A DNA stretch of 64,000 bases from positions 60,938 through 124,937 of the forward strand of contig JAOTYK010000007.1 of assembly GCA_029861955.1 (NCBI GenBank). The letters are read 5' to 3'. The notes beneath the pieces were generated by a model. That model ran no database searches. It saw only the letters and a list, made by a program, of their open reading frames with translations, and was not told the DNA's origin. This stretch comes from Acidobacteriota bacterium. GTDB taxonomy: Bacteria; Acidobacteriota; Polarisedimenticolia; Polarisedimenticolales; Polarisedimenticolaceae. A program made the translations under genes and the position numbers. Within the stretch, counting starts at the first letter, position 1. Each line of letters starts with the position of its first letter. Of the stretch, positions 1 to 64,000 are shown piece by piece.

Positions 1-452
1 GGGAACTCTCGTCCGGTCGATCGGAAATCGAATTTCAGGTCCGAGGCGCCAACCGGGGCCTCGACCTGTCGTCCACTGGTGACGAGCCAACTCCGCAGCG
101 GGTTGTAGATCAATTCCGAATCCCCGCGATTCTCGATACGGAGGAGGAACGAGAGATACTCGGGTTGGCCTTCCGGCGCGGCGAACGGGTCGGTGGGGTG
201 TCCCGTTACGCGCTCGAAGTAGGCCAGACGCATTTCGGTGGTGAGTGGCGTCAATTGGATGGAATGTGTGGCGGTCTCCGCGAACCAGGTCTCACCACGG
301 AGGTTCGATTCTTCGGCCTCAACCGGTGCGGGTTCGAACGGCGAGAGCGACCCCGCCATCGACGGCATGACGAAGCTGATCAGACTCCACAAGACGAGTG
401 CTGTCAGAGGAAAAGTGGGCCACTTCTTGGCTACGTCCAGGTGTCGTTCCAT
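1..452 (-). CDS. hypothetical secreted/membrane protein, N-terminal part only (gene runs off the left edge)
   Basis: Hand translation of the minus strand from ATG at 452-450 gives MERHLDVAKKWPTFPLTALVLWSLISFVMPSMAG..., with a hydrophobic signal-like segment. It stays open for 150 codons to the window edge. It is missing from the ORF track because no stop lies in the window. No family recognised. Confidence 0.45.
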   Translation of the reverse strand, partial: MERHLDVAKKWPTFPLTALVLWSLISFVMPSMAGSLSPFEPAPVEAEESNLRGETWFAETATHSIQLTPLTTEMRLAYFERVTGHPTDPFAAPEGQPEYLSFLLRIENRGDSELIYNPLRSWLVTSGRQVEAPVGASDLKFDFRSTGREF

Positions 453-507
453 CCCGTCAGGATAGCACGTGCTATTCCGCTCGAAGTCGCTACAATGCGG
501 AGTTCTC

Positions 508-3318
508 ATGGCCGTTTCCGACATCGTCATCCACGGCGCTTCAGAGCACAATCTCAAACGGATTGACCTGACGCTACCGCGGAACAAGTTGATCGTCATT
601 ACCGGCGTCTCCGGTTCCGGGAAGTCGTCCCTCGCCTTCGACACGATCTACGCCGAGGGTCAACGACGGTACGTCGAGTCGCTGTCGGCCTATGCGAGAC
701 AGTTCCTCGAGCAGATGGAGAAACCGGATGTGGAGTCCATCGAAGGACTCTCCCCCGCCATCTCGATCGAGCAGAAGACCACCCACCGCAACCCCCGGTC
801 CACCGTCGGCACGGTTACCGAGATCTACGACTACCTTCGACTGCTGTTCGCACGGGTCGGGCGGCCTCACTGCCATGAGTGTGGCAAGCCGATCGAAGCT
901 CAGTCCGTGCAGCAGGTCGTCGACGCCATCCTCGAGTTCAAGACCGGCACGCGAATACAGATCCTTGCGCCGATTGTCCGCGGCCGAAAGGGTCAGTATC
1001 GAAAAGAACTGGCGGACGCCGCCCGCACAGGATTTGTCCGGGCCAGGATCGACGGCGAGATCCACGACCTCGCCGACGACATCAAGCTGGACAAGAAGCT
1101 GAAGCACACGATCGAGATCGTCGTGGATCGACTTGTGGTCGGACCGGATCTGAAGAGTCGCCTGACCGACTCGGTCGAGACGGCGCTGACCGCCGCCGAC
1201 GGGATGGTGATGGTCGCCGTGCAGGGTGGGAAGGACCATCTGTTCAGCCGTCATCTGGCCTGTCAGGACTGCGGGATCTCGGTACCCGAGCTTGCGCCAC
1301 GGATGTTCTCATTCAACTCGCCCTATGGCGCCTGCCCGGAATGTGACGGGATTGGATCGAAGAAGAGTTTCAGCCCGCACCTCCTGATCATCGATGAGAT
1401 GAAGTCGCTGCGGGAAGGCGCGCTCGCCTGGGGCGACGCCAACCGCTGGCAACTACTCGAGACAAGTCTGTTTCCGGCCTACAAGGTCTCCCCCGATACC
1501 CCGTACAAGAAGCTGCCTGCCCGTTTCAAGAAGATCCTCTGGGAGGGAGCCGGCGATCGCGAGTTTCGCTTCCTCTGGAAGGGCAAACGCACGACTTACG
1601 AATTCACCAAGAGTTGGGAAGGCATCATCGCCAGTCTCGAGCGGCGTCATCGCGAGACTGAATCGGAACGACGACGCGCCCAACTCGAACGTCGGATGGC
1701 TATTCGTCCCTGCCCGGACTGCGACGGCGCCCGCCTGAGACCCGAGAGCCTCGCGGTGACGGTCGGTGGCCGCAACGCCGCGGAACACGTGGCGATGTCG
1801 GTGGCGGAGGCGGATCAGTTCTACGCAAGCCTCAAGCTGACGAAGCGAGAGCAGGCGATCGCCAAGGTCGTCCTGAAGGAGATCTCGGAACGACTGGGGT
1901 TCCTCAACAACGTCGGCCTCAGCTATCTGTCTCTGGATAGAAGCGCCGGCACGCTCTCCGGCGGTGAGAGTCAACGGATCCGCCTCGCCACCCAGATCGG
2001 CTCCAGGCTTACCGGTGTCCTGTACATCCTGGATGAACCTTCGATCGGGCTACATCAGCGAGACAACCAACGACTACTCGATACGTTGACCTCGATGCGT
2101 GACCTGGATAACACGGTCATCGTCGTGGAACACGACGAGGAGACGATCCGGGCCGCCGATGTCGTCGTCGATCTCGGACCCGGCGCCGGGGAACTCGGCG
2201 GGGAGATCGTCGCCATGGGTACACCGAAACAGATTATCCGCAACAAGAAGTCGTTGACGGGTGCCTATCTCTCGGGCCGCGAGGCGATCGAACTTCCAAC
2301 CGAGCGTCGGAAAGCGGACAAACGCGTTCTGCGGATCATCGGCGCATCCGAGAACAACCTCGACAACATCGATGTCGATTTTCCGATCGGTGTGATGACG
2401 TGTGTCACCGGCGTTTCCGGTTCCGGCAAGAGCACGCTCGTCAATCAGATCCTTCATCGTCAACTCGCGCACGAGCTTCACGGCGCAGAGGACGAACCGG
2501 GCGCCCACCGGAAGATCGACGGCGTCGAACATCTGGACAAGGTGATCGACATCGATCAGTCGCCGATCGGCCGAACGCCCCGTTCGAATCCGGCCACGTA
2601 CGTCGGCGTGTTCACCGCGATTCGCGAGCTGTTCTCGCAGGTTCCCGAAGCACGGATGCGTGGCTACAAACCCGGCCGTTTCTCGTTCAACGTACGAGGC
2701 GGACGATGCGAATCCTGCGAGGGCGGCGGCGTCCTGCAGATTGAGATGCATTTTCTGCCCGATGTCTACGTGACCTGCGATGTCTGTGCGGGGCGACGGT
2801 ACAACCGCGAGACACTGGAGATTCAGTACAAGGGCCGATCGATCGCAGAGGTCCTCGACATGTCGGTCCGCGAGGGCCTTCAGTTCTTCGACGCCGTGCC
2901 GCAGATCCGGCACAAGATGCAGACGCTGTTTGACGTGGGGCTCGGCTACATCCGGTTGGGGCAGGCAGCGACGACGCTGTCCGGCGGCGAAGCACAACGC
3001 ATCAAGCTCTCCCGGGAGCTTTCAAAGCGTGCCACGGGACGCACTCTGTACCTGCTGGACGAGCCTACAACCGGTCTACACTTCGAGGACATCAAGAAGC
3101 TGCTCGGCGTCCTCAAGCGACTGATCGACAGCGGAAATACGATCATCGTCATCGAACACAACCTCGATGTGATCAAGACCGCAGATTGGGTGATCGATCT
3201 TGGCCCGGAAGGTGGGGAGAAGGGCGGAAAGATCCTCGCGACGGGGTCACCGGAAAAGATCGCTCGCTCGCGCCGCTCTCACACCGGAGCGTTCCTCAAG
3301 AGAATACTGACCGGCTAG
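508..3318 (+). CDS. uvrA: excinuclease ABC subunit A
   Basis: [56 protein letters not shown] matches the UvrA N-terminus. Two ABC ATPase modules (GVSGSGKS twice, LSGGE twice) and zinc-finger Cys clusters are present. The track ORF starts at 469, but ATG 508 fits the family N-terminus. Confidence 0.97.
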
Positions 3319-3719
3319 TTCACGCGAACGCCGGCCGCCTCGTCTTCCTTGACGTGCTTGATGTGATTGCCGGCACCGATCAACACGACGGTCGGACGAT
3401 AATCGGACAGATCGTCGGCGGCGACTTCCGCGTACGACGCGATGATGAGCTTGTCGCCAAGTTCCACGAGACGAGCGGCCGCGCCGTTTACACAGCACTC
3501 ACCGTTCCCGGGCTCGCCTTCGATCAGATAGGTCGAGAATCGATTCCCGTTATCGACGTCGTACACATCGATCTTTTCGTACGGCACCATGTCCGCCGCG
3601 TCCATCAGCATGCGATCCAGGGTAAGACTACCCTCGTACTCGACGTCGCAACCGGTCACGGCGATGCGATGCACCTTCGAGCGCAACATCGTTCGATTCA
3701 TTCGACTCTTACCGTTCAT
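3315..3719 (-). CDS. panD: aspartate 1-decarboxylase
   Basis: [29 protein letters not shown] carries the pyruvoyl-forming G-S site and VNGAAA, and the length is typical. The true start may be the ATG at 3701. Confidence 0.93.
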
Positions 3720-3788
3720 CGGGATTCCTCCCCCACGTCCCCCCGCAACTGATATGCGAGGCCGTAGGCTGTAGGTATTCTAGACATG

Positions 3789-4673
3789 TCAAGATCTCGC
3801 GGCTACTGGGCGCTGCTGAACCGACGATGGATCACGCAGCTCCGCGTTATCCAGGAGTCGAATTCCACCGACCTCCGCGGCCAATACCAACCGAGTAGCG
3901 GCTCCGAGTCGATCCACCGTCTCGAACGTCGCCTCATCGATGATCTCCACGTAGTCGGGGGCGACACCCTCCTCCCCCTCGAGGACCTCGCGGGCCGCCG
4001 ACTTCAGTTCCTCGACGTCGTTCTGCCCTTCCTCGAGCACATAACGGGCCGCCTCCAGGGCACGCGACAACGCCTGAGCCCGGGTGCGGTCTTCCGACGA
4101 GAGGTGGCGATTGCGACTCGAGAGAGCGACACCGTCGTCGTCGCGCACGATCGGCACGGCGAGAATCTCGACGCCCAGAAGCAGGTCCTGGACCATCCGC
4201 CGAACGACCGCCAGCTGCTGGGCGTCCTTCTCACCGAAGGCAGCAACGTGCGGACGCACGATCTCGATCAGCTTCAGAACGACCGTTGCGACTCCTCGGA
4301 AATGACCGGGGCGACTGGCACCCTCAAGCACCTCGCCGACGCGTCCCGGATCGACGCGGGTCACATCGCCCGGTGGGTAGATCTCGGCCGCCTCGGGATG
4401 GAATAGATAGTCGACATCTTCCTGGATGCAGAGATCGGCATCCCGCGTCAGGTCACGCGGGTAGCTCTCCAGGTCCGACTCGGATCCGAACTGAGCGGGA
4501 TTGACGAAGATCGAAACCACCGAGACATCGGCGGTCTCCCGCGCTGCCCGCACGAGGTGCAGGTGCCCGTCGTGCAAGGAACCCATCGTCGGAACCAGGC
4601 CGACACGAAGCCCCCGCGATCGGGCACGGGCGCTCAACTCTCGCATGGAGTGCTCGCTTCGAATGAGCTCCAT
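3789..4673 (-). CDS. panC: pantoate--beta-alanine ligase
   Basis: VGLVPTMGSLHDGHLHLV (HIGH-type motif) and the length fit PanC. It directly abuts the panB stop. Confidence 0.95.
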   Translation of the reverse strand: MELIRSEHSMRELSARARSRGLRVGLVPTMGSLHDGHLHLVRAARETADVSVVSIFVNPAQFGSESDLESYPRDLTRDADLCIQEDVDYLFHPEAAEIYPPGDVTRVDPGRVGEVLEGASRPGHFRGVATVVLKLIEIVRPHVAAFGEKDAQQLAVVRRMVQDLLLGVEILAVPIVRDDDGVALSSRNRHLSSEDRTRAQALSRALEAARYVLEEGQNDVEELKSAAREVLEGEEGVAPDYVEIIDEATFETVDRLGAATRLVLAAEVGGIRLLDNAELRDPSSVQQRPVAARS

Positions 4674-5486
4674 TTATTCGTACGTCTCATCGGTTGCCGG
4701 GAAGCTGCGCTCCCGTACGTCGTCCGACCAACGCTTGATCGCCTTGACATGGCGATCGAACGACTCGTCATAGCGGCGAACAAATTTGGGCGACGGTCCG
4801 GGCAGCATTCCAAGTAGGTCGTGGTAGACGAGCACCTGTCCGTCGCAGGCGGGGCTGGCGCCGATCCCGATGGTCGGCACACTAACGTCGCCGGTGATTT
4901 GCTTGGCGAGCTTCGGAGGCACTCCCTCCAGCACCATCGAAAAGACACCCGCCTCGACAATCGCTTCCGCGTCCTCGCGAATTCGTTCGGCCTCCGCCGC
5001 CGCGCGCCCCTGCACCTTGTAACCACCCATCTGCAAGACCGACTGAGGCGTCAGCCCCAGGTGACCCATCACGGGTATCTCGGCGTCCACGATGGCGCGA
5101 ATCGCGTCCACCCGCTTCCGACCACCCTCGACCTTGACCGCATCCGCTCCGGACACACGAACGAGCTGCGCGGCGTTCCGCACCGATTCGCGTGGATCGA
5201 TGTGATAGCTGAGCCATGGCATATCGACGACGAGCAGTGCGCTCTTTCGCGCCCGACCGACACTGCGCGCGTGAAGTGCCATCTCGTCCATCGTCACCGG
5301 CAGCGTACTCTCGTGCCCGAGGAGTACATTCCCCAGCGAATCGCCCACAAGAATCGCGTCGACTCCGGCGGCCTCCGCAGCCAGGGTGGTGGGAACGTCG
5401 TACGCCGTGAGCATGACCAACGGCGGCCCCTCACCTTTTCGCTGCTGGAACCTGGGGACCGTCATTTTGCGGCTATTTCCGGTCAC
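4674..5486 (-). CDS. panB: 3-methyl-2-oxobutanoate hydroxymethyltransferase
   Basis: LVMLTAYD..ILVGDSLG..VKVEGG..GHLGLTPQS is the typical PanB motif series. It is first in a panB-panC-panD operon. Confidence 0.95.
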   Translation of the reverse strand: MTGNSRKMTVPRFQQRKGEGPPLVMLTAYDVPTTLAAEAAGVDAILVGDSLGNVLLGHESTLPVTMDEMALHARSVGRARKSALLVVDMPWLSYHIDPRESVRNAAQLVRVSGADAVKVEGGRKRVDAIRAIVDAEIPVMGHLGLTPQSVLQMGGYKVQGRAAAEAERIREDAEAIVEAGVFSMVLEGVPPKLAKQITGDVSVPTIGIGASPACDGQVLVYHDLLGMLPGPSPKFVRRYDESFDRHVKAIKRWSDDVRERSFPATDETYE

Positions 5487-5558
5487 TGTGGCCTCCTTTT
5501 TCTCCCCGCCCTCTCGGGTCGAAGGAACGTTCAGCCGATGCGGGTTTCATCCTCGGAC

Positions 5559-6197
5559 TCAGACGGACGAACCTAGTGGTCGATAGTACTGCACGCCGCG
5601 CTCCATCTTCTTGATCTGCTCGACCAGTTCATCAAGGTGCTCCTTCTGATGAACGAAGTCGATCGCGCTGGTATCGATGACGAGCAATGGGGTATCCGTG
5701 TAATGAAAGAAGAAGTAGTTGTAGGCCTTGCTGACCTCGTTCACGTAAGTCTCCGAAATCTCGGACTCGTACTTTCTGTGACGTCGCCGAATTCTCGAGG
5801 TCAACGTCGGGGTCTCGGCCTGAAGGAAGATGACGAGATCGGGCTTCGGCACTTGCTGTTCGAGCATAGCGTAGAGCTTATCGTAGATCAGCAGCTCGCT
5901 GTCATCCAGGTTTAGGTAGGCGAAAATCTTGTCCTTCGGAAAGATGTAATCGCAAAGCGTTACCTGACTGAATAGATCCCGTTGTGCCAACTCCTGCAAC
6001 TGCCGATGACGCGACAGAAGGAAGAAGAGCTGCGCCTGGAACGCCGCCCCCGCCTTATCTTCGTAGAACTCTTGCAGAAACGGATTCTCGAGATCCTCGA
6101 GCACCTTGTGTGCATCGAACTTACGCGCCAACAGGTCGACGAACGAGGTCTTGCCGACCCCGATAGGACCTTCGACGGCGATGGATCTGAATTTCAC
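5559..6197 (-). CDS. deoxynucleoside kinase family protein
   Basis: P-loop IAVEGPIGVGKTSFVDLL followed by ENPFLQEFYED and a 212-aa length fit the dCK/dGK-type dNK family. Confidence 0.8.
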   Translation of the reverse strand: MKFRSIAVEGPIGVGKTSFVDLLARKFDAHKVLEDLENPFLQEFYEDKAGAAFQAQLFFLLSRHRQLQELAQRDLFSQVTLCDYIFPKDKIFAYLNLDDSELLIYDKLYAMLEQQVPKPDLVIFLQAETPTLTSRIRRRHRKYESEISETYVNEVSKAYNYFFFHYTDTPLLVIDTSAIDFVHQKEHLDELVEQIKKMERGVQYYRPLGSSV

Positions 6198-6224
6198 AAT
6201 CGGGCTCCCGTACCCAGGCGACGA

Positions 6225-6737
6225 TTATAGGGGGGCTCCGACAGCCGAGGCAAGAGAACCGATGCACCGCACCTTCGCCGGATCTGAGAGCTCCGCGAGC
6301 GCGGTGCGTGGGTTCCTCCCGGTCCACGGGTCGACCCAGTCCGCGGCGATCTCCGCCAGAGGCGCGAGCACGAACGAGCGTTCCCACATTCTTGGGTGCG
6401 GTAGGTGCAACCGCGGTAGCTCGAGGCGAACATCGCCCAGGACGAGGAGATCGAGGTCCAGGGTCCGTGGTCGAAGGTCGCCATCTCGCGTCCTGCCGTT
6501 GCGAGCCTCGATCTCCAACAGTCGTTCCAGGACGGATTCGGCGCTGAGTTCGGTCTGGACTCGGACCACCATGTTCCAGAACCAACCTCCCACTCCCGCT
6601 CCAACCGGCTCCGTCTCCCAGACCGACGATGAACACACCGGTTCGATGCCGGCGGTGGCCAGATCTTGAATCGCCGCCTCCAGGTAGGCACGCCGATCGC
6701 CCAGGTTGCTGCCCAGGCCTACAAATCCTTCCGTCAT
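6225..6737 (-). CDS. folK: 2-amino-4-hydroxy-6-hydroxymethyldihydropteridine diphosphokinase (HPPK)
   Basis: VGLGSNLGDR..ETEPVG..RTLDLDLL..LHLPHPRMWERSFVLAPL are canonical HPPK motifs. Confidence 0.9.
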   Translation of the reverse strand: MTEGFVGLGSNLGDRRAYLEAAIQDLATAGIEPVCSSSVWETEPVGAGVGGWFWNMVVRVQTELSAESVLERLLEIEARNGRTRDGDLRPRTLDLDLLVLGDVRLELPRLHLPHPRMWERSFVLAPLAEIAADWVDPWTGRNPRTALAELSDPAKVRCIGSLASAVGAPL

Positions 6738-6839
6738 CGAGTCTCCAGGGGGTCTAGTTGAAAGCGGATGGGACGGGCCGCTATCATGCCATGCCGCCGA
6801 GAGGTCGGCTCCCTACACCAGCCGGAGGAATCGAGAGTC

Positions 6840-7358
6840 ATGCCATCGAACACCGAAAACGACAAGATTTACCAGAAAGCGATTGCCGAGTTCACGGCCG
6901 CCCTGGATCAGCTCCAGAAGGGTGACATCACCACTGCCCACGCAAACTTCATACGGATTATTGCGGAGAATCCTCTGGAAACGGTTCTCATCGACCGATG
7001 CCGCACCTACATCTCCGTTTGCGAACGTCGTCAGGCTCCCGAGCCGGCTGCACCCAACAGCAATGAAGACCTGTACAAAAGCGCGGTCCTCATGATGAAC
7101 GCGGGCGACGCCGACAAGGCCATCCCGTTACTGGATCGAGCGTTGCAGACCGAGCCCGGATCGGCCCGTCTTCTCTTTGCTCGGTCGTCCGCCTGGGCGC
7201 TTCAGGCTCGTGCGGATGCCGCAATTGCGGATCTCCGACAGGCGATCGCCATCGATCCGACAATCCGCTTCCAGGCGACCAACGATCCCGACTTTGAGCG
7301 AATCCGCGAGGAGCCCTCGTTCATCGACATCATCGAGCCCACGCCTACTGGAGTCTGA
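6840..7358 (+). CDS. TPR-repeat protein
   Basis: Helical repeats with TPR-like A/L/P spacing (GDADKAIPLLDRALQTEPGSARLLFARSSAWALQARADAAIADLRQAIAIDP). ATG 6840 is preceded by GGAGGA; the track ORF starts at 6768. Confidence 0.7.
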   Translation: MPSNTENDKIYQKAIAEFTAALDQLQKGDITTAHANFIRIIAENPLETVLIDRCRTYISVCERRQAPEPAAPNSNEDLYKSAVLMMNAGDADKAIPLLDRALQTEPGSARLLFARSSAWALQARADAAIADLRQAIAIDPTIRFQATNDPDFERIREEPSFIDIIEPTPTGV

Positions 7359-7359
7359 C

Positions 7360-8781
7360 GTGGCTGCAGGTCGACCGACGCTCACGGTGCTCGTGCTGGC
7401 CGCGGGTAAGGGCACCCGCTTACGCTCACGCACCATCAAACTGCTTCATCCGGTTGCGGGTCAACCGATGGTCTCTCACGTGCTGGACGCCGCCTCCGGT
7501 CTGCGACCGGGTCGGACGGTGACGGTTGTCGGCTACCAGGCGGATCAGGTCAAACACGCGCTATCCGGACACGACACTCGTTTTGCCATGCAACGAGAGC
7601 AGCTCGGAACCGGCCACGCGGTTTTGCAGGCAAAGAAGGAACTCCGCCAGACGGGCACGCTTCTGGTCGTCAACGGCGACCTGCCGACCCTTCGCACGGC
7701 ATCGCTCCGAAGGTTCCTGGACAAACACCGTCGCAGTCGCGCAGCGCTTAGCGTCCTCTCCGCGGAGATCCCCGATGCCGCGGGCTACGGACGAATCGTG
7801 CGCAACGAGAACGACGTCTTTCAGCGAATCGTCGAGCACAAGGATGCGAGTCGGGCGGAGCGGAAGATCCGCGAGATCAATGTGGGGATCTATGCGGCGA
7901 ACCCCGCCAAACTCCTGCGAACCCTCGCACGAGTTCGCCCCCACAACAAGCAGGGCGAGTACTACATCACCGACGCCGTGCACGCGTTGCTTTCGGCCGG
8001 CGAACGCGTCATCGCGGTGCGTCACGACGATGCGGCGGAGGTTCTCGGCGTCAACACGCGGGCTGAACTGGCCGAGTCCGGACAGACTCTCTACAAGCGA
8101 AAGGCGCAGGAGCTACAGTCACGAGGCATAACGTTCCTGGACGCGTCGACCACGTTCGTCGATCCCCGGGCCAACGTGGGCCCCGATACCGTTCTCTATC
8201 CGAACGTTATGGTTGAGGGCGCCTGCCGGATCGGCCGAGACGTCGTCATTCGACCGGGTTGCCGCATCGTGGACTCCACGATCGGTGACAGCGTGGAGAT
8301 CCGTGATCATTGTGTCGTGCAACAGTGTCGCATCGACCGCGGGGCGCAAGTCGGTCCCTTCGCCCATCTGCGACCGGACAGTCACCTGGGTGCAGACTCT
8401 CGCGTCGGTAACTTCGTTGAACTCAAGAAGACCCACCTTGGCAAGGGAAGCAAGGCGAGCCATCTGGCCTACCTCGGAGATGCTGAGATAGGGCCGGGGT
8501 GCAACATCGGAGCCGGGACGATCTTCTGCAACTACGATGGAGTGCGCAAACATCGGACGGAGCTCGGCCGGGGCGTCTTCATCGGAAGCGACAGCCAGTT
8601 GGTGGCGCCCCTGAGTATCGGACACGGGGCCTACGTCGGCGCGGGCAGCACGATTACCGAGGATGTCCCGATCGATGCGCTGGCCGTCTCACGTGGGAAG
8701 CAACGCAACATCCCGAACTGGGCCAAGAAGCGGCGCGCGAAAGCCGCCGCCCGAAAAAAGAAGACTTCCCGCAGGGGCTGA
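7360..8781 (+). CDS. glmU: bifunctional GlcNAc-1-P uridyltransferase / GlcN-1-P acetyltransferase
   Basis: LVLAAGKGTRL nucleotidyltransferase motif, then C-terminal left-handed beta-helix hexapeptide repeats. GTG 7360 lies 1 nt after the upstream stop. The track extension to 7177 overlaps the TPR gene. Confidence 0.93.
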   Translation: MAAGRPTLTVLVLAAGKGTRLRSRTIKLLHPVAGQPMVSHVLDAASGLRPGRTVTVVGYQADQVKHALSGHDTRFAMQREQLGTGHAVLQAKKELRQTGTLLVVNGDLPTLRTASLRRFLDKHRRSRAALSVLSAEIPDAAGYGRIVRNENDVFQRIVEHKDASRAERKIREINVGIYAANPAKLLRTLARVRPHNKQGEYYITDAVHALLSAGERVIAVRHDDAAEVLGVNTRAELAESGQTLYKRKAQELQSRGITFLDASTTFVDPRANVGPDTVLYPNVMVEGACRIGRDVVIRPGCRIVDSTIGDSVEIRDHCVVQQCRIDRGAQVGPFAHLRPDSHLGADSRVGNFVELKKTHLGKGSKASHLAYLGDAEIGPGCNIGAGTIFCNYDGVRKHRTELGRGVFIGSDSQLVAPLSIGHGAYVGAGSTITEDVPIDALAVSRGKQRNIPNWAKKRRAKAAARKKKTSRRG

Positions 8782-8879
8782 GGGCCGCTCTCGTCTTTGT
8801 AAGGCTACCGACCTATATTGATGGTCCGTGAGGGGCTCGCGCCCCAGACCACGTCCGCAGAATCGGAAAGGGATCCTCC

Positions 8880-10724
8880 ATGTGTGGCATCGTCGGATAC
8901 ATCGGCCCGCAAGACCCGGTCGAGGTGCTGATCGAGGGACTGCGTCGATTGGAGTATCGCGGGTACGACTCTGCCGGCATCGCCGTGATCGACTCCGAGG
9001 GCGGCCTCGAGCTCCGTCGGGCCCCCGGTAAGCTGCGGGATCTGGAGACAGTTCTCCAGCAAGCGCCTATCCGCGGCAAGTACGGTATCGGTCACACCCG
9101 CTGGGCGACCCACGGCCGCCCCACCGAAGAGAACGCCCATCCCCACCGCGACTGCAGTGAGCGGTTGGTCGTCATTCACAACGGCATCATCGAGAACTAC
9201 GTCGATCTCAAGCACGAACTTGAAGACCAGGGGCACACCTTCGTCACCCAGACTGACACGGAGGTCGTGGCCCACGCACTCGAGCAGGCGATCAAGGACG
9301 GCGCATCCGGGCTGGTTGAGGCGCTCCGTCTCGTACTCCCGCGCCTGGAGGGGATCTACGCACTGGTCGCGGTCTCCGCTGACGAGCCCGACCTGATGGT
9401 CGCGGCGCGACAGGGTCCGCCACTGGTCGTCGGCCTCGGTGAGGGCGAGACCTTCATTGCATCCGATATTCCCGCCATCCTCTCCCACACCAAGGACGTG
9501 GTCTTCATGGACGACGGCGAGATCGTGGTCGTGGATGCAGACGGTCCCTCCTTCATCGATCTGGCTGGCAACGCCATCGAGAAGGAGGCGATCCGCGTCC
9601 CCTGGGATCCGATCATGGCGGAGAAAGACGGCTACAAGCACTTCATGCTGAAGGAGATCCACGAGCAGGCACGGGCCGTGAGAGACACGCTCCTGGGTCG
9701 GGTTTCGCTGGAGTCCTCCAGCGTTCTGCTGGAAGACGAGATCGGCCTCAGCGATGACCAACTGCGCGACGTGAAGCGGATGGCGATCGTTGCCTGCGGA
9801 ACGTCGTGGCATGCGGGGCAGGTCGGAAAATTCCTCATCGAACGACTCGCCGGCGTTCCGGTGGAGGTCGACTACGCGTCGGAGTTCCGTTACCGCCAAC
9901 CGCTGATCGACGCGTCGGTGCTACCGATCTTCATCTCTCAATCGGGCGAGACGGCCGACACGCTGGCCGCCCTCCGTGAGGCGAAGTCCAAGGGTGCCGA
10001 GACGGTGGGGATCTGCAACGTCCAGGGTTCGATGCTGACCCGTGAAGCCACGGGCACGGTCTACACTCATGCGGGCCCGGAGATCGGTGTCGCCTCGACG
10101 AAGGCGTTCACAAGCCAGCTTGTCGCCATCACGCTACTTGCGCTCCATATCGGACGAGTCCGCGGGAAGATCGAAGACGCGGAGATGAAGCAGATCGTCG
10201 AGCAGCTCTATCACGTCCCCGCACAGATGGAACGCTATCTCGCCGACGACGGACCGATCCAGGAACTCGCCCGCCGGTTCCAGCACCACAACGACTTCCT
10301 CTACCTCGGGCGCGGGGTGAACTATCCCATCGCACTCGAGGGTGCGCTGAAACTGAAAGAGATTTCGTACATCCACGCCGAGGGCTACCCCGCCGGCGAG
10401 ATGAAGCATGGCCCGATTGCGCTGATCGACGAGGAGCTACCGGTCGTCGCGTTGGCGCCGAGAGACTCCGTCTACGAGAAGATGCTCTCCAACATAGAAG
10501 AAGTGAAAGCACGCTCCGGAATCGTGATCGCCGTGACCGATCAGGAAGACGCCGCACTTCGCGACAAGGCCGATGCCGTCATCGTCATGCCGCGAACCCA
10601 CGAACTTCTGTCGCCGCTCCTGATGGTTCTTCCGTTGCAGTTACTCGCTTACCACATCGCGCTGCTTCGCGGTTGCGATGTCGATCAACCGCGTAACCTG
10701 GCGAAGTCCGTCACCGTCGAATAA
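8880..10724 (+). CDS. glmS: glutamine--fructose-6-phosphate aminotransferase
   Basis: N-terminal MCGIVGYIG (Ntn Cys), two SIS domains and the C-terminal ...NLAKSVTVE. Full length, 614 aa. Confidence 0.97.
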
Positions 10725-10778
10725 CGGCCGACGACCACCGTCCTCTGCTGGTAGAATGCGTCTCCTCTCAGCGGAGGC

Positions 10779-13040
10779 GTGTTGCAGACCAATCAGTCCA
10801 GTAACGATCAGGGGGATCTTCTGCGGGCCCTCAACGAGCCGCAACGGATCGCGGTCACCCATGTCTCCGGTCCCCTACTCGTGCTCGCCGGCGCGGGCTC
10901 CGGTAAGACGCGGGTCATCACGCATCGAATCGCCAATCTGATCCTCCATGAGGACGTACAGCCCGACCGTATTCTTGCGGTGACGTTCACCAACAAGGCC
11001 GCCGCCGAGATGCGGGAGCGGGTTCAGAGGAGGCTGGCGGGCCATCCGTTCAACGCCTGGATCGGGACGTTCCACTCGCTGTGCCTACGCATCCTCCGAC
11101 AGGACGGCACTCGGATCGGGCTCGCCGAGGGCTTCAACATCTACGACGGTGACGACCAGCGTGCGCTCGTCAAGAGGATCCTCAAGGCCGAGGGCGTGGA
11201 TCGGAGTGCGGGCCCCCCAAGATCGTTCCTGTCGAAGATCTCTCGAGCGAAGAACGGGATGATCTCCCCGGCAGAACTCGAGAAGCAGTCCTATAGCCCC
11301 GAGGGTCGCCAGGCCGCCCGCATCTACGGCCTCTACGAGCAGGCTCTACGCCGCGCCAACGCGGTGGACTTCGATGATCTGCTGGTCCGTACTCTGGAAC
11401 TCTTTCGAGAGCACGAAGAGGTCGCCGCCCGCTACGCGTCTCGCTGCGAGTACCTGCTCGTCGACGAGTACCAGGACACGAACCGACCGCAATACCTGTT
11501 GGTTCGTTTTCTGACGGCCGCGCACGGCAACATCTGCGTCGTCGGCGACGAGGATCAGAGCATCTATCGCTTTCGCGGGGCGGAACTGAGAAACATCCTC
11601 GAGTTCGAGCAGGATCACCCGGATACGACGGTCATCCGGCTGGAGCAGAACTACCGATCCAGCGACACGATCATTCGCGCGGCGTCAGCGGTGATCGCAA
11701 AGAACGTCTTTCGCAAGGGGAAGACGCTCTGGACCGACAACGATCGCGGCGATCCGGTGGAGTTGTTTTGTGCCTCCGACGATCGACTCGAAGCCGCATG
11801 GGTCAGTCAACGCATCCAGCAGCTGGCCGATTCGATGCCCCTGGAAGAGATCGCGGTTCTCTACCGAACGAACGCACAGTCTCGTCAGGTCGAGGAGATG
11901 TTAAGACGGGACCGTGTGCCCTATCAGATCGTCGGCTCCGTCCAGTTCTACGAACGAAAGGAGATCAAGGATCTCCTGGCCTACCTGAAACTCGCGGCCA
12001 ACCCGTCGGATGACATCGCCTTTCGTCGGGTCGTCAATACGCCAACCCGAGGGATCGGGGCGACGACCCTGTCGCGAATCGACGACGTCGCACGAGGCCT
12101 GGGGCTCCCGTTGATGGAGGCAGCAGGTCACGCCCTACAACAGGGCCTCCTGCCCCAGCGAGCGGCCGGCCGGCTGCAGGAGTTCCTCGATTTCGTGACG
12201 ACACGGATGCATGTGGCCGACGACCAACCGGTCGCGGATCTACTTGAGCGGTTGGTCGAGGATCTGGACTACGAGGAGTATCTGGAGAAGGCATTTGCCG
12301 GGCAGGGTGGCGATCGGATGGAAAACGTCCTGTCGTTGATCAGCGCGGCCGCAGAGTACGCCGACGAGGTGGGCGGAGGGGACCTTCAGGGCTTCCTCGA
12401 TCGATCGGCACTGGTCGCGGGGGCCGACGAGGTCGGCGAGCGCCCCGGCGTCACGTTGATGACGATCCACTGCGCCAAAGGACTCGAGTTTCCCGCGGTG
12501 TTCCTACTGGGCCTTGAGGAAGAGTTGTTTCCCCATGCCATGGCCAGCGGCTCCGATGAGGACATCGAGGAAGAGCGTCGTCTCTGCTACGTCGCCATGA
12601 CGCGGGCGATGAAACGACTGTTCGTTTCTCATGCGGCGGTGCGTCGTGTCCAGGGAGCCCTGATCCCCCACCCCCCGTCTCGCTTTCTCTCGGAGATCCC
12701 GACCGACCTGATCCAGGACGTCTCACCGGTCCGGGTTCCGGGGTTCTTCGACCAGACGCCGCTGGGCGACTCAGGGTCCTCCGGCGGTGGTTCGTCCGCC
12801 GCCCGGGCGGCGAATCGTCGATCCACCGCCCCGCCTCCCGTGGTAGCCGGCCCGTCGCGTGCATCCGACGCCGAAGATGGCTATTCTGTCGGCTCTCGGG
12901 TGATCCATCCGCGCTTTGGGGTGGGACAGATCGTCAACCGAGAAGGGAAGGAAAAGCACCTCAAGCTGACCATTCATTTTTCTGATCATGGGCAAAAGAA
13001 GATCTTGCCCGCCTACACGAAACTACGTGTCGAGAGTTAA
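10779..13040 (+). CDS. uvrD: ATP-dependent DNA helicase, UvrD/PcrA family
   Basis: Superfamily 1 motifs AGAGSGKTRV, DEYQDTN, VGDEDQSIYRFRGA and TIHCAKGLEFPAV. GTG start is preceded by GGAGG. Confidence 0.93.
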   Translation: MLQTNQSSNDQGDLLRALNEPQRIAVTHVSGPLLVLAGAGSGKTRVITHRIANLILHEDVQPDRILAVTFTNKAAAEMRERVQRRLAGHPFNAWIGTFHSLCLRILRQDGTRIGLAEGFNIYDGDDQRALVKRILKAEGVDRSAGPPRSFLSKISRAKNGMISPAELEKQSYSPEGRQAARIYGLYEQALRRANAVDFDDLLVRTLELFREHEEVAARYASRCEYLLVDEYQDTNRPQYLLVRFLTAAHGNICVVGDEDQSIYRFRGAELRNILEFEQDHPDTTVIRLEQNYRSSDTIIRAASAVIAKNVFRKGKTLWTDNDRGDPVELFCASDDRLEAAWVSQRIQQLADSMPLEEIAVLYRTNAQSRQVEEMLRRDRVPYQIVGSVQFYERKEIKDLLAYLKLAANPSDDIAFRRVVNTPTRGIGATTLSRIDDVARGLGLPLMEAAGHALQQGLLPQRAAGRLQEFLDFVTTRMHVADDQPVADLLERLVEDLDYEEYLEKAFAGQGGDRMENVLSLISAAAEYADEVGGGDLQGFLDRSALVAGADEVGERPGVTLMTIHCAKGLEFPAVFLLGLEEELFPHAMASGSDEDIEEERRLCYVAMTRAMKRLFVSHAAVRRVQGALIPHPPSRFLSEIPTDLIQDVSPVRVPGFFDQTPLGDSGSSGGGSSAARAANRRSTAPPPVVAGPSRASDAEDGYSVGSRVIHPRFGVGQIVNREGKEKHLKLTIHFSDHGQKKILPAYTKLRVES

Positions 13041-13081
13041 CTCCGTACGCGAAAGCCCATAGTTCAGGAGAGCATCGAGCC

Positions 13082-13639
13082 ATGAAGGCGACACTTATCC
13101 GAAAGGGCCACCTGGTCCGCATCGACGGCCAACTCTACCGAGTCCTGGTCATGGACCATGTAACCCCCGGCAAGGGACGGGCCCACATCCAGGTCAAACT
13201 CCGCAACATCATCGAGGGGACGCAGAAGGACATGCGGTTTCGTTCCAGCGAAGATGTCGAACGTGTAGCCCTGGAACCAAAGAAGATGCAATTCCTGTAC
13301 GCCGACGGCGACGCCTATCACTTCATGGATACCGAGACGTACGAACAGACAGCGATCATGGCTGATGCTCTCGGAGACTCGGTCAACTATCTCTTGCCCG
13401 ACACCATGGTCGATACGGAGTGGTTCGAGGGTAAGCCGCTTGGAATCCAACTTCCGGCGACGGTCGACCTCAAGGTCGTCGAGACGGACCCGGGCATCAA
13501 GGACGCCACGGCTCAGGCGCAACGTAAACCCGCCAAGCTGGAGACCGGCGTCACCATCCAGGTGCCGTCGTTCATCGAGCAAGGCGAGTTGATCCGCGTG
13601 AGCACGATCGACGGATCCTACTCGGAACGGGCCAAGTAA
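13082..13639 (+). CDS. efp: elongation factor P
   Basis: 185 aa, with VTPGKGRAHIQVKLRNI (the modified-Lys loop) and the OB-fold C-terminal domains. AGGAGA RBS upstream. Confidence 0.96.
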   Translation: MKATLIRKGHLVRIDGQLYRVLVMDHVTPGKGRAHIQVKLRNIIEGTQKDMRFRSSEDVERVALEPKKMQFLYADGDAYHFMDTETYEQTAIMADALGDSVNYLLPDTMVDTEWFEGKPLGIQLPATVDLKVVETDPGIKDATAQAQRKPAKLETGVTIQVPSFIEQGELIRVSTIDGSYSERAK

Positions 13640-14320
13640 CTAGAGGTCGATCGACTCGCCCGGATTCAAGATCTTCGCGTCTCGTCCTCCGGCAGACATC
13701 TTCGAAAGCCACGAGTTCGCATCCACCTCGATGGGCGGGAAGGTGTCGAAGTGCATCGGTAGCGTCAACGCCGGATCGAGGAACTCGGCGGCCCTCACAG
13801 CATCGTCGATCCCCATCGTGAAGTTGTCACCGATCGGCAGGATCGCCACGTCCAGGGGACCGCAGACCTCGCCGATCAACTTCATGTCCAGAAACAGCCC
13901 GGTGTCCCCTGCGTGATAGATCTTCTTGTCGCCGGCGGACAACACCACACCCATCGGGTTGCCCAGTGCCTCCCCGTTCGGGCCGGTGGATCCATGGTGG
14001 GCGATCGTCCACTTGACATGACCGAAAGGAAACTCCCGACCGCCACCGATGTGCATCGGGTGCGTGCGACATTCCTGCCGGGAAAAATAGTCGGCGATCT
14101 CGAAATTGGATACAACCAGGGCATCGCAGCGGCGAGCGATCTCCGCCACATCCGCGAGGTGATCGAAGTGACCATGGGTCACGAGCACCGCGTCGAGCGT
14201 CTCGAAGTGTTCCGGACCAATCTTCGCCAGAGGATTTTCACGGAGAAACGGATCGATGAGGACCCGATGACCGCTCGTCTCGACCTCCCAGCAGGCATGG
14301 CCGTGGAAATGAAGTTTCAT
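13640..14320 (-). CDS. metal-dependent hydrolase, MBL fold (UPF0173-like)
   Basis: MKLHFHGHACWEV..VLVTHGHFDHL, 226 aa. Its start overlaps the hemL stop in an ATGA junction. Confidence 0.85.
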   Translation of the reverse strand: MKLHFHGHACWEVETSGHRVLIDPFLRENPLAKIGPEHFETLDAVLVTHGHFDHLADVAEIARRCDALVVSNFEIADYFSRQECRTHPMHIGGGREFPFGHVKWTIAHHGSTGPNGEALGNPMGVVLSAGDKKIYHAGDTGLFLDMKLIGEVCGPLDVAILPIGDNFTMGIDDAVRAAEFLDPALTLPMHFDTFPPIEVDANSWLSKMSAGGRDAKILNPGESIDL

Positions 14321-15612
14321 CCGTCTTTCTCCGTGTCGAAATCGCCCATGGCGCTGCCCATGGCCTCGATCGTCTGATCGATCTGCCCCTCGTCGTGGGC
14401 GAGTGAGATGAACGCCGCCTCGAACGCCGACGGGGCAAGGTAGACGCCACGCTGAAGCATGCCGTGAAAGAACCTGGCGTATCGAGCCGTGTCGGCTGCC
14501 ACGGCGTGACTGAAATTGCTAACCGCATCGTTCGTAAAAAAGCCCGTCAGCATCGAACCGACCCGGTTGATCCGGAGCGGAACCCCGTGGCGCTCGGCCG
14601 CCTCGTTCCAGCCCCGATGCAGTCGATCCGCCGTTCGCTCCAGCCTGTCGTAAGCACCGTCCTCATCGAGCAACGCCAGCGTCGCGAGACCTGCGCGCAT
14701 GGCCAACGGGTTCCCCGATAGCGTTCCCGCCTGATAGACCGGACCGTTGGGCGCAACCTGCTCCATGAGATCGGCTCGTCCACCATAGGCAGCTACCGGC
14801 AAGCCGCCACCGATAACCTTCCCGAAACAACTGAGGTCCGGCTGGACGCCGAATCGGTTCTGGGCGCCTCCGCGGTCCACCCGGAACCCCGTCATCACCT
14901 CATCCAGGATCAGCAGAGCCCCGTGATCGGCTGTAACGCGTCGCAACGCTTCCAGGTACCCCTCACTCGGTGGGATGACGCCCATGTTTCCTGCCACCGG
15001 CTCAACGATCATGCAGGCGATTTCTTCGCCATGGCGAGAGAACAGTTCTTCAACGGAGGGCACGTCATTGAACGGAACGACGTGGGTCAGCTCCGCAAGT
15101 GCCTTCGGGACACCGGGGCTACCCGGTATCCCCAGCGTCAGCACACCGGAACCCGCCTCGACAAGAAGCGAGTCGAAATGGCCGTGATAGCAACCCTCGA
15201 CCTTGACGATCCGTTCGCGACCGGTCACGCCTCGTGCCAGCCGGATGGCGGACATCGTCGCCTCGGTACCGGTTGAGACGCAGCGAAGACGCTCGCACGC
15301 GGGCACCCGCTCGCAGACGGCCGCCGCCAATCGGGTCTCGAGCTCGCACGGAGCGCCGAACGAGGTTCCCCGACGGGCCTGATCCTGAATCGCCTCGACC
15401 ACCGCGGGGTGCGCGTGACCTGCAATCAGGGGCCCCCAGGACCCGACGTAGTCGATGTACCAGCGGCCGTCGCTGTCCTGAACGCGACAACCCTCGCCCC
15501 GCTCGAGGAACAGCGGTGTTCCACCCACACCCTTGAAAGCCCGGACCGGGCTATTCACACCACCCGCGATATATCGCTGGGCCTCATCGAACAGTCTGCT
15601 CATGCGTATCAA
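14317..15612 (-). CDS. hemL: glutamate-1-semialdehyde 2,1-aminomutase
   Basis: SPVRAFKGVGGTPLF, ILDEVMTGFR and CFGKVIGGGLP (PLP Lys) are class III aminotransferase motifs of the HemL type. Confidence 0.95.
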   Translation of the reverse strand: MIRMSRLFDEAQRYIAGGVNSPVRAFKGVGGTPLFLERGEGCRVQDSDGRWYIDYVGSWGPLIAGHAHPAVVEAIQDQARRGTSFGAPCELETRLAAAVCERVPACERLRCVSTGTEATMSAIRLARGVTGRERIVKVEGCYHGHFDSLLVEAGSGVLTLGIPGSPGVPKALAELTHVVPFNDVPSVEELFSRHGEEIACMIVEPVAGNMGVIPPSEGYLEALRRVTADHGALLILDEVMTGFRVDRGGAQNRFGVQPDLSCFGKVIGGGLPVAAYGGRADLMEQVAPNGPVYQAGTLSGNPLAMRAGLATLALLDEDGAYDRLERTADRLHRGWNEAAERHGVPLRINRVGSMLTGFFTNDAVSNFSHAVAADTARYARFFHGMLQRGVYLAPSAFEAAFISLAHDEGQIDQTIEAMGSAMGDFDTEKDG

Positions 15613-15623
15613 AACCCCCGCGT

Positions 15624-16127
15624 CTATTCGAACAACAGTCCCTGATGCATCGGCGTCGGTCGCCGGTTCGGGCCCGGTCGGTAGTACCCCAGCAATCGCG
15701 CCCGATCGAGGATCCTACGATAGAAACGACGGAACCGAATCGAGTGGTCGAAATGCCGGAGATGCGCCAATTCGTGGCACAACGTATCGGCCAGGCTGGA
15801 CTCCTTGAGGAGCCTTCCCGTACGTGCATGACGCAACCGAATGCGGATGACGCCGTCGGCGTAACAAATCCCGTAGTGGCCGTGAGCATCGTCCCGTTCC
15901 TTCTCGATCGCGCTGTAGCGCAGCGAGAAGTGGGTGGCAAGATCCTCCGCCCATCGTCGCAGCTTCTCCATCGTCTCGATGTCCTGCTCGATCTTCACCT
16001 GACCGTGGGTGGTTGCCGCACGAACCGGCTGACGGGCCATCGCCCGGAGACGCGCCTGGATCGATGGCTGTAACGATCCCTCGAATTCCTTGAATAGGCC
16101 GGGAGAGCCCAGATCTTTGCGAGGCAT
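15624..16127 (-). CDS. zinc metalloprotease-like protein (DUF45/YgjP-like, HExxH)
   Basis: C-terminal CHELAHLRHFDHSIRFRRFY matches the HExxHx5H..F pattern of the DUF45/M48-related family. 167 aa. Confidence 0.7.
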   Translation of the reverse strand: MPRKDLGSPGLFKEFEGSLQPSIQARLRAMARQPVRAATTHGQVKIEQDIETMEKLRRWAEDLATHFSLRYSAIEKERDDAHGHYGICYADGVIRIRLRHARTGRLLKESSLADTLCHELAHLRHFDHSIRFRRFYRRILDRARLLGYYRPGPNRRPTPMHQGLLFE

Positions 16128-16133
16128 GGTGTC

Positions 16134-17114
16134 CTAGCCTCGGTTTAGTTGCCGCGCGGCCTCCCGCGCGTGGTACGTCAAGATCAGGTCGGCCCCGGCT
16201 CTGCGAATCGATGTCAGCGTTTCCATCACGACACGGTCACGGTCGATCCAGCCGGCGTTGGCCGCGGCAGCGACCATCGCGTACTCGCCACTGACGTTAT
16301 ATGCCGCGACGGGAACACCGAAGGTCTGCTTCACGCTCTGAATCACATCCAGGTACGCCAGCGCCGGCTTGACCATCACGATATCGGCCCCCTCGTCCAG
16401 ATCCAGCCCCACTTCCCCGAGGGCCTCGTCCCCGTTCGCCGGGTCCATCTGGTAGGAGAGTCGATCGCCGAACTGCGGCGCAGAATCGGCAGCCTCGCGA
16501 AACGGGCCGTAGTAGGCCGACGCGTACTTCGCCGCGTACGAAAGGAGGATTCGATCCGCAAACGCCGCCTCGTCGAGGGCCTCTCGAATCGCGCCAACGC
16601 GTCCATCCATCATGTCCGATGGAGCAATGACATCCGCGCCGGCGGCCGCGTGGGAGACTGCGACCCGGGCCAGCAACTGGAGCGTCGGGTCGTTGGCGAC
16701 GACCCCGTCTTCGATCACCCCACAGTGGCCGTGATCCGTGTACTCGCAGAGACAGACGTCGGTCATCACGACGAGCTCCGGGTACGACCGCTTCAACTCG
16801 CGGACCGCACGCTGAACGGCCGCCTCGTCGTCCCAGGCTTCGCTACCCTCGGCGTCCTTACGATCCGGGAGGCCGAAGAGCAGGACCGAACGAATCCCCT
16901 CTTCGATCGCCGCCCCTACCTCTTCGACCAGCCTGTCGACCGAGAAGTGGAATTGACCGGGCATGGAAGGGATCTCGTCGCGAACACCCTGGCCCTGCCG
17001 AACAAAGAGCGGGTAGACCAGATCGTCGTTATGGAGTCGCGTCTCGCGAACCAGACTCCGCAACCACGGGGTTCGTCGAAGTCGGCGCGGCCGTCGAGTG
17101 GGGAAGTCAGCCAT
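16134..17114 (-). CDS. hemB: porphobilinogen synthase (delta-aminolevulinate dehydratase), Zn type
   Basis: [15 protein letters not shown] and the Cys-rich zinc site [17 protein letters not shown] 17114 ([14 protein letters not shown]) fits the family better than the track start at 17162. Confidence 0.94.
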
Positions 17115-17122
17115 CGCGCGGG

Positions 17123-17296
17123 TCAGTCGTCCGGCTCTGCGAAGAAGAAATACTCCGCACATCCGGTACTGCAGAACGGTCGCCCGCTCATGCGATGTTC
17201 GTGTTCTTCACAGAAGTGCCTAAAACAGACCGGACACTTGTGTAGATTGACATCCTCGGACTCGACCGAGCACTTGAAACAGACGACTTTATGCAC
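17123..17296 (-). CDS. small Cys/His-rich (zinc-ribbon-like) protein, 57 aa
   Basis: Below the track size cutoff. Hand translation from GTG 17296 gives [57 protein letters not shown]. It has two CxxC pairs plus three more Cys, and AAGGGA lies 9 nt upstream. It ends 8 nt before the hemB start. An in-frame stop upstream at 17324-17326 bounds it. Confidence 0.5.
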
Positions 17297-17358
17297 GCTG
17301 CCCGTTCCCTTGCGCTCAGATCGTCACGGGGCTAAAGTAGCGGCCCGCGTGAGATCGG

Positions 17359-17433
<75 letters not shown>

Positions 17434-17469
17434 ATTGTTCCCGACATTTCAGAAGCTCACTATACCAAA

Positions 17470-17489
17470 GCGAGTCGGTGACGACTCGC
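17470..17489. terminator. perfect 8-bp GC-rich hairpin between tRNA (+) and aminotransferase (-) 3' ends
   Basis: GCGAGTCG-GTGA-CGACTCGC lies between two convergent 3' ends. Only a weak T tract (ggttctctt) follows, so function as a bidirectional terminator is inferred. Confidence 0.5.
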
Positions 17490-17500
17490 CGGTTCTCTTG

Positions 17501-18808
17501 CTACTCGACCGTATCGAGGAGCTTGCGGATCCGCGGGAAGCTCGATTCGATTTCTTCCATCGAAACGGCCCCCACCGACAACCGGAACCACCCGGTATCG
17601 CCCTCGTAGCCGAAGGCCTGGAATGGAACGACGGCCAGCCCGGCCTCGTCCAGCAACAGCTTTCGAATCGCATCGTTGTCAGTCAGGGAGCGTCCGGCGG
17701 CGGACCGACCGACGAGGTTGAGCTGCAACGACAGGTAGATGGCGCCCTGGGGCGCGATGCAGTCGACCGGATACCCGTCCCTGTGCATGGATTTGAATCC
17801 GGTATACAGGGCACTGAGACGCTGTCGAACCCGCTCTGCCATCTCTTTCTGGAATGTACGGACCTCGTCGTCGGCATTCAGGAATGCCGCAAGGGCCACC
17901 TGTTCGGGCTTAGGAGCCCAGGCTCCGACGTGACCGATCAGGGCCTTCATCCGATGCGTCAACTCGGGCGCGGCCAGCAACCAGCCGACTCTCAGGCCGG
18001 TCGCGGCGAATCCCTTCGAGACGCCATCCACGCTGATCACCCATGGGGCCGCCTCGGGCACCAATTCCACGGGCATGTAGTGTCGTGAGGCACCAAAGAC
18101 CAGAGACGCGTAGATCTGGTCGTGGAGGAGGAACAGCGCGGGCTTTCCGGTCTTCGTGCGACGTCGGTTCTCCTCGACGACGGCCCCTGTGATGTCTCGA
18201 AGATGGGCCTCGTCGATGACGGTTCCCGTCGGATTCAATGGACTGTTGAGGCAGAGCATCCGTGCGTCGGACAGGTGCGGCGCCAGCTGCTCGAGCGTCG
18301 GCATGAAGCCGTCTTCGGGGCGCGTCTTGACGACGACGCTCTCGGTATTGCAGATCACACTGTAGTGATTGTTGTTCCACGAGGGCACCGGGTAGACGAC
18401 GCGATCTCCGGGGTTCGTCACGCAGCGATAGGCCCCGTACAGGATCGGTCGGGCCCCACTTGCGATCAGGACCGATTCGACCGGATACGCGACTCCCCAG
18501 CTCCGGGCTACGTAAGCGGCAACGGCCTCCCGCAGCGCCAGGACCCCGTCGGAGGGTGGGTAGTTCGTCTGTCCGTCGGAGACCGCCTGCCGGATTCGAT
18601 CCGCGAAGCCCGAAGGAATCGGAAAATAGCGTGAGTCGAAGTCCCCGACGGTCAAATTGCAAATCTCGGCACCCGCGGCCACCATGCCGCGAATATCCGA
18701 AGCGATCTTGAGGATCTCCGAACCGGCCATCTTATGAGCGGTCTCGGAGAGAGAGGCGTCAACGAGGTTCTTCTCGCCGAATTCGAGGGTCGTCGTTTCT
18801 TTTAGCAT
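17501..18808 (-). CDS. PLP-dependent aminotransferase, class I/II (aspartate/aromatic-like)
   Basis: SVDGVSKGFAATGLRVGW (SKxF..GxR PLP-Lys motif), NPTG and YPPSDG. 435 aa. Confidence 0.88.
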   Translation of the reverse strand: MLKETTTLEFGEKNLVDASLSETAHKMAGSEILKIASDIRGMVAAGAEICNLTVGDFDSRYFPIPSGFADRIRQAVSDGQTNYPPSDGVLALREAVAAYVARSWGVAYPVESVLIASGARPILYGAYRCVTNPGDRVVYPVPSWNNNHYSVICNTESVVVKTRPEDGFMPTLEQLAPHLSDARMLCLNSPLNPTGTVIDEAHLRDITGAVVEENRRRTKTGKPALFLLHDQIYASLVFGASRHYMPVELVPEAAPWVISVDGVSKGFAATGLRVGWLLAAPELTHRMKALIGHVGAWAPKPEQVALAAFLNADDEVRTFQKEMAERVRQRLSALYTGFKSMHRDGYPVDCIAPQGAIYLSLQLNLVGRSAAGRSLTDNDAIRKLLLDEAGLAVVPFQAFGYEGDTGWFRLSVGAVSMEEIESSFPRIRKLLDTVE

Positions 18809-18860
18809 GCCGCAATTCTATCGACCTCACGACGCCTTGACCAGCCCCAGCGCAAATCGT

Positions 18861-20693
18861 TTATTCCCTTGCGGTTGGCGTCAGCTCGAAAGTGACACGT
18901 TCGCCGTTTCGTACCACGACAACAGTCACCGGGACATCGATCTTCGCCGCATCCAGCGCGTAGGTGTAGTCGTAGATGTTGGCGATCTTCTGCCCGGCGA
19001 ACTCGACGATCACGTCTCCGGCCCGCATCCCGGCCAGTTCCGCAGGCCCGCCACCGACCACGCCACTCAGCTTGAGACCCTCGACCTCGGTCGTGTAGTC
19101 CGGGATCGTCCCGGTGAATGCGCGGACGGTATCTCGGCTCCCACCGCGGCTAATCGGAGGATCGACCTTGAGCCACTCCGGTTCACTCTCGAGCGCGGCA
19201 AGCTTACGGGTGACGATGGAGGCGAACTGTGCGACTCGCGACAGGTCCGCGTAATTGATCGTTGCCGCATCGTCGCTTGGTCGATGGTAGTCCTCGTGGC
19301 TTCCGGTGAAGAAATTCAATGTCGGGACGCCGGCCTGATAGAGAACGGACGCATCCGTCGGCAGGTAGGGATCGCTCTGCGTGTTGATATCGAAGCCCAC
19401 CGGAACGTTGCTCTGTTCGACGATCTTCGGCCAGATCGAACTAGAACCCACGGACTGCAGGGTTAGACGATTCTCCCGCATCCGCCCGACCATATCGAAG
19501 TTGGCGTAGGCCGTAATGGCCTCGGGATCGAGCCCGTTACCGTTGACGAAATTCGTCGAACCCAGCAGGCCCAACTCTTCACCGGACCAGAATGCGAACG
19601 CGACTCGCCGCTGGACGGGTTTCTTTGCGAGTCGGCGCGCGACATCGAGAACCGCCGCCACGCCGGACGCGTTGTCATCCGCGCCGTTGTGGACCGCTCC
19701 GACTTCGTCACCGCTGGCCAGTGAGTTGCCATTCTTGCCATCCCCAAGATGGTCGTAATGGGCGCCGACGAGGACCCACCCCCGCTCCTCGGCCGGAGCC
19801 TTCGAGCCCTCGGCTAAGTGTGCCGGGAAATAACCGACGACGTTGCGACCCACCTTCCTCTCGCGGACGACGTGGGTCTCGATGGTCGCCTCGACCCCCG
19901 GTAGATCGAATCCACTCACGTGGGGATTGCCGGTATCGAGCGACGCCTGAACTTCCTCCAGACCCTTCCCCTCGACGCCCGAAAACAACGCCGCGACGAC
20001 ATCGGCCGACACGCTGGCCGCCACGATTCCTGAGCCCGACAACGCGGTATCGAAGCTCACCGGAATCGTCTCGCCGGCATTCGGGGATCGTGGCCCGATG
20101 GCGAACAGGACCGCACGCGCTCCCAGTTCCCTGGCGTGAAGGGCCTTGTAGCGCAGGCCGGAGTAGCGCGACAGCGTGGCACGCATATCCGCGTCGACAT
20201 CTTCCGGTACATACCGAAGGACAAGGACGATCTTATCCTTGACGTCGAGACCGACGAAACTGTTGTACTCGACGTCACCACCCTCCGGTAGCGCAAGGCC
20301 GTAGCCGGCGAAGACGACGGGACCGGTGACGGTTTCATTGTCGGAGAACGAGAGGGCCTGTACCGTCTCAGTCCCACGGAATTCTCGATAGACCTCGTCA
20401 CCGCTGGCGACGGCGACGCTGGAGCCACCGTCGTTCATTCCGGCCGTGAACTCGAACGGAATCTGGAACGAGTCCTGCCCCGGCAGCGGGTGCGCGCCGA
20501 GGCTCTTTAGCTGTTGGGCGATGTAGTCGGCCGCCTGCTGTTCTCCGTCGCTGCCAGTCAGCCTTCCCTGCATGGCGTCGCCGGCGAGGGTTTCGACGTG
20601 CTCTCGGACGCTGGCACCCAGGGCCACGCCCCCTGCCAGCAACAGCGCTCCGATCAACAGCGTGCGTCGCAATCGTAATCCGGCTCTTCTCAT
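18861..20693 (-). CDS. secreted M28-family aminopeptidase with PA domain and C-terminal PDZ domain
   Basis: Signal-like N-terminus, the M28 motif HNGADDNASGVAAVLDVARRL, and the PDZ-like GPAELAGMRAGDVIVEFAGQKI. Its start overlaps the upstream stop (ATGA). Confidence 0.85.
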   Translation of the reverse strand: MRRAGLRLRRTLLIGALLLAGGVALGASVREHVETLAGDAMQGRLTGSDGEQQAADYIAQQLKSLGAHPLPGQDSFQIPFEFTAGMNDGGSSVAVASGDEVYREFRGTETVQALSFSDNETVTGPVVFAGYGLALPEGGDVEYNSFVGLDVKDKIVLVLRYVPEDVDADMRATLSRYSGLRYKALHARELGARAVLFAIGPRSPNAGETIPVSFDTALSGSGIVAASVSADVVAALFSGVEGKGLEEVQASLDTGNPHVSGFDLPGVEATIETHVVRERKVGRNVVGYFPAHLAEGSKAPAEERGWVLVGAHYDHLGDGKNGNSLASGDEVGAVHNGADDNASGVAAVLDVARRLAKKPVQRRVAFAFWSGEELGLLGSTNFVNGNGLDPEAITAYANFDMVGRMRENRLTLQSVGSSSIWPKIVEQSNVPVGFDINTQSDPYLPTDASVLYQAGVPTLNFFTGSHEDYHRPSDDAATINYADLSRVAQFASIVTRKLAALESEPEWLKVDPPISRGGSRDTVRAFTGTIPDYTTEVEGLKLSGVVGGGPAELAGMRAGDVIVEFAGQKIANIYDYTYALDAAKIDVPVTVVVVRNGERVTFELTPTARE

Positions 20694-21820
20694 GGGTTCC
20701 CTCTGTCTGGTGCCACTCGTAGCTTCTCGAGCGCGTGTTCGTGATTCCAGTCGGCGATGAACAACTGGGCGCCATCCCTCCCCCCACTCTTACGTGACGA
20801 GGTCCAGATCAGCGTCCGACCATCCGGCGACGGAACGGGAAGACCGTCGAACCCATCGGTCTGGGTCACGCGTACCGGCTGCTTTAGTCCGTCGACGTCG
20901 ACGATAAACAGTTCGAAATTGCCGAAGCCATGCTTGTTGGAGGTGAAAATGACGTAGGCGCCCGACGGATGGGGGTACGGCGCCCAACTCATCGATTCGA
21001 ACTCGGTGAGCTGTCGAGGATTGCCACCGTCGGCATCCATCATCCAGATGTCCGCCACGAGGCCGTCAGGAGAAAACCGGCGCCAGACGATCGACTTGCC
21101 ATCCTGGGTGAAGAAAGGCCCTCCGTCGTAGCCGTCGACATCGGTGAGTCGTTGGACGGATTGGCCGTCCGATCGCATCCGATAGATCTCGTTGTAGAAC
21201 GCCGGGTCGACTTCGAGTTGGCGCTGCACTTCCGCTTCTTTCTCGGCGGCCCCGTAGGCGTGACGATTCGACGCAAAGACGATCCAACGACCATTCGGGC
21301 TTACGCTGCCCTCGGCATCGTAGCCACGTGTCCGGGTGAGTCGACGCGATTCACCCTCGGAGGCGGTGACGTAGATCTCCATCTCCGGGTCGTAGTCCCA
21401 GGCGTAGCGACGCTCCTCTCCCGACTCGCGAAGTTCGAACTCCTCTTTCTGCTGCGCGGAGCTTCGGGGGTCGTGGTGCGTGGAGGAATAGAGGATCTCC
21501 TCGCCGCTCCCCATGTAATACGCGCAGGTCGTCTTCCCGACTCCGTTCGACACCCTGCGGGTCTCGCCATCGGTCAGGTCCATCTCGTAAATCTGGTAGA
21601 AGGGGTTTTCCGTCTCCCTCTCGCTCTGGAACACCAGCCGGGATCCATCGGCCGAGAAGTAGCCTTCGCCGGCCCGTCGTCCTTCGAAAGTGAGTTGGCG
21701 GACGCGGTCCAGGAAGCGGCCCTCGGCCGCCGGGTCACCGGCGGGCTCGTCAGAGCCGTAACCCGCTGGCATAAAAAGAATTAGCAGGACTCCGACCAAC
21801 CACCACGCTTGAAACTTCAT
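20690..21820 (-). CDS. TolB-like / PD40 beta-propeller repeat protein, secreted
   Basis: Signal peptide MKFQAWWLVGVLLILFMPAGYG, then repeated PD40-like segments (FSADGSRLVF, SPNGRWIVF, TQDGKSIVW, SPDGRTLIW). Confidence 0.8.
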   Translation of the reverse strand: MKFQAWWLVGVLLILFMPAGYGSDEPAGDPAAEGRFLDRVRQLTFEGRRAGEGYFSADGSRLVFQSERETENPFYQIYEMDLTDGETRRVSNGVGKTTCAYYMGSGEEILYSSTHHDPRSSAQQKEEFELRESGEERRYAWDYDPEMEIYVTASEGESRRLTRTRGYDAEGSVSPNGRWIVFASNRHAYGAAEKEAEVQRQLEVDPAFYNEIYRMRSDGQSVQRLTDVDGYDGGPFFTQDGKSIVWRRFSPDGLVADIWMMDADGGNPRQLTEFESMSWAPYPHPSGAYVIFTSNKHGFGNFELFIVDVDGLKQPVRVTQTDGFDGLPVPSPDGRTLIWTSSRKSGGRDGAQLFIADWNHEHALEKLRVAPDRGNP

Positions 21821-21987
21821 CGCAATCTCTCCTGAGGCAAGACCGGGATTCTATCCGAGGCCCGCCCCGGCGGCACCCGACCCAAGGGGAGCCTGGAGGT
21901 ATTTTGCCTTTTCTGGCCTCCGCCTACGCAAAAAAGTCGCGGCGCGGCCGTCATCGGCGGGTATATAAAACGGACGCGGAGATTCTC

Positions 21988-24900
21988 ATGTCCTTATCGT
22001 GCGCGCCCGGAACGGCGCGTCTTTCGATCTTGATGGCGTTGTTCGCCCTGGCGATCCTGGGGTCGGCCTCCGCCCAGGAGATCACGCTCGTCGACGAGGG
22101 CACGACCACCCGCTACCTGTCCAACGTGACCGACCCCGGCCTGGGCCAGGCGTGGACACAATTCGCGTTCGATGACAGCGGCTGGACGGTGGGCGCGTTG
22201 GGCGTCGGGTATGAATCCAGCACCGGGGCCGAGGCTCTGATCACCACGCCCGTGCCCGTCGGGTCGTGGTCGACGTACACGCGAACGACGTTCAACCTCG
22301 CCGACACCTCGGCGATCCAGAATCTTGTTTTCGGTGTCGACTACGACGATGGCGTCGTCGCGTGGATCAATGGCGTGGAGGTCTACCGCTCCCCCAACAT
22401 GCCGTCGGGCCCTCCTCCCTGGAACGCCGCGCCGTCGACCCACGAATCCAGTAACGGCGCCACACCGTCGTTCGAGGAGACCGACGTCACCACAACGGGG
22501 GGTCCGGTCCTCCAGAACGGAGCCAATACTCTCTCCGTGGGTGTCTGGAACACGTCCGGGGCGTCCTCGGATCTGGTTCTCGTTCCGCGTCTCCGCGCCA
22601 ACGTTCCGGCCACGGTGGTTCGAGGTCCGTATTTACAGATGGTGGGCGACGATTCGATCACGATTCAGTGGCGCACCAGCGTGGCAACCACCAGTGGCGT
22701 CGATTTCGGGACGTTCCCGGGCAACCTCAGTTCCAGCGTCTTGAACTTCTCGACGACTGTCGATCATTCGATCCAGCTAAACGGCCTGGGCGGCGACCAG
22801 ACTTACTACTACGCCGTCGGCACCGTGACGCAACAGCTCGTCGGCAACGACAGCGACCATGTGTTTCGCACGGCGCCGGCGAATCGGGCCGCCATCCCAC
22901 TCCGCATTTGGGTCCTCGGCGACTCGGGTACCGGCGACGCCAACGCCACGGCGGTCAAGGACGCGTACACGACGTTTACATCAGGTGCGAGCACCGATTT
23001 GATCTTCCTGCTGGGTGACAATGCATACCCGAACGGAACCGACCCCGAATATCAGACCAAGCTCTTCGACATGTACGACGATTATTTCGTCTCGACGCCG
23101 GTCTGGTCGGCGATCGGCAATCACGATGCCGCCAGCTCCAACAGCGTCATGCAGGACGGCCCCTATTTCGAGATCTTCGAGTTCCCGACGATGGCGGAGC
23201 TGGGCGGCGTGAGTTCAGGCACCGAGTCTTATTACTCGTTCGACTACGCCAACGTCCACATCGTCGTCCTCGACTCATCCGGCAATCCGCGAATCCCCAC
23301 GTCGCCGATGATGACCTGGCTGGACGCCGACCTGGCGTCGACGGACCAGGACTGGATCATCGCGTTCTGGCACCATCCCCCGTACAGCAAGGGATCCCAC
23401 GACTCGGACACGGAACTCACGATGATCGAGATGCGTCAGTGGGGCGTGCCGATTCTCGACGCCTACGGGGTCGATCTGACGCTCACCGGCCACAGCCACT
23501 CCTACGAACGCAGCTACCTGATCGACGGCCACTACGGTGACTCGACGACATTCATGGAGTCCATGAAGGTCGAGTCGGGCGACGGCGACCCGATGGGTGA
23601 CGGCGAGTACGTCAAGAATGCCGTCGGCCCACTGGCCCACTCCGGCACGGTCCACGTCGTTGCCGGTAGTTCGGGGAAGATCACCGGTGGCGCGCTAGAC
23701 CATCCCGCGATGCTCGAGTCCCTGAACGAGTTGGGATCGTTGGTGATCGAGATCAACAACAACCGCCTCGACTTGAGCTTCCTCAATTCCGCCGGCGCTG
23801 TCAGCGATACCTTCGGCATGTTGAAGGGTTCGGGCTGTTTCGATCCCGATCTCGACGGCATCTGCGCGGAATCCGACAACTGCCCGGACGTCGCCAATGG
23901 ATCGCAGGCCGACCAGGATGCGGACGGTGTCGGAGATGCATGCGATCCCTGTCCGACCGATGTCGGTAACGACGTGGATGGGGACGGACTCTGTGCGAGC
24001 GTCGACAACTGCGACCTGAACGCGAACCCTTTACAGGAAGACAACGACGGCGATGGGAAGGGCGATGTCTGCGACCGGGACGACGACAACGATGGCGTCC
24101 GCGACAACATCGACTGTGCGCCGCTGATCGCCGGCGTCTCGACGCTTCCTGGTGACATTCCCTACGTGACGCAAGATCGGCAGGGCCCGGCTCTGAGGTT
24201 GATCTGGACCCGAGCGGTCCAGGGCCACACCAGCAACGTGTTTCGGGCGACCCGGTCGGCCGGTGGCGCGGTCGGCTTTTTCGACTGCCTCGCACCCGAT
24301 ATTCCGCAGATCGACCTCGTCGATAACGACACGCCACCGGCGGGGGACGTCTACCTCTATCTCGTTAACGGTCACAACGTCTGTGGCGACGGTGGGCTCG
24401 GTGTTGATGGCTTGGGCACGCCGCGCGCCGATCCCGGCGGGTGCTTCGCCGTCTCCGGCGACTTCGATGCCGACGCGGTGATCGATGCGGAAGACAACTG
24501 CTCGTTGATCGCCAACGCCGCTCAGGCCGACTCCGATGGTGACTTCGTCGGAAATGCCTGCGACAACTGTCAGTGGGTCGCCAACCCGCAACAGATCGAC
24601 TCCGACGACGACGGCTACGGGAACGGTTGTAGCGCGACCGACGCCGACGGGGATACGGTCCCGGACGTCGACGATAACTGCACGTTCGTCTTCAACGACA
24701 CTCAGGATGACACCGATTTCGACGGAAACGGTGATGCCTGCGACGTATGCCCCCTGGACAACCCCGGTGACCCGGACGGCGATGGTCTGTGCAGCGCAGA
24801 CGACAACTGTCCCCTGATCGCCAACCCGGGCCAGGAGGACGAGGACGTCGACAACCTGGGCGATGCTTGCGACCTGTGCCCTGGTGACCCGGTCAACGAC

Positions 24901-25761
24901 GTCGATGGCGACGGACTCTGCCAGGGGGACGACAACTGTCCCACCGTCGCCAACCCGGGTCAGAAGGACCTTGACGCCGACGGTGCCGGCGATTCGTGCG
25001 ATGTATGTCCGGCGGACCCCAATGACGACGCGGACGCCGACGGGTTCTGCGGTGACGTCGACAACTGCCAGACGGTCTCCAACCCGACCCAGGCCGACGC
25101 CGATGCCGATGGTGTCGGCGACGCTTGTGACGCGTGCCCGGCCGATCCCGACAACGACGTGGATGGCGACGGAGTCTGTGGCGATGTCGACAACTGCCCC
25201 AACGTCGCCAATCCGGGTCAGGAGGACGCGGACACCGATGGCGTCGGTGACGCCTGCGAAAATCCCGACGCCGATGGCGACGGCGTGCTGGATTTCATGG
25301 ATAACTGTCCCGCGGTGTTCAACCCTCCCCAGACCGACTCCGACCTCGACGGTATCGGTGATGCCTGCGATCTCTGCCCCGCCGATCCGCTGGACGACAT
25401 CGACGGCGACGGTGTCTGCGGCGACGTCGATAACTGCCCCGACACCTTCAACCCGGGACAGGAGGATGCCGACAGCAACGGTATCGGCGACGCCTGTCAG
25501 GCGATGAACGACGTGGATGGCGACGGAATCGCCGACGGATTGGACAATTGTCCTGCGGTGGCCAATACCAACCAGGCCGACGTCGATCTGGACGGGATCG
25601 GAGACGTCTGTGACAACTGCCCGCTCGTGAACAACACGCTGCAGACCGACAACGACGGCGACGGCGTCGGCAATCCCTGTGACAACTGTCGCAACGACCC
25701 CAACCCCGATCAGGCCGATTCCGACGGCGACGGGAAGGGCGATGTGTGTGACTCAAACTGA
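21988..25761 (+). CDS. giant secreted protein: beta-sandwich N-domain + purple-acid-phosphatase-like metallophosphoesterase + thrombospondin type-3 repeats
   Basis: Signal peptide ...LGSASAQE. The full PAP motif set is present: GDSGTGD, GDNAY, GNHD, WHHPPYS, GHSHSYER. The C-terminal 640 aa or so are DxDxDGxGDxCDxCP calcium-loop repeats. The track ORF starts at 21904; ATG 21988 gives the signal peptide. Confidence 0.85.
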   Translation: MSLSCAPGTARLSILMALFALAILGSASAQEITLVDEGTTTRYLSNVTDPGLGQAWTQFAFDDSGWTVGALGVGYESSTGAEALITTPVPVGSWSTYTRTTFNLADTSAIQNLVFGVDYDDGVVAWINGVEVYRSPNMPSGPPPWNAAPSTHESSNGATPSFEETDVTTTGGPVLQNGANTLSVGVWNTSGASSDLVLVPRLRANVPATVVRGPYLQMVGDDSITIQWRTSVATTSGVDFGTFPGNLSSSVLNFSTTVDHSIQLNGLGGDQTYYYAVGTVTQQLVGNDSDHVFRTAPANRAAIPLRIWVLGDSGTGDANATAVKDAYTTFTSGASTDLIFLLGDNAYPNGTDPEYQTKLFDMYDDYFVSTPVWSAIGNHDAASSNSVMQDGPYFEIFEFPTMAELGGVSSGTESYYSFDYANVHIVVLDSSGNPRIPTSPMMTWLDADLASTDQDWIIAFWHHPPYSKGSHDSDTELTMIEMRQWGVPILDAYGVDLTLTGHSHSYERSYLIDGHYGDSTTFMESMKVESGDGDPMGDGEYVKNAVGPLAHSGTVHVVAGSSGKITGGALDHPAMLESLNELGSLVIEINNNRLDLSFLNSAGAVSDTFGMLKGSGCFDPDLDGICAESDNCPDVANGSQADQDADGVGDACDPCPTDVGNDVDGDGLCASVDNCDLNANPLQEDNDGDGKGDVCDRDDDNDGVRDNIDCAPLIAGVSTLPGDIPYVTQDRQGPALRLIWTRAVQGHTSNVFRATRSAGGAVGFFDCLAPDIPQIDLVDNDTPPAGDVYLYLVNGHNVCGDGGLGVDGLGTPRADPGGCFAVSGDFDADAVIDAEDNCSLIANAAQADSDGDFVGNACDNCQWVANPQQIDSDDDGYGNGCSATDADGDTVPDVDDNCTFVFNDTQDDTDFDGNGDACDVCPLDNPGDPDGDGLCSADDNCPLIANPGQEDEDVDNLGDACDLCPGDPVNDVDGDGLCQGDDNCPTVANPGQKDLDADGAGDSCDVCPADPNDDADADGFCGDVDNCQTVSNPTQADADADGVGDACDACPADPDNDVDGDGVCGDVDNCPNVANPGQEDADTDGVGDACENPDADGDGVLDFMDNCPAVFNPPQTDSDLDGIGDACDLCPADPLDDIDGDGVCGDVDNCPDTFNPGQEDADSNGIGDACQAMNDVDGDGIADGLDNCPAVANTNQADVDLDGIGDVCDNCPLVNNTLQTDNDGDGVGNPCDNCRNDPNPDQADSDGDGKGDVCDSN

Positions 25762-25860
25762 CTGACGGATCTTTATCGCGGAAATTCAACGGATATACAG
25801 ATTGGACGGTTCCGCAATTTGGGGGGTGGTGCGCTCCGTCTTTCTTCGTACATAGTAAGG

Positions 25861-26730
25861 ATGCGCGCGGGGACCCCCATTATAAGTATTATAATTGCAA
25901 TCCGAATTGCTTTGATCACCGGGATGCTGCTGGCATCCGCGGCGCTTCTCGCACATCCGGGAATCGACCAACAGATCGTCGATGTAACGGCTCGACTCGA
26001 AGCCGCCCCCAGGGACGCGTCGCTCTACATCAAACGGGGCGAGTTGCATCGCATCCACCGTGAGTGGAATCTCGCACAGAAGGATTTCGATCGTGCCGCG
26101 CGTCTTCAGCAGGATCGTCGCATCGCGCATTTCCATATCGCACGCCTGCAACTGGATCGAGGCGAGCCGAAGAAGGCACTCCGACATGTGAATCTCTACC
26201 TCCGCCACGAATCGAATTCTCTCTCCGGCCACGTGATCCGCGGACAAGCGCTGGCGGAACTCGGTCGCTATCGAGCGGCGGCCGACGCCTACACGCTGGC
26301 TATCGACGGGGTCGTTGAAGGACGGCCACGACCGGATGACTACCTGGAACGAGCCAGAGCTCTGCGATCGGCCGGCGCACAGCACTACGATGAGGCGATT
26401 CGGGGTCTGGAAGATGGCGTCAAACGACTTGGGGCCCCTGTCACGTTGCTACGGCTGGCGATCGAGATCGAGTTGGAGATGGGTCGCACCGATGCAGCAC
26501 TTGCACGCCTCGATCGAATCGCCGACTCTGCCGCCCGTAAGGAACGCTGGCTCAGCGAACGTGGCGACATCCTGACCGACGCCAATCGACCGACGGAGGC
26601 CAGACAGGCCTACCAGGCCGCGCTGAGTGCGATCGGCCGACTCTCCGAGAACCGACGCAGAAACACCGCGACGGAACGACTGGAAGAACATGTTCGAAGC
26701 GCGCTGGAACAGCTGGGAAGTGACGGATAG
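25861..26730 (+). CDS. membrane-anchored/secreted TPR-repeat protein
   Basis: N-terminal hydrophobic segment IISIIIAIRIALITGMLLASAALLA, then TPR-like helical repeats (LYIKRGELHRIHREWNLAQKDFDRAARL...). It ends 3 nt before the next gene. Confidence 0.7.
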   Translation: MRAGTPIISIIIAIRIALITGMLLASAALLAHPGIDQQIVDVTARLEAAPRDASLYIKRGELHRIHREWNLAQKDFDRAARLQQDRRIAHFHIARLQLDRGEPKKALRHVNLYLRHESNSLSGHVIRGQALAELGRYRAAADAYTLAIDGVVEGRPRPDDYLERARALRSAGAQHYDEAIRGLEDGVKRLGAPVTLLRLAIEIELEMGRTDAALARLDRIADSAARKERWLSERGDILTDANRPTEARQAYQAALSAIGRLSENRRRNTATERLEEHVRSALEQLGSDG

Positions 26731-26733
26731 AGA

Positions 26734-29700
26734 ATGGGCGCACGCGTGTACAGACGGCTGATGATTGGCTTGCTCCTTGTTCTAGGGGTCGGCGTCGCGT
26801 TTGCCGAGACGATCGTCGTCGACTTCGGTGGCCCGACGCTGTACAAGGCCAACGACACGGACCCGGCCCTGGGGCTGACCTGGATCGCGCCTGGGTTTGA
26901 CGATGCCCTGTGGGATCCCGGCAACTTCGGTGTCGGCTATGAGACCGGCAGCGGCGCCGAGAATCTGATCCAGTCGATGATCCCTTCGACCAGCCGGTCG
27001 GCCTACACTCGAACCACCTTCAACGTGGCCGACAAGACATCGATCTTCAACATGATTCTCGGCCTCGACTACGACGACGCGGTCATCGTCTGGATGAACG
27101 GACAAGAGGTCTATCGCTCTCCGAATATGCCGCCCGGGCCACCACTCTGGAACACATCGGCGACGGCGGGGCACGAATCCAGCAATGCAGCGGCCCCCGT
27201 GTACGAGCTGTTCGACATCACGTCGATGGCGCTCCCCCACGTGGTCGATGGCGAAAACGTTCTGGCAATCGGCCTGTGGAACCACGGAACTGGCTCCAGT
27301 GACTTCGTGATTGCCCCGCAACTCGTTCTGAATCGGGTCGCCACCGTGACCCGTGGACCGTACCTGCAGATGGCGACACCCGACAGCGTTCGCATTCGAT
27401 GGCGAACCAACATTCCGGTGACGTCCCGTGTGCTCTACGGAGATGCCCCCGGCAACCTGCTCACTCCAGAGATGGACCCCATCCTCAAGCCGGACCACGA
27501 CGTCGAACTGACGGGGCTTCTTGCGGACACCCAGTATTTCTACGCCGTCGGCGACTCATCGACGATCCTCGCCGGTGACGACGCGGATCATCATTTCTTC
27601 ACGGCACCCCTGGTCGGCGTCGCGAAACCGATGCGCATCTGGGTCACCGGCGACTCCGGGACGGCCAATCTCGCTGCTCAGGATGTCCGCGATGCGTACC
27701 TGGCGTTTACCGCCGGAACTCGAACGGATTTCTGGCTGCTGCTGGGGGACAACGCGTATCCGTCTGGAACCGACCAGGAATACCAGGCGGCGTTCTTCGA
27801 CATGTACCCGACGATCCTTCGTCAGGTCAGCTCGTGGTCGACGATCGGCAATCATGACATCGTGAATCGAGGGTTGGAGACCGGCGCCTACTTCGACATC
27901 TTTTCCTTACCGTCAAACGCCGAGGCCGGCGGCCTGGTGTCGGGTACCGAGGCGTATTACTCATTCGATTACGGGAATATCCACTTCATCGTGCTGGACT
28001 CGTCGGGCACCGACCGGTCCGGCACGGGCACGATGATGACCTGGCTCGAGGACGACATCGCCGACACCAGTCAGGACTGGGTCGTCGCGTTCTGGCATCA
28101 CCCGCCGTACAGCAAGGGCTCTCACGATTCCGACACCGAAACGCCACTAATCGAGATGCGGACCAACGCGCTGCCCATCCTCGAGGACTACGGCGTCGAT
28201 CTTGTCCTTTCGGGACACAGCCACTCTTACGAACGGTCGTACCTCATCGACGGTCATTACGGAGACTCCACGACCTACGACGACCAGACGATGGAGTTGA
28301 ACGGCGGCGATGGACGGGTTACCGGCGACGGCCCGTATATCAAGACGCTCCTCGGTCCGGACCCGCATGCCGGGTCGGTCTACGTCGTGGCCGGAAGCTC
28401 GGGGCAACTGGGTGGCGGGACCCTGGATTACCCGGCCCACTACTTCGGGCTCCTCGAGCGCGGTTCGGTGGCGCTGGATGTGAATGGCCAACGACTCGAC
28501 GCGACGTTCATCGATCGGTTCGGAGCCGTTCGCGATACATGGACCATGATCAAGGGTCCCAATCCGTTGATGCCCGACGCGGAGTTCTCGACGTCGGCGG
28601 TACTAGGATTGATGCCGTTGAGCATCGACTTCTTCGACCTCTCGACCAACACGCCGACGAGTTGGGCCTGGGACTTCGAGAACGACGGCCAGCCGGACAG
28701 CGTGGCTCAGAACCCGACGCACTCCTACACCAACCCCGGGATTTACACGGTGGCCCTCGATGCGGGCAACATCTACGGCGTCGACGCCGAGATCAAGATC
28801 GACCAGGTCTGTGTCTACGAGAATGACCCGTCCCTGGTCGATGGCGCTGCATTCGAGTCATCGACCCGCCTGATCTGGAACGGCTACGCCGCCGGTCAGG
28901 CCTACGACACGATCCGTGGCGGGTTGCTGGACCTGCAGACCCTCGGGCTGAGCGGCACGCCGCTGACCTGCATCGAGAACGACGATGCCGATCTCCACGC
29001 AGATGACGCCACCCTCCCCGCAGCCGGTGATGGCTTCTTCTATCTGGTTCGCGCCGGCGACTGCGCAAACCGTACCGGAAGCTTCGACACGACGGGAATC
29101 GGTCAGCTCGAGTCTCGCGATCCGGCGCTCCAGGCCTCGGGCTCGGTCTGCAGCTGCGCCACCGGTGACGATATCGACGGCGACGCTCTCTGCGACCTGT
29201 TCGACGACTGCAAGGATACGGACGGCGATGGCTTCGGAAACCCGGGCTACCCTCAGGACACCTGCCCCACCGATAACTGCCCGGACATCAACAACGTTCC
29301 GCAGACCGATAGCGACATGGATCTCCTGGGTGATGCCTGCGATGTTTGCGCCCTGGATCCGGATAATGACATCGATGGCGATGGGGCCTGCGGTGATGTC
29401 GACAACTGTCCGGTCACCTCCAACCCGACACAGCTGGACACCGACAGTGACGGACCGGGCGACGCCTGTGACACTTGCACCGACACCGACGGGGACGGCT
29501 TCGGCAATCCGGGGTTCCCCGTCAACAGCTGCCCGGACGACAACTGCCCGATCGTTTCGAACGTCGGCCAGGGTAATGCCGACGGCGACATGCTGGGTGA
29601 CGCGTGCGATGCCTGCCCCGCTGACGCCGACAACGATCTGGACGGCGACACGATCTGTGGCGACGTCGATAATTGCCCGACGGTCTCCAACATCGGGCAG

Positions 29701-32382
29701 ACGGATCTCGACGGCGATCTTCTCGGCGACGCCTGTGACACGTGTCCCAACGATTTCAATAACGATGAGGACAGTGACACGATCTGTGGCGACGTGGACA
29801 ACTGTCCCACCGTCTCCAACATCGGCCAGGCGGATTTCGACGGCGATCTTCTCGGCGACGCCTGTGACGCGTGCCCCAACGACTTCAATAATGACGAGGA
29901 TTCCGACACGATCTGTGGCGATGTCGACAACTGCCCCACCGTCTCCAATGTCGGGCAGGGCAACGCCGATGGGGACGCCAACGGCGACGCCTGTGACATC
30001 TGTCCCAACGATGCCAACGACGACGAGGACGGCGACACGATCTGTGGCGATGTCGACAACTGCCCGACCATTTCAAACGTCGGGCAGGCGAATCTCGACG
30101 GCGATCTTCTCGGCGACGCCTGTGACGCGTGTCCCAACGATTTCAATAACGATGAAGACAGTGACACGATCTGTGGCGATGTCGACAACTGCCCCACCGT
30201 CTCCAACGTCGGCCAGTCCAACCTGGACGGCGATCTTCTCGGCGACGCCTGCGACACGTGTCCCAACGACTTCAACAATGACGAGGATTCCGACACGATC
30301 TGTGGCGATGTCGACAACTGCCCCACCGTCTCCAACGTCGGTCAGGGCAACGCCGATGGGGACGCCAACGGCGACGCGTGCGACATCTGCCCCAACGATG
30401 CCAACGACGACGAGGACGGCGACACGATCTGCGGCGACGTCGACAACTGCCCAACCATTTCAAACGTTGGCCAGGCCAACGCGGATGGCGACCTCCTCGG
30501 CGACGTCTGCGACAGCTGCCCCAACGACAGCGACAACGATCAGGATTCCGACACGATCTGCGGCGATGTCGACAACTGCCCAACGGTCGCAAACCTCGGT
30601 CAGGAGAATCTCGACGGGGACCTGCTGGGTGATGTCTGTGACACCTGTCCCAACGATAGCGACAACGACCAGGACTCCGACACGATCTGCGGCGACGTCG
30701 ACAACTGCCCGACCGTCTCCAACATGGGCCAGGGAAATGCCGACGGGGACGCCAACGGCGATGCCTGCGATATATGTCCCAACGATGCCAACGATGACGA
30801 GGATTCCGACACAATCTGCGGTGACGTCGATAACTGTCCGACCATCTCCAACGTTGGCCAGGCCAACGCCGATGGCGACCTGCTTGGCGACGCATGCGAT
30901 ACCTGCCCCAATGACAGCGATAACGATCAGGACGGCGACACGATCTGCGGCGACGTCGACAACTGCCCGGCAGTCTCCAACATCGGCCAGGCGAATCTCG
31001 ACGGCGATCTACTCGGCGATGCTTGTGACGCCTGCCCCAACGACATCAACAACGACGAAGATAGCGACACGATCTGTGGCGATGTCGACAACTGTCCCAC
31101 CGTGTCAAACGTCGGCCAGGGCAATGCCGACGGCGACGCCAACGGCGACGCCTGTGACGTCTGCCCCAACGACGCTAACGACGACGAGGATTCCGACACG
31201 GTCTGTGGCGATGTGGACAACTGTCCCACCACGTCAAATACCAACCAGCTCGACACCGACCTCGATACGCTTGGCGATGTATGTGATTCGTGCCCCAACG
31301 ATGCGGATAACAACATCGACGGCGACAATTTCTGTGGCGATGTGGACAACTGCCCATTCGTGCCGAACAACAACCAGCGTGACGACGACGGAGATCTCCT
31401 GGGCGACGCCTGTGACACGTGTCCCAACGACTTCAATAATGACGAGGATTCCGACACGATCTGTGGCGACGTCGACAACTGCCCCACCGTCTCCAATGTC
31501 GGTCAGTCCGACCTGGACGGCGATCTTCTCGGCGACGCCTGCGACACGTGTCCCAACGACTTCAACAATGACGAGGATTTCGACACAATCTGCGGCGACG
31601 TCGACAACTGCCCCACCGTCTCCAATACCGGCCAGGGCAACGCCGACGGCGATGCCGACGGCGACGCCTGCGACAGCTGCACCGACACCGATGGTGACGG
31701 ATTCGGCAACCCGGCGTTCCCGGCCAACAGCTGTCCCGACGATAACTGTCCGCTCATGGCGAATGCAGGCCAGGAAGACAACGAGTCCGACGGTCAGGGA
31801 GACATCTGCGATCCCGACGATGACAACGATGGCGTGATCGATCTTGACGACTGCGCCTCGTTCACGGCCGGTGTCGCCAATGATCCGCTCCCGATCGGTC
31901 CGTCGCTACGACTGAGGGGCGACATCGGCCAGACGCTGACCTGGACGAAGAGCTTCCAGGGCCACGTCAGCAACGTCTATGCGAGCCTGCGAGTGGGGAG
32001 CGGGCCGTTCGTGTTTCAGATGATCTGCTGGCGTTCGGAAGTGGTTAGGAACTCTACGACTATCAACACAGTTCCCGATCCCGGCGAGATGTGGTTCTAC
32101 CTGATCGGGGCTCGCAACAGCTGTGACGATTCGGCGATCGGCCAGGGATCGGATGGAACGCCAACCCAGTGGTCCGGGGCCTGTCCGTTCGGGGATAACG
32201 ATACCGACAGCGACACGATCCTCGATCTGGAGGATAACTGCTCGACGGTGGCGTCCCTCGATCAGACCGATGACGACGGTGACTTCATCGGGAACCTGTG
32301 CGACAACTGTCCGGCGACGTTCAACCCGGGGCAGGTCGACACGGACAACGATACGATCGGAGATGCCTGCGATCCGGGCTAG
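26734..32382 (+). CDS. giant secreted protein (1882 aa): beta-sandwich N-domain + PAP-like metallophosphoesterase + PKD domain + long thrombospondin type-3 repeat array
   Basis: Signal ...GVGVAFAE. The N-domain and phosphoesterase are clearly paralogous to 21988-25761 (GDSGTAN, GDNAY, GNHD, WHHPPYS, GHSHSYER). A PKD-like segment WAWDFENDGQPDSVAQNPTHSYTNPGIYTV lies at about 28600-28815. After that come arrays of about 43-aa Cys/Asp repeats. Confidence 0.88.
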   Translation: MGARVYRRLMIGLLLVLGVGVAFAETIVVDFGGPTLYKANDTDPALGLTWIAPGFDDALWDPGNFGVGYETGSGAENLIQSMIPSTSRSAYTRTTFNVADKTSIFNMILGLDYDDAVIVWMNGQEVYRSPNMPPGPPLWNTSATAGHESSNAAAPVYELFDITSMALPHVVDGENVLAIGLWNHGTGSSDFVIAPQLVLNRVATVTRGPYLQMATPDSVRIRWRTNIPVTSRVLYGDAPGNLLTPEMDPILKPDHDVELTGLLADTQYFYAVGDSSTILAGDDADHHFFTAPLVGVAKPMRIWVTGDSGTANLAAQDVRDAYLAFTAGTRTDFWLLLGDNAYPSGTDQEYQAAFFDMYPTILRQVSSWSTIGNHDIVNRGLETGAYFDIFSLPSNAEAGGLVSGTEAYYSFDYGNIHFIVLDSSGTDRSGTGTMMTWLEDDIADTSQDWVVAFWHHPPYSKGSHDSDTETPLIEMRTNALPILEDYGVDLVLSGHSHSYERSYLIDGHYGDSTTYDDQTMELNGGDGRVTGDGPYIKTLLGPDPHAGSVYVVAGSSGQLGGGTLDYPAHYFGLLERGSVALDVNGQRLDATFIDRFGAVRDTWTMIKGPNPLMPDAEFSTSAVLGLMPLSIDFFDLSTNTPTSWAWDFENDGQPDSVAQNPTHSYTNPGIYTVALDAGNIYGVDAEIKIDQVCVYENDPSLVDGAAFESSTRLIWNGYAAGQAYDTIRGGLLDLQTLGLSGTPLTCIENDDADLHADDATLPAAGDGFFYLVRAGDCANRTGSFDTTGIGQLESRDPALQASGSVCSCATGDDIDGDALCDLFDDCKDTDGDGFGNPGYPQDTCPTDNCPDINNVPQTDSDMDLLGDACDVCALDPDNDIDGDGACGDVDNCPVTSNPTQLDTDSDGPGDACDTCTDTDGDGFGNPGFPVNSCPDDNCPIVSNVGQGNADGDMLGDACDACPADADNDLDGDTICGDVDNCPTVSNIGQTDLDGDLLGDACDTCPNDFNNDEDSDTICGDVDNCPTVSNIGQADFDGDLLGDACDACPNDFNNDEDSDTICGDVDNCPTVSNVGQGNADGDANGDACDICPNDANDDEDGDTICGDVDNCPTISNVGQANLDGDLLGDACDACPNDFNNDEDSDTICGDVDNCPTVSNVGQSNLDGDLLGDACDTCPNDFNNDEDSDTICGDVDNCPTVSNVGQGNADGDANGDACDICPNDANDDEDGDTICGDVDNCPTISNVGQANADGDLLGDVCDSCPNDSDNDQDSDTICGDVDNCPTVANLGQENLDGDLLGDVCDTCPNDSDNDQDSDTICGDVDNCPTVSNMGQGNADGDANGDACDICPNDANDDEDSDTICGDVDNCPTISNVGQANADGDLLGDACDTCPNDSDNDQDGDTICGDVDNCPAVSNIGQANLDGDLLGDACDACPNDINNDEDSDTICGDVDNCPTVSNVGQGNADGDANGDACDVCPNDANDDEDSDTVCGDVDNCPTTSNTNQLDTDLDTLGDVCDSCPNDADNNIDGDNFCGDVDNCPFVPNNNQRDDDGDLLGDACDTCPNDFNNDEDSDTICGDVDNCPTVSNVGQSDLDGDLLGDACDTCPNDFNNDEDFDTICGDVDNCPTVSNTGQGNADGDADGDACDSCTDTDGDGFGNPAFPANSCPDDNCPLMANAGQEDNESDGQGDICDPDDDNDGVIDLDDCASFTAGVANDPLPIGPSLRLRGDIGQTLTWTKSFQGHVSNVYASLRVGSGPFVFQMICWRSEVVRNSTTINTVPDPGEMWFYLIGARNSCDDSAIGQGSDGTPTQWSGACPFGDNDTDSDTILDLEDNCSTVASLDQTDDDGDFIGNLCDNCPATFNPGQVDTDNDTIGDACDPG
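29538..31680 (+). repeat. in-frame tandem array of 129-nt (43-aa) units with a 387-nt higher-order period
   Basis: The anchor gacac(g/a)atctg(t/c)ggc recurs at 29647, 29776, 29905, 30034, 30163, 30292, 30421, 30550, 30679, 30808, 30937, 31066, 31195, 31453 and 31582, with a diverged copy at 31324. Spacing is exactly 129 nt. Compared units look roughly 90% or more identical by eye. Confidence 0.92.
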
Positions 32383-32672
32383 TCGGTCAGCCTGGACCAC
32401 TCGTCGGGTGTCATGGTTCGCAGCGCCAGCGCATGAATCATCGTCCCCATCCGTCTACCGAGCGACTCGTAGACCCGTCGATGCTGCTCGACTCGTGTGA
32501 GTCCGGCGAACGACGTGCTAACGAGGGTCACCGTGTAGTGGCCGCCGCCGGTCACATTACCGGCGTGGCCCGCATGGTGGGCGCTGTCGTCCTGGATCCG
32601 CAAGACCTCCGGGGTGAACGCGGCGGTCAGGACGCCTTCGATCTCTCGGGCATTCTCGGTCGGATCGCTCAT
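32379..32672 (-). CDS. BolA family protein
   Basis: IQDDSAHHAGHAG..HYTVTLVSTSFAGLTRVEQHRRVYESL..IHALALRTMTPDEW is the BolA/YrbA pattern. ATG 32672 overlaps the upstream stop (ATGA). Confidence 0.88.
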   Translation of the reverse strand: MSDPTENAREIEGVLTAAFTPEVLRIQDDSAHHAGHAGNVTGGGHYTVTLVSTSFAGLTRVEQHRRVYESLGRRMGTMIHALALRTMTPDEWSRLTD

Positions 32673-34060
32673 TGGGTGCTCCACTGGTCGCCGTCCTCAC
32701 CCACTCTTCGGGCCGAGCCGGATCGCTCGAGCAACAGCAGATGAGAAAGGGTCTGACGACGGATCAGGGGTAGAGGCATCTCTGGCAGATCATCGTAGGC
32801 CTGGCGTGCGATCCGATCCAGTTCCAGCGGTGCATCGCCAAGCTGCACGCGGATCTTGCTCTCCCGTTGGCGACGATGCTCCAGCACCCGCTCCAGCGTC
32901 TTACCTGGTAGCGGCGTGCCATGTCCGGGGAGGAGCGTCTTGCATCCAAGCTCCTTCATCCGCTCGAGCGACTGGAGGTAGTCCCCCATATCGCCGCTCT
33001 CGGGATCGATGAGGATCGTGGAAACGCTACTCACGAGGTCTCCCGTCAGCAACAGTCCGCGATCGACCAACTCGAAGGCCATGTGGCCGACGGCGTGGCC
33101 CGGTGTGTGATGGGCACGAAGCGTGATTCCGGCCAGATCGATCGTCTCACCGTCGGCAATCGTCAGGGTTCGAAGATCGCCGAGACGATCTCGCAACGGC
33201 TCGAGGGTCGCCTCGTGAGCGCAGACCGGTACATCGAGGCGTGTGGCAATCTGCGCGACTCCATCAACATGATCCTGATGATGATGGGTCAGCAAGACCA
33301 TCCGCAGCCGGTCGCCATCGGAACAGCGTCGCTCGATCACACCGGCGAGCCGATCCAGCTCTTCCGGCTCGTCGGATCCCGGATCCACGATGGCGAAGAA
33401 CCTCCCGCCGGGAAACCAGACATTGGTATGGGTTGCAGGTGGGAGGGTTGCCGTCGACAACGGCACCATCCAGGTCCCCGGCGTGAACTCGATTCGCGGA
33501 GTTCGCTCTTCTCGTTGGTTGGCCTGCCGGATCGCTTCCGCCAGCTGCTCGAGAGAGGCACTCTCGTGGCGTGCGAGACAACGGAGGATCGGCAAGACCG
33601 GCGGTGGCACGCGGCACTCCCCACGCTCCCATGCTTCCAGAACGGTCTCCGCCAATTCGAAGCGTGCCGAGTCCAGCTCGTCGGTCATCGGTGCGATCTC
33701 GTCGCGTAACGCCTCGACACGATGGACAAAAAAGCGATTCATGAAACGAACCGGGAACATCGGCGGCGTGATTCGATCCCCGGCGTCGATCCACTCGGTA
33801 GCCTCAACCTGCAGACCGAGCTCCTCGTCCAACTCCCTGGAGGCGGCCGCCCGAAAGGGATCGGCGGTCTCTCGATCGGCGGCGTCGATCGTCCCTCCCG
33901 GAAACGAGAGGTGGCCCGGCATGAATCGGGTGGATCGCGATCGTCGAGCCAGCAGGACCCGATCTCGCCCATCCTCGTCGCGACGCACGAGTATTGCGGC
34001 GGCGCTGTCCCTCGGTTCGGCGGGACGGGCGCGAGGGATACCGTCAGGCAGCTCGCTCAA
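32669..34060 (-). CDS. fusion protein: CoA-pyrophosphatase-type Nudix hydrolase + MBL-fold hydrolase
   Basis: N-terminal LLARRSRSTRFMPGHLSFPGG fits the CoA-Nudix signature LLTxR[SA]x3Rx3Gx3FPGG, followed by the Nudix box ASRELDEELGL. The C-terminal half has LLTHHHQDHVDG (HxHxDH) plus later His/Asp ligands. TTG start overlaps the upstream stop. Confidence 0.85.
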   Translation of the reverse strand: MSELPDGIPRARPAEPRDSAAAILVRRDEDGRDRVLLARRSRSTRFMPGHLSFPGGTIDAADRETADPFRAAASRELDEELGLQVEATEWIDAGDRITPPMFPVRFMNRFFVHRVEALRDEIAPMTDELDSARFELAETVLEAWERGECRVPPPVLPILRCLARHESASLEQLAEAIRQANQREERTPRIEFTPGTWMVPLSTATLPPATHTNVWFPGGRFFAIVDPGSDEPEELDRLAGVIERRCSDGDRLRMVLLTHHHQDHVDGVAQIATRLDVPVCAHEATLEPLRDRLGDLRTLTIADGETIDLAGITLRAHHTPGHAVGHMAFELVDRGLLLTGDLVSSVSTILIDPESGDMGDYLQSLERMKELGCKTLLPGHGTPLPGKTLERVLEHRRQRESKIRVQLGDAPLELDRIARQAYDDLPEMPLPLIRRQTLSHLLLLERSGSARRVGEDGDQWSTQ

Positions 34061-35298
34061 TCCTTGCCTCCCGCCATCCAGCGTTCGATCTCGTCGGTGG
34101 ACCTGGGGAAATCGGCCGACAGGACCCGCGGTCCGTCGACGGTCACCAGGACGTCGTCTTCAATTCGGATTCCGATTCCCTCGTCCTCGAGGTAGACCCC
34201 TGGCTCGATCGTGATCACCGCTCCGGCTTCCAGCGGGCCATCGGCCTGAGGCGTGTCATGAACATGGATCCCCAGGTGATGCCCGATGCCGTGAGCGAAT
34301 CGGGACCCCAGCCCTGCCCGATCGATAACCTCGTAGGCCAACGCATGGAGATCCGCCAGCGTCACACCGACGACACAGCCCTCGATGGCGACACGTTGAG
34401 CCTCGAGAACGACGTCGTACAGCTCTTTCTGTCGAACGGTGAATTTTCCCGACACGGGGAATGTCCGGCTGATATCGGAGCAGTATCCCTCGAGTCTGAC
34501 ACCGGTGTCGATCAACAGCAGTTGCCCCTCCGACAACACGCCGTCGTTGGCGCGGTAGTGCAGTTGGAGCGCATTGGACCCGGCCGCGCAGATCGCCCCG
34601 AAGGCATGGCTTGCGCCCGCCGTGCGATAGGCGTAACTCAGTTCCGCCTCGAGTTGCCCCTCGCGGATACCGGGCGCCGTCGCCGCGGCGATCCGATCGA
34701 GCCCCCGTCGAGTGACCTGAAGCGCGTTTTCGATGGCCTCGATCTCGCCGTCATCCTTCAAGGCCCGCATCCGATCCAGGCGCTCCCCCGCATCGCGAAT
34801 CCGGACGGCGGGGAAATGATCGCGGATCCGCCCGGCGAGCCGTGTCAGGGCATCGGGTCGATCACGGAAACTCGCGGGTGCCGAGCGAATCAGCCAGAGG
34901 GTCCTTCCGCCGCGCAGCGCCGTAGCCAGAATGGCGTCGAGACCGGCGACATCCGCGACGAGATCGACGCCCAGAGCCGCCGCGTCGACGCCCTCGACCG
35001 TCTCTGACGCATCCTCGCCCCATTGGGCCAGCACCGGGTCCGACTTCGGCAGCAGGAGCACGGCACTCGCGTGACGGCTCCGCATGTAGTCCGGGCCGGG
35101 TGCACCGCGGGTCCGTGGCAGGTTGAACCGCCGGTGACCAAACAGAAGGACACCGGCGGTCTCCCGCGACCCGCTTAGATACGCGTAGTTGGGGTCGAGG
35201 TCGTCGCCCCCGTCACCGAACGCCAGAAAAAGATCGTCCGGCGACTGTTCCGTCAGCCGGGCACGGCGTTTCGAGAACACCTGCTTGTCGTGCCGCAT
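34057..35298 (-). CDS. Xaa-Pro aminopeptidase / M24 family peptidase
   Basis: Pita-bread fold ligand series LLIDTG, DISRTFPV, HGIGHHLGIHVHD, ITIEPGVY and GIRIEDDVLV. Confidence 0.9.
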   Translation of the reverse strand: MRHDKQVFSKRRARLTEQSPDDLFLAFGDGGDDLDPNYAYLSGSRETAGVLLFGHRRFNLPRTRGAPGPDYMRSRHASAVLLLPKSDPVLAQWGEDASETVEGVDAAALGVDLVADVAGLDAILATALRGGRTLWLIRSAPASFRDRPDALTRLAGRIRDHFPAVRIRDAGERLDRMRALKDDGEIEAIENALQVTRRGLDRIAAATAPGIREGQLEAELSYAYRTAGASHAFGAICAAGSNALQLHYRANDGVLSEGQLLLIDTGVRLEGYCSDISRTFPVSGKFTVRQKELYDVVLEAQRVAIEGCVVGVTLADLHALAYEVIDRAGLGSRFAHGIGHHLGIHVHDTPQADGPLEAGAVITIEPGVYLEDEGIGIRIEDDVLVTVDGPRVLSADFPRSTDEIERWMAGGKD

Positions 35299-35305
35299 AG
35301 AATGC

Positions 35306-37201
35306 CTAGACGGGTTCGCCTACTTCGGCCGCCTCGTCCGACTTCTCCGCCGGCGTGCTTGCTGCGGAGACGATGTCATTCTCCATCCAGGCGTAGTTGC
35401 CGCGCAAGACCTCTCGGGCCAGACGAGTCTGGCAGGCGTCGTCGTTGCGCCACATGCCCCGGAAGTAGTCCTTGACCCGCCGCCTCGAGGCACGGCAGAA
35501 GAACTCCACCAGCCGTGTCGCAGACTCCGCATCGGCACTACCCGACTGCCGCATCGACTGGGCCCGGGAAATGGCCGCCGACATCGCCATGAGTTCGTTG
35601 GCCACATCGACGATCCGGAACAGGAACGCCTGCTTTCGCTGAAGTTTGGGGCCGTGCACGACCATCCCGTGGAAGACCTGACGGGAGAGCTTACGGGCGC
35701 TCCGGTTGATAAACCGCAGATGACGGGCCAGGGGTCCGAATTCTGCGTAGCGTGGCCAACGTCCCCATCCAAGCCAACGAGTCGGGTACCAGGTGGCGTA
35801 GAACAGGGCGATTCCCGGCAACGCCTTCAACTTCTGCCCAAGGCTCTTCTTCGGGTCGATCATCGCGCCGGAGACCTGCAGGTGCTTATCCACGGCCTCG
35901 CGAGCCATGAATAGATGCATGATCTCGCTGGAACCCTCGAAGATCGTGTTGATCCGACTATCACGCATGAGCCGCTCGACATCGATCGGGGCCTCGCCTC
36001 GATCCGCCAACGACTGCACCGTCTCGTAGCCGCGACCGCCACGAATCTGCATCGTCTCGTCGATCAGCCGCCAACCCTGAACGGTGTTCCATTCTTTCGC
36101 GGCCGCCGCCTCCAATCGGATGTCGTACCCGCCGCGGTCCGCCATCTCGCTGACCAGGTCGGAGATCGCTTCCATCGCGAAGGTCGTCGCCGCCATGTCC
36201 GACAGCTTATGAGCGATCGCCTCGTGCTTGCCGATGGGGAAGCCCCACTGGACACGCTCGGCGGCCCATTTCCTGCAAATCTCGAGACAGCGTTTTGTGG
36301 AACCCGCAGAGCCCGCCGGCAACGAGAGACGACCGGTGTTCAACGTGGTCAGGGCGATCTTGAGCCCGGCCCCCTCTTTTCCGATCAGGTTCTCTTTCGG
36401 CACGCGGACATTGGTGAACGAGATCACGCCATTGGCGAGTGCGCGAAGTCCCATGAAATGACATCGATGTTCGACAGTCACTCCGGGGCTGTCCGCCTCG
36501 ACGACGAACGCGCTGATCCGGTTCGTATCGGGGTGCTTGGCCATCACGACCAGCAGATCGGCGATGGTCCCGTTGGTGCACCAGAGCTTCTCACCGTTGA
36601 TGATGTAATGGCTGTCGTCGTCCGCTCTCTCTGCGGTGGTGTCGAGATTGGCGGGATCCGAACCCACGCTGTCCTCGGTCAGGGCGAACGCCGTGATCGC
36701 CCCGGCGGCACAACGCGGCAAGTACTTCTGCTTTAACTCGGTCGACCCGAAGATCTTCAGGGGCTGCGGCACGCCGATGGACTGGTGTGCCGAGAGGAGA
36801 GCCGATACCGATCCGTCGGCGCTACCGAGCAACTCCATCACCCGGGAGTACTCGACCTGGCTGAATCCCAACCCACCGTATTCACGGGGGATCTTCAGTC
36901 CGAATGCACCCATCTGCTTGAGCCCGTCGATCAGGGACTGCGGATACTCGCCCGTCGCATCGATGGCCGCCGAGTCGACCTCGTTCTCGAGGAACGTCTT
37001 CAACCGAGCGAAGAACGCGGTGAACTCCGGGCGCTCCTGATCGGTCCTGGGGAACGGATGAACGAGTCCCAGACGAAACCGACCGAGGAACAGCTCACGG
37101 AGAAAGCTGGGTTGCTTCCACTCTTTCTCACGGGCCGCCTCGGCGACCTCCATGGATTCCCGCTCGGCCTCGAGTTCGCTGTTCTTGATCGTCTCGGTCA
37201 T
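35306..37201 (-). CDS. acyl-CoA dehydrogenase, long form with C-terminal extension (VLCAD/FadE-like)
   Basis: ACAD motifs FALTEDSVGSDP, KLWCTNG and QIRGGRGYE (catalytic Glu region). 631 aa with an extra helical C-terminal domain of about 180 aa. Confidence 0.92.
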   Translation of the reverse strand: MTETIKNSELEAERESMEVAEAAREKEWKQPSFLRELFLGRFRLGLVHPFPRTDQERPEFTAFFARLKTFLENEVDSAAIDATGEYPQSLIDGLKQMGAFGLKIPREYGGLGFSQVEYSRVMELLGSADGSVSALLSAHQSIGVPQPLKIFGSTELKQKYLPRCAAGAITAFALTEDSVGSDPANLDTTAERADDDSHYIINGEKLWCTNGTIADLLVVMAKHPDTNRISAFVVEADSPGVTVEHRCHFMGLRALANGVISFTNVRVPKENLIGKEGAGLKIALTTLNTGRLSLPAGSAGSTKRCLEICRKWAAERVQWGFPIGKHEAIAHKLSDMAATTFAMEAISDLVSEMADRGGYDIRLEAAAAKEWNTVQGWRLIDETMQIRGGRGYETVQSLADRGEAPIDVERLMRDSRINTIFEGSSEIMHLFMAREAVDKHLQVSGAMIDPKKSLGQKLKALPGIALFYATWYPTRWLGWGRWPRYAEFGPLARHLRFINRSARKLSRQVFHGMVVHGPKLQRKQAFLFRIVDVANELMAMSAAISRAQSMRQSGSADAESATRLVEFFCRASRRRVKDYFRGMWRNDDACQTRLAREVLRGNYAWMENDIVSAASTPAEKSDEAAEVGEPV

Positions 37202-37361
37202 CGCAACCTCAACCCTGCCGGTGTTGAGCTCCCGACACGGCGTAACCCATTAATACTATGGTAGATAATGTAGATATTAGGGTCCAGAGCCCGTCGATGC
37301 CAGCAGACAGGCTACGCCCCGAATCCATAACCCGAACCTGCGATCTGGGCCGATCCGCCGG

Positions 37362-38822
37362 TTAATTGATGCCGTGGCTCATTCGCTTCATGACCGGCGA
37401 CGCGATCAGGAAGATCAGGCCTGCGCCGATCACGAAGGCCGCGACGGCATAGAAGGTCTTGCCGGCGTCGCTGGGATCGAAGGTTCCACCCACGAGCCCC
37501 GCGATCAGGTTGCCGATGGCCGCACCGACAAACCAGATCCCCATCATCTGCGAGACCAGCCGCTTCGGCGACAACTTCGTCATGGCGCTGAGGCCGACGG
37601 GGCTAAGAACCAACTCGCCGACGGTATGGAAGAAGTAGGTTACGACCAGCCACATCGGGCTGAGGCCACCGTCGGTGGAGAACGACGCACCCCACGCCAA
37701 CACCAGGAACCCGACACCGAGCAGGACGAGCCCCATGGCGAACTTGACACCGAACGAGGGGTTCTTCTTATCGAGTTTGATCCAGAGCCCACCGATCACC
37801 GGAGCCAGGATAATGATAAACAGTGGGTTGATGGCCTGAAGCCAGGTAATCGGCAGGACCAGGGAGCCGATGTTTCGATCGGTGAGATCCCGGGCGAAGT
37901 AGGTCAAGCCGGTGCTGGCCTGCTCGAACCCGGACCAGAAGACGGCGGCACCGATGAACAAGGCGATGATGACGCCAATTCGGCCCCGCTCCTCGGAGTT
38001 CTTGGCTGCGAAGAAGATGAGGTAGGCGAAGTAGAGGCTGACCAGTCCCAGGCAGATATAGCCGGTATTCGTCGCGAACTCTGTGATGGTGAACTGAATT
38101 GTCCCGTTGCGGGCCAGCATCCAGATCGCCAGCCCGATGACCCCACAGAAGAATGCCGTCCCGAAGAAGTACTTCCAGTCCCGCGACCTCTGTGCGGGGT
38201 CATCCGATATCTTGAGGTTGCCCGCGTCCCTGAGGTACTTCCCACCCATGACGTACTGGATCAGACCCAGTGTCATGCCAACGCCGGCGATACCGAAACC
38301 AAGATGCCAATCCACGTTCTCACCCAGCGCGCCACAGACCAGCGGTCCCGCGAAGGCACCGATGTTGATCCCCATGTAAAAGATTGAGAAGCCGGCATCG
38401 CGTTGGGCGCCCTTCCCCTCATACAGGTCGCCGACGATGGCGCTGACGTTCGGCTTGAGAAGCCCCGTGCCGACGACCAGCAGGATCAGGCCGAAGAAGA
38501 ACGAGGCGTCGACGGGGACGGCCAACGCGAAGTGACCGGCAGCAATGATCATTCCGCCGTAGAGAACTGACTTGCGTTGCCCCAGCAACCGATCCGCGAT
38601 CCAGCCGCCGGGGAGCGAGAGCAGATAGACACCGAAGGTGTAGAGCGCGACGATCGCGGAACCGCGCGCCGCATCCATGCCCATGCCGCCGTCGATAATC
38701 TGGGCCGTCAGATAGAGCGCAAGGAGGGCCCGCATCCCGTAGTAGCTGAAGCGTTCCCACATCTCTGTGAAGAACAATGTGGCAAGGCCACGTGGATGCC
38801 CGAAGAAGCTGGTATCCGACAT
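37362..38822 (-). CDS. proton-dependent oligopeptide transporter (POT/PTR2 family)
   Basis: GHPRGLATLFFTEMWERFSYYGMRALL and FYMGINIGAFAGP signatures, with many TM segments. Confidence 0.93.
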   Translation of the reverse strand: MSDTSFFGHPRGLATLFFTEMWERFSYYGMRALLALYLTAQIIDGGMGMDAARGSAIVALYTFGVYLLSLPGGWIADRLLGQRKSVLYGGMIIAAGHFALAVPVDASFFFGLILLVVGTGLLKPNVSAIVGDLYEGKGAQRDAGFSIFYMGINIGAFAGPLVCGALGENVDWHLGFGIAGVGMTLGLIQYVMGGKYLRDAGNLKISDDPAQRSRDWKYFFGTAFFCGVIGLAIWMLARNGTIQFTITEFATNTGYICLGLVSLYFAYLIFFAAKNSEERGRIGVIIALFIGAAVFWSGFEQASTGLTYFARDLTDRNIGSLVLPITWLQAINPLFIIILAPVIGGLWIKLDKKNPSFGVKFAMGLVLLGVGFLVLAWGASFSTDGGLSPMWLVVTYFFHTVGELVLSPVGLSAMTKLSPKRLVSQMMGIWFVGAAIGNLIAGLVGGTFDPSDAGKTFYAVAAFVIGAGLIFLIASPVMKRMSHGIN

Positions 38823-38926
38823 GCTCGCTCCCGGTCTCGCCCTCTGGTCGCAAAATGCGCTATCGGACGCGGTGAGCGCCCTATTTACGCGGGATCGGCG
38901 AGGGAGTCAACCGCTCCACTCTTTCG

Positions 38927-39409
38927 TCAGGCTTTCGGGGCCTGCCGTCGCCCCATGGCTCGGATACGCTTCCACTCGGCGGATCGAACCGGCTGGATCG
39001 AGAGCCGGCTGCCCTTTCTGAGCAGTTCCATGTCGGTCAGCGCCGGCTCTTCACGCATCTCCGGGAGCGTCACGGCCCGATCGAGGGCCGACTCCAGACG
39101 GATATCGACCACACTCCACCGAGGCTCATCCCTCGAAGACTTGGCGTCGTGGTACTTGCTGAGGGGATCGAACTGGGTGGGATCGGGGTAGGCCTCGCGT
39201 ACGACCTTCGCGATGGCGACCACCGCCGGCGGCTTGGTCTGGGAGTGATAAAACAGGACGCCGTCGCCGGACTTCATTTCCCGCATGTAGTTGCGAGCCT
39301 GATAGTTACGGACGCCGTCCCAGAGTGTCGTCTGCTCCGGACACTTCATTAAATGGCTCAGCCCGAATTCGTCGGGGTCGGATTTGAATAACCAAAATCG
39401 GGTCGCCAT
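38927..39409 (-). CDS. EVE (PUA-like) domain protein
   Basis: FWLFKSDPDEF..WDGVRNYQARNYMREMKSGDGVLFYHS is the typical EVE / thymocyte nuclear protein 1-like core. 160 aa. Confidence 0.85.
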   Translation of the reverse strand: MATRFWLFKSDPDEFGLSHLMKCPEQTTLWDGVRNYQARNYMREMKSGDGVLFYHSQTKPPAVVAIAKVVREAYPDPTQFDPLSKYHDAKSSRDEPRWSVVDIRLESALDRAVTLPEMREEPALTDMELLRKGSRLSIQPVRSAEWKRIRAMGRRQAPKA

Positions 39410-39580
39410 CTACGTCCCTCGTCCTGCCGCTGCCAGCGACAGACTAGGCGATCGGTCCTCTGAACTCCAGCGCCCATTTCTCGTAAACAGCACCATCCCG
39501 GTGTCGAGAACGGCTCCGGGGGCGTTACAATGCACAGGCTTCGAGAATTGGCGGGAGATGGCCGATGGGGAGGCCAGACG

Positions 39581-40027
39581 GTGAACAATCGAGACGATCC
39601 GTGGCCGCTCCGGCGGCGTGAGTTCGCGATCCGCGTTCGGCGTCACTTTCCCAGTACGAAGACCTCCCTCAACGAAGGCGTCAACACGATCATCGGCGTT
39701 GCCCGCAAATGCGGCTGCACGGAGGATCAGGAGACCGACCTCGAGATCGCGCTCCGAGAGGCGTTGGCCAACGCGATGATTCACGGCAACGCGTTCGAGA
39801 AGGACAAGACCATCTTCGTTCGCGCGTACGGATCCGATTTGAAAAAGTTGTTGATCCTCGTACGTGACGAGGGTGAAGGCTTCGACCCGACCGATGTACC
39901 CGACCCCCGGAATGAAGATCGAATGCATCTTCACCACGGGCGCGGCCTGTTCCTGATGCGCGAGTTGATGGATATCGTCGAGTTCCGACGAAACGGACGC
40001 GAAGTCCTCATCTACAAACAGTTCTAG
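39581..40027 (+). CDS. RsbW/SpoIIAB-like anti-sigma serine kinase (HATPase_c)
   Basis: N-box LREALANAMIHGN and G1 box VRDEGEGFD in a small protein. GTG 39581 has a GGAGG 8 nt upstream. The track start ATG 39530 sits in a TACAAT-like element. Confidence 0.7.
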   Translation: MNNRDDPWPLRRREFAIRVRRHFPSTKTSLNEGVNTIIGVARKCGCTEDQETDLEIALREALANAMIHGNAFEKDKTIFVRAYGSDLKKLLILVRDEGEGFDPTDVPDPRNEDRMHLHHGRGLFLMRELMDIVEFRRNGREVLIYKQF

Positions 40028-40053
40028 GGCTTTCATTGAAGGCGGAGACATCG

Positions 40054-40569
40054 ATGGACTGGATTCGGAACCTTGATCTGCAGAGCCTCTCGCCATCGGC
40101 GCTCTGGTCGGCGCTTCCGGTGTCAACCCGCGAGGAGGCGGCCCGCTGCGCGTATCACGAAAACGCATCGACCAGCCGCAAGGAGGTCGATCAGGCCGTC
40201 GCCGCCGCCATCCGCTTCCGACCCTCGGCCGTGCGGCAGTTACCCGTCGATCGTCGGGTCGGCTACCTGCTGAGCGCGGTCCATCCAGGCGATTCGCTGG
40301 CGATGACGTTGCTGATCGGGCTTCACCTACACGGAAGACCGCAGATCCTCACGAAGTTCCTCGATGACCTGGAGATCCCCCACGAGAACGGCGCCATCGA
40401 CGAAGACTTTGATATGAAGCCGCCTCAGAGAGATCGGCTCGAGAGTGCGATCGAGAATCTCCTCGCGGCCCATCCGACCGAACAGGTCGAGGTTTATCTC
40501 GCCTCGTTGTTTGTGTTGGATCCCGATACGTGGGGCGCGATTCAAGAGGTCGTCGCGAACAAGGGCTAG
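40054..40569 (+). CDS. hypothetical protein (helical, no family recognised)
   Basis: An ORF 27 nt after the kinase stop on the same strand, with coding-like G/C third positions and GGCGGAG upstream of ATG 40054. Confidence 0.55.
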   Translation: MDWIRNLDLQSLSPSALWSALPVSTREEAARCAYHENASTSRKEVDQAVAAAIRFRPSAVRQLPVDRRVGYLLSAVHPGDSLAMTLLIGLHLHGRPQILTKFLDDLEIPHENGAIDEDFDMKPPQRDRLESAIENLLAAHPTEQVEVYLASLFVLDPDTWGAIQEVVANKG

Positions 40570-40889
40570 GCCTCGTCCTCCAGGCGAACCGCCGTACCAT
40601 ACGCCATGATCTCCGACGCACCGCCCATGATGTAGGACGTCGCGAAGCGTAGATCGACGATCGCGTTTGCACCCAGCGCCTCGGCCTCGAGCTTCATGCG
40701 GTCGATCGCCTGCTCACGCGCCTCGGACATCATTTTTGTGTATTCCTCTATCTCGCCGCCGACGAGACCCTTCAAGCCGGCAACGATGTCCTTGCCAAGA
40801 TGACGGGCCCGGATCGTATTGCCCTTGACCAGGCCGAAGCTCTTGGCGAGGCGATGCTGCGCCACCGACGCCGACGGTGTGATGATCAT
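40566..40889 (-). CDS. YbjQ/UPF0145 family protein
   Basis: MIITPS..GLVKGNTIRARHLGKDIVAGLKGLVGGEIEEYTKMMSEAREQAIDRM..ALGANAIVDLRF..YGTAV is the YbjQ pattern. ATG 40889 overlaps the upstream stop (ATGA). Confidence 0.85.
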   Translation of the reverse strand: MIITPSASVAQHRLAKSFGLVKGNTIRARHLGKDIVAGLKGLVGGEIEEYTKMMSEAREQAIDRMKLEAEALGANAIVDLRFATSYIMGGASEIMAYGTAVRLEDEA

Positions 40890-41338
40890 CGAGTTACCTC
40901 TCTGTAAGGGTCCTTGCGCCACAGTCTGAATTTTTCGCGGCACACCGAGATCAATAATACCGCGCCGCCCAGTACCAATGCGAAGATCGCAAGCCGGAGC
41001 GGCAGCGCAATCTCGCTGTCACGCCAGATCTCTCCCATCGTGTACCACAGGCCGTAACCGGTTGTCACGACTGCGCCGATCGAGACGAGAATCCATGCGA
41101 TGCCACGCTCGAATCGGTTGTAGATCGACAACCAGTATCGATCCCAGATCTCTTCGGGTGGACGTCGATAACGCATGGATTTTGTAACCTCCTTCACCTG
41201 ACAGAGGCGTGTCCATTCATGCTTGAGGTCTGCGTCCGCAGCGAGGGCCGCCTCAAAACTCCGACGATCTTCGACGGAAATCTCATCGTCGAGTGCGGCC
41301 ATCATCCACAACCGGACTTGCTCTTCCTGGCTGTTCAT
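40886..41338 (-). CDS. putative membrane anti-sigma factor (two TM helices, no zinc motif)
   Basis: The call rests on position, directly after the ECF sigma gene with an ATGA overlap. It has a short helical N-domain and two hydrophobic helices (IAWILVSIGAVVTTGYGLWY, LAIFALVLGGAVLLISV). Confidence 0.6.
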   Translation of the reverse strand: MNSQEEQVRLWMMAALDDEISVEDRRSFEAALAADADLKHEWTRLCQVKEVTKSMRYRRPPEEIWDRYWLSIYNRFERGIAWILVSIGAVVTTGYGLWYTMGEIWRDSEIALPLRLAIFALVLGGAVLLISVCREKFRLWRKDPYREVTR

Positions 41339-41919
41339 CCTTCTTCCTCTAGCGCGGTCGCCAGATGACGCCGGGCGGAATAGAGACGCGACATGACGGT
41401 TCCGATGGGAATGTCGAGCAACTCGGCGATCTCGCGATACTTCAGGTCCTCAAACTCTTTCAGGACGAGAATCTCTCGATCCTTCTCGCCGAGAGAGGCG
41501 ATCCCCTCTTGAACCCGCTTCTGCAGGTCAACCCGTTGGACCTGCTGGTGGGGATTCCGCTGATCCGCCAACCAGCCGGCGTGATCCTCGAGCCAGGGCT
41601 TGGCCTGCTTCAACTTCTCACGATGCAGTTTGCGATCGCGATTGAAGTTGTAACAGAGTCGCCGAAGGATCTGGTAGAACCAGGTGTAGAACGGCATGTC
41701 GGGGTTGATGCGATCGCGGGCGTTGAACGCTCGGACGAATGCATCTTGCGAAAGATCGTAGGCGTCCTCGGACGAACCGACGAACCCGAGCGCCGCGAAG
41801 TACGCGCGACGCATGTAGCGGTTGACCAGATCGCCGAATGCCGCGGTCTCACCACGCTGGGTGCGCAGGATCAGATCGCGCTCGGTTACACCGGGCTGCT
41901 CGGACAAGAGTGTCTCCAT
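41335..41919 (-). CDS. ECF-type RNA polymerase sigma factor
   Basis: Region 2 (AFGDLVNRYMRRAYFAALGFVGSSEDAYDLSQDAFVRAF, YTWFYQILRR) and region 4 (LKYREIAELLDIPIGTVMSRLYSARRHL). Confidence 0.92.
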   Translation of the reverse strand: METLLSEQPGVTERDLILRTQRGETAAFGDLVNRYMRRAYFAALGFVGSSEDAYDLSQDAFVRAFNARDRINPDMPFYTWFYQILRRLCYNFNRDRKLHREKLKQAKPWLEDHAGWLADQRNPHQQVQRVDLQKRVQEGIASLGEKDREILVLKEFEDLKYREIAELLDIPIGTVMSRLYSARRHLATALEEEG

Positions 41920-41977
41920 GGTGACGGATACCCCGTCGGCGGCATTTTATTCGCGAGGTCGCTATCCTGTCCGATCT

Positions 41978-44569
41978 ATGTGGAAAGTTGGAGATCGAGT
42001 CCGGCACCGATTCAACCCTGAACTGGGCCCTGGGCTGGTGGAATCGGTCTCCGGGCGGACCATTTCCCTCTTTTTTCCCACAAGTGGGTCCCGCCTTCAG
42101 CTTGCGGCCTCAACCGACGCGCTCACCGAGTTGGTGCTCCGGGTCGGGGTCCGGGCCGCCCCGCTGGACGACGCCGACGGCGGGCCCGGCATCGTCATGG
42201 AGTTGACCGAGGACGGATTCGCGGTCCTCGACGACGGACGACGGATGGCGGCCGAGGGACTCTGGCCGATCCAGGTCGGCGACTCGCTCTTCGAACGGCT
42301 TGCCGTCGGCGATGTCGGACGGATGGATGCGTTCGCGATGCGTCTGGAGATGCTGCATCTCACATCCATCCGCGAGGCGGACGGCCTTGGGTCATTCCTC
42401 GGTGGACGCATTCAGCTTTTTCCGCACCAGCTCCATGTCGCGGAACGCGCCACCCAGGCGGATCCCGTTCGTTGGCTTCTTGCCGATGAGGTCGGCCTCG
42501 GAAAGACCGTCGAAGCCTGCCTGATCCTGAACTACCTTGTGCGCACGCGTCGCGCCGACCGTGCGCTCGTCGTGGCACCGGATACCTTGACCGTTCAATG
42601 GCTGGGCGAGTTGTGGCGCAAGTATCATCAGGTCTTCGTTCTTCTGGATGACGAGCGCCTGGAAGACGTGGAGCGAGAGTACGGCAAGGGCTTCAACCCG
42701 TTCGACGCCCACGATCAGGTCGTCGTCAGCCTTGAGCGACTTGCCGCGTCTCCGCGTCTCGTCGAACAGGCGATCGAGGCCGAGATCGATCTCCTGGTGG
42801 TCGACGAGGCCCATCACCTGCGACGAAAACCTGGACACCCCGGCAACCCCGCCTATCGAGCGGTTCGGCAGATCGCCGACCAGGGACGTCACCTGCTGCT
42901 CCTCAGCGCGACACCGCTCGAGGAAGATGCCCACGGCTTCTTTCGACTCCTGCAACTATTGCGACCCGATGAATTCCCCGAAGATCAGTCGTTCGACGAA
43001 CGGCTGGAAAAACGAACGCCGCTGCCTCCGTGCACCAGCGCCACTCGGCGGGACGACATCGGCGGGCTACCCCCCCGCCGACCCCAGCCGGTCGACTGGC
43101 CGGGCGGCGACGCGTGGCCGGCGACGGAGTCGTTGCTTGCGGTCGCTCGCGAGGGCGAGCCGGGCAATGCCCTCGAGCGCATCAGAAAGATCGAGCGAAT
43201 TCGTCTGGCCCTAGATTCCCCATGGGCTCTGGCGCAATCGGTACCCGCCAAGAACCCGTTGCGCGCCCCTGCGGTCAAGGCCGGAAAGTGTGACGGGCGA
43301 CTCGACTGGCTCGTTCGCAATGCCGGCAAGTGGGCCGGTCGCGGCGAGAAGACACTGGTGTTCGTCAGCCGACGAGAGTCACTCGATGCGATCCGCACTG
43401 AGATGAGTCGACAGTCCCAGCTGCGAGTGGGCGTATTTCACGAAGACCTGTCCGCGGCCCAACGGGACATCGAGGTCGCACAGTTCCAGCTGAAGAGCGG
43501 TCCGTCCATGCTCGTCTCTACGGAGTGCGGCGGAGAGGGCCGAAACTTCCAGTTCTGCACGCGTCTCGTTCTCTTCGATCTGCCCTGGAATCCGATGGTC
43601 GTCGAACAACGGATCGGCCGCCTCGACCGAATCGGTCGAGACCGTCCGGTGGACATCGTCTATTTTCGTCCTCCGGACGGACTCGCGCGCGGCGTCGTCG
43701 AGTTGTTCGAGCAACTGGGTCTGTTCGAGAAACCACTGGGTGGGCTGGAACGTGAGTTGGCCGGTGTTGCCGATGCGATCGGCGACCGGGCCCTCGCAGG
43801 AAGAGATGCAGATAGCGACAAACGATTCGCGACTTTGGCGAAGACCGCCCAGGTGGCCTGGGATCGGGTGCAGGAGGCGGCGTATCACGAGCTCCATCGC
43901 GATCCATACGACGAGTCGCTCGCGCAGAAGATTCTCGATCGTGTCCCGCCGGATCTGGAGGAGTTGACGGAAGACGTCCTTGTTGCGGCGTGCGGGCTGC
44001 TCGATCTACGACTGGAGCCCCAACGGCGCGCATCGCGCTACTCCTTCGAGTATCGGAAGCGGTCCCGTGTCGAGTCCCTCCCCGGGGTCCCCGCCGGAAG
44101 CTCCTTTCTCGGAACGTTCGAGCGCGAGGTCGCTGTCACTGACGACAACATCGACTTCTTCGCGTCGGGACATCCCCTCGTCGAGGGAATGATGGCCCAC
44201 CTCGAAGAGAGTCCCCTGGGGCGGGTCGCCGTCCTGGATGTTGCGGACGACGAGGGAACAGAAGGGATCGGCCTCGCGGCCCTATACCGGACGGACGACG
44301 GCTTCCGTGCGGAGGCCGTCGATCTGGGCGGCAAGTCGCGCCCGGAATGGGCGTCGCTCTTGACCCGCCGACCGTTTCGTAGCCGACGCATCCCGCGGAG
44401 CAGCCTCACCGGGCAGCCGGGTTGGCCGACACTCGTGCGAACGCTGGCACCGCTCCTCGAGGCCCATGGGAATCCAATCGCCGTCGCGGCGCTCCGGGTC
44501 TCCCGTCGCCCAGAGCGTAAGTCAGCCGCCGGTGATGAGAGCGGTGCAGACCAGGAAGTAGATCAGTAG
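41978..44569 (+). CDS. SNF2-family ATPase, RapA/HepA-like
   Basis: Tudor-like N-terminus MWKVGDRVRHRFNPELGPGLV, and helicase motifs LLADEVGLGKT, DEAHHLR and LLLSATPLE. The C-terminal helicase lobe has ECGGEGRNFQ and QRIGRLDRIGR. The track ORF extends to 41822. Confidence 0.88.
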   Translation: MWKVGDRVRHRFNPELGPGLVESVSGRTISLFFPTSGSRLQLAASTDALTELVLRVGVRAAPLDDADGGPGIVMELTEDGFAVLDDGRRMAAEGLWPIQVGDSLFERLAVGDVGRMDAFAMRLEMLHLTSIREADGLGSFLGGRIQLFPHQLHVAERATQADPVRWLLADEVGLGKTVEACLILNYLVRTRRADRALVVAPDTLTVQWLGELWRKYHQVFVLLDDERLEDVEREYGKGFNPFDAHDQVVVSLERLAASPRLVEQAIEAEIDLLVVDEAHHLRRKPGHPGNPAYRAVRQIADQGRHLLLLSATPLEEDAHGFFRLLQLLRPDEFPEDQSFDERLEKRTPLPPCTSATRRDDIGGLPPRRPQPVDWPGGDAWPATESLLAVAREGEPGNALERIRKIERIRLALDSPWALAQSVPAKNPLRAPAVKAGKCDGRLDWLVRNAGKWAGRGEKTLVFVSRRESLDAIRTEMSRQSQLRVGVFHEDLSAAQRDIEVAQFQLKSGPSMLVSTECGGEGRNFQFCTRLVLFDLPWNPMVVEQRIGRLDRIGRDRPVDIVYFRPPDGLARGVVELFEQLGLFEKPLGGLERELAGVADAIGDRALAGRDADSDKRFATLAKTAQVAWDRVQEAAYHELHRDPYDESLAQKILDRVPPDLEELTEDVLVAACGLLDLRLEPQRRASRYSFEYRKRSRVESLPGVPAGSSFLGTFEREVAVTDDNIDFFASGHPLVEGMMAHLEESPLGRVAVLDVADDEGTEGIGLAALYRTDDGFRAEAVDLGGKSRPEWASLLTRRPFRSRRIPRSSLTGQPGWPTLVRTLAPLLEAHGNPIAVAALRVSRRPERKSAAGDESGADQEVDQ

Positions 44570-45889
44570 CCCGGTGACATCAACGATCGTCGCGACGAAC
44601 GGCGTCGACGAGGTCGCGGGATCCACACCGAGCCATTGCATGACGAATGGCAACATACTGCCGACAAGCACGCCCCACATGACGACGCAGATCAGTGAGA
44701 TGCCGACGGCGAACCCGATCGTGTCCCACTCGGAACCCAACGCCACACCCAGGAATCGGTCGAGGAACGTCCGCAGGAAACCGATTCCGGCGAGGATCAC
44801 GCCAAGCGTCATCCCGAACAGCAACTCGCGCCGAAACACCCGGAACCAGTCGCTCAGTTTCACCTCTTCGAGCGCCATCGCTCGAACCACCAGAGTCGCC
44901 GCCTGGGAGCCGCTGTTTCCACCGGATGAGATGATCAACGGCACGAACATCATCACGGTGAATTTCAGCCGATCGCGAAACATTTCCATGGCGTTGAGGG
45001 TCAACAGCTGGCCGAGGAACAACGCGATCAGCCAGCCACCGCGTTTGCGCACCAGCTCCCAGAACGAGACCTGTAGGTACGGATAGTCCAGCGCCTCACT
45101 ACCACCGATCTTCTGGATATCCTCGGTCGCTTCTTCTTCCGCGACATCGAGGACGTCGTCGACGGTGACAATTCCCAGTATCTCGCCGCGGGAGTCGGTG
45201 ACGGGGAATGCGACCCTGTCGTATTCCTTGAAGACCTGAACGGCGGTCTCCTGGTCCTCGTTGGCGGTGAGCGCCACGAAGCTTCCGTCGGTCAGAGCGT
45301 CGATGCGTGTCTCGAGATCCGCGAGCAGGATCTGCCGAACCCGCAAATCGTCGATGAGAACCCCACGCTCGTTGACCACCGGAATGACGTTAAGCGTCTC
45401 ACTATCGTCGCCGACACGACGGATATGATCGAGGGACTGGGCGACCGTCCAGTCCGATCGGACGGTCACGTAGTCCGGCGTCATCAATCGCCCGATGCTG
45501 TCCTCCGGATAGCCCAGAAGATCCTGCGCGACGACGCGCTCGTCAGGAGAAAGCAATGCCAGCGCCTGTTTGGTCGCGGCCGCCGGCAACTCCTCGAGGA
45601 GCGCCGTTCGGTCGTCGGGAGACATGTCGTTGAGAATCGCAGCTGCCTGCTCGCGGGCGAGTCCCTTGATCAAGCCTTCCTGCGCGCTCGCGTCGAGGTA
45701 TTCGAAACAGTCCGAAGCCTGTTCGCGTGGGAGGACGCGGAAGACGACGACCTGATCGTCCAGATCCAGTTCGCGAATCGCCTCCGCTATGTCCGCGCTC
45801 TCGAGCTCGACAATCAGTCGACGCAGGCCGGCGAAGTCACGATCCGAGAGCATTCGCTGGATCTGCTCGACGCTTGTCTTGCTCTCCAT
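44522..45889 (-). CDS. mgtE: magnesium transporter MgtE
   Basis: N-domain, tandem CBS domains and a C-terminal TM domain with PLIISSGGNSGSQAATL and DPATSSTPFVATIVDVTGLLIYF. ATG 45889 (MESKTS...). Confidence 0.94.
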   Translation of the reverse strand: MESKTSVEQIQRMLSDRDFAGLRRLIVELESADIAEAIRELDLDDQVVVFRVLPREQASDCFEYLDASAQEGLIKGLAREQAAAILNDMSPDDRTALLEELPAAATKQALALLSPDERVVAQDLLGYPEDSIGRLMTPDYVTVRSDWTVAQSLDHIRRVGDDSETLNVIPVVNERGVLIDDLRVRQILLADLETRIDALTDGSFVALTANEDQETAVQVFKEYDRVAFPVTDSRGEILGIVTVDDVLDVAEEEATEDIQKIGGSEALDYPYLQVSFWELVRKRGGWLIALFLGQLLTLNAMEMFRDRLKFTVMMFVPLIISSGGNSGSQAATLVVRAMALEEVKLSDWFRVFRRELLFGMTLGVILAGIGFLRTFLDRFLGVALGSEWDTIGFAVGISLICVVMWGVLVGSMLPFVMQWLGVDPATSSTPFVATIVDVTGLLIYFLVCTALITGG

Positions 45890-46024
45890 CGACTTCGGCT
45901 CCTGACTGGAAGGGTGTACGACGCGACGGGCAAGCGTAGCACCGGGCAGCACACCGACGCATCCCTGAGGCCCAAGGCTGGGAAAAGCACCGCGTATCTT
46001 CTATCCTTGGACGCGGAGGATCCG

Positions 46025-47212
46025 ATGCGTCGATTGCTGAACCGAATGGCCACGTTGCCGACCCTCATCTGTGCCGTCCTGCTCTCGTTGGCATGCGGAG
46101 CGGCGCCCGACTGGGACGCGACCAACGAAGCCGCGAAGCTTGCGCACAGTGAGGGACGACTGGACGAGGCCCGCGAGGGTTTTGAAGAGGCCCTCGAGAT
46201 CGCCGCGGGGATGGAGGCCAATGACTCGCGTCGAGTGATCAGCCTCAACAACCTCGGCCAGTTCCTCAGAAGTCAGGATCGGTTGGACCTGGCGGTCCCG
46301 ATGTTCCAGCGCGCGGCCGAGTTGCGCGAAGCCGACCCGGACGTCGACCGCGTCGAATTGTCGGCGGACTTCGGCAATCTGGCAGGACACCTCCAACGTC
46401 TCGGTCGCCTGGACGAAGCGATGTCCTATTACGAGCGTGCGCTGGCGATTCAGCAAGATCCCGACGACGGCGATCCGACGCAGATGGGGACGACGCTCAA
46501 CAACATGGGGATGCTGGCCTACATGTCCAATCGGCTCGACGCTGCCGATGACTTCTATACGCGTGGCATGGCGTCTATGGAGGCGTCACTCCTTCTCGAT
46601 CATCCCGACGTCGCGACGGTCTCCAACAACCTGGGACAGCTGCGGATGGCCCAGGGTCAGATCGAGGAGGCGGAACAGTATTTCGAGCGCGCAATCCGAA
46701 TCTGGTCCACCAATCTTGGCCCCGATTCGGACACCGTCGCCCGCTGCCGCGGCAGTCGCGGCGAGGCCCTTCGGCGGCTGAAACGTTTCGACGAGGCTGA
46801 AGAGGAACATACCCGCGCTCTCCGGATCTTCGAGGCGCAGTCGGGGGCGGATCACCCGGATGTCGCATCCTCCCTCAACAGCATCGCGGTCCTGGCCCGC
46901 GTTACGGGACGCCCCGAGGAGGCGGAGAACAACTACCGGCGAGCGATCGAGATCCTCGAGAAGGCGACCCCCAACGGCAGCCCCGATCTTGGTGCCGCAC
47001 GCTTCAATCTTGCGCGACTTCTTCAGGAGCGGGGCAAGAGTAGCGACGCGATGATCCTGTTCGAACAGGCGATGATCACGCTGGAGTCCACGCTCGGGCC
47101 GGAGCATCCAAACCTGATCATCGTCTACACCACCTATGCCGACATGCTCGTCGACGCGGGCCAGAACGAACGCGCCGCGACCCTGCGTCAGCGAGCCGAG
47201 TCACTCCGCTGA
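46025..47212 (+). CDS. TPR-repeat lipoprotein
   Basis: Lipobox VLLSLAC|G, then about 42-aa TPR repeats of the NNLG type (LNNLGQFL, LNNMGMLAY, SNNLGQLRM). The track ORF start at 45425 is an antisense extension into mgtE. Confidence 0.8.
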   Translation: MRRLLNRMATLPTLICAVLLSLACGAAPDWDATNEAAKLAHSEGRLDEAREGFEEALEIAAGMEANDSRRVISLNNLGQFLRSQDRLDLAVPMFQRAAELREADPDVDRVELSADFGNLAGHLQRLGRLDEAMSYYERALAIQQDPDDGDPTQMGTTLNNMGMLAYMSNRLDAADDFYTRGMASMEASLLLDHPDVATVSNNLGQLRMAQGQIEEAEQYFERAIRIWSTNLGPDSDTVARCRGSRGEALRRLKRFDEAEEEHTRALRIFEAQSGADHPDVASSLNSIAVLARVTGRPEEAENNYRRAIEILEKATPNGSPDLGAARFNLARLLQERGKSSDAMILFEQAMITLESTLGPEHPNLIIVYTTYADMLVDAGQNERAATLRQRAESLR

Positions 47213-47214
47213 CC

Positions 47215-48186
47215 GTGGCCAGTCGCGTCGAGCTGGGATTTCGCGACGCGGCCGATCGTTGGCTGCCACGGCAAACTCATCTGCTGGCCGCCGTCTCCGG
47301 CGGCGCAGATTCTGTGGCGCTCGCCCACCTTCTTCAGCGCTTCGCACGGCGTCGCGAATGGACCGTCACGATCGCTCACCTGGACCATGGCCTTCGCCGA
47401 GGATCGGCGACGGATCGAAGGTTCGTCAAGCGACTCGCAAACGAACTGGAATTCGAGTGCGTTTCGACGCGACGGGATGTCGGCGCGCTCCGAAGACGTG
47501 ACGAGTCACTAGAGGAAGCGGCCCGACGCGTTCGACGCGAATTCCTCATGGAAACGGTGGATGAGATCGGTGCGGACTCCGTCGTCACCGCCCATCATCG
47601 TGATGACCAGGCAGAGACCGTTCTGATGCGTCTCCTCCGCGGAGTCGGCCCCTCATCGTTGCGCGGGATCGACCCCGAGGGGCCCGGCCCATTCGTCCGT
47701 CCCCTCCTTCAACTGGAGCGAAACCAACTTCGCACCTGGTTGACACGGAACGGGTGGACATGGCGCGAAGACGCCAGCAACCGAGATCTCCGTTTCGATC
47801 GCAACCGCGTACGTCGTCAGTTGATGCCACTCCTCGAGTCGTCCTACAACGCCCAGGCGGCAGACCATCTCGTGCGGACCGCCGAACAACTACGCACCGA
47901 CTCCGCCTACCTCGACCGCCTGGCGACGCGTGCCTATCGACGGATCGGTAGTGCGCTCAGCCTCGATGCGACCGCTCTCGCCCGTCAGGATCCTGCAGTC
48001 GCCAGCCGGGTTGCGATCCTCGCACTACGAGACGCGGGAATGGATCCGCGACGGATTACCTCGCGACACGTCGTTTCGCTGCTCGACCTCGCTCAGGGCT
48101 GTGGAGGACGATCCGCGGACCTTCCCGGCCGAATTCGAGCGGTCAGACGTGGCGATCGAATTCGGATCGCACGACGCCGCGAGTAG
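47215..48186 (+). CDS. tilS: tRNA(Ile)-lysidine synthase
   Basis: PP-loop LAAVSGGADSVAL, HLDHGLR and TAHHRDDQAETVLMRLLRG. It sits in the conserved tilS-hpt-ftsH synteny. Confidence 0.9.
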   Translation: MASRVELGFRDAADRWLPRQTHLLAAVSGGADSVALAHLLQRFARRREWTVTIAHLDHGLRRGSATDRRFVKRLANELEFECVSTRRDVGALRRRDESLEEAARRVRREFLMETVDEIGADSVVTAHHRDDQAETVLMRLLRGVGPSSLRGIDPEGPGPFVRPLLQLERNQLRTWLTRNGWTWREDASNRDLRFDRNRVRRQLMPLLESSYNAQAADHLVRTAEQLRTDSAYLDRLATRAYRRIGSALSLDATALARQDPAVASRVAILALRDAGMDPRRITSRHVVSLLDLAQGCGGRSADLPGRIRAVRRGDRIRIARRRE

Positions 48187-48212
48187 TCCGGCGGGTTTGC
48201 TAAGCTGACCTG

Positions 48213-48731
48213 ATGCGACTCTCAAGCGAGATCCTCTACAGCGAGGAGAAGATCCGGCAGCGTGTCGAGGCGATGTCGTTGGCCATCGCCGCGGACACCC
48301 CGGAGGGTGACGGCCTCTCCGTCATCGCTCTGATGGACGGTGCATTCATGTTCTGCACGGACCTGGTCCGACGGCTACCGATGCCGGTCCATCTGGCGTT
48401 TCCGAAGGTCGTCTCGGTGGCCCGTGGGGGGGACCCGACCGGCATCGAACTCCCCGAGGAGTTCCCGGTGACGGGAGCCGATGTCCTGGTCGTCGAGGAC
48501 ATCCTGGATACCGGCCAGACCCTCGAGGCCCTGACCCGGGCCCTGGCCGCCCGTCGCCCGGGACGATTACGACTCGCCGTCCTGCTGGACAAGCCGGCTC
48601 GACGGCGCAGCGCGATCCGGGCGGACTATGTCGGTTTCGCCTCTCCGGACCGCTGGGTTGTCGGCTATGGATTGGATTTTGAGGGTCTTTACCGAAATCT
48701 TCCCTACATTTCATACGTTGAACCTAGATAG
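48213..48731 (+). CDS. hpt: hypoxanthine phosphoribosyltransferase
   Basis: PRPP motif VLVVEDILDTGQTL and GYGLDFEGLYRNLPYI. 172 aa. Confidence 0.93.
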   Translation: MRLSSEILYSEEKIRQRVEAMSLAIAADTPEGDGLSVIALMDGAFMFCTDLVRRLPMPVHLAFPKVVSVARGGDPTGIELPEEFPVTGADVLVVEDILDTGQTLEALTRALAARRPGRLRLAVLLDKPARRRSAIRADYVGFASPDRWVVGYGLDFEGLYRNLPYISYVEPR

Positions 48732-48837
48732 AGACGGCTGGCCCGTTTCTCAGGATCGCGTAGAATGGCCTTTCGAGGGCAAGTGGCTCTATATATGGCT
48801 GTGAACCGCTGCGGCGGCGCAGAAGAGGAAGCGTGAC

Positions 48838-50796
48838 GTGAGTTCTCACCTGAGATCGATCATGATCTGGGCCGCGATTATCGCGGTGGCCTTCATCGGC
48901 TACCGACTATTCGAAGCGAAATCCGTCTCCAGCCAGCCGATGGACGAGTCCGACTTCTATCTCGCCGTCGCCGACGGCGAGATCCACGAAGTTCGAGTCA
49001 CCGGCGACCAGTTCGGCTACGAGATCGAAGGCAAGTTCGCCAAGCCGCGGATCTCCCGCAGCGGTCGCGAGATCAAGTCTTTCAAGACCTACGTCGTCAA
49101 GGACGAGTCCCTGATGAGCGACCTCCGCGAGCGGGGCGTCGCCATCCAGGCCGAGCCACCGGCCAACACCGGTGTCTTTACCAGCCTCCTGATGTGGCTG
49201 CCGATGCTTCTGTTCCTGGGCGTCTGGATCTTCTTCATGCGTCAAATGCAGTCCGGTGGCAATCGTGCCCTCTCGTTCGGCAAGTCACGCGCCAAGCTAA
49301 CCTCGGCCCAGGGCCGAAAGGTCACGTTCAAGGATGTGGCGGGCGTCGAGGAGGCCAAGGAAGAACTCGCCGAGATCATCGAGTTCCTCAAGGAACCCCA
49401 GAAGTTCCAACGACTGGGTGGCAAGATCCCGAAGGGCGTCCTGCTGATGGGGCCTCCCGGGACCGGCAAGACCCTGCTGGCCAAAGCCATCGCCGGCGAG
49501 GCCAACGTTCCGTTCTTCTCGATCTCCGGTTCGGATTTCGTCGAGATGTTCGTCGGTGTCGGGGCGTCCCGCGTCCGGGATCTCTTCGACCAGGGCAAGA
49601 AGAACGCTCCCTGCATCGTCTTCATCGATGAGATCGATGCGGTCGGGCGTCATCGTGGTGCCGGTCTCGGCGGCGGGCACGATGAGCGTGAACAGACGCT
49701 CAATCAGTTGCTGGTCGAGATGGACGGCTTCGAGACCAACGAAGGCGTGATCCTGATTGCCGCCACCAACCGACCCGATGTGCTGGATCCGGCATTGCTG
49801 CGACCCGGCCGATTCGATCGTCAGGTGGTCGTAGGGCTCCCCGATGTCCGCGGCCGTGAAGAGATCATCAAGGTCCACACTCGCAAGATCCCGCTGGCGA
49901 AGGACGTCGACGCGCGGATCGTCGCCCGAGGTACCCCGGGATTCAGCGGTGCCGACCTGGCCAACCTCGTCAACGAGGCGGCACTGTTTGCCGCCCGCCG
50001 CAATCGCAAGGCGGTCGACCAGGAAGACTTCGAGATCGCCAAGGATCGGGTCATGATGGGCGCCGAGCGCCGATCGATGGTGCTGACCGATGAAGAAAAA
50101 CGTGCCACCGCGATCCACGAGGCCGGTCATGCCATCGTGGCCCACTTCGTTCCGGAAGCGGACCCGCTCCACAAGGTGACGATCATCCCCCGTGGACGCG
50201 CACTGGGTCTGACGATGCAGTTGCCCGAGGATGACCGGCACACCTACTCCAAGCGCTATCTCGACTCGACCATCGCCGTCCTCATGGGTGGCCGCGTGGC
50301 CGAAGAACTATTGCTGGATCAGTTGACGACCGGCGCCGGTAACGACTTCGAACGTGCCACCAGTACGGCTCGACGGATGGTGACCGAGTGGGGCATGTCG
50401 GATCGTCTCGGACCGTTGACCTTCGGCGCCAAGGAGGAACAGATCTTCCTGGGCCGCGAGATCAGTCAGCACCGTGACTACAGCGAAGAGACCGCAATCC
50501 AGATCGACAACGAGGTCAAACGGATCATCACCCACGGCTACAACACGGCCCACAAGATCATCGACGATCGTCGTGACGCGTTGATGCGGATCACCGACGC
50601 GCTCCTGGAGCGCGAGGTCCTCAACGCGGTAGAGCTGAAGGCCCTGGTCGAAGGGCGCCCTCTACCGGAGATCGAGCTCCCTGTAGACGATGACGAACCG
50701 GTCGTCGCGCCGGACACCTCGCCGGAAACGGCGAACGATACCCAGTCCGATACGGGTCCCGGTGTCCTGCCGGAACCGGGGAACCAGCCGGCCTGA
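48838..50796 (+). CDS. ftsH: ATP-dependent zinc metalloprotease FtsH
   Basis: Two N-terminal TM segments, AAA+ motifs [11 protein letters not shown] and IVFIDEIDA, the SRH, and the zinc site HEAGHAIV. Confidence 0.97.
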
Positions 50797-50800
50797 CCCC

Positions 50801-51649
50801 GTGTCCGGGACCACGCACCATCTTCTCCGTTTCGCGGATGGGGGTGCGTTGGAGTTGGGTCCGCGCTCGCGGGTGATGGGGATTGTAAACGTCACCCCCG
50901 ACTCGTTTTCCGACGGTGGGCGCTTCGACTCCGTCCAACAGGTAGTCGACACCGCGAGCCGGATGGTGCAGGCCGGCGCCGACCTCCTCGACATCGGCGG
51001 CGAGAGTACTCGACCGGGGGCCACTCCCGTCGAAGCCACCCAGGAATCCGATCGGGTTCTACCGATCATCGAATCCCTCACCCGGGACGTGGACGTCCGA
51101 CTGTCCATCGACACCCGACGGGCGGACGTCGCGCGTCAGGCACTCGATGCCGGTGCCGCGATCGTCAATGACGTCAGTTCCCTGGCGGATCCCGGGATGC
51201 TGCCACTGATCGTCGATCGTCGCGTCCCCGTCGTCTTGATGCACATGCGCGGCAAACCGGAGACCATGCAACGTTCGACCCACTACGACGATGTCGTCGG
51301 CGAGGTCACCGATTATCTTCGCGAACGCGTCGCATACGCTGTCGCAGGTGGAGTATCGAGTGATAAGATCGTTGTCGATCCGGGAATCGGATTCGGGAAG
51401 GGCCTCGCAGGCAACCTAGAGGTCCTTCGCCAGCTCACGTCGTTGCGGGAACTGGGACATCCGATCCTGATCGGCGCTTCACGAAAAGCGTTTATCGGCG
51501 AGATCCTCGACACGCCGGTTACGGAGAGGCTGGTCGGAAGTCTTGCCGTAGCGGTCTGGGCGGCGACTCACGGCGCACACATCGTGCGGGCCCACGACGT
51601 GGCAGAGACCGTAAGGGCTCTGCGGGTGATCGACGCGCTACGTGGCTGA
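50801..51649 (+). CDS. folP: dihydropteroate synthase
   Basis: MGIVNVTPDSFSDGG, DIGGESTRPG and NDVS motifs. In-frame GTG 50801 lies just after the ftsH stop. The track start at 50690 lies inside ftsH. Confidence 0.92.
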   Translation: MSGTTHHLLRFADGGALELGPRSRVMGIVNVTPDSFSDGGRFDSVQQVVDTASRMVQAGADLLDIGGESTRPGATPVEATQESDRVLPIIESLTRDVDVRLSIDTRRADVARQALDAGAAIVNDVSSLADPGMLPLIVDRRVPVVLMHMRGKPETMQRSTHYDDVVGEVTDYLRERVAYAVAGGVSSDKIVVDPGIGFGKGLAGNLEVLRQLTSLRELGHPILIGASRKAFIGEILDTPVTERLVGSLAVAVWAATHGAHIVRAHDVAETVRALRVIDALRG

Positions 51650-51661
51650 GGTTCAGAAACG

Positions 51662-52471
51662 ATGATCGAACGGCTCAACATGGCGCTGCAACCGCAGGGC
51701 TTCAGCCTGTGGGCATTCGTCGACATCCTGCTGCTGGCCGTCATCATTTACCAACTGCTCTTGCTGGTTCGCGGGACTCGCAGCTTCCACATGTTGGTGG
51801 CGCTGGTGGTTCTGCTGCTGGCCTACCTGGTGACCAGCCCCGAACTGATCCCCCTGGCGGCCCTCCACACGGTCCTGGGGAACGTGCTGCTGTTCATCCC
51901 GATCGCCGTCATCGTCCTGTTTCAGGGGCAGATCCGGCAGGCACTGGCCAACCTGGGCAAGAATCCCCTGTCGGCCTTGCTCCCGTTGCGCTTCGACTCC
52001 AACGTGATCCAGGAGATCTCGCTGGCCGCAGCCTCCCTCGGCAGCCAAAGACTGGGCGCGCTGATCGTCATCGAGCGACACATGGGATTGAAGACCTTCC
52101 AGGAGACCGGCATCCAACTGGACGCCGTGGTCTCCTACGATCTGTTGATGAATATCTTCACCCGCCGATCACCGCTCCATGACGGGGCCGTGATCATCGA
52201 GAAGACCCGAATCAAGGCCGCGTCGTGTTACCTGCCGGTGACCACCAACCCGCAACTCTCTCGAACCTACGGCACACGTCATCGCGCGGCGTTCGGCATC
52301 ACCGAAGAGTCCGATGCCCTGGCGATCGTCGTCTCCGAGGAACGAGGTGTCGTCTCGTTGCTGGCCGACGGTCGGATGATCGAGGGTCTTGACGCTCGAT
52401 CCCTGGAGAGCGAGCTCCGCGGCCGTCTCGGTGCCGGTGGCTCCGGCGAGGAGAGCCTCCGCTATGCCTGA
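51662..52471 (+). CDS. cdaA: diadenylate cyclase CdaA (membrane-anchored DAC domain)
   Basis: Three N-terminal TM helices, then DAC motifs GALIVIER, SPLHDGAVII and GTRHRAAFGITEESDALAIVVSEERG. Confidence 0.9.
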   Translation: MIERLNMALQPQGFSLWAFVDILLLAVIIYQLLLLVRGTRSFHMLVALVVLLLAYLVTSPELIPLAALHTVLGNVLLFIPIAVIVLFQGQIRQALANLGKNPLSALLPLRFDSNVIQEISLAAASLGSQRLGALIVIERHMGLKTFQETGIQLDAVVSYDLLMNIFTRRSPLHDGAVIIEKTRIKAASCYLPVTTNPQLSRTYGTRHRAAFGITEESDALAIVVSEERGVVSLLADGRMIEGLDARSLESELRGRLGAGGSGEESLRYA

Positions 52472-53408
52472 GGGAGTCACCGCCAACTGGCCCCTCAAGC
52501 TGTTGGCACTGGCGTTGGCCATCGGAATCTGGGCCTGGGTCAGCGGCGAGGCGCGGATGGTTCGGCAGTTCGATGTCCCGCTGGACGTGGTCGTCAACGC
52601 CGATCATGTCCTGGGAACCCCGCCACCAAGCACGATCCTGGTCCGTCTCAGTGGCCCCGAGACGATGATGCGACGACTCGGGCCTGCGATGTCCATGGCT
52701 CTGGATCTCACGGGTGCCGACATCGGTCGCCAGGAGATCCTGCTGGTCCCCGATGACCTCGTCGGCGCCCCCAGCGGCGCGCTGGTGGAGCTGATCGAAC
52801 CCGGACGGCTGACGGTGGTGCTCGAACCGCGGGCCGAGGCCGAGCTTCCCATCGAGCCGACCTTCCTCGGACAACCTCCGGAGGGTTTTGCGTTCTACGG
52901 TGCGACCGTTCGACCGGATCGAGTCACCGTCGAGGGGCCCGACGTTCTGGTGTCGGTGATGGCCTCCGTGCCCACCTCGCCGATCCGGCTGGATCGTCAC
53001 GAGTCGTCCTTCGAGGTGATTGCCCGTGTACTCCCGGATCAGTCGACCGTTCATTCGCTCAATCCGCGACCGGTGCAGGTCAGTGTCGAGATTGACGCCG
53101 CTCCCATCGAGCGCTCGTTCGGCGGCATCCCGGTCCGGATCCGAGGGGGCAACAACCTCTACCGTCTGCAGAACAGCCGGGCCAACGTCACCGTCAGCGG
53201 CCCACCGAGCGTGATCGATCTACTGGACCGCGATCAGATCGTGTTGTATGTCCAGCCGTCCGACGGGGTACCGACAACCGGTTCGGTCGCCCTCCCCATC
53301 GAGGTCGAGTGGTTGCTCGACGAGGAGCAAGGGGCCAACCGCCTGTCGGTCAAGAAACTTCAGCCTCGAGAAGCGACCCTCCTTCTCAAGGGAGAGACCC
53401 AGATTTGA
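52464..53408 (+). CDS. cdaR: YbbR-domain protein (CdaR-like regulator of CdaA)
   Basis: N-terminal anchor WPLKLLALALAIGIWAWV, then repeated YbbR-like beta segments (V.V.L.G......V.P..V.V.G). It lies between cdaA and glmM, as in the known operon, and overlaps cdaA by 8 nt. Confidence 0.78.
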   Translation: MPEGVTANWPLKLLALALAIGIWAWVSGEARMVRQFDVPLDVVVNADHVLGTPPPSTILVRLSGPETMMRRLGPAMSMALDLTGADIGRQEILLVPDDLVGAPSGALVELIEPGRLTVVLEPRAEAELPIEPTFLGQPPEGFAFYGATVRPDRVTVEGPDVLVSVMASVPTSPIRLDRHESSFEVIARVLPDQSTVHSLNPRPVQVSVEIDAAPIERSFGGIPVRIRGGNNLYRLQNSRANVTVSGPPSVIDLLDRDQIVLYVQPSDGVPTTGSVALPIEVEWLLDEEQGANRLSVKKLQPREATLLLKGETQI

Positions 53409-54748
53409 AACGACTGTTCGGGACCGACGGCATCCGTGGGGTGGCCGGCGAGTACCCTCTTGACCCTTCCACCGTTCGCCAGTTCGGTGTGGCGCTAGGC
53501 GAGGCCCTGCGCGAATCCGGCAAGGGTGACGCCGGGGTTCTCCTCGGCCGTGACACCCGTGAGTCGGGGACTTGGATCCGTGACGCGGTCGCCGCCGGCC
53601 TACGCACCCACGACATCACCGTTCGCGACGCCGGCGTGATCTCGACACCGGGGCTGGCCTGGGGCATCCGCCGGGGATCGTACGACGCGGGCGTGATGAT
53701 CTCCGCAAGTCACAACCCGTTCCTCGACAACGGCCTGAAGGTCTTCGGCGGCAGCGGGTTCAAGCTCAGCGACAAGCTGGAAGCCGAGATCGAACGGAAG
53801 ATCCTCGATCATGGCTGTGACGATCCCGGTGAGGACGTCGTACCCGTAGAGAACGATCCGGGCACGACCGGTCCTTACACGGAGTGGCTGCAGGCGTTGC
53901 TCGCCGGCGGACGATTCGCGGGACTGAAGCTTGTGCTGGACTGTGCAAACGGTTCCGCGGCCGCCATCGCGCCCCAGGTCTTCCGTCACTACGGGGCCGA
54001 GGTCCACACACTCGGGACCGAACCCGACGGGAAGAACATCAACCTCGACTGTGGATCGCTCCATCTCGACACGTTAGGCGAGACGGTCAAGAGCCGTGGT
54101 GCCGACCTGGGTCTCGCGTTCGATGGCGATGCCGATCGCTGTCTTGCCGTGGATGCCCGCGGTCGGACCATCGACGGCGACATGATCCTCTACCTCATCG
54201 CCCGCAGCCTGAAACGTCGCGACCAACTCCCCGGCAACGCCGTGGTCGCGACAATCATGAGCAACTACTGGCTCGAGGATACGCTGGGCAAGGAGGGCAT
54301 GACCCTCGAACGCACGGCCGTCGGCGACAAGTACGTCCTCGAACGGATGCTCGAGAATCAGGTCGCCCTGGGCGGCGAGCAGTCCGGTCACGTCATCGCC
54401 CGGGAACACGCGACCACCGGGGACGGCATCCTGACGGCCGTCATGCTGGTCGACACGCTCCTGGACGAGCCGGAGACGACGGTCGAGATCCTCGATCGGA
54501 TCCAACCCTACCCACAGCTCTTGAAGAACGTCCGGGTGCGTGAAAAGCCCGATCTTCGCATGCACCCCGTGATCGGCCCGGTGGTCCAGGAAGTCGAATC
54601 TGCGCTTGAGGGGCAGGGACGCGTCGTTCTGCGATATTCTGGAACCGAACCGGTGGCCCGTGTCATGGTGGAGGGTCGCGACTCGGGACTGGTATCCCGA
54701 CAGGTCGACGTCCTCGTCACCCTGATAGAACGCGAGCTGGGAGCCTGA
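53405..54748 (+). CDS. glmM: phosphoglucosamine mutase
   Basis: LFGTDGIRG, active-site ISASHNPFLDNG, FDGDADR and GGEQSGH. TTG 53405 overlaps the cdaR stop (TTGA). The track ORF extends to 53309. Confidence 0.94.
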   Translation: MKRLFGTDGIRGVAGEYPLDPSTVRQFGVALGEALRESGKGDAGVLLGRDTRESGTWIRDAVAAGLRTHDITVRDAGVISTPGLAWGIRRGSYDAGVMISASHNPFLDNGLKVFGGSGFKLSDKLEAEIERKILDHGCDDPGEDVVPVENDPGTTGPYTEWLQALLAGGRFAGLKLVLDCANGSAAAIAPQVFRHYGAEVHTLGTEPDGKNINLDCGSLHLDTLGETVKSRGADLGLAFDGDADRCLAVDARGRTIDGDMILYLIARSLKRRDQLPGNAVVATIMSNYWLEDTLGKEGMTLERTAVGDKYVLERMLENQVALGGEQSGHVIAREHATTGDGILTAVMLVDTLLDEPETTVEILDRIQPYPQLLKNVRVREKPDLRMHPVIGPVVQEVESALEGQGRVVLRYSGTEPVARVMVEGRDSGLVSRQVDVLVTLIERELGA

Positions 54749-54749
54749 A

Positions 54750-55985
54750 TTGAAGTACCTCGGGGCGGACATTTCTCGCCCCGTCGCCGACGGAGGCACG
54801 ACACCTCACACCGTCGTGTCGCTGAACGACGACGGACGGCAGTCCAGGGTGGATCATGTCGCCACCCTCCCCGCCGTCGCGTCTGCCGTCGGGTCGCTTG
54901 TCGGGGAAGAGCCGTTCCTCCTTGGCGTCAACCTGGCGATCGTCGTTCCGACCCGCGCCGCTCGAACCCGAGCGGTAGAGAACGTCATTCGCAAACGGTT
55001 CGGCGTCCGACTGCCGGCGGGCGGACGTTCTTCGCAGACCGGCGGCGTTGCCGGCGAGTCGCTGCTTGCCGGCATGGCGACCGCTGGTCGACCCTGTCTG
55101 CCCTACCCCGATCGAGACCGGCGTCAGGGAAGTCTCGCCGAGTCGTATCCCGAACTGATCCTCAAGTGTCTGATGTGGGAGATCGAACCCCTCGCCGAGG
55201 GTCGCCCGCATGCCGATCGCGAGGCCTGCTTTCGCGCGCTCACTCCCCCGGCGTATCGTCGACGCCAACTCTCCGCGCGGACCAGCTGGACCGAGCACGC
55301 GGTGATCCTGGAACAGCTCCTTCGTCGCGTACGACCGGTGCTGCCCACAGACGGCGTGGATCTATTCGACACTTTACGTTCCGCCGACGACGCCGACAGC
55401 GTCGAACGGGTGGCGGCGATCTTCGATGCGACGTTGTTGGCGCTGACCGCCCGTCGCTACGTCGAGGCGCCGGAGACCTGTCTGTTCCTGGGTGATCGCG
55501 AGTCGGGGTACACCATCGTTCCGGCAGACCCGTTGATCCGCGGTCTCGGTGTCAGCGAGCGACGCCCACGGGTCGACGCGCTGTTCCCGCAGGCTTCATT
55601 ACGAGAGCGGCTGGGGCGCACGGCTCGCGTCCGCTCGATGGATCTCCTGGATGTGCCGGGCCGACCGCATCGTCTCGAAGCGACCTTCTCCGAGACCCCG
55701 GCCTACGAGTTCGACAATCTGGACGAGATGGTGTGGTGGAAACATTGCCGCCATCTCACGGGCCCGATACTCCCCACCGAGGGACTGAGCGAGCTCTCCG
55801 TCGCGCTGGGCAAGCCCGACGGCGACGATAAACCGGTGCTGCGTCTCGTCCGCAGTCGTCACCGGACCCTCTCGTTTCGATTCGAACCGCCCGGTCAATG
55901 GCGTCATCGTGTCCCGACCCGAGATGGGGGCACCTACCCGTTCACCATCCTGCGGGCCGTCTACGAGACCCTCCCTGCGGAATGA
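54750..55985 (+). CDS. hypothetical protein (possible RNase-H-fold/DUF429-like N-half; weak)
   Basis: A 411-aa ORF with a TTG start 1 nt after the glmM stop and coding-like composition. The N-terminal YLGADIS..., a later AESYPELILKCLMWE and an Arg-rich region only loosely resemble DUF429. Confidence 0.55.
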   Translation: MKYLGADISRPVADGGTTPHTVVSLNDDGRQSRVDHVATLPAVASAVGSLVGEEPFLLGVNLAIVVPTRAARTRAVENVIRKRFGVRLPAGGRSSQTGGVAGESLLAGMATAGRPCLPYPDRDRRQGSLAESYPELILKCLMWEIEPLAEGRPHADREACFRALTPPAYRRRQLSARTSWTEHAVILEQLLRRVRPVLPTDGVDLFDTLRSADDADSVERVAAIFDATLLALTARRYVEAPETCLFLGDRESGYTIVPADPLIRGLGVSERRPRVDALFPQASLRERLGRTARVRSMDLLDVPGRPHRLEATFSETPAYEFDNLDEMVWWKHCRHLTGPILPTEGLSELSVALGKPDGDDKPVLRLVRSRHRTLSFRFEPPGQWRHRVPTRDGGTYPFTILRAVYETLPAE

Positions 55986-56038
55986 AATAATTGGGGCTAG
56001 ACTTCTTGTTGTTCTGGCCAACCGGTGGAGAGCGTCTG

Positions 56039-57526
56039 ATGGGTCGACTACGCGGATCAAACCTTGTCATCGTCGTTCTGGTGCTGGCGCTGCTGTCGGG
56101 TCCTCACGTCTCCATGGCAGGCGACGCCGGCGAGCTACGGACCGAGGCGTTCGAACGGCTGAACAGGGGCGTCAACGCCTATAAGAAGGGGCGCTTCGAC
56201 GAGGCGATCGAGCATCTCACCGTCGCCAGCAACATCGCCCTCAATAACTTTCGCATCTATTACTACCTGGGCCTGGCGTTGAATGGCGGACGTCGCTACG
56301 ACGACGCTCTCAAGGTTCTCGCTGTCGCTCTGGATCTCGAGCCGGATCATCTGGAGGCCAACGTCGCCGTCGGCAACAGCTGGTTGAAGCTGGGAGATCT
56401 TTCGGAGGCTCAGGCCGCCTACACGTTGGCGCTGAAGCTACGGCCGGAACATGCCTCGGCCCTGGACGGTCTGGCCCGTATCGCCGAGGCTCAGTCGAAG
56501 GATCGCGAGGCGACCCTGACCTATCGGCGGGCCCTGGCAAGCAATCCCGGCTACGCCCCGGCGTATACCCATCTCGGCAGCCTGCACCTCCGACTGGAGC
56601 AATATGAGGAGGCCGTCGAACTCCTGGAAGAGGCGGTCTCGGTGCGACCGGACTTCGCCGACGGCATGAACCGGCTGGCCCAGGCCTACAACCGCCTGGG
56701 GCTAAGGAATCAGGCTATCGCGACGATCCAGCGGGCCATCGAGCTGGAGCCGTTCAACCCCGCGCACATCGCCACGTTCGGCTGGCTGCAACTGGATCAG
56801 AACTACCCTGACAGCGCCGTACGACTGTTTACCCAGGCCGTCGAGATCGACCACGCTCATCCATCGGCCCAACGGGGTCATGCCGAGATCGCTCGACGGG
56901 ACGGCCAGTACGACGTCGCGCTGGAACACCTGAAGATCGCCATCGACGATCCCCGGCTGGGCGCGCTGACCCGGCTCGACCTCGAGACCTTCGCCGGCGA
57001 GATCCAGGAGGAACAGGTCGCCCACCAGGCATTGCAGGCGCGCTTCGAGGACGGCACGGCCACCGAGTCCGATCACGGCGAGATGGCGGCGATCATGGCC
57101 CGTCGTGCACGCTGGCCCCAGGCCGTCACATTGCAACGGCAGGCCGGCGACAGCGCTTCGTCTCAGGAGCGATTGGCCTACATGTTGTTTGAAGCCCAGG
57201 AGTACCTGGAGTCCCGCAAGCTCTACACCCAACTGGCGGCGGAATCCGATCGTGCCGACCTGTTCGTCAACGAGGGCGTCTGCGCCGCGGTGGTCGGCGA
57301 TGATCCGGGTGCCGTGACCGCATTCCGCAACGCGTTGCAACGGAACCCCGACCTCTCCGCGGCCCAACTCTACCTTGCCAACGCGCTCCTCCGTCTTGGC
57401 AAGATCGACTCGGCGAGTGTGGCCTACGATGCGTTTCTTGCCGACAACCGCACCGGCGAGTCGGCGGAGCGGGTCCGTCGGATCCTGAAACAGATCGCAC
57501 CGTCGGCCGAGGGAGAGACCCCATGA
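56039..57526 (+). CDS. secreted TPR-repeat protein
   Basis: Signal-like LVIVVLVLALLSGPHVSMAGD, then many canonical TPR units (AIEHLTVASNIALNNFRIYYYLGLAL, ALKVLAVALDLEPDH, AYTLALKLRPEH...). Confidence 0.8.
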   Translation: MGRLRGSNLVIVVLVLALLSGPHVSMAGDAGELRTEAFERLNRGVNAYKKGRFDEAIEHLTVASNIALNNFRIYYYLGLALNGGRRYDDALKVLAVALDLEPDHLEANVAVGNSWLKLGDLSEAQAAYTLALKLRPEHASALDGLARIAEAQSKDREATLTYRRALASNPGYAPAYTHLGSLHLRLEQYEEAVELLEEAVSVRPDFADGMNRLAQAYNRLGLRNQAIATIQRAIELEPFNPAHIATFGWLQLDQNYPDSAVRLFTQAVEIDHAHPSAQRGHAEIARRDGQYDVALEHLKIAIDDPRLGALTRLDLETFAGEIQEEQVAHQALQARFEDGTATESDHGEMAAIMARRARWPQAVTLQRQAGDSASSQERLAYMLFEAQEYLESRKLYTQLAAESDRADLFVNEGVCAAVVGDDPGAVTAFRNALQRNPDLSAAQLYLANALLRLGKIDSASVAYDAFLADNRTGESAERVRRILKQIAPSAEGETP

Positions 57527-58695
57527 GACCGCTTCGTCTAATCTTTCTCTCTTCCGTCGTGCTGGCGTTGTTTACCGGATCCGTGACCGCACAGGATTCG
57601 ACCCGCAGGAAAGGGTTCTCGATCACCATCGCCGAACCACCCAACCAGACGGTCGTCTTCGGTCGCACGAAGATCGTCGCGGATCTCAAGTCCACCGATG
57701 CCTCGCAGGTCGAACGGGTGGAGTTCATCGTCGGCGACACGGTGGTCTTCGTCGATCGGGAGTCCCCGTGGGAGTACTTCCACGACTTCGGCGCCGGCGA
57801 TCGCAGCAACATCGTCAAGGTCGTCGCCCATCACATCGAGGGCGTGACGGTCAGCGACACGATCGTCACCCGCAAGTTGCGTTTCGTGACGGTGGATCGG
57901 GTCAATAGAGTCCTGTTGTGGGTCACCGCCACCGACAAGAAGGGCGATCTGATTACGGACCTGGAGGAAGACGACTTCGTCCTCAACGAGAACGGCGAAC
58001 CGCAGAAGATCATCGATTTCTATCGTGAGGATCGTCCGATCACCATGGCGATCCTGGTCGATACGTCGGGCTCGATGCGAGACAAGCTGAAGGATGTGCA
58101 CGAAGCCGCCGGCGATTTCGTCAGCACGTTACGTCCGGAAGACAAGGCGCTCGTCATCGACTTCAACGCCAATGTCTTTCTGATCCAGGATCTGACCGCG
58201 GATCACGAGGCGCTGCGAAAGTCCATCGAGAGCACCGAGGCCTTCGCCAACACCGCGCTGTATGACGCGTTGCACGCCAGCTATCGTCGGATCGGAGATA
58301 TCGAGGGTCGCAAGGCCATCGTGGTGCTGTCGGATGGTGAGGACACGATCAGCCAATTCAGCTATCAGCGTGTGTTGAAGGAAGCCAAGTCCAACAACAC
58401 GATGATCTTCTCTATCGGACTGGGCTACGGCGGTGGCGGCGCAGACACCAATGTGTTGAAGGAGCTTTCAGCCTCCACCGGTGGACAGTTCTTCTACGCC
58501 AAGAAGCCGCAGCAGCTTGTGGAGATCTACGCCCGTATCGCCGAGGAGCTACGGGCCCAGTTCTATATCTCGTACTCAACCAATAACGAGAAGTGGGACG
58601 GCCACTGGATCAAGTTGAAGGTCCACAGCAAGCGCGACGACGTCTCGATCCGTGCCCGGCGTGGTTACTTCGCCGTCCGTCGGGAAGACGGCTAG
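57523..58695 (+). CDS. secreted von Willebrand factor A (VWA) domain protein, acidobacterial VWFA-related type
   Basis: Signal peptide, and the MIDAS motif ILVDTSGSM with downstream LSDGEDT and the terminal YFAV-type strand. ATG overlaps the upstream stop (ATGA). Confidence 0.86.
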   Translation: MRPLRLIFLSSVVLALFTGSVTAQDSTRRKGFSITIAEPPNQTVVFGRTKIVADLKSTDASQVERVEFIVGDTVVFVDRESPWEYFHDFGAGDRSNIVKVVAHHIEGVTVSDTIVTRKLRFVTVDRVNRVLLWVTATDKKGDLITDLEEDDFVLNENGEPQKIIDFYREDRPITMAILVDTSGSMRDKLKDVHEAAGDFVSTLRPEDKALVIDFNANVFLIQDLTADHEALRKSIESTEAFANTALYDALHASYRRIGDIEGRKAIVVLSDGEDTISQFSYQRVLKEAKSNNTMIFSIGLGYGGGGADTNVLKELSASTGGQFFYAKKPQQLVEIYARIAEELRAQFYISYSTNNEKWDGHWIKLKVHSKRDDVSIRARRGYFAVRREDG

Positions 58696-58928
58696 CGCAG
58701 CAGGTTCATCGGCGGGATCCATGATGCGTACCGTGGCCCCGGTGACCGGGTTCCTGCGACCCCCTTGTACGGTGCCCGTTGAGGCGCTTGATCGACCCGT
58801 ATTGGGTGAAATAGTGGGGATATCTCATCTTTTCAGACTAATGCCAGCCAGAGCTCTGGCTCCTTGCACGAAGATTAAATGACATTTCTACGTATAATAT
58901 CGACAAGTCGTGAGTCCTAGGTGATGGC

Positions 58929-60242
58929 ATGAGATGTTTTTCGAAGATTTCGATAGCGGCGATTGTTGCGGCAATCTTGTCGGTCGTCGTGCTTTCTGGG
59001 CCAACGTCCCTATTGGCGATCGAGCCATTCGAACCCCTGACCATACGGGTAAACGACGCTTACGGTGTACCCGGTGGTACCGCCGCAGTCGTACTTCGCA
59101 CTTACTCTTCCCGTCCGATCAGTCAGGGCCAACTCTGTATGCAATTCTCTCCGGATAGCCCCGGTGCGCGGGATCCGATTGCATCGGTCGTCAGTGCGCG
59201 TGTCTTCAGTAGCATTCCTGATGTGACCTCCAGCGTGACGGATATGTTGAGTGTGAACCCGCAAGCAATTATCCTCAGTTTCGATTCGCCGTCTATCACG
59301 GTGAACGCAACTGACGGACCGCTCGCCGTGTTCTTCATGAAACTTGATCCGGCATTACTTCCGGGAGCGACCTACGAACTCGCGATCGACCTGGGCAATA
59401 CACAACTGGTGAACTCCTCGGGTGCGCTGATCGAGGTACGACAACGTTCCGGTACGTTGACCATCCGGGATCCCTCCGAAGAAATCGAGGTTGAAGCCGG
59501 TGCCGAGGATGTGATTCCAGGAGAAAAAGCTCTGCTCAGTTTCTCGACTGCCGAGTTCTTCGCGATTGGAAGCGGTCGAGCTACGATTCTCTACGATCCT
59601 GCAATTGCTGATGGATTGCCAGTCGTCTTCATGCAATCTCGACATGGTCAATCCAATTTCACGACCGACCTGACGATCCCAGGGCGTGCACAGGTGGATT
59701 TCATTTCACCCGATGGTTCGCTCAACGAAGTTCCAGGGGATATCGTCGAATTCTGGTTGCCGACCAGGTCTGATATTCCGGTCGGTACCAAGTCGCTTAT
59801 CACACTCGAGCCGTCGGCGACGTTTCTCGAAGATCCTGTCGGAAATTTGCTCAATCTGGACCACGAAAGCGATCTACTTGAATTTGTCAGTGCGCCGGCC
59901 CTCCTTCCCGGGGCGATCCGGGAACTTCGTGTCAATCGCTCCGAATCGGGACAGTTACAGTTGAACTGGCAGGAAGATTGTGGATCCGCGCTGGGATACT
60001 CGATCTACCGGGGCGATCTAACCGAAGGTTACGACTCGATCGTGCCGGTAGCGGGACTCTGTTCCGTGAGCAGCACCCACGTCGAGATTCCGATGAGTAC
60101 GGGGCTTGCAGAATTCTTTCTGGTCGTCCCGTTTCGGGATGAATCCGGTGGGTCGTACGGAGTAGATTCACTCGGAGACCATCGCACGCCGCCGGCGAAT
60201 GCATGTTGGGCTTCCGGCGAGGCCAATGACTGCGCACCGTAG
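58929..60242 (+). CDS. secreted protein: two beta-sandwich (cohesin-like?) domains + C-terminal Cys-flanked Fn3-like module
   Basis: Signal peptide ISIAAIVAAILSVVVLSGPTSLLA. The sequence is beta-rich. The C-terminal 105 aa (LQLNWQEDCGSALGYSIYRGDL..FFLVVPFRDESGGSYGVDSLGDHR..C) share a pattern with modules in the two giant proteins. Lower GC than the flanks. Confidence 0.7.
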   Translation: MRCFSKISIAAIVAAILSVVVLSGPTSLLAIEPFEPLTIRVNDAYGVPGGTAAVVLRTYSSRPISQGQLCMQFSPDSPGARDPIASVVSARVFSSIPDVTSSVTDMLSVNPQAIILSFDSPSITVNATDGPLAVFFMKLDPALLPGATYELAIDLGNTQLVNSSGALIEVRQRSGTLTIRDPSEEIEVEAGAEDVIPGEKALLSFSTAEFFAIGSGRATILYDPAIADGLPVVFMQSRHGQSNFTTDLTIPGRAQVDFISPDGSLNEVPGDIVEFWLPTRSDIPVGTKSLITLEPSATFLEDPVGNLLNLDHESDLLEFVSAPALLPGAIRELRVNRSESGQLQLNWQEDCGSALGYSIYRGDLTEGYDSIVPVAGLCSVSSTHVEIPMSTGLAEFFLVVPFRDESGGSYGVDSLGDHRTPPANACWASGEANDCAP

Positions 60243-62793
60243 TCCACGATCGTTCTTGATCCGCAAGATCTCTTACGCCGTTATCGCCCTGGTCGTATTC
60301 GTTATCGCCACCCACTCACCTGAAGCATTCGCGCCATCACTCGAAGATGCGCGTGCGTTTTACAGAGCAGGCCAGCTCGAGCAAGCGATCGATGCTTTTC
60401 GTGCTGTCGCCGATGCCACCGAGAACAGCGATCCCGTGACGGCGGGCATCTGCCGGAACAATGCATGCGTACTGTTAACAGATCGCGGGGAGCTTGGGCC
60501 CGCTCTGAAGCAATGTGTACTTGCACTGGAGTTACGGCGCAACTTCGACGACCCCTGGCGTGTGGCTCGAACACTGAACAACCTCGGCCGGGTTCAGGAG
60601 CGACTCGGTAATTTCGATGAAGCGAAAAGAAGTTTTCTTGAAGCACTCGCCCTGAATCGCGCGGGAGACGACGCGGCCGGCGCATCAATCAACCTCTCCA
60701 ACCTTGGAGGACTCGCGATCCAGGCCGGGTGGTACTCGCAGGCGATCGATTACCAACGCCGCGCGTACGAAACTGCGCAACAGCACCAGGGAGAACCATG
60801 GGCCGACGAGCAGATGCGATTCGCACGGGTCAATCAAGCTGTCGTACTGGAGAGATTTGGTGCGTTTCGGGAGGCACTTCGACTCTACGATGCCGTTATC
60901 GACGAGGGGCACGAGATGTCGGCAACATATCGTGCCGGCATCCTCGTCAATCGTGGCGTGGCACTCAGAAATCTGGGTGATCCGCTGCGGGCTCTCGAGG
61001 CGTTTAACGATGCATCCGAGATCTACATCACAGATAAGGACCATGCGGCACTATCTAATGCTCGACTGAACCAGGGCCTTGTACAGCAATTGAACCTGCG
61101 GGATCCCGTTGCCGCTGAGAGTTCCTACCGCAAAGCGTTGGCCCTCGCTGAAGCAAGCGGGGAGCGGGCTGGGCAAATCGACAGTTTCTGTCGACTCGGC
61201 GGGCTGCTGCTGGATCTGGGACGCGCCGATGAAGCGCTGCCACTATTTGAACGATCTCTTGAGATCTCGGAGAGCAGTGGATCGAGCGAGGGGCGCTGGG
61301 CGTCTCTGAACGGACTGGGACATTCTGCGCTCGCGCGTGACGATTCCCCTGCAGCACTTAGCCACTTCCTCGCGGCCATCAATGCGATCGAGCTGGTCCG
61401 CGATAGTCTCACCACGAGTACGGATCGCGTCGGCTACTTTACCGACAAGCGGTCAGTATACGAATCCGCCATCGAAGTCCTTGCCGGAATCGCGGATAAA
61501 GACACAGGCGGCGAGCATGCACAACTCGCGTTTCGCCTGGCCCAGCAGGCCAAGAGCCGCGCGTTGCTCGACGTACTGGGTCCAGGTGCCCTCGTCGCAA
61601 TACCGCTCGACGCTCAGGCGGTGATCGATGCCCTAGGAGATGACGTACTTCTTGAATACTTCATTGGATCTTCAGCCGCATTTGCATGGATCGTCAGCGC
61701 CAGTGGAATCGAAATGCGTTCGCTTGGAGCGTCGGAGGTGATCCTCAAAGATGTGGAGCAGATTTACGACGCGCTATCTCGCGGACGTCGCGCATCTTCG
61801 GAAGCTATTGAACGACTCTCGCAAACCTTACTTCACGATATCAATCTTCCTGCGGGACCTAACGGACAGCTCCGCGTCTCACCGGACAATACATTACGGA
61901 AACTACCCTTTGAACTTCTTGAGCTACCCGCTGAAAGCGGCATTCCACTCATTGAGACCGTAACGATAAGCTATCTGCCGAGCGGCTCCGCGCTACCCTG
62001 GCTTCGTAGAGCACGTGAATCTCCGTCCTGGATGTCTATAGGCTTCGGTAATCCACAACTGCCGACCCATGCGCATGAGAATCTTTCTCTTAGTAGTGTT
62101 CTGCTGGCGGCATTTGAACTCGAACCGTTGCCCGCCGCTGCCGATGACGTGCGAGCCATCGAGCGCTATCTCCCTGGACGACATGCCACACGGATCGGTA
62201 CCGCGGCAAGTGAAACGGCGTTTTTCGAACTTGTTGGTTCAGGTGCTAAAGTCGTCCACATCGGGGCACATACGCTCGTGGATGAACGACGAGGAGCGAC
62301 TATCCTGCTGACCCGAGATGCGGAACAGGACGGTCTGCTGCAGCCTCACGAAATCGCGACCCTCGATATTTCTGTCGAATTGACGGTGCTGGCCGCTTGT
62401 CGTACAGCGTCAGGGCCGGTTGCTGGAGGGGGTGCTTTATCAACTCTGACCGGATCTTTTCTAGCCGCGGGATCCAGCGGTGTTCTCGCCACGCTTTGGG
62501 ATGTGGGCGATCAAGACGCTGCCGTGTTCATGGAACAGTTCTACTCTCAACTCGGACGCGGGCAGACTCCGGCAGCCGCCCTACGCGCCGCGAAAATGCG
62601 CCTGCGGTCGGAGCCGGACTGGAACGATCCCGCGGTCTGGTCTGCCTACGTTCTCGTCGGAGACGCAGCACCGTTGGTTTCTCGAAGAATTACGAATGGC
62701 CGTTTGACAACGATCGTGCTCGCGTCAGTGGCGCTGCTCCTGGCCATTTTTTTGACTTACGGAATCATCCGAAAACGTACCGTCTCGGATTGA
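60226..62793 (+). CDS. TPR-CHAT protein (caspase-fold Cys/His protease) with N- and C-terminal TM helices
   Basis: N-terminal RSPRSFLIRK + ISYAVIALVVFVIATH, about 400 aa of TPR_12-like repeats (LNNLGRVQ, LSNLGGLA), then a CHAT core. The CHAT core has VHIGAHTLVDE (His codon 62269-62271) and LTVLAACRTASG (Cys codon 62398-62400). The C-terminal helix LTTIVLASVALLLAIFLTYGII is followed by RKR. Confidence 0.86.
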   Translation: MTAHRSPRSFLIRKISYAVIALVVFVIATHSPEAFAPSLEDARAFYRAGQLEQAIDAFRAVADATENSDPVTAGICRNNACVLLTDRGELGPALKQCVLALELRRNFDDPWRVARTLNNLGRVQERLGNFDEAKRSFLEALALNRAGDDAAGASINLSNLGGLAIQAGWYSQAIDYQRRAYETAQQHQGEPWADEQMRFARVNQAVVLERFGAFREALRLYDAVIDEGHEMSATYRAGILVNRGVALRNLGDPLRALEAFNDASEIYITDKDHAALSNARLNQGLVQQLNLRDPVAAESSYRKALALAEASGERAGQIDSFCRLGGLLLDLGRADEALPLFERSLEISESSGSSEGRWASLNGLGHSALARDDSPAALSHFLAAINAIELVRDSLTTSTDRVGYFTDKRSVYESAIEVLAGIADKDTGGEHAQLAFRLAQQAKSRALLDVLGPGALVAIPLDAQAVIDALGDDVLLEYFIGSSAAFAWIVSASGIEMRSLGASEVILKDVEQIYDALSRGRRASSEAIERLSQTLLHDINLPAGPNGQLRVSPDNTLRKLPFELLELPAESGIPLIETVTISYLPSGSALPWLRRARESPSWMSIGFGNPQLPTHAHENLSLSSVLLAAFELEPLPAAADDVRAIERYLPGRHATRIGTAASETAFFELVGSGAKVVHIGAHTLVDERRGATILLTRDAEQDGLLQPHEIATLDISVELTVLAACRTASGPVAGGGALSTLTGSFLAAGSSGVLATLWDVGDQDAAVFMEQFYSQLGRGQTPAAALRAAKMRLRSEPDWNDPAVWSAYVLVGDAAPLVSRRITNGRLTTIVLASVALLLAIFLTYGIIRKRTVSD

Positions 62794-63302
62794 GCGATCA
62801 AATCGCCATCAACATCTCGCGCCTCAACCCGCCAGAGGTAGGCCACCGCGGGAAATAACTGCGAGTAGGCGTTCTCGGGTAGATCGATCGTCTCTCTATC
62901 TGTTTCTGCTTCCCACAACAGGCTGTCGTCTACCGTGAAAATCTGCACCTGGTAATGCACTGCGCGATCAACTGACCGCCAGCGGAGTGTCTGTGGAACT
63001 ACGGTCAGCTCTCCCGACGGCGCAATCAATTCTAACTGAGTACCACGTACAACAGAACCCGTGCCCCGCGAAGGCACCTCGGGATCGTCGGTGGGTATGA
63101 GAATCAGTCCCGCGCTCACGGCCACAATTAGGACCGCGGCCGCCGCGAGTGCTCGTAGTGACCCTCGGAATCGCTTGGGGGTCTCTTTCTTGAGACGTCG
63201 GCGTAACGTTCTGGCATTCGGCAACGCAGCATCCCGTGGCTCATGTAGGTGCTCGCCCTTGAGTGCCCTGGCAACCCAACGTTCCCAATTGTCCCGACTC
63301 AT
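62757..63302 (-). CDS. single-pass membrane protein, putative non-canonical anti-sigma factor
   Basis: It lies downstream of the ECF sigma gene on the same strand. It has a 45-aa basic cytoplasmic N-part, the TM helix ALAAAAVLIVAVSAGLILI, and a beta-rich outer domain of about 115 aa (LRWRSVDRAVHYQVQIFT..YLWRVEARD). No HxxxCxxC motif. The GTG at 63317 is an alternative start. Confidence 0.55.
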   Translation of the reverse strand: MSRDNWERWVARALKGEHLHEPRDAALPNARTLRRRLKKETPKRFRGSLRALAAAAVLIVAVSAGLILIPTDDPEVPSRGTGSVVRGTQLELIAPSGELTVVPQTLRWRSVDRAVHYQVQIFTVDDSLLWEAETDRETIDLPENAYSQLFPAVAYLWRVEARDVDGDLIAQSETVRFRMIP

Positions 63303-63396
63303 GTTCTCCACCCCCACTCACCAGACCGCGCAGATTCGCGGCTGATGCGTATCCAGTAGACAACGATGACAGGGCTGAAATACATCAATTGCTCTC

Positions 63397-63981
63397 TCAC
63401 GGCTCCTCTCCACCGAGGTCGTCATAGATACGCCGTAACTTGTCGAGACACCGAGCCCGAGTAGGACCCAGACTTCCGATGGGCCGATCCATTATTTGTG
63501 AGATCGTTTCGTAGGTTTTTGGTGGATCGTCCAGGTACAGTGCCCCCAGTAAGGTTTGACAGGTCGGATCCATTTGCTCGAACGCCAACGAAAGCGTGTG
63601 CTCGCAAGCAACTTCGTGGAGATCCGCCGCCAGGTCAGGAGGAGCCTCGCCCGGTTCTTCCGTCACTTCGTCGTCGAGTGAACGCCAACGTTTGCCCGTC
63701 CGCAGGGCCGTCTGGCAGGTATTCCGCGTGGTGACGGCGATCCACGCCCCAAGGGATCCTGCGCTGCGCAGCGATCCAATGTGACGAAAGAGTTTAAGAG
63801 CAACGACCTGCAAGACTTCCTCGGCCTCATCAACCGACATCCGGTAGGTCAAAGGAATCGAGAAAATCAATCGGCGATAGCGTTGGAGCAATAGACCCCA
63901 AGCCGCGTCATCTCCTTCGACGCATGCTCGAACAAGGGCCTCATCGTCGATCTTTGCGGAACTAGAGGACACGTTGGGCAA
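63397..63981 (-). CDS. ECF-type RNA polymerase sigma factor
   Basis: Region 2 (AWGLLLQRYRRLIFSIPLTYRMSVDEAEEVLQVVALKLF, LGAWIAVTTRN) and region 4 (KTYETISQIMDRPIGSLGPTRARCLDKLRR). The window ends 19 nt upstream of its start. Confidence 0.9.
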   Translation of the reverse strand: MPNVSSSSAKIDDEALVRACVEGDDAAWGLLLQRYRRLIFSIPLTYRMSVDEAEEVLQVVALKLFRHIGSLRSAGSLGAWIAVTTRNTCQTALRTGKRWRSLDDEVTEEPGEAPPDLAADLHEVACEHTLSLAFEQMDPTCQTLLGALYLDDPPKTYETISQIMDRPIGSLGPTRARCLDKLRRIYDDLGGEEP

Positions 63982-64000
63982 CCTCTGGGCGACTGAAAAC

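Follow-up and report, generated by a model that had tools for sequence, protein, structure and literature searches.

A predicted secreted PAP-type phosphoesterase family with a conserved TPR partner gene and, in some members, thrombospondin type-3 tails

Our analysis points to a two-gene module, here with two copies of the enzyme, in which a small exported TPR protein accompanies a Sec-exported purple acid phosphatase (PAP)-type enzyme for extracellular phosphate-ester hydrolysis; we put the probability of this reading at roughly 60%. After Sec export, the enzyme would fold outside the cytoplasm, form many disulfides and gain an Fe(III)-M(II) centre, with the TPR protein at its side, either as a dedicated factor for maturation or as a stably bound subunit. 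Outside the cell, the mature enzyme would then split phosphate mono- and/or diesters and so yield orthophosphate, and its N-terminal jelly-roll domain would bind a polymeric or glycan substrate or a surface. The thrombospondin type-3 (TSP3) tail is expected to take up tens of Ca2+ ions and thereby to become a stiff, very acidic stalk, which may space or retain the enzyme on envelope, matrix or mineral surfaces.

Organization of the locus

Within the window, i.e. the whole stretch of 64,000 nucleotides that was analysed, the module comprises three genes:

21988..25761 (+): gene A, 1257 aa, predicted secreted PAP-type metallophosphoesterase with TSP3 tail (ORF and Pfam)
25861..26730 (+): TPR gene, 289 aa, predicted exported (TPR_21 and other Pfam TPR models)
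26734..32382 (+): gene B, 1882 aa, predicted secreted PAP-type metallophosphoesterase with PKD and expanded TSP3 array (ORF and Pfam)

The open reading frames, their common direction and the 3-nt spacing of the TPR gene to gene B had been described in an earlier note on this DNA, and all coordinates agree with it. These 3 nt separate the TAG stop of the TPR gene from the ATG of gene B, and the reading frame is the same for both genes. The 1257-aa and 289-aa products were recovered identically by an independent gene call (ENA contig), and a GGAG Shine-Dalgarno motif is located 8 nt upstream of gene A. Signal peptides can be read from the sequence of all three proteins.

The products of genes A and B have the same order of parts: a signal peptide, a jelly-roll of ~180 aa, an fn3-like PAP N-domain, the metallophosphoesterase domain and TSP3 repeats. 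This common architecture is in line with the paralogy claimed earlier, but the two have to be regarded as old paralogues, since their cores are 53% identical, neither is the best match of the other and closer relatives of each exist elsewhere. A recent tandem duplication is ruled out on the same grounds. The parts of gene A are:

21988..22074 (+): signal peptide, aa 1-29, ending ...LGSASA before QE (read from sequence)
22075..22611 (+): jelly-roll N-domain, aa 30-208 (homology to the modelled gene B N-domain)
22612..23832 (+): fn3-like PAP N-domain and catalytic domain, aa 209-615 (Pfam, motifs, family profile)
23833..24108 (+): first TSP3 block, aa 616-707 (Pfam and repeat register)
24109..24447 (+): "YLV" domain of ~110 aa, aa 708-820 (HMM)
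24448..25758 (+): second TSP3 block, aa 821-1257 (Pfam and repeat scan)

Those of gene B are:

26734..26805 (+): signal peptide, aa 1-24, ending ...GVAFA before ET (read from sequence; helix in the model)
26806..27342 (+): GH2-N-like jelly-roll N-domain, aa 25-203 (AF2 model and Foldseek)
27343..28563 (+): fn3-like PAP N-domain and catalytic domain, aa 204-610 (Pfam, model, profile)
28615..28809 (+): PKD domain, aa 628-692 (Pfam PKD_4, E 2.7e-10)
28810..29151 (+): "YLV" domain, copy 1, aa 693-806 (HMM)
29152..31845 (+): TSP3 array, aa 807-1704 (tandem repeat scan, repeat register)
31846..32193 (+): "YLV" domain, copy 2, aa 1705-1820 (HMM)
32194..32379 (+): two terminal TSP3 repeats, aa 1821-1882 (repeat register)

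Catalytic core

Judged by ligand set and predicted fold, both enzymes are PAP-type binuclear metallophosphoesterases. PAPs are recognized by seven metal ligands (D, D, Y, N, H, H, H) in the motifs GDxG, GDxxY, GNH(D/E), xxxH and GHxH, and the corresponding sites are GDSG311, GDNAY343, GNHD377, WHHPPYS461 and GHSHSYER501 in gene A and GDSG306, GDNAY338, GNHD372, WHHPPYS454 and GHSHSYER494 in gene B. Each of these motifs, as well as RGPYLQM, GVGYE, DYDD and EVYRSPNMP, occurs once per protein, just as previously reported. Among 44 family members, the gene B ligands D307, D339, N373, H374, H455, H495 and H497 are invariant and the ligand Y342 is conserved in at least 90%. Since the catalytic residues remain invariant in a family with 52-60% identity between phyla, catalysis appears to be under strong selection.

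Pfam annotation places Metallophos (E about 1e-16) and TSP_3 in both proteins and PKD in gene B only. Pur_ac_phosph_N reaches 27.3 and 29.2 bits, slightly below its cut-off of 30 bits, and this assignment is backed by the fold search. The best sequence matches in the PDB are plant PAPs, with E-values of 6e-23 for the single sequence and 1e-29 for the family profile, and with the latter all five PAP motifs align with wheat purple acid phytase. Using the AF2 model of gene B (pLDDT 87, pTM 0.81), Foldseek returned wheat purple acid phytase (5e-25), other plant PAPs (1e-21), PhoD (3e-17) and GH2 glycosidases (~1e-13). The top matches are plant HMW PAPs with target-normalised TM-scores of 0.6-0.7, and the window proteins have the HMW PAP architecture of an fn3-like N-domain followed by the Metallophos alpha/beta sandwich. 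Profile and fold searches thus agree in placing the catalytic domain in the PAP/metallophosphoesterase family, as had been proposed from the motifs.

N-terminal domain and substrate

The description of the N-domain as "beta-rich" in the earlier note is confirmed by the beta fold in the predicted structure, but it falls short of what Foldseek suggests: the domain is most likely a jelly-roll resembling the N-terminal sugar-binding domain of GH2 glycosidases. The GH2 matches are read as covering the N-domain and the Ig part of the model. In gene B, the domain is modelled at pLDDT >90, and W60, G66, G68, Y69, R93, F96, D112, D114, D115, N122, G123, W139, E148, S149 and N151 are invariant within the family. 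A Pfam search gave no match to the jelly-roll even at E 10.

This fold bears on the question of the substrate. A tentative alternative, which we regard as possible rather than probable, is that the enzymes act on a phosphodiester polymer, such as extracellular DNA, teichoic-acid-like polymers or phosphoglycans, and not on small phosphomonoesters, with the jelly-roll binding the polymer. Besides the likeness to a sugar-binding domain, such a role would be consistent with the occurrence of the jelly-roll in tandem within further giant proteins that are secreted and contain modules of the ConA-like lectin and cohesin/dockerin types. It would also fit the significant structural match to PhoD, a diesterase with PAP fold, and the diesterase activity of Rv2577 (PMC7642983). 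In contrast, the ligand set including the tyrosine is that of PAP monoesterases and not that of PhoD, the closest match is a phytase-type PAP and thus a monoesterase, and many family members do not have the jelly-roll at all.

The TPR partner

The TPR gene had so far been treated as a passenger between the two large genes. Across loci it accompanies the phosphoesterase core as a conserved partner, and therefore the functional unit must be redrawn. In 52 of the 80 genome loci, which belong to several phyla, the core is adjoined by a full-length homologue of the TPR protein from the window, co-directional and within ~700 nt (37 upstream and 15 downstream of the core; E 1e-20 to 1e-63), and these loci include cores without jelly-roll. 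No TPR homologue was seen in the other 28 loci, many of which are short contigs and some of which have full flanks. In at least six proteins TPR and core are fused, always with the TPR part at the N-terminus and with loss of the core's own signal peptide. Synteny and fusions together argue for a functional link between the TPR protein and the core. All-vs-all clustering of the ORFs from 82 loci (the 80 genome loci and two ENA contigs) returned only the core, antisense shadow ORFs of the core and the TPR protein, with no third conserved neighbour.

The window protein is matched by the Pfam models TPR_21 (54 bits), TPR_2 (42 bits) and TPR_16 (38 bits), and its family forms 530 clusters at E<=1e-30, nearly all of 270-320 aa. 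An N-terminal hydrophobic segment, followed by a conserved A-x-A-H, is typical of the family, and in the window protein this hydrophobic stretch is unusually long. In the AF2 model of P0085, a natural fusion of TPR and core, the TPR part has 14 helices with pLDDT ~95 and the linker at residues 249-265 is disordered (pLDDT <50), and the model as a whole has a pTM of only 0.65.

The TPR protein probably works on the export side, either as a maturation factor or as a subunit. A chaperone role is suggested by analogy to lipase foldases and pro-domains and by the N-terminal position of the TPR part in the fusions. The narrower alternative of a working subunit, i.e. an adaptor that binds substrate or a surface, a regulator, or a membrane anchor that keeps the enzyme at the cell, instead of a maturation factor, appears rather unlikely to us. 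Nevertheless, in the fusions the TPR part is still covalently joined to an otherwise complete enzyme via a flexible linker of ~17 residues, and because it is retained in this way a permanent subunit is no less fitting than a transient chaperone. Peptides or partner proteins are the typical ligands of TPR superhelices, which would also suit a subunit. As to an anchor, the unusually long hydrophobic stretch is a possible signal anchor, but the consensus A-x-A before H that follows it resembles a cleavable signal peptide. Altogether, the data fit the subunit and the chaperone reading alike. More speculatively, the TPR proteins of ~290 aa might constitute an unrecognised class of export-side maturation factors, with foldase and/or metal-loading function, for a PAP-type family that crosses phyla.

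Repeat tails and the adhesin alternative

The assignment of the tails to thrombospondin type-3 repeats stands: Pfam TSP_3 matches with E 5e-76 in gene A and 1e-65 in gene B, in 13-14 stretches, and a tail profile finds the structures of thrombospondin-2 and COMP with E 1e-16 to 1e-18. We regard the tails as true thrombospondin type-3 repeats by sequence, for which Ca2+ binding is predicted, and the view of A and B as extracellular, calcium-loaded phosphoesterases is a reasonable inference. The whole tail of gene A (aa 641-1257) contains 23.7% Asp and 43 Cys and has a net charge of about -141, and the tail of gene B has 24% Asp and a net charge of about -261. The array of gene B consists of 20 tandem units of 43-46 aa (18 of 43 and 2 of 46), each with four Cys and two Asp-rich loops. 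At the DNA level it has a period of 129 nt and a super-period of 387 nt, and in a second assembly (contig L001) it is shorter by one 43-aa unit, which gives a product of 1839 instead of 1882 aa; a population polymorphism or an assembly collapse may account for this difference. The size of gene B is due to recent tandem expansion of the 129-nt unit. With its 20 near-identical 43-aa double units, the array far exceeds the repeats in the ~80 relatives inspected, and this expansion is the only feature that sets gene B apart from the family.

Both tails also include a "YLV" domain of ~110 aa, overlooked in the earlier note, with one copy in A and two in B. It has no Pfam match at E-values up to 10, and an HMM of its three copies in the window detects it in about 50 members of the family. 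As noted before, a recognisable C-terminal anchor is missing: neither A nor B carries a known sorting tag, the proteins end in ...GDVCDSN and ...GDACDPG, and a MYXO-CTERM or Cys-hydrophobic-basic tag is absent from both.

Given such tails, A and B might mainly be calcium-dependent adhesins or matrix fibres, along the lines of the adhesin fibres proposed in the earlier note, with a vestigial or secondary phosphoesterase domain, a reading that we consider improbable. TSP3 repeats make up two-thirds of gene B, the repeat number differs between assemblies, as is often the case in surface adhesins, and gene B scores above the cut-off of the model for the Myxococcus cohesion protein MtsC (NCBIfam NF047638; 411 vs 350 bits). 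However, this match is scattered over 19 repeat stretches and comes without a MYXO-CTERM tag, and it is therefore rejected as a repeat-driven false positive. Furthermore, the catalytic residues are all invariant across phyla, the median tail in the family is only ~180 aa and most of its members have no TSP3 repeats. The model for an Omp28-related selenoprotein (NF045500) was discarded as well, as only its TSP3-repeat positions ~270-312 were matched, in 12-19 stretches. More speculatively, the expanded poly-Asp/Ca2+ tails could tether a secreted enzyme to calcium or phosphate minerals.

Family distribution and genomic context

More than 7,500 relatives of the 620-aa core were counted in databases, all of them nameless or labelled just "metallophosphoesterase", and the core is encoded in at least 568 species genomes. 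TSP3 or PKD tails are present in about a quarter of the close relatives. That no characterised protein with this full architecture was known agrees with the literature, but the architecture itself is not rare, as the combination of N-domain, PAP core and PKD/TSP3 tails is abundant across metagenomes and MAGs. Literature searches on PAP with TSP3, bacterial PAPs, PAPs of Acidobacteria and metallophosphoesterase with TPR found no published description of the family, and Rv2577 was the sole characterised bacterial PAP-like enzyme met in them. It appears that no family member has been characterised.

The neighbours of the module in the window are housekeeping genes (uvrA, panBC, glmUS, uvrD, efp, peptidases) and unrelated TPR/CHAT proteins, so regulation by phosphate has no contextual support. 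Among about 40 window ORFs searched with Pfam there are no Pho-regulon or secretion-system genes near the locus. A scan for promoters and terminators between 21700 and 32800 gave counts at or below shuffle expectation, and inspection by eye revealed no Pho-box-like repeat in either intergenic region. Further TPR proteins in the window (45425-47212, 55991-57526, 60199-62793) could suggest that the TPR gene lies here by chance and encodes just a generic protein of a genome rich in TPR proteins, but this is effectively refuted by specific, adjacent and co-directional homologues in 52 of 80 unrelated genomes and by the N-terminal fusions.

Significance

Surveys of microbial phosphorus cycling count phoA, phoD, phoX and pafA genes. 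The PAP-type family described here, which comprises thousands of members from phyla of soil and sediment, lies outside that picture, and its enzymes are abundant in Acidobacteriota, Verrucomicrobiota, Planctomycetota and Proteobacteria from soil and sediment. The conserved TPR partner offers a cheap and concrete handle, namely co-expression of the pair, and may explain why such enzymes stayed uncharacterised on their own. If the TPR proteins are indeed a class of maturation factors, the enzymes would be heterologously expressible only together with their partner, and they would represent a major route, so far uncounted, by which organic phosphorus is mineralised in the environment. If, on the other hand, the enzymes prove to be phosphatases of the usual kind that do not need the TPR protein, the locus represents one more modular secreted hydrolase. 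Besides, the extreme expansion of the TSP3 repeats and their apparent copy-number variation make gene B a natural system for enzyme-attached bacterial thrombospondin repeats, with spacer, calcium store and mineral or matrix anchor as candidate roles.

Comparison with known systems

Plant HMW PAPs (wheat PAPhy, 6GIT/6GJA; kidney bean PAP, 1KBP) are the best sequence and fold matches of the window proteins, with which they share the order of fn3-like N-domain and Metallophos domain and the same five motifs including the Tyr ligand, at an identity of only ~17-23%. In contrast to the plant enzymes, the window proteins are bacterial, carry a Sec signal, come with a dedicated TPR gene as partner and have an extra jelly-roll, a C-terminal core extension of ~100 aa and long PKD/TSP3 tails, whereas the PAPhy insertion after GDxxY is missing. 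PhoD of Bacillus subtilis (2YEQ) is a secreted phosphatase/phosphodiesterase. It has a PAP-like fold (E 3e-17) with a beta-sandwich at the N-terminus, contains an Fe/2Ca site and is exported by the Tat pathway. Membership in the PhoD type was rejected, as there is no Pfam PhoD match and the motifs are the PAP set with Tyr, which leaves a similarity in fold only.

The tails resemble the type-3 repeats of thrombospondin and COMP, with DxDxDGxxDxxD loops stapled by disulfides. TSP3 repeats are also found in secreted carbohydrases of Saccharophagus degradans and in the surface protein MtsC of Myxococcus, whereas the window proteins have no MYXO-CTERM or other anchor. For the TPR protein, the foldase Lif of Pseudomonas/Burkholderia is comparable as a small all-helical, exported or anchored protein encoded beside a secreted enzyme (LipA), and pro-domain chaperones occupy the same N-terminal position as the TPR part in the fusions. 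Both are analogies only; Lif is not a TPR protein and has no sequence or known structural relationship to the window protein.

Characterised bacterial PAP-like enzymes include Rv2577 (MmpE) of Mycobacterium tuberculosis, an HMW PAP-like enzyme, and the "purple alkaline phosphatase" of Burkholderia cenocepacia. Like the window proteins, they are bacterial and exported and combine a PAP N-domain with Metallophos. Compared by its description, Rv2577 differs in its 529 aa and Tat signal, with no jelly-roll, repeat tail or TPR partner described (PMC7642983). Both pNPP and bis-pNPP are substrates of Rv2577, at neutral to alkaline pH (PMC7642983), and it is the best experimental precedent for the probable activity of the core.

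A conserved TPR partner of secreted phosphoesterases

Three ORFs, all in one direction, occupy positions 21988-32382 on the + strand, with two large secreted phosphoesterase genes enclosing a TPR gene:

21988-25761, + strand: gene A, phosphoesterase, 1257 aa
25861-26730, + strand: TPR gene, 289 aa
26734-32382, + strand: gene B, phosphoesterase, 1882 aa

The real finding of this locus is the middle gene, whose product has clear TPR matches in Pfam. Using it as a query in 80 genome loci that carry the core (the family-wide phosphoesterase part of genes A and B), we detected a full-length TPR homologue on the same strand and within about 700 nt of the core in 52 loci, with E-values down to 1e-63; several of the 28 TPR-negative loci lie on contigs too short to judge. 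The homologue is located upstream of the core in 37 of the 52 cases and downstream in 15. This adjacency spans phyla and also occurs beside cores without the N-terminal jelly-roll domain, and no third conserved gene family was found around the pair in the genome loci. Besides, natural TPR-core fusions are present among the 120 best core homologues (six proteins: P0025, P0047, P0070, P0078, P0085 and P0101). The TPR segment is N-terminal every time (E 1e-28 to 1e-42 against the window TPR protein) and the core has no signal peptide of its own. The AlphaFold2 model of one of these fusions (P0085) is confident in both parts with a disordered linker (pTM 0.65). Synteny and fusions together are strong evidence for a functional link between the TPR protein and the core.

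Within the window, the TPR gene and gene B, separated by 3 nt, represent the canonical upstream arrangement, and gene A, with the TPR gene downstream, the less common one. The TAG stop of the TPR gene is followed after three bases by the ATG of gene B in the same frame, leaving only the TAG and an AGA codon in between (26728-26736). A single stop-codon loss or read-through would hence yield a TPR-gene B fusion, in which the gene B signal peptide would become internal.

The TPR family is specific and large, comprising 530 clusters at E <= 1e-30, nearly all of them 270-320 aa long. In its alignment, a hydrophobic segment at the N-terminus precedes a conserved A-x-A-H, and several conserved blocks lie along the superhelix. 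The N-terminal pattern suggests cleavage by signal peptidase that would leave a histidine at the N-terminus of the mature protein. The NCBI copy of the TPR protein (P0121) has 268 aa and starts 21 codons downstream of the 289-aa ENA call (window 25861-25960). The 289-aa form has the family-conserved basic residue and hydrophobic segment; the 268-aa form would be without a usable signal peptide.

Genomic surroundings

Gene A and the TPR gene were predicted with identical products in an independent gene call on an ENA metagenome contig of 204 kb, and a TPR protein of identical sequence has been deposited under 'MAG: Acidobacteriota bacterium'. GC content is about 0.62, and the flanks consist of ordinary chromosomal genes (uvrA, panB/C, glmU/S, uvrD, efp, aminotransferases, M28 and M24 peptidases, acyl-CoA dehydrogenase, ftsH). 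For the scavenging role considered in the earlier note, ORF annotation of the window and inspection of promoters and intergenic regions revealed no Pho-regulon context around the genes.

A small BolA-family gene (32379-32684, - strand; Pfam assignment from the gene table of the ENA contig L001) runs towards gene B, the two overlapping by 4 nt at the gene B stop codon. At 16149-17402, the longest ORF (+ strand, 417 aa) has no Pfam match and is a shadow ORF such as high-GC DNA typically contains; ENA calls hemB (ALAD, 326 aa) there on the - strand. Towards the end of the window (58000-64000), GC drops from about 0.63 to 0.56-0.58, and a 437-aa ORF without a Pfam match (58929-60242) overlaps the start of an 864-aa TPR-CHAT protein (60199-62793); this stretch may have been acquired as an island or may represent a locus of defence type.

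The PAP-type catalytic core

All motifs quoted in the earlier note were recovered, once in each large protein, and Pfam confirms the TSP3, metallophosphoesterase and TPR architecture far beyond chance. Metallophos is matched at about 1e-16 in gene A and gene B alike, and Pur_ac_phosph_N at 27-29 bits, slightly under the 30-bit cut-off. A single-sequence search of the PDB placed wheat purple acid phytase on top (E 6e-23), with PAPs from kidney bean, sweet potato and mammals next; with a profile of 44 family members the E-value improves to 1e-29 and all five PAP motifs align. No variation occurs in this 44-member alignment at the ligand positions D307, D339, N373, H374, H455, H495 and H497 (numbered as in gene B), and the chromophoric Tyr342 reaches a conservation of at least 90%. 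A confident AlphaFold2 model was obtained for residues 1-629 of gene B (pLDDT 87, pTM 0.81); in the fold search it is closest to these plant PAPs (E 5e-25 to 1e-21), with B. subtilis PhoD ranking after them (3e-17). On sequence and predicted fold, both cores group with the PAP-type metallophosphoesterases, and the earlier placement of the catalytic domain holds in profile and fold searches, each led by plant PAPs.

The core is encoded in at least 568 genomes in a scan of one genome per species. Among those listed, Acidobacteriota come first, then Gammaproteobacteria, Planctomycetota, Verrucomicrobiota, Bacteroidota and others. Matches to the gene B core are at best 61% identical, most of them 52-58%. 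Since the cores of genes A and B share 53% identity and each is closer to relatives elsewhere, the two genes are old paralogues. TSP3-like motifs occur in 32 of the 120 best core matches, and the tail, i.e. everything C-terminal of the core, has a median of about 180 aa across the genome loci, that of gene B being the longest seen. The domain combination is a database commonplace; unusual at this locus are the extent of the TSP3 expansion and the two-enzyme arrangement.

Accessory domains

The N-domain (residues ~25-203) has no Pfam match, even at E = 10. The earlier note described it as beta-rich, and structure prediction refines this to a beta jelly-roll (pLDDT >90, AlphaFold2), probably GH2-N-like. 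In the fold search, the PAPs and PhoD are followed by numerous GH2 glycosidases (E ~1e-13), and these GH2 matches appear to cover the jelly-roll plus the following Ig/fn3 domain. The N-terminal sugar-binding region of GH2 enzymes has the same layout, a jelly-roll followed by an Ig/fn3 domain. Many residues of the N-domain are family-invariant, including a conserved HESSN loop; many family members lack the domain, their core matches beginning at residue ~200. On a contig of Acidobacteria MAG CR_Sed_300A_bin.1, the jelly-roll occurs in tandem in two other giant secreted proteins (425-8986 and 13463-16987) flanking a TPR-phosphatase pair, one of 2854 aa with the ConA-like lectin Laminin_G_3 and MopE-type motifs, the other of 1175 aa with MopE motifs, cohesin and dockerin. 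Because of these tandem copies the jelly-roll is regarded as a mobile extracellular module, for which ligand- or surface-binding is the natural inference.

Both tails are dominated by TSP3 repeats (Pfam TSP_3, E 5e-76 in gene A and 1e-65 in gene B), and family-profile columns at the tail start align with the type-3 repeats in the known structures of thrombospondin-2 and COMP (E 1e-16 to 1e-18). Gene A carries a Cys-containing 'YLV' domain of about 110 aa between two TSP3 blocks. Gene B continues from a PKD domain (residues 628-692, gene B only) to a 'YLV' domain, 20 tandem units of 43-46 aa, each with two Asp-rich loops and four cysteines, a second 'YLV' domain and two final TSP3 repeats. Its tail contains 24% Asp with a net charge near -261, as compared to near -141 in gene A.

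24109-24447, + strand: 'YLV' domain of gene A, no Pfam match
28810-29151, + strand: first 'YLV' domain of gene B, no Pfam match
31846-32193, + strand: second 'YLV' domain of gene B, no Pfam match

The consensus of 'YLV' is L.W....G...Y...R then FYLV.a.n.CG. In the homologue search and the genome loci, about 50 family members carry the domain, frequently at the C-terminal end, and it could be a binding or anchoring module. Neither protein ends in a known C-terminal sorting tag, in agreement with the earlier note, which had recognised no anchor.

The array DNA of gene B has a 129-nt period and a 387-nt super-period (29152-31845). The gene B product is 1882 aa long in the window, against 1839 aa on L001 (ERZ28013244:k141_3669431, 10874-16393), the sole protein difference being the exact loss of one 43-aa (129-nt) TSP3 unit; this copy-number difference between assemblies reflects either polymorphism or short-read collapse of near-identical repeats. 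Two NCBIfam models scored above cut-off, the equivalog for the Myxococcus cohesion protein MtsC (gene B, 411 versus 350 bits) and the Omp28-related selenoprotein (genes A and B). Both were rejected as driven by the TSP3 repeats only, and they represent an annotation hazard.

Proposed function and comparison with known enzymes

Our data show PAP-type enzymes, bearing putative binding and spacer modules, that are paired with a TPR protein, all of them exported. Given their Sec-type signals and dozens of disulfides, the enzymes would fold and assemble the binuclear centre outside the cytoplasm. A dedicated helical-repeat partner, pro-domain-like in position when fused, fits a role as maturation factor or stable subunit. 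The predicted chemistry is likely an extracellular hydrolysis of phosphate monoesters and/or diesters, and the acidic, putatively Ca2+-loaded TSP3 array may plausibly form a stiff stalk or attach the enzyme to the envelope, the matrix or mineral surfaces.

It is possible, albeit on the improbable side, that the true substrates are polymeric phosphodiesters, as the GH2-like jelly-roll and the similarity to PhoD would favour; the presence of all PAP ligands and a best match of phytase type speak against it. Less favoured, although our data fit it as well as the chaperone reading, is a TPR protein acting as permanent subunit, adaptor or anchor. That the gene A and B proteins are chiefly adhesins is unlikely, as the catalytic residues are invariant and the tails of most relatives are short. 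The TPR gene as a chance neighbour is refuted by the conserved synteny and the six fusions.

Each component belongs to a known kind, and the family is already well represented in databases under generic names, its members being called only 'metallophosphoesterase', 'PKD repeat protein' or 'thrombospondin type 3 repeat-containing protein'. Of the earlier claim that the full architecture is uncharacterised, the literature side stands, as our literature searches turned up no publication on PAP-type enzymes that have TSP3 tails or a TPR partner; the architecture itself is common in databases, where the 629-aa gene B core retrieved >7,500 proteins in a search limited to 8,000 candidates, and is so far not mechanistically surprising. 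Undescribed are the conserved TPR partnership, the jelly-roll and 'YLV' domains without Pfam match and the extreme, variable TSP3 expansion. The two-gene module thereby offers a direct handle on a large uncharacterised enzyme family. The nearest bacterial experimental precedent for the core is M. tuberculosis Rv2577 (PMC7642983), a PAP-like enzyme with Tat export and with hydrolytic activity on pNPP and bis-pNPP in the neutral to alkaline range.

Follow-up and report, generated by a model that had tools for sequence, protein, structure and literature searches.

Organization of the locus

We analyzed a 64,000-nucleotide stretch of an Acidobacteriota genome (here the window, numbered from its first nucleotide) and focused on four neighboring genes, A to D, within positions 58929-63981. 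Gene A (58929..60242, + strand) encodes a secreted protein of 437 amino acids, and gene B (60226..62793, +), whose start overlaps the end of A by 17 nt (60226-60242), encodes a predicted exported, membrane-tethered TPR-CHAT protease of 855 amino acids. On the opposite strand, gene D (63397..63981, -) encodes an ECF sigma factor of 191-194 amino acids, depending on whether its start is placed at 63972 or 63981. Gene C (62757..63302, -), which lies 94 nt downstream of D on the same strand, encodes a single-pass transducer of 181 amino acids that is presumed to be an anti-sigma factor, and its 3' end overlaps that of B by 37 nt (62757-62793). These coordinates reproduce the four open reading frames and both overlaps reported in an earlier note on this DNA, and the statement in that note that the window ends 19 nt past the sigma start holds for the start at 63981. 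The B start at 60226 (855 amino acids) is the one used by the gene caller of the source assembly; an alternative ATG at 60199 (864 amino acids) was rejected, as a look-up gave no record for it and the recorded version has 855 amino acids. Judged by homologs at 40 to 77% identity in other assemblies, all four reading frames are real genes. The locus sits in a low-GC island.

Domain architecture of the encoded proteins

The product of gene A begins with an N-terminal signal peptide (58929-59018, +) and is otherwise all-beta. Foldseek searches with its AF2 model (pLDDT 85.8) recovered 3l8q, a type II cohesin dyad, at E=4e-13, and individual cohesins matched at TMt 0.72-0.77. On the strength of this model, A is a tandem cohesin-fold protein with two domains (59031-59468 and 59481-59888, both +) and a Cys-containing, FN3-like C-terminal tail (59916-60239, +). 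The signal peptide and all-beta character that had been noted before thus stood, and the generic beta-sandwich gave way to the tandem cohesin fold. Searches of A against Pfam and NCBIfam returned no match at all, the Pfam Cohesin family included, and conventional dockerin families were absent from A, B, C, and D in the same databases. A word-index search found only 18 homologs of A, three of them orphans.

Gene B encodes, in order, an N-terminal signal or anchor (60253-60324), a TPR superhelix (60340-61578), a caspase-fold CHAT domain (61807-62664), a membrane helix near the C terminus (62701-62769; all +), and, after it, the basic tail RKRTVSD. The TPR-CHAT assignment made in the earlier note was borne out by HMM search, with CHAT (PF12770) at E=2.4e-53 and matches to several TPR families. 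Two predicted catalytic residues, His682 (codon 62269..62271, +; motif HIGAH-T) and Cys725 (codon 62398..62400, +; motif VLAAC-RT), are invariant in 21 orthologs of about 33-51% identity and align with H862 and C907 of DdvA, the TPR-CHAT protein of the Myxococcus DdvA-DdvS switch. The signal or anchor and the C-terminal helix with its basic tail are likewise kept in 21/21 orthologs. This topology supports the prediction, made earlier, that the CHAT domain faces the periplasm, and would tether it to the inner membrane by the C-terminal helix. B carries no ZAS domain, and merely nine residues precede its N-terminal anchor. A PEP-CTERM-type sorting signal was considered for the C-terminal helix and Arg-rich tail and rejected, given no NCBIfam sorting-signal match and no conserved motif before the helix.

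The AF2 model of B (pLDDT 87.2, pTM 0.84) has low pLDDT in the loop after Cys725 (residues 729-735). Its best Foldseek match was DdvA (8rot_A, E=2e-16), and Csx29 structures were matched at E ~1e-12. A profile of B searched against the PDB reached DdvA at E=1.4e-12, the only CHAT chain among the 60 matches listed; a single-sequence search with full-length B returned TPR proteins only, DdvA being reached with the profile or with the CHAT segment on its own. DdvA is therefore the best PDB match of B by both sequence profile and structure, and as nearest precedent it displaces the Csx29/Csx30 pair to which the earlier note had pointed.

The protein encoded by C is the single-pass membrane protein that the earlier note had described, with a predicted N-in topology. 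Its cytoplasmic head (63150-63302, -; motif W-E-x-W…L-x-E-P) is only 50 residues long and has no Cys/His zinc ligands; it is followed by one membrane helix (63093-63152, -; residues 51-70), a conserved juxtamembrane linker of the form P-E-V-P-S-R…V-R-G (63021-63092, -), and an Ig/FN3-like domain predicted to lie in the periplasm (62760-63020, -). C matched no Pfam or NCBIfam family. A word-index search gave just two close homologs; the family became visible with exhaustive phmmer (2065 matches), which showed the membrane helix and periplasmic part to be ~40% identical to proteins with zf-HC2 or receiver-domain heads. Where homologs of the helix, linker, and Ig-like part have a zf-HC2 head, their gene immediately follows one for an ECF sigma factor. 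The linker pattern P-x-L-P…R-G/S is kept in 40 C-like proteins regardless of head type; its conserved Arg-Gly could be merely a structural lead-in to the Ig-like domain.

An anti-sigma domain was not detectable in the head of C, either by Pfam or by hhalign against ZAS heads, which aligned the membrane helix only. Homology of the short heads to ZAS heads was accordingly not supported, and a profile of ZAS-headed C-like proteins searched against the PDB found neither the DdvA N-terminal domain nor any other anti-sigma structure. With no zinc ligands, no Pfam match, and an alignment confined to the helix, C is a candidate sigma binder only. At one locus (L104), A and B match those of the window at phmmer E=3e-115 and 1e-227, respectively, with B (P0005) 50% identical; the sigma factor there is only 28% identical to D, and the C-like protein has a ZAS head. 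Strongly matching A and B beside a divergent sigma factor and a different head indicate that sigma factor and head were exchanged as a unit. We presume that C is the anti-sigma factor of D from its position, its topology, the homology of its helix and periplasmic part to ZAS-headed proteins, and the covariation of head and sigma factor.

By its domain matches, D is an ECF sigma factor, as had been called before; it belongs to sigma-70 group IV and has sigma-2 and sigma-4 regions only. Sigma70_r2 matched at E=2.7e-10, and TIGR02937 (sigma70-ECF) covered residues 28-184 at E=1.7e-14 with a score of 53.7 bits, above its cut-off of 42.9. Orthologs of D hold the same position in four other loci (L002, L003, L005, and L008). 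A TATAAT box and a TGATACG element are conserved upstream of D and are not interpretable.

Genomic context and candidate regulon

Tandem Repeats Finder and a direct-repeat scan found nothing CRISPR-like in the window. No cas gene was present among its ten largest other reading frames, which encode UvrA, GlmU, GlmS, UvrD, an M28 peptidase, two TSP3 phosphoesterases, an acyl-CoA dehydrogenase, a RapA-like helicase, and a POT transporter. PADLOC gave no defense-family match, and none of the four proteins matched a CRISPR family. These searches agree with the earlier observation that the 64 kb hold no Cas7-11/gRAMP, cas gene, or array. Inspection of the contig past position 64000, which the same note had recommended, revealed neither cas7-11 or any other cas gene nor an array in the next 10 kb.

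Those 10 kb instead encode an ABC exporter, a sulfotransferase, glycosyltransferases, and APH-type kinases, and the ABC/sulfotransferase/glycosyltransferase cluster is divergent from D in all loci of the window type. A conserved GTATCA-N15-CGTC motif precedes the ABC gene, shortly past the end of the window; upstream of A it was found in L008 only. No ECF-type promoter shared by D and A was found in their upstream regions in the window. This neighborhood suggests that the process controlled in this organism is envelope glycoconjugate synthesis and export rather than phage defense.

Conservation of the gene neighborhood

In a B-anchored survey of metagenomes, 23 CHAT-ortholog loci had at least 3 kb of downstream sequence and made up the well-flanked set. 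A and a C-like gene lay next to B in 15 of these, 12 with an ECF sigma gene and three with a receiver-domain head; among B loci with shorter flanks (1.2-3 kb downstream), both partners were found in 10 of 15. At the other eight well-flanked loci, no A, C-like gene, or downstream sigma gene was nearby: L032 has an unrelated upstream sigma match only, and L026 and L057 adjoin a hybrid kinase. An A-anchored survey of GTDB species genomes placed a C-like gene adjacent or close to A at 12 of 16 loci (across B in L018 and L021), a sigma gene at 11 of 16, and B within 8 kb at 7 of 16. Anchoring on C placed P0159 in an operon in which the genes for sigma factor, ZAS-headed C, A, and B all run in one direction, the first three joined by successive 4-nt overlaps.

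At least five different arrangements keep the gene set together. In the commonest, B converges on A, C, and the sigma gene; that of the window, with A and B converging on C and sigma, recurs in L005 and L008. The loci are spread over Thermoanaerobaculia, Holophagales, Polarisedimenticolia, and two Gammaproteobacteria MAGs. The earlier note had claimed a functionally linked, CRISPR-independent unit and had named co-occurrence of CHAT, sigma, and single-pass genes as one test; the recurrence of A, B, and C-like genes through several orders, in Acidobacteriota classes as well as Gammaproteobacteria MAGs, bears out that claim, and the four genes very probably form one functional module.

The narrower claim of a CHAT-to-sigma relay fits the 12 of 15 complete loci that include a sigma gene; it does not extend to those with a receiver head, where the cassette of A, B, and C occurs without a sigma gene and alongside two-component or Che genes. 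Proteolytic release is not an obvious mechanism at such loci, and the cassette is thus broader than a relay from CHAT to sigma.

A proposed periplasmic signaling mechanism

The locus looks like a CRISPR-independent signaling unit of a periplasmic CHAT protease and a sigma factor, a split relative of the Myxococcus DdvA-DdvS switch. We propose that A, the TPR-CHAT cysteine protease B, and the Ig-like ectodomain of C would meet in the periplasm, with the short cytoplasmic head of C keeping D inactive. A signal would be sensed via A, the TPR array of B, or both. The His682/Cys725 site of B would then make a site-1 cut in trans, with the conserved juxtamembrane P-x-L-P…R-G linker of C as its most plausible target. 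The shortened C would become a substrate for an RseP-type site-2 protease, and D would be set free. D would then probably drive the divergent cluster of ABC exporter, sulfotransferase, glycosyltransferase, and kinase genes.

Taken whole, as a single envelope-signaling module that is a split form of the DdvA-DdvS type, this explanation is evenly balanced in our judgment; the trans site-1 cut in C by B is a possibility that we place a little below that. That C binds D and that B cuts C and not A are inferences, as are the position of the cut, what A does, the participation of a site-2 protease, and the regulon. More tentatively still, A, B, and the ectodomain of C may constitute a portable periplasmic proteolytic sensor cassette. 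A would be its cohesin-dyad adaptor, B the caspase-fold CHAT protease that makes the site-1 cut in trans, and C the Ig-like transducer whose conserved linker is cut. In the course of evolution, the cassette would have been coupled to different cytoplasmic outputs: a ZAS anti-sigma factor, a novel short head with anti-sigma function, or a receiver domain tethered to the membrane that feeds into two-component or Che signaling.

If this cassette reading is correct, B would be the first caspase-like site-1 protease of bacterial transmembrane signaling to be dedicated to that task and encoded by a gene of its own, and the split locus would open the unproven DdvA mechanism to experiment. The DdvA study proposed that the periplasmic CHAT domain starts regulated intramembrane proteolysis of an anti-sigma factor but could not show it, since the signal was unknown and protease and substrate were in one chain. 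Here, the protease, the candidate substrate, and the third partner are separate proteins, which makes cleavage in trans accessible to assays with isolated proteins and dyad mutants. The family would also extend periplasmic TPR-CHAT signaling from Myxococcota to Acidobacteriota and Gammaproteobacteria, connect a CHAT protease with both a cohesin-fold partner and an Ig-like transducer whose linker is conserved, and provide a case of one periplasmic cassette serving both sigma-factor and receiver-domain outputs.

Alternative explanations

The same components could be wired so that B acts on A instead of C. A might shield the Ig-like domain of C, as RseB does for RseA, or inhibit B, as securin does for separase; on a signal, the CHAT domain would destroy A, leaving C to be inactivated by a generic site-1 protease or by a change in conformation. 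Gene linkage is compatible with this arrangement. A adjoins C-like genes in most loci with both, and the linkage of A to C is tighter than that of B to C (B lies 4.6-7.6 kb away in L011 and L020), a pattern that fits equally well A as the partner of C with B acting on A. The 17-nt overlap in the window points to translational coupling of A to B, cohesin folds are protein-binding modules, and the activity of related TPR-CHAT proteins is governed by proteins that they bind or cleave (securin for separase, Csx30 for Csx29). However, some paralogs or orthologs of B pair with C-like proteins where A is absent (L041, L085, L087, L090, and L101), and we consider action on A unlikely.

Somewhat less probable is that A and B are outputs of the system, a periplasmic protease and an adhesin-like protein co-regulated by a sigma/anti-sigma pair that senses otherwise, through the Ig-like domain of C. 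One apparent operon of sigma, C, and A in most loci is what would be expected of an autoregulated ECF unit, and the GTATCA-N15-CGTC motif does precede A-B in L008; the motif is, however, absent upstream of A in the window, and the persistence of the cassette of A, B, and C with a receiver head replacing the sigma factor argues for interaction in the periplasm rather than shared transcription by one sigma factor.

Nor is it probable that B is a noncatalytic scaffold or receptor whose TPR-CHAT body would detect a ligand and pass the signal on to C through binding, with no proteolysis. Such a role would suit the poorly modeled loop after Cys725, and the CHAT site of DdvA was reported in a resting, incomplete state, with dyad mutants behaving like wild type under the conditions tested (PMC11506125). 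Against it stands the His/Cys dyad, whose invariance over 21 orthologs at only 33-51% identity is hard to explain without catalysis.

A phage-defense regulator, whether DdvA-DdvS-like or a degenerate remnant of a type III-E system (Csx29/Csx30/RpoE), is very improbable. DdvA-DdvS does control a CBASS/CRISPR island (PMC11506125), Csx29 is a TPR-CHAT protein linked to an ECF-type sigma factor (PMC10028731), and a low-GC island holds the present locus. Yet the window and the next 10 kb contain no cas gene, array, or PADLOC family, the conserved neighbors are envelope glycoconjugate genes, B is predicted to be periplasmic, unlike Csx29, and only a subset of DdvA-like pairs lies near defense genes according to the DdvA paper itself (PMC11506125). 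Acidobacteriota have many ECF sigma factors and many TPR-CHAT proteins, and a coincidental adjacency of the two might be read from the eight B loci that lack partners. It is effectively refuted by the synteny survey, in which the same rare families (A with its few homologs, C with its characteristic linker and domain) turn up with B in different phyla and after several rearrangements.

Comparison with known systems

The preferred reading, in which B cuts C and thereby frees D, has parallels in several characterized systems. Regulated intramembrane proteolysis of ECF anti-sigma factors is known from RseA, with DegS, RseP, and RseB, and from RsiW, with PrsW. Common to these and the present locus are a single-pass anti-sigma factor (presumed for C) directly after the sigma factor and a proposed removal of the ectodomain before the site-2 protease acts, and A could play an accessory role like that of RseB. 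The systems differ in the first protease, a serine or metalloprotease of the DegS or PrsW type as opposed to a locus-encoded, caspase-fold CHAT candidate, and in the head of C, which is not a recognizable class I domain: the zf-HC2 motif HxxxCxxC, hallmark of class I (ZAS/RsrA-type) anti-sigma factors, is absent from C and present in homologs of its helix and ectodomain. In CnrYXH, an ECF sigma factor (CnrH) is paired with a short class II anti-sigma factor (CnrY) and a periplasmic sensor (CnrX) that signals by metal binding. It resembles our locus in the very short cytoplasmic head on a single-pass protein and the separate periplasmic sensor, and differs from it in using metal binding by CnrX where proteolysis is proposed here. 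Cellulosomal scaffoldins (ScaA type II dyad, PDB 3L8Q) share with A two N-terminal cohesin folds arranged as a dyad; unlike them, A has no Pfam Cohesin match, none of the four proteins has a dockerin, and the setting is periplasmic signaling rather than a cellulosome.

Our literature search on CHAT proteins with ECF sigma factors, the periplasm, or cohesins returned only the DdvA and type III-E papers, and the main text of the ECF re-classification paper has no mention of CHAT. The type III-E craspase comprises Cas7-11/gRAMP, Csx29, Csx30, Csx31, and RpoE (PMC10028731). It shares with the locus a TPR-CHAT protease genetically linked to an ECF-type sigma factor and, as proposed output, proteolysis of a sigma-binding protein. 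However, the present locus is without Cas7-11, crRNA, or array, and B is predicted to sit in the periplasm on a membrane anchor, in contrast to the cytoplasmic, RNA-activated Csx29.

DdvA is a periplasmic TPR-CHAT protein that blocks RseP, and self-cleavage of its juxtamembrane linker in trans has been proposed; autoproteolysis was not demonstrated (PMC11506125). Both systems have a periplasmic TPR-CHAT protein with a predicted catalytic His/Cys dyad, a neighboring ECF sigma gene, and a proposed CHAT site-1 cut in a juxtamembrane linker followed by RseP, and neither needs a cas gene in cis. In DdvA, protease and anti-sigma factor (a cytoplasmic N-terminal CHCC zinc-binding domain) form one chain, whereas here they are separate in B and C, and the anchor is an N-terminal helix in DdvA and a C-terminal one in B. 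The transducer C carries its own Ig-like ectodomain and a cytoplasmic head that is exchangeable among short, ZAS, and receiver-domain forms, and the cohesin dyad A is an extra conserved partner. Fused DdvA-like proteins have been reported only in Myxococcota and one Comamonas (PMC11506125), in contrast to the Acidobacteriota and Gammaproteobacteria that harbor the present family, and the neighbors are envelope glycan genes here as opposed to CBASS and CRISPR genes for DdvA-DdvS. The closest known system is thus DdvA-DdvS rather than Csx29/Csx30, and we read the locus as a split variant of it, with an extra partner and swappable heads.

Gene content and domain assignments

We located the window within a 204-kb metagenomic contig (ENA ERZ28013244). 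The four open reading frames that the earlier note had read from the sequence at its 3' end were recovered exactly: A, encoding a secreted protein (58929-60242, + strand; 437 aa); B, encoding a TPR-CHAT protein (60226-62793, +; 855 aa, or 864 aa from an alternative ATG at 60199); C, encoding a single-pass transducer and presumed anti-sigma factor (62757-63302, −; 181 aa); and D, encoding an ECF sigma factor (63397-63972/63981, −; 191/194 aa). The 17-nt overlap of A with B and the 37-nt convergent overlap of B with C were likewise correct, and the profile searches that the note had proposed detected CHAT and TPR domains in B and sigma families in D. The CHAT domain (PF12770, E = 2.4e-53) is C-terminal to a long TPR array. 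D matched Sigma70_r2 and, above the cut-off, the TIGR02937 ECF superfamily model, covering sigma-2 and sigma-4. No Pfam or NCBIfam family matched A or C. Across loci with related genes (L-numbers; L001 is the window's own locus, continued past its end), the 3' ends of the CHAT gene and the convergent gene, C or A, overlap repeatedly by 35-85 nt (window 62757-62793; L005 9294-9378; L006 10464-10517; many metagenome loci). Directly upstream of A are genes for a VWA protein (57523-58695; Acidobacteria-specific TIGR03436 above cut-off) and a 511-aa TPR protein (55991-57526); neither is conserved with the module at other loci.

The orthologue family of B is sharply bounded and counts about 40 proteins (820-875 aa, 34-51% identity over >90% of their length), below which identity falls to 28%. 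H678, H682, and C725 are invariant in 21 aligned orthologues. Pairwise alignment with DdvA, the Myxococcus protein that carries TPR-CHAT and a zinc-binding anti-sigma (ZAS) domain in one chain, places H682 on H862 and C725 on C907, the catalytic dyad named for DdvA (PMC11506125). When the B-family profile was compared with the PDB, DdvA (8rot_B, E = 1.4e-12) was the sole CHAT chain among the 60 matches listed. Foldseek with the AF2 model of B (pLDDT 87.2, pTM 0.84) also ranked DdvA first (E = 2e-16), with separases and Csx29, the TPR-CHAT protein of type III-E CRISPR systems, lower. A hydrophobic helix and then an Arg/Lys-rich tail form the C terminus of each of the 21 orthologues, and most begin with a signal-peptide-like segment; on these features, the TPR-CHAT body is predicted to be periplasmic, as foreseen in the earlier note, and tethered via its C terminus.

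A word-indexed search returned only 18 homologues of A. Its AF2 model (pLDDT 85.8) comprises a tandem cohesin dyad and an FN3-like, Cys-containing C-terminal domain, with structural matches to 3l8q (E = 4e-13) and to single cohesins (TMt 0.72-0.77). Orphan homologues of A occur in unrelated contexts at L009, L010, and L012, where the nearest 8 kb contain neither CHAT nor C-like nor sigma genes.

Conservation of gene order

Synteny was assessed from three independent anchors: single B orthologues, A in GTDB species genomes, and B in metagenome contigs. Beside the orthologue P0004 (51% identity), gene order is that of the window, including the ABC/glycosyltransferase (GT) cluster, and in a Gammaproteobacteria MAG (P0039, 34% identity), B converges on A, a ZAS-headed C-like gene, and an ECF sigma gene, in that order; C-like proteins share the membrane helix, linker, and Ig-like domain of C. 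In a 3.99-Mb genome (P0025), B converges on A together with a C-like gene that has a receiver head; CheB, CheR, and MCP genes come next, and a sigma gene is absent. Around A, a C-like gene was adjacent or nearby at 12 of 16 loci (including L018 and L021, where it lies across B from A); 11 of these C-like genes follow an ECF sigma gene and one is receiver-headed. B was within 8 kb at 7/16 loci, 3/16 were orphans, and 1/16 was too short to judge. The 64 metagenomic B loci were graded by the length available downstream of B: A and a C-like gene were present in 15/23 loci with at least 3 kb (12 with sigma, 3 with a receiver head) and in 10/15 loci with 1.2-3 kb. Other arrangements include a co-directional sigma, C, A, B operon around a ZAS-headed C homologue (P0159), in which the overlaps joining sigma to C and C to A are 4 nt, and a receiver-headed homologue (P0148) that neighbors A and B as well as a divergent OmpR-type regulator and hybrid kinase. 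The earlier note had made its proposal hinge on whether CHAT homologues stay with the sigma/membrane-protein pair in other genomes. It passes this test: the set stays linked in five or more gene orders across several Acidobacteriota classes and Gammaproteobacteria MAGs.

Some B orthologues without A, C, or sigma nearby lie downstream of large same-strand kinase genes with a receiver-domain match (L026 2-1567, whose start resembles a CHASE-type sensor motif by eye, and L057 3937-6531), pointing to yet another possible mode of coupling. TPR-CHAT paralogues at greater distance from B (22-31% identity) adjoin C-like ZAS anti-sigma genes without A, or divergent ECF sigma genes (L085, L087, L090, L101; L097, L100, L102, L103), so the CHAT-ECF association extends beyond the B orthologue family.

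Exchangeable cytoplasmic heads

Close relatives of C are few, and an exhaustive phmmer search gave 2065 matches. Residues ~40-181, spanning the membrane helix and ectodomain, share ~40% identity with ~245-aa proteins whose N-terminal part is a zf-HC2 (ZAS) anti-sigma motif or, in certain cases, a receiver domain. The ectodomain is an Ig/FN3-like unit that is repeated 10-20 times in giant proteins; P0123, P0124, and P0126 (2600-3500 aa) contain 15-20 copies. In an alignment of 40 C-like proteins, a juxtamembrane motif (P-x-L-P, 7-8 residues, R-G/S) is conserved ahead of the Ig-like domain and occurs with every head type. The cytoplasmic head of C itself has 50 residues and a conserved W-E-x-W…L-x-E-P motif, without zinc ligands; homology to known anti-sigma domains was sought and could not be shown.

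The constant elements are periplasmic (A, B, and the membrane helix, linker, and Ig-like domain of C), and the variable element is cytoplasmic: a ZAS head with one sigma type, the short head with a D-type sigma, or a receiver without sigma. At L104 (5212-10479), one co-directional operon comprises a sigma gene, C with a ZAS head, A, and B, the first three overlapping by 4 nt at each junction. Here A and B are very strong matches to those of the window (phmmer E = 3e-115 and 1e-227; B is P0005, 50% identity), whereas the sigma factor is only 28% identical to D and the head is ZAS, so that sigma and head travel as a pair. Such exchange as a unit is the behavior expected of cognate partners, and is the best available evidence suggesting that the short head of C is the putative D-binding part.

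The receiver-headed variants have an unusual architecture, a membrane-tethered receiver domain: an N-terminal REC domain and a membrane helix precede the same linker and Ig-like domain as in C (L004 11860-12765; L108 8001-8969; also L014, L028, L038, L041, and L043). They adjoin A and B without a sigma factor, and also a hybrid histidine kinase and OmpR-type regulator, or CheB/CheR/MCP genes.

Candidate regulon and genomic context

D is divergent from an ABC exporter gene at all window-type loci (L001, L002, L003, L005, and L008). Sulfotransferase, GT4, and APH genes follow the exporter wherever the contig reaches (L003 stops at the ABC gene), except that no sulfotransferase was found at L005. 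A GTATCA-N15-CGTC motif precedes the ABC gene by ~90 nt, at ~64054, just outside the window (L001 13829-13853), and is conserved in L002 (9225-9249) and L008. It recurs before the next operon of the cluster (L001 21510-21534) and, in L008, also upstream of A (L008 sites, 13077-13100 and 7805-7829); the window itself has no match. We consider the motif a candidate ECF-type promoter. GC content is ~57% from the VWA gene (~57.5 kb) through A-B-C-D and the ABC/sulfotransferase/GT/APH cluster, and ~64% elsewhere; this island of >15 kb (window ~57500-64000, on to L001 22500) was possibly acquired as a unit. These observations suggest that the module may regulate the synthesis and export of envelope glycoconjugates.

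The earlier note had seen neither cas genes nor a CRISPR array, and this held: Tandem Repeats Finder and a direct-repeat scan detected no array in the window, and no cas gene was present among its large ORFs, which elsewhere are housekeeping or envelope genes, or in the next 10 kb. PADLOC assigned no defense system to A, B, C, or D. The alternative that cas7-11 lies just past the window is excluded for at least 10 kb, since that span encodes an ABC exporter, a sulfotransferase, two GT4 glycosyltransferases, two APH-type kinases, and a GT28-like protein. The window also has genes for two secreted calcineurin-like metallophosphoesterases of very large size (21904-25761 and 26734-32382) with long thrombospondin type 3 (TSP_3) arrays, encoded by 129-nt tandem DNA repeats (24774-25259 and 29538-31679).

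Discussion

In DdvA, the bulky periplasmic TPR-CHAT blocks RseP, and the proposal is that the CHAT site, once activated by a signal, cuts the juxtamembrane linker in trans (PMC11506125). The most economical reading of the module, by analogy, is a DdvA-like logic with its parts split across polypeptides. B would be a dedicated site-1 protease, cutting the conserved linker or the ectodomain of C; a site-2 protease would then complete cleavage and free D; and A, as a protein-binding cohesin dyad, would serve as adaptor, co-sensor, protector, or inhibitor. Alternatively, the target of B might be A. It may also be that A and B are outputs of the module and not inputs, but the cassette persists with receiver heads, which argues against a pure-output model. 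B might, finally, be a non-catalytic receptor; its invariant dyad speaks against such a scaffold role.

With B as a site-1 protease, the module would function in a manner similar to DdvA-DdvS. However, the defining feature of the DdvA family, ZAS and TPR-CHAT in one chain, was tested and is absent here, so the module falls outside that family by its definition; fused homologues were found by the DdvA authors in Myxococcota and one Comamonas only (PMC11506125). Nor is it type III-E, because it has neither the effector nor the array and its CHAT protein is predicted to lie outside the cytoplasm. The searchable literature ties CHAT to ECF sigma factors solely through these two systems, and CHAT goes unmentioned in the main text of the ECF re-classification paper. 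Relative to DdvA, whose mechanism is still unproven in this type example, the module would represent a trans-acting, separable version, in which one periplasmic cassette is reused with different cytoplasmic outputs.

Follow-up and report, generated by a model that had tools for sequence, protein, structure and literature searches.

A predicted periplasmic, C-terminally anchored TPR-CHAT protease encoded with a tandem-cohesin protein and a presumed anti-sigma factor in an Acidobacteriota bacterium

The window, the whole 64,000-nucleotide stretch of Acidobacteriota DNA analysed here, encodes what we take, with a probability of roughly 0.6, to be a periplasmic cysteine protease of the TPR-CHAT type (caspase/separase fold) that is held at the membrane by its C-terminus and belongs to a module with two neighbours, X and Y. 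This module is the new part: the CHAT protease, X and Y are predicted from sequence to be a conserved three-part extracytoplasmic unit. Because an exported, C-anchored CHAT protein travels with a double-cohesin protein (X) and a small membrane protein (Y), the module appears to be an undescribed relative, in split form, of the DdvA sigma-factor switch of Myxococcus. The most likely role of the protease would be to act in trans, in a DdvA-like pathway of sigma-factor release.

The protease and its fold

The gene (60226..62793, + strand) is an open frame of 855 aa that ends at the stop codon 62791-62793. Its ATG at 60226 is preceded, at a distance of 3 nt, by GAGG. In the public annotation the start lies 10 aa later, at TTG 60256, and the basic n-region discussed below is kept with either start. 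An earlier note on this DNA had described the open frame, two hydrophobic ends, a TPR array and a CHAT core with its His/Cys dyad intact. All are real, as judged by translation, hydropathy, Pfam and alignment.

The TPR/helical-repeat array (60340..61578, +; residues ~39-451) is recognized by several Pfam families (TPR_12, TPR_1, TPR_2, TPR_8 and related ones, over approximately residues 40-450) and modelled by AF2 as 21 consecutive helices, H39-H451, with pLDDT >90. The CHAT caspase-fold domain follows (61645..62670, +; residues ~474-815), delimited by Pfam, AF2 and Foldseek; the Pfam CHAT match covers residues 528-813 with E = 2.4e-53. The two codons that the earlier note had named as catalytic encode His682 (62269..62271, +; GAHT context) and Cys725 (62398..62400, +; LAACRT context). 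Both align with the dyad, and H678, H682 and C725 do not vary across an alignment of 39 sequences.

Structure prediction, which the earlier note had proposed as a check, returns a confident caspase/separase-type fold with the dyad intact within it (pLDDT 90.6, pTM 0.87). The best PDB matches of the whole model in Foldseek are DdvA (8rw5/8rot, E ~1e-17), then separase and Csx29; the catalytic domain matches the CHAT domains of DdvA, separase and Craspase. Protease activity is predicted.

Export and membrane topology

The topology proposed here is read from hydropathy, charge and conservation. The N-terminal region resembles a signal peptide (60226..60333, +; residues 1-36), with an n-region carrying R5, R8, R13 and K14 within residues 1-14, an h-region from I15 to T29, a c-region HSPEAFA and then Pro37. 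Residues 15-29 (ISYAVIALVVFVIAT, nt 60268-60312) are the sole strongly hydrophobic stretch at this end. At the other end is a transmembrane helix (62704..62769, +; residues 827-848, LTTIVLASVALLLAIFLTYGII) identified by hydropathy (Kyte-Doolittle peak 2.65), conservation and AF2, which draws a helix over residues 821-853. It starts only ~11 residues past the end of the CHAT domain and is followed by a short basic tail, IRKRTVSD and then the stop (62770..62790, +), which is predicted to be cytoplasmic from its sequence and from the charge pattern of the family. Hydropathy reveals no further 19-aa windows of transmembrane character in the protein, except in the buried beta-strand region 474-492.

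The same layout recurs throughout the family. More than 100 homologue clusters of ~800-870 aa almost all have a signal-peptide-like N-terminus, a C-terminal transmembrane helix and an Arg-rich tail. Nor is this chance: in 116 full-length relatives the median length of the C-terminal hydrophobic run is 19 aa, and the mean net charge rises from +1.2 over the 12 aa preceding the helix to +3.5 over the 12 aa that follow. The arrangement put forward in the earlier note, with the N-terminus in, TPR-CHAT out and the C-terminal tail in, is therefore supported by a family-wide positive-inside pattern and by two partners that are both predicted to be extracytoplasmic. An extracytoplasmic location of the TPR-CHAT region is thus a well supported prediction. 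In mechanistic terms, the N-terminal segment would direct Sec export in a diderm cell, and the C-terminal helix would act as a stop-transfer anchor whose basic tail remains in the cytoplasm. Export at one end and stop-transfer at the other would therefore place both the catalytic domain with H682/C725 and the TPR superhelix in the periplasm, the former only ~11 residues off the inner-membrane surface.

Is the protease then anchored at both ends? The earlier note had supposed so, pointing out that the proline after AFA argues against cleavage by signal peptidase, and on the proline it was correct: Pro at +1 blocks signal peptidase I. In the window copy the h-region is followed by THSPEAFA|PS, and each of the remaining small-x-small sites either has a Pro at +1 as well or has no c-region (VIA|T and IAT|H are poor alternatives). 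Because of the Pro, cleavage of this copy is uncertain and its N-terminal segment may be left in place. Its 15-aa h-region is near the upper end of the family range, and a Pro at +1 or close to it is also seen in a few other members. A true double anchor, with an uncleaved signal-anchor pinning the protease to the inner membrane at both ends in a geometry that matters functionally, is nevertheless rather unlikely. Most relatives have a short h-region (median N-terminal hydrophobic run 12 aa among the 116) that ends in AxA/AxG, with the first TPR motif, [QA][ST]LDEAR, following immediately, so that the homologous site reads AxA|Q[ST]LDEAR; canonical AxA/AxG|Q/A/T sites prevail, and h-regions of 10-15 aa are too short for a stable transmembrane helix. 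The AF2 helix 9-29 of the window protein is also of low confidence (pLDDT ~67). In most relatives the segment is therefore predicted to be an ordinary cleavable signal peptide, and the double anchor does not hold up as a conserved design. As it is not conserved, it is unlikely to be required. By sequence comparison, the conserved anchor of the family is the C-terminal helix.

That helix could in principle serve as a sorting signal for a sortase, exosortase or rhombosortase, removed so that the protease is released or attached to the surface. The tripartite look (linker, hydrophobic helix, basic tail) is similar, the genome has one sortase, and the tail of one orthologue gives sub-threshold NCBIfam matches to the transmembrane-plus-basic part of LAETG/LAVTG models (E = 0.004-0.007). 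However, a conserved LPXTG, PEP or GG-type motif before the helix was not found among the relatives, exosortase is absent from the 99%-complete genome, the sole sortase adjoins its own VWA-type target, the tail is common to no protein group in the genome, and the window protein is matched by no NCBIfam CTERM model. The searches for exosortase, sortase, tail family and CTERM models thus lend no support to a removed C-terminal segment, which the earlier note had raised against its own topology, and the sorting reading is highly improbable. An inverted topology, with TPR-CHAT in the cytoplasm and the hydrophobic ends forming a hairpin with both termini outside, would agree with characterized CHAT proteases being mostly cytoplasmic (Craspase, separase and HetF are named as such cases). 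Yet it would need translocation of an N-terminus with four basic residues and of a C-terminal tail with RKR, contrary to the positive-inside rule, and it conflicts with the classical signal peptides of the relatives and with the extracytoplasmic partners X and Y. It is scarcely credible.

The partners X and Y

X is a predicted secreted protein of 437 aa (58929..60242, +). Its gene precedes the CHAT gene in one operon and shares its last 17 nt with the CHAT start. No family in Pfam or NCBIfam matches it. The AF2 model (pLDDT 79.8) and Foldseek divide it into two cohesin-fold domains at residues ~35-320 and a Cys-containing, Fn3-like domain at the C-terminus; the model matches the cohesin dyad 3l8q with E = 7e-13 and single cohesins with TM 0.73-0.78. 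Where the flank is visible, X adjoins a CHAT orthologue in 13 of 15 loci, reached via CHAT and via X. Two X paralogues (L023, L024) stand without CHAT or Y.

Y (62757..63317, - strand) is a single-pass protein of 186 aa, convergent with the CHAT gene and overlapping its 3' end by 37 nt. Its transmembrane helix A56-I74 (nt 63096-63152, -) is joined by a juxtamembrane linker, PxxP...RG (nt 63042-63083, -; conserved form PxLP-x6-8-RG), to an Ig-like ectodomain (nt 62760-63041, -) with a weak, sub-threshold Pfam Ig match. Homologous ectodomains occur on anti-sigma proteins of the zf-HC2 (ZAS) kind (L005, L007) and on REC-TM proteins (L004, L006, L010, L011). The N-terminus of Y is interchangeable among loci, occurring in ZAS, short and REC forms. 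Leaving aside loci in which X stands alone, the Y ectodomain adjoins X wherever the flank can be seen, in 14 loci out of 14. The HxxxCxxC zinc motif was not found in the window Y, and its cytoplasmic part has only ~50 residues. An anti-sigma function is therefore assumed from position and ectodomain homology, and Y is a presumed anti-sigma factor.

Directly upstream of Y is a gene for an ECF sigma factor (63397..63981, -; Pfam Sigma70_r2, E = 2.7e-10; TIGR02937 sigma70-ECF, E = 1.7e-14), with orthologues at the same position in L001, L012 and L013. An ECF sigma gene is adjacent in the window and in L001, L005, L007, L012, L013, L025, L026 and L028; CHAT orthologues without one nearby are those of L002, L004, L006, L010 and L011. 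An ECF-type promoter common to the X-CHAT operon and the sigma gene was looked for and not found.

Comparison with known systems

DdvA of Myxococcus xanthus is a periplasmic, membrane-anchored TPR-CHAT protein solved by cryo-EM in 2024, in whose pathway RseP is proposed to act after a site-1-like cut close to the membrane (PMC11506125). HetF of Anabaena is also a membrane protein (PMC8406250). The earlier note's view that characterized CHAT proteases are cytosolic or secreted is thus out of date, and its claim of novelty is weakened because DdvA is a characterized example of just this kind. DdvA/DdvS (8rot, 8rw5) and the window protease have in common a His-Cys dyad, a periplasmic TPR-CHAT tethered to the inner membrane and a genetic tie to an ECF sigma factor, and DdvA is the best structural match of the window CHAT model. 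However, sequence identity is only ~15%. DdvA is one polypeptide comprising an N-terminal zinc anti-sigma domain, a transmembrane helix, a long linker, a scaffold and TPR-CHAT. In the window the protease is separate, with its own signal peptide and C-terminal anchor, the presumed anti-sigma factor forms a small protein of its own that bears an Ig-like ectodomain, and a tandem-cohesin partner is added. In relatives the cytoplasmic output can be a REC domain. The settings differ too: DdvA regulates a CBASS/CRISPR island, whereas the window neighbours are an ABC exporter and glycosyltransferases.

In the DegS-RseA-RseP pathway of E. coli sigma-E, a periplasmic site-1 protease anchored in the membrane makes the first cut in a single-pass anti-sigma factor, and an M50 site-2 protease acts next. 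The same logic is proposed for the window module, and an RseP-type M50 protease is present in the genome. DegS, however, is a serine protease with a PDZ domain and is anchored by its N-terminus, whereas the window module would use a cysteine protease of the caspase fold that has TPRs as its sensor and is anchored C-terminally, and for which cleavage is only proposed. Separase-securin is a further parallel: the helical-repeat and caspase-fold architecture is alike (a fold match), and the repeat domain of separase is where its regulator or substrate binds, but separase is eukaryotic, cytoplasmic or nuclear and much larger.

In Craspase of type III-E CRISPR (Csx29, Csx30, CASP-sigma), the protease, again of the TPR-CHAT type, is Csx29, and the protein it cuts is the anti-sigma-like Csx30, an inhibitor of an ECF-type sigma factor (PMC10028731). 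The fold of Csx29 matches the window CHAT model. In contrast to the window enzyme, Csx29 is cytoplasmic, RNA-guided (bound to Cas7-11) and without membrane anchor or signal peptide. No CRISPR genes were seen at the CHAT locus. HetF is likewise a membrane-associated CHAT-domain protease with one transmembrane segment and TPRs (PMC8406250), but its order is CHAT-TM-TPR, it works at the divisome, and it has neither the layout of signal peptide plus C-terminal anchor nor cohesin or anti-sigma partners.

Trigger or output?

How might the module work? We infer a signal, a substrate and an output. The protease would be activated by a signal in the periplasm, with the TPR array and/or X as its reader, and would then cut Y in trans within the juxtamembrane linker (PxLP-x6-8-RG). 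An RseP-type site-2 protease would clear the stub of Y, and the sigma factor would be released. The whole scheme would amount to the proposed DdvA mechanism divided among separate proteins. It is a tentative one, and gene linkage is silent on who cuts whom: the substrate could be X, Y or the protease itself.

The protease could also be the output of the sigma factor and not its trigger. As an effector it would process X or envelope and surface proteins, for example products of the adjacent ABC-exporter/glycosyltransferase island, and the sigma/anti-sigma pair or, in other genomes, a two-component system would merely regulate it. What stays constant is the X-CHAT pair, whose genes overlap within one operon in the window, while signalling is served by ECF sigma in some loci and by REC/two-component forms in others. 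The locus is also within a low-GC island of ~19 kb, and in the window, as in L001, L012 and L013, genes for an ABC exporter, a sulfotransferase and glycosyltransferases run divergently from the sigma gene. Against this, the Ig-like ectodomain of Y is kept beside X and CHAT whichever cytoplasmic end it carries, which fits a three-way periplasmic interaction better than mere control of transcription, and both characterized precedents, DdvA and Csx29, tie CHAT proteases to anti-sigma cleavage or release. The effector reading is rather unlikely, and a protease acting in trans in sigma release is preferred.

The genome has a second CHAT gene (C9:33780-36197). Its product has a lipoprotein-type signal peptide, and the gene is convergent with genes for an ECF sigma factor and a ZAS anti-sigma factor.

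Domain Organization and Fold of the CHAT Protein

Few bacterial relatives of the caspases are as abundant, or as poorly understood, as the CHAT proteases. The TPR-CHAT protease gene at 60226-62793 (+) is an open frame of 855 aa. The Pfam CHAT profile (PF12770; clan CD caspase-like peptidases) matches residues 528-813 (E = 2.4e-53, 181.9 bits against a cut-off of 24) and is covered at positions 4-289 of 289, and Pfam also places a TPR array over approximately residues 40-450. In translation, the protein begins with four basic residues (RSPRSFLIRK), followed by ISYAVIALVVFVIAT (residues 15-29), HSPEAFA and then Pro37. It ends with LTTIVLASVALLLAIFLTYGII (residues 827-848) and IRKRTVSD. A hydropathy analysis of the whole protein finds no membrane-grade hydrophobic segment besides residues 15-29 and 827-848. 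Hydrophobic segments at both ends flanking a TPR array and a CHAT core had been proposed in an earlier note on this DNA, and the frame, hydropathy and Pfam matches bear this out. The codons that it took for the catalytic His and Cys encode H682 and C725, which are invariant in an alignment of 39 sequences, as is H678. The start could be ATG 60226, which has GAGG 3 nt upstream, or TTG 60256, where the public gene call begins. The choice between them leaves the reading unchanged.

The earlier note had also called for a structure prediction to look for the caspase fold. An AlphaFold2 model built from the 39-sequence alignment has a pLDDT of 90.6 and a pTM of 0.87. It consists of an N-terminal helix (residues 9-29, low confidence), 21 repeat helices (39-451), an alpha/beta domain (474-812) and a terminal helix (821-853). 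The first Foldseek match in the PDB is DdvA, an anti-sigma factor of Myxococcus xanthus (8rw5, 8rot_A; E ~1e-17), followed by human and yeast separase and the Craspase protease Csx29 (E from 1e-17 to 1e-11 across DdvA, separase and Csx29). It took a fold search to reach this kinship, because a phmmer sequence search of the PDB matched TPR proteins alone and no CHAT relative. The predicted fold is a caspase/separase-type alpha/beta domain preceded by helical repeats. With its full-length profile match, its His/Cys dyad and this modeled fold, the protein appears to be a genuine CHAT family member and is predicted to be proteolytically active.

Predicted Export and Membrane Anchoring

A homologue search over 5.8 billion proteins recovered an orthologous family with 34-51% identity and lengths of 806-898 aa, together with more distant members at ~28% identity. 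Orthologues with a source name come almost exclusively from Thermoanaerobaculia or Acidobacteriota, and in an exhaustive profile-free search the same length class comprised well over 100 clusters (at 50% identity). Essentially all complete family members have a signal-peptide-like segment at the N-terminus. At the other end, a hydrophobic helix lies ~8-12 residues past YVLVGD, the end motif of the CHAT domain, and is followed by an Arg-rich tail. Longer TPR-CHAT relatives (~1000-1130 aa) also have a signal-peptide-like start, but they end at the CHAT domain. Therefore, exported CHAT proteins are common in these lineages and it is the C-terminal anchor that marks the family.

Are both ends anchored? 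The earlier note had suggested a periplasmic CHAT protease tethered to the membrane by its N- and C-terminal helices. In 116 full-length family members, the N-terminal hydrophobic runs are of signal-peptide length, with a median of 12 aa (IQR 10-15), and the C-terminal runs are of TM length, at a median of 19 aa (IQR 17-20). The 12 residues ahead of the C-terminal helix have a net charge of +1.2, against +3.5 behind it. Most members have AxA or AxG directly ahead of the first-TPR motif [QA][ST]LDEAR, with mostly Q, A or T at +1, and this junction reads as a textbook signal peptidase I site. The extracytoplasmic part of the suggestion is supported by signal-peptide and TM signals that are kept throughout the family. 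The double anchor is doubtful as a family design, judging from the AxA/AxG junctions. Perhaps the window copy is different. It has the basic n-region, the h-region of 7-15 aa and the polar c-region of a Sec signal peptide, and A34 and A36 suit the -3/-1 small-residue rule, but P37 is at +1 (AFA|PS). Proline at this position blocks signal peptidase I, and the other candidate sites are poor. The caution about this proline in the earlier note was thus justified for the window copy, which may retain its N-terminal segment.

The C-terminal helix might instead have been a sorting signal that is removed, a possibility that the earlier note had raised against its own proposal. It finds no support. An exosortase is missing from the genome (4.19 Mb, 99% complete), whose one sortase adjoins its own VWA-type target. 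When the whole genome was scanned for proteins with a terminal TM helix and a basic tail, the matches were mainly the ends of polytopic membrane proteins with no common motif, and no set of proteins sharing the CHAT tail emerged. No LPXTG, PEP, GlyGly or similar motif is conserved ahead of the helix in the window protein or its relatives, and none of the NCBIfam CTERM models matches the window protein. A C-terminal sorting signal was rejected on these grounds, with sortase and exosortase as the processing enzymes covered. The sortase itself (220 aa; locus C24:50443-53096, outside the window) overlaps the end of the gene for a secreted protein of 664 aa, which has a TM helix at its C-terminus and a tail without a classical LPXTG (…LPQGGTLDP…). 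One-sortase, one-target arrangements are known from some Gram-negative bacteria.

A Linked Cohesin-Fold Protein

The gene just upstream of the CHAT gene (58929-60242) encodes a secreted protein of 437 aa, here called X. It matches no family in Pfam or NCBIfam. Its AlphaFold2 model (pLDDT 79.8) has tandem cohesin-fold domains and a C-terminal Fn3-like domain. X adjoins a CHAT orthologue in 8 of 8 gene contexts, as an upstream gene of the same strand or as a convergent gene on the downstream side. The reverse test gave the same answer, with a TPR-CHAT protein of ~840-860 aa encoded next door to each of three X homologues. X is present in 7 genomes of a 401-genome phylum sample, where CHAT is adjacent at two of the loci with a visible flank and two X paralogues stand alone. 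Taken together, the two genes are neighbors at 13 of the 15 loci whose flank is visible. The rest of the genome outside the window yielded no X homologue.

The C-terminal ~110 aa of X (residues ~325-437; 59900-60242) form a Cys-containing Fn3-like domain with the pattern W..dCG..gY.vYRGdL...C...FflVvP...eG.yG...C....C. This domain also ends many otherwise unrelated large secreted proteins of the class, often in frames of 1200-1300 aa, with matches in 33 of 119 genomes; in the genome of the window it is also encoded at C14:27526-29163 and C61:17063-19087. X homologues at other loci are without it or have poly-Asp tails in its place. This may be a so far undescribed domain for C-terminal sorting or attachment.

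A Membrane Protein with Interchangeable Cytoplasmic Ends

Convergent with the CHAT gene is a small gene (62757-63317, -) for a protein, here called Y, with a short cytoplasmic segment, one TM helix and an ectodomain of ~110 aa. Next to this module is an ECF sigma gene (63397-63981), identified by a sequence-family match. The Y ectodomain recurs beside X at other loci with differing N-termini. This end is a zinc anti-sigma domain (HxxxCxxC, zf-HC2) at L005, L007, L025, L026, and L028, a short non-zinc segment in the window, L001, L012, and L013, and a REC receiver domain at L004, L006, L010, L011, and L022. The juxtamembrane sequence has a nearly invariant motif of PxLP and, 6-8 residues further on, RG. 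Every anti-sigma variant of Y has an ECF sigma gene ahead of it, and sigma linkage to the module is repeated in 8 loci besides the window. A two-component system lies alongside several REC variants, and REC-type Y genes often follow an OmpR-type regulator and a hybrid histidine kinase. The architecture at the five REC loci is itself unusual, with a receiver, linker, TM helix and periplasmic Ig-like domain encoded beside X and CHAT.

The genome has a second TPR-CHAT gene outside the window (C9:33780-36197, within locus C9:32223-36197; 805 aa). Its product starts with a signal peptide of the lipoprotein type (LVIPGC) and lacks the C-terminal helix. The gene is convergent with genes for an ECF sigma factor and a zinc-finger ZAS anti-sigma factor (HTGCADC) that bears a TPR-like periplasmic part, which gives further backing to the linkage between CHAT proteins and anti-sigma factors.

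A Possible Site-1 Protease Module

To our knowledge, DdvA is the sole studied envelope CHAT example and is still without a known signal or a demonstrated cut. It is a single-pass zinc anti-sigma factor whose ~900 periplasmic residues are a TPR-CHAT region with a His-Cys dyad, and its authors proposed that its own juxtamembrane linker is clipped in trans, after which RseP acts (PMC11506125, 2024). HetF is another membrane CHAT protein (PMC8406250). Therefore, a periplasmic, membrane-tethered CHAT is not unprecedented, and the novelty that the earlier note saw in one is weakened. Furthermore, Csx29 cuts Csx30, an inhibitor of an ECF-type sigma factor (PMC10028731), which together with DdvA makes CHAT-anti-sigma-sigma triads a recurring theme.

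The module resembles DdvA in its predicted inner-membrane-tethered periplasmic TPR-CHAT protein (from the conserved signal-peptide and TM signals, with DdvA as top structural match) and in having a cognate ECF sigma factor encoded nearby. It differs in that the CHAT polypeptide has no N-terminal cytoplasmic ZASD. Instead, the CHAT protein is separate. It has a signal peptide of its own, and its C-terminal anchor sets the catalytic domain ~11 residues from the membrane. The presumed anti-sigma factor is a small protein from its own gene with an Ig-like ectodomain, the tandem-cohesin partner X is there in every case and the cytoplasmic output is interchangeable among relatives of Y. The searches of the literature on CHAT proteins with ECF sigma classification, or in the periplasm, returned only the DdvA papers, and no description of the split CHAT-X-Y arrangement was found. 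The conserved CHAT-X-Y module is a variant of the DdvA kind and experimentally tractable.

How might it work? Alongside the domain content, dyad, fold, export and anchor signals and CHAT-X-Y linkage, the genome also holds a site-2 protease of the RseP-type M50 kind. An active CHAT protein facing the periplasm would bind the Y ectodomain as well as X. A signal would then prompt it to cut Y close to the conserved Arg-Gly. RseP would remove the short stub left behind, freeing the sigma factor or, in other genomes, the REC domain. We put this cleavage route at about one chance in three. The fuller proposal is a modular extracytoplasmic switch in which the C-anchored, stand-alone TPR-CHAT protein is a signal-gated site-1 protease, X is a tandem-cohesin co-receptor and Y, with its interchangeable end, is the substrate; its probability is roughly one in four. 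Alternatively, the CHAT protease may be an output of the regulator, with X or envelope proteins as what it processes. What speaks for this is the setting of the module, which lies inside a low-GC island of ~19 kb (from ~58000 to the end of the window at 64000 and on to ~77000; C58:119000-138000). This composition break is marked by a GC content of 0.55-0.59 (0.57) against 0.64 upstream and 0.624 genome-wide. The island runs from X, CHAT, Y and the ECF sigma gene into a divergent ABC exporter, a sulfotransferase-like gene and several glycosyltransferases, and this order is common to four syntenic loci (the window, L001, L012, and L013). It suggests a surface-polysaccharide cluster that is mobile or was acquired laterally and that has a regulator of its own. 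The interchangeable ends of Y, anti-sigma or receiver, suggest a portable periplasmic cassette for sensing and cutting.

The two explanations differ in what they would mean. If CHAT only processes envelope proteins, it is simply one more exported CHAT protein among those known. If the modular switch is real, caspase-fold proteases would be a general class initiating regulated intramembrane proteolysis, and the REC variants would represent a so far undescribed output, a receiver domain freed from the membrane by proteolysis. A portable cassette would widen the transmembrane signaling repertoire of diderm bacteria. The split version would also be easier to test than DdvA. Here the enzyme, its co-factor and its putative substrate are each encoded by a small gene of their own, so E. 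coli could serve to reconstitute the proposed cut in trans, a step that has been out of reach for DdvA.

Candidate Promoter Elements and Upstream Genes

No ECF-type promoter common to X-CHAT, the sigma gene and the divergent ABC operon was found in their upstream regions at the four syntenic loci. The sole recurring element in these regions is [CT]GTAT[AC], which is -10-like and without a -35 box; it occurs in the divergent ABC operon and in the X-CHAT leader (CGTATAAT at 58891-58898). The ECF sigma genes have a conserved TATAAT/CATAAT box only ~10-20 nt upstream of the start codon (63982-64121 for the window locus, and the L001, L012, and L013 spacers). This suggests that the sigma gene promoter may be of housekeeping type and nearly leaderless.

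Genes for a secreted TPR protein and a secreted VWA protein (55991-58695) lie directly upstream of the island. They were rejected as module members because the other loci lack them and because they sit where GC is high, on the far side of the composition break from the module. The two share an ATGA junction, and the VWA protein matches TIGR03436 (acidobact_VWFA, E = 2.6e-59) as well as Big_7.
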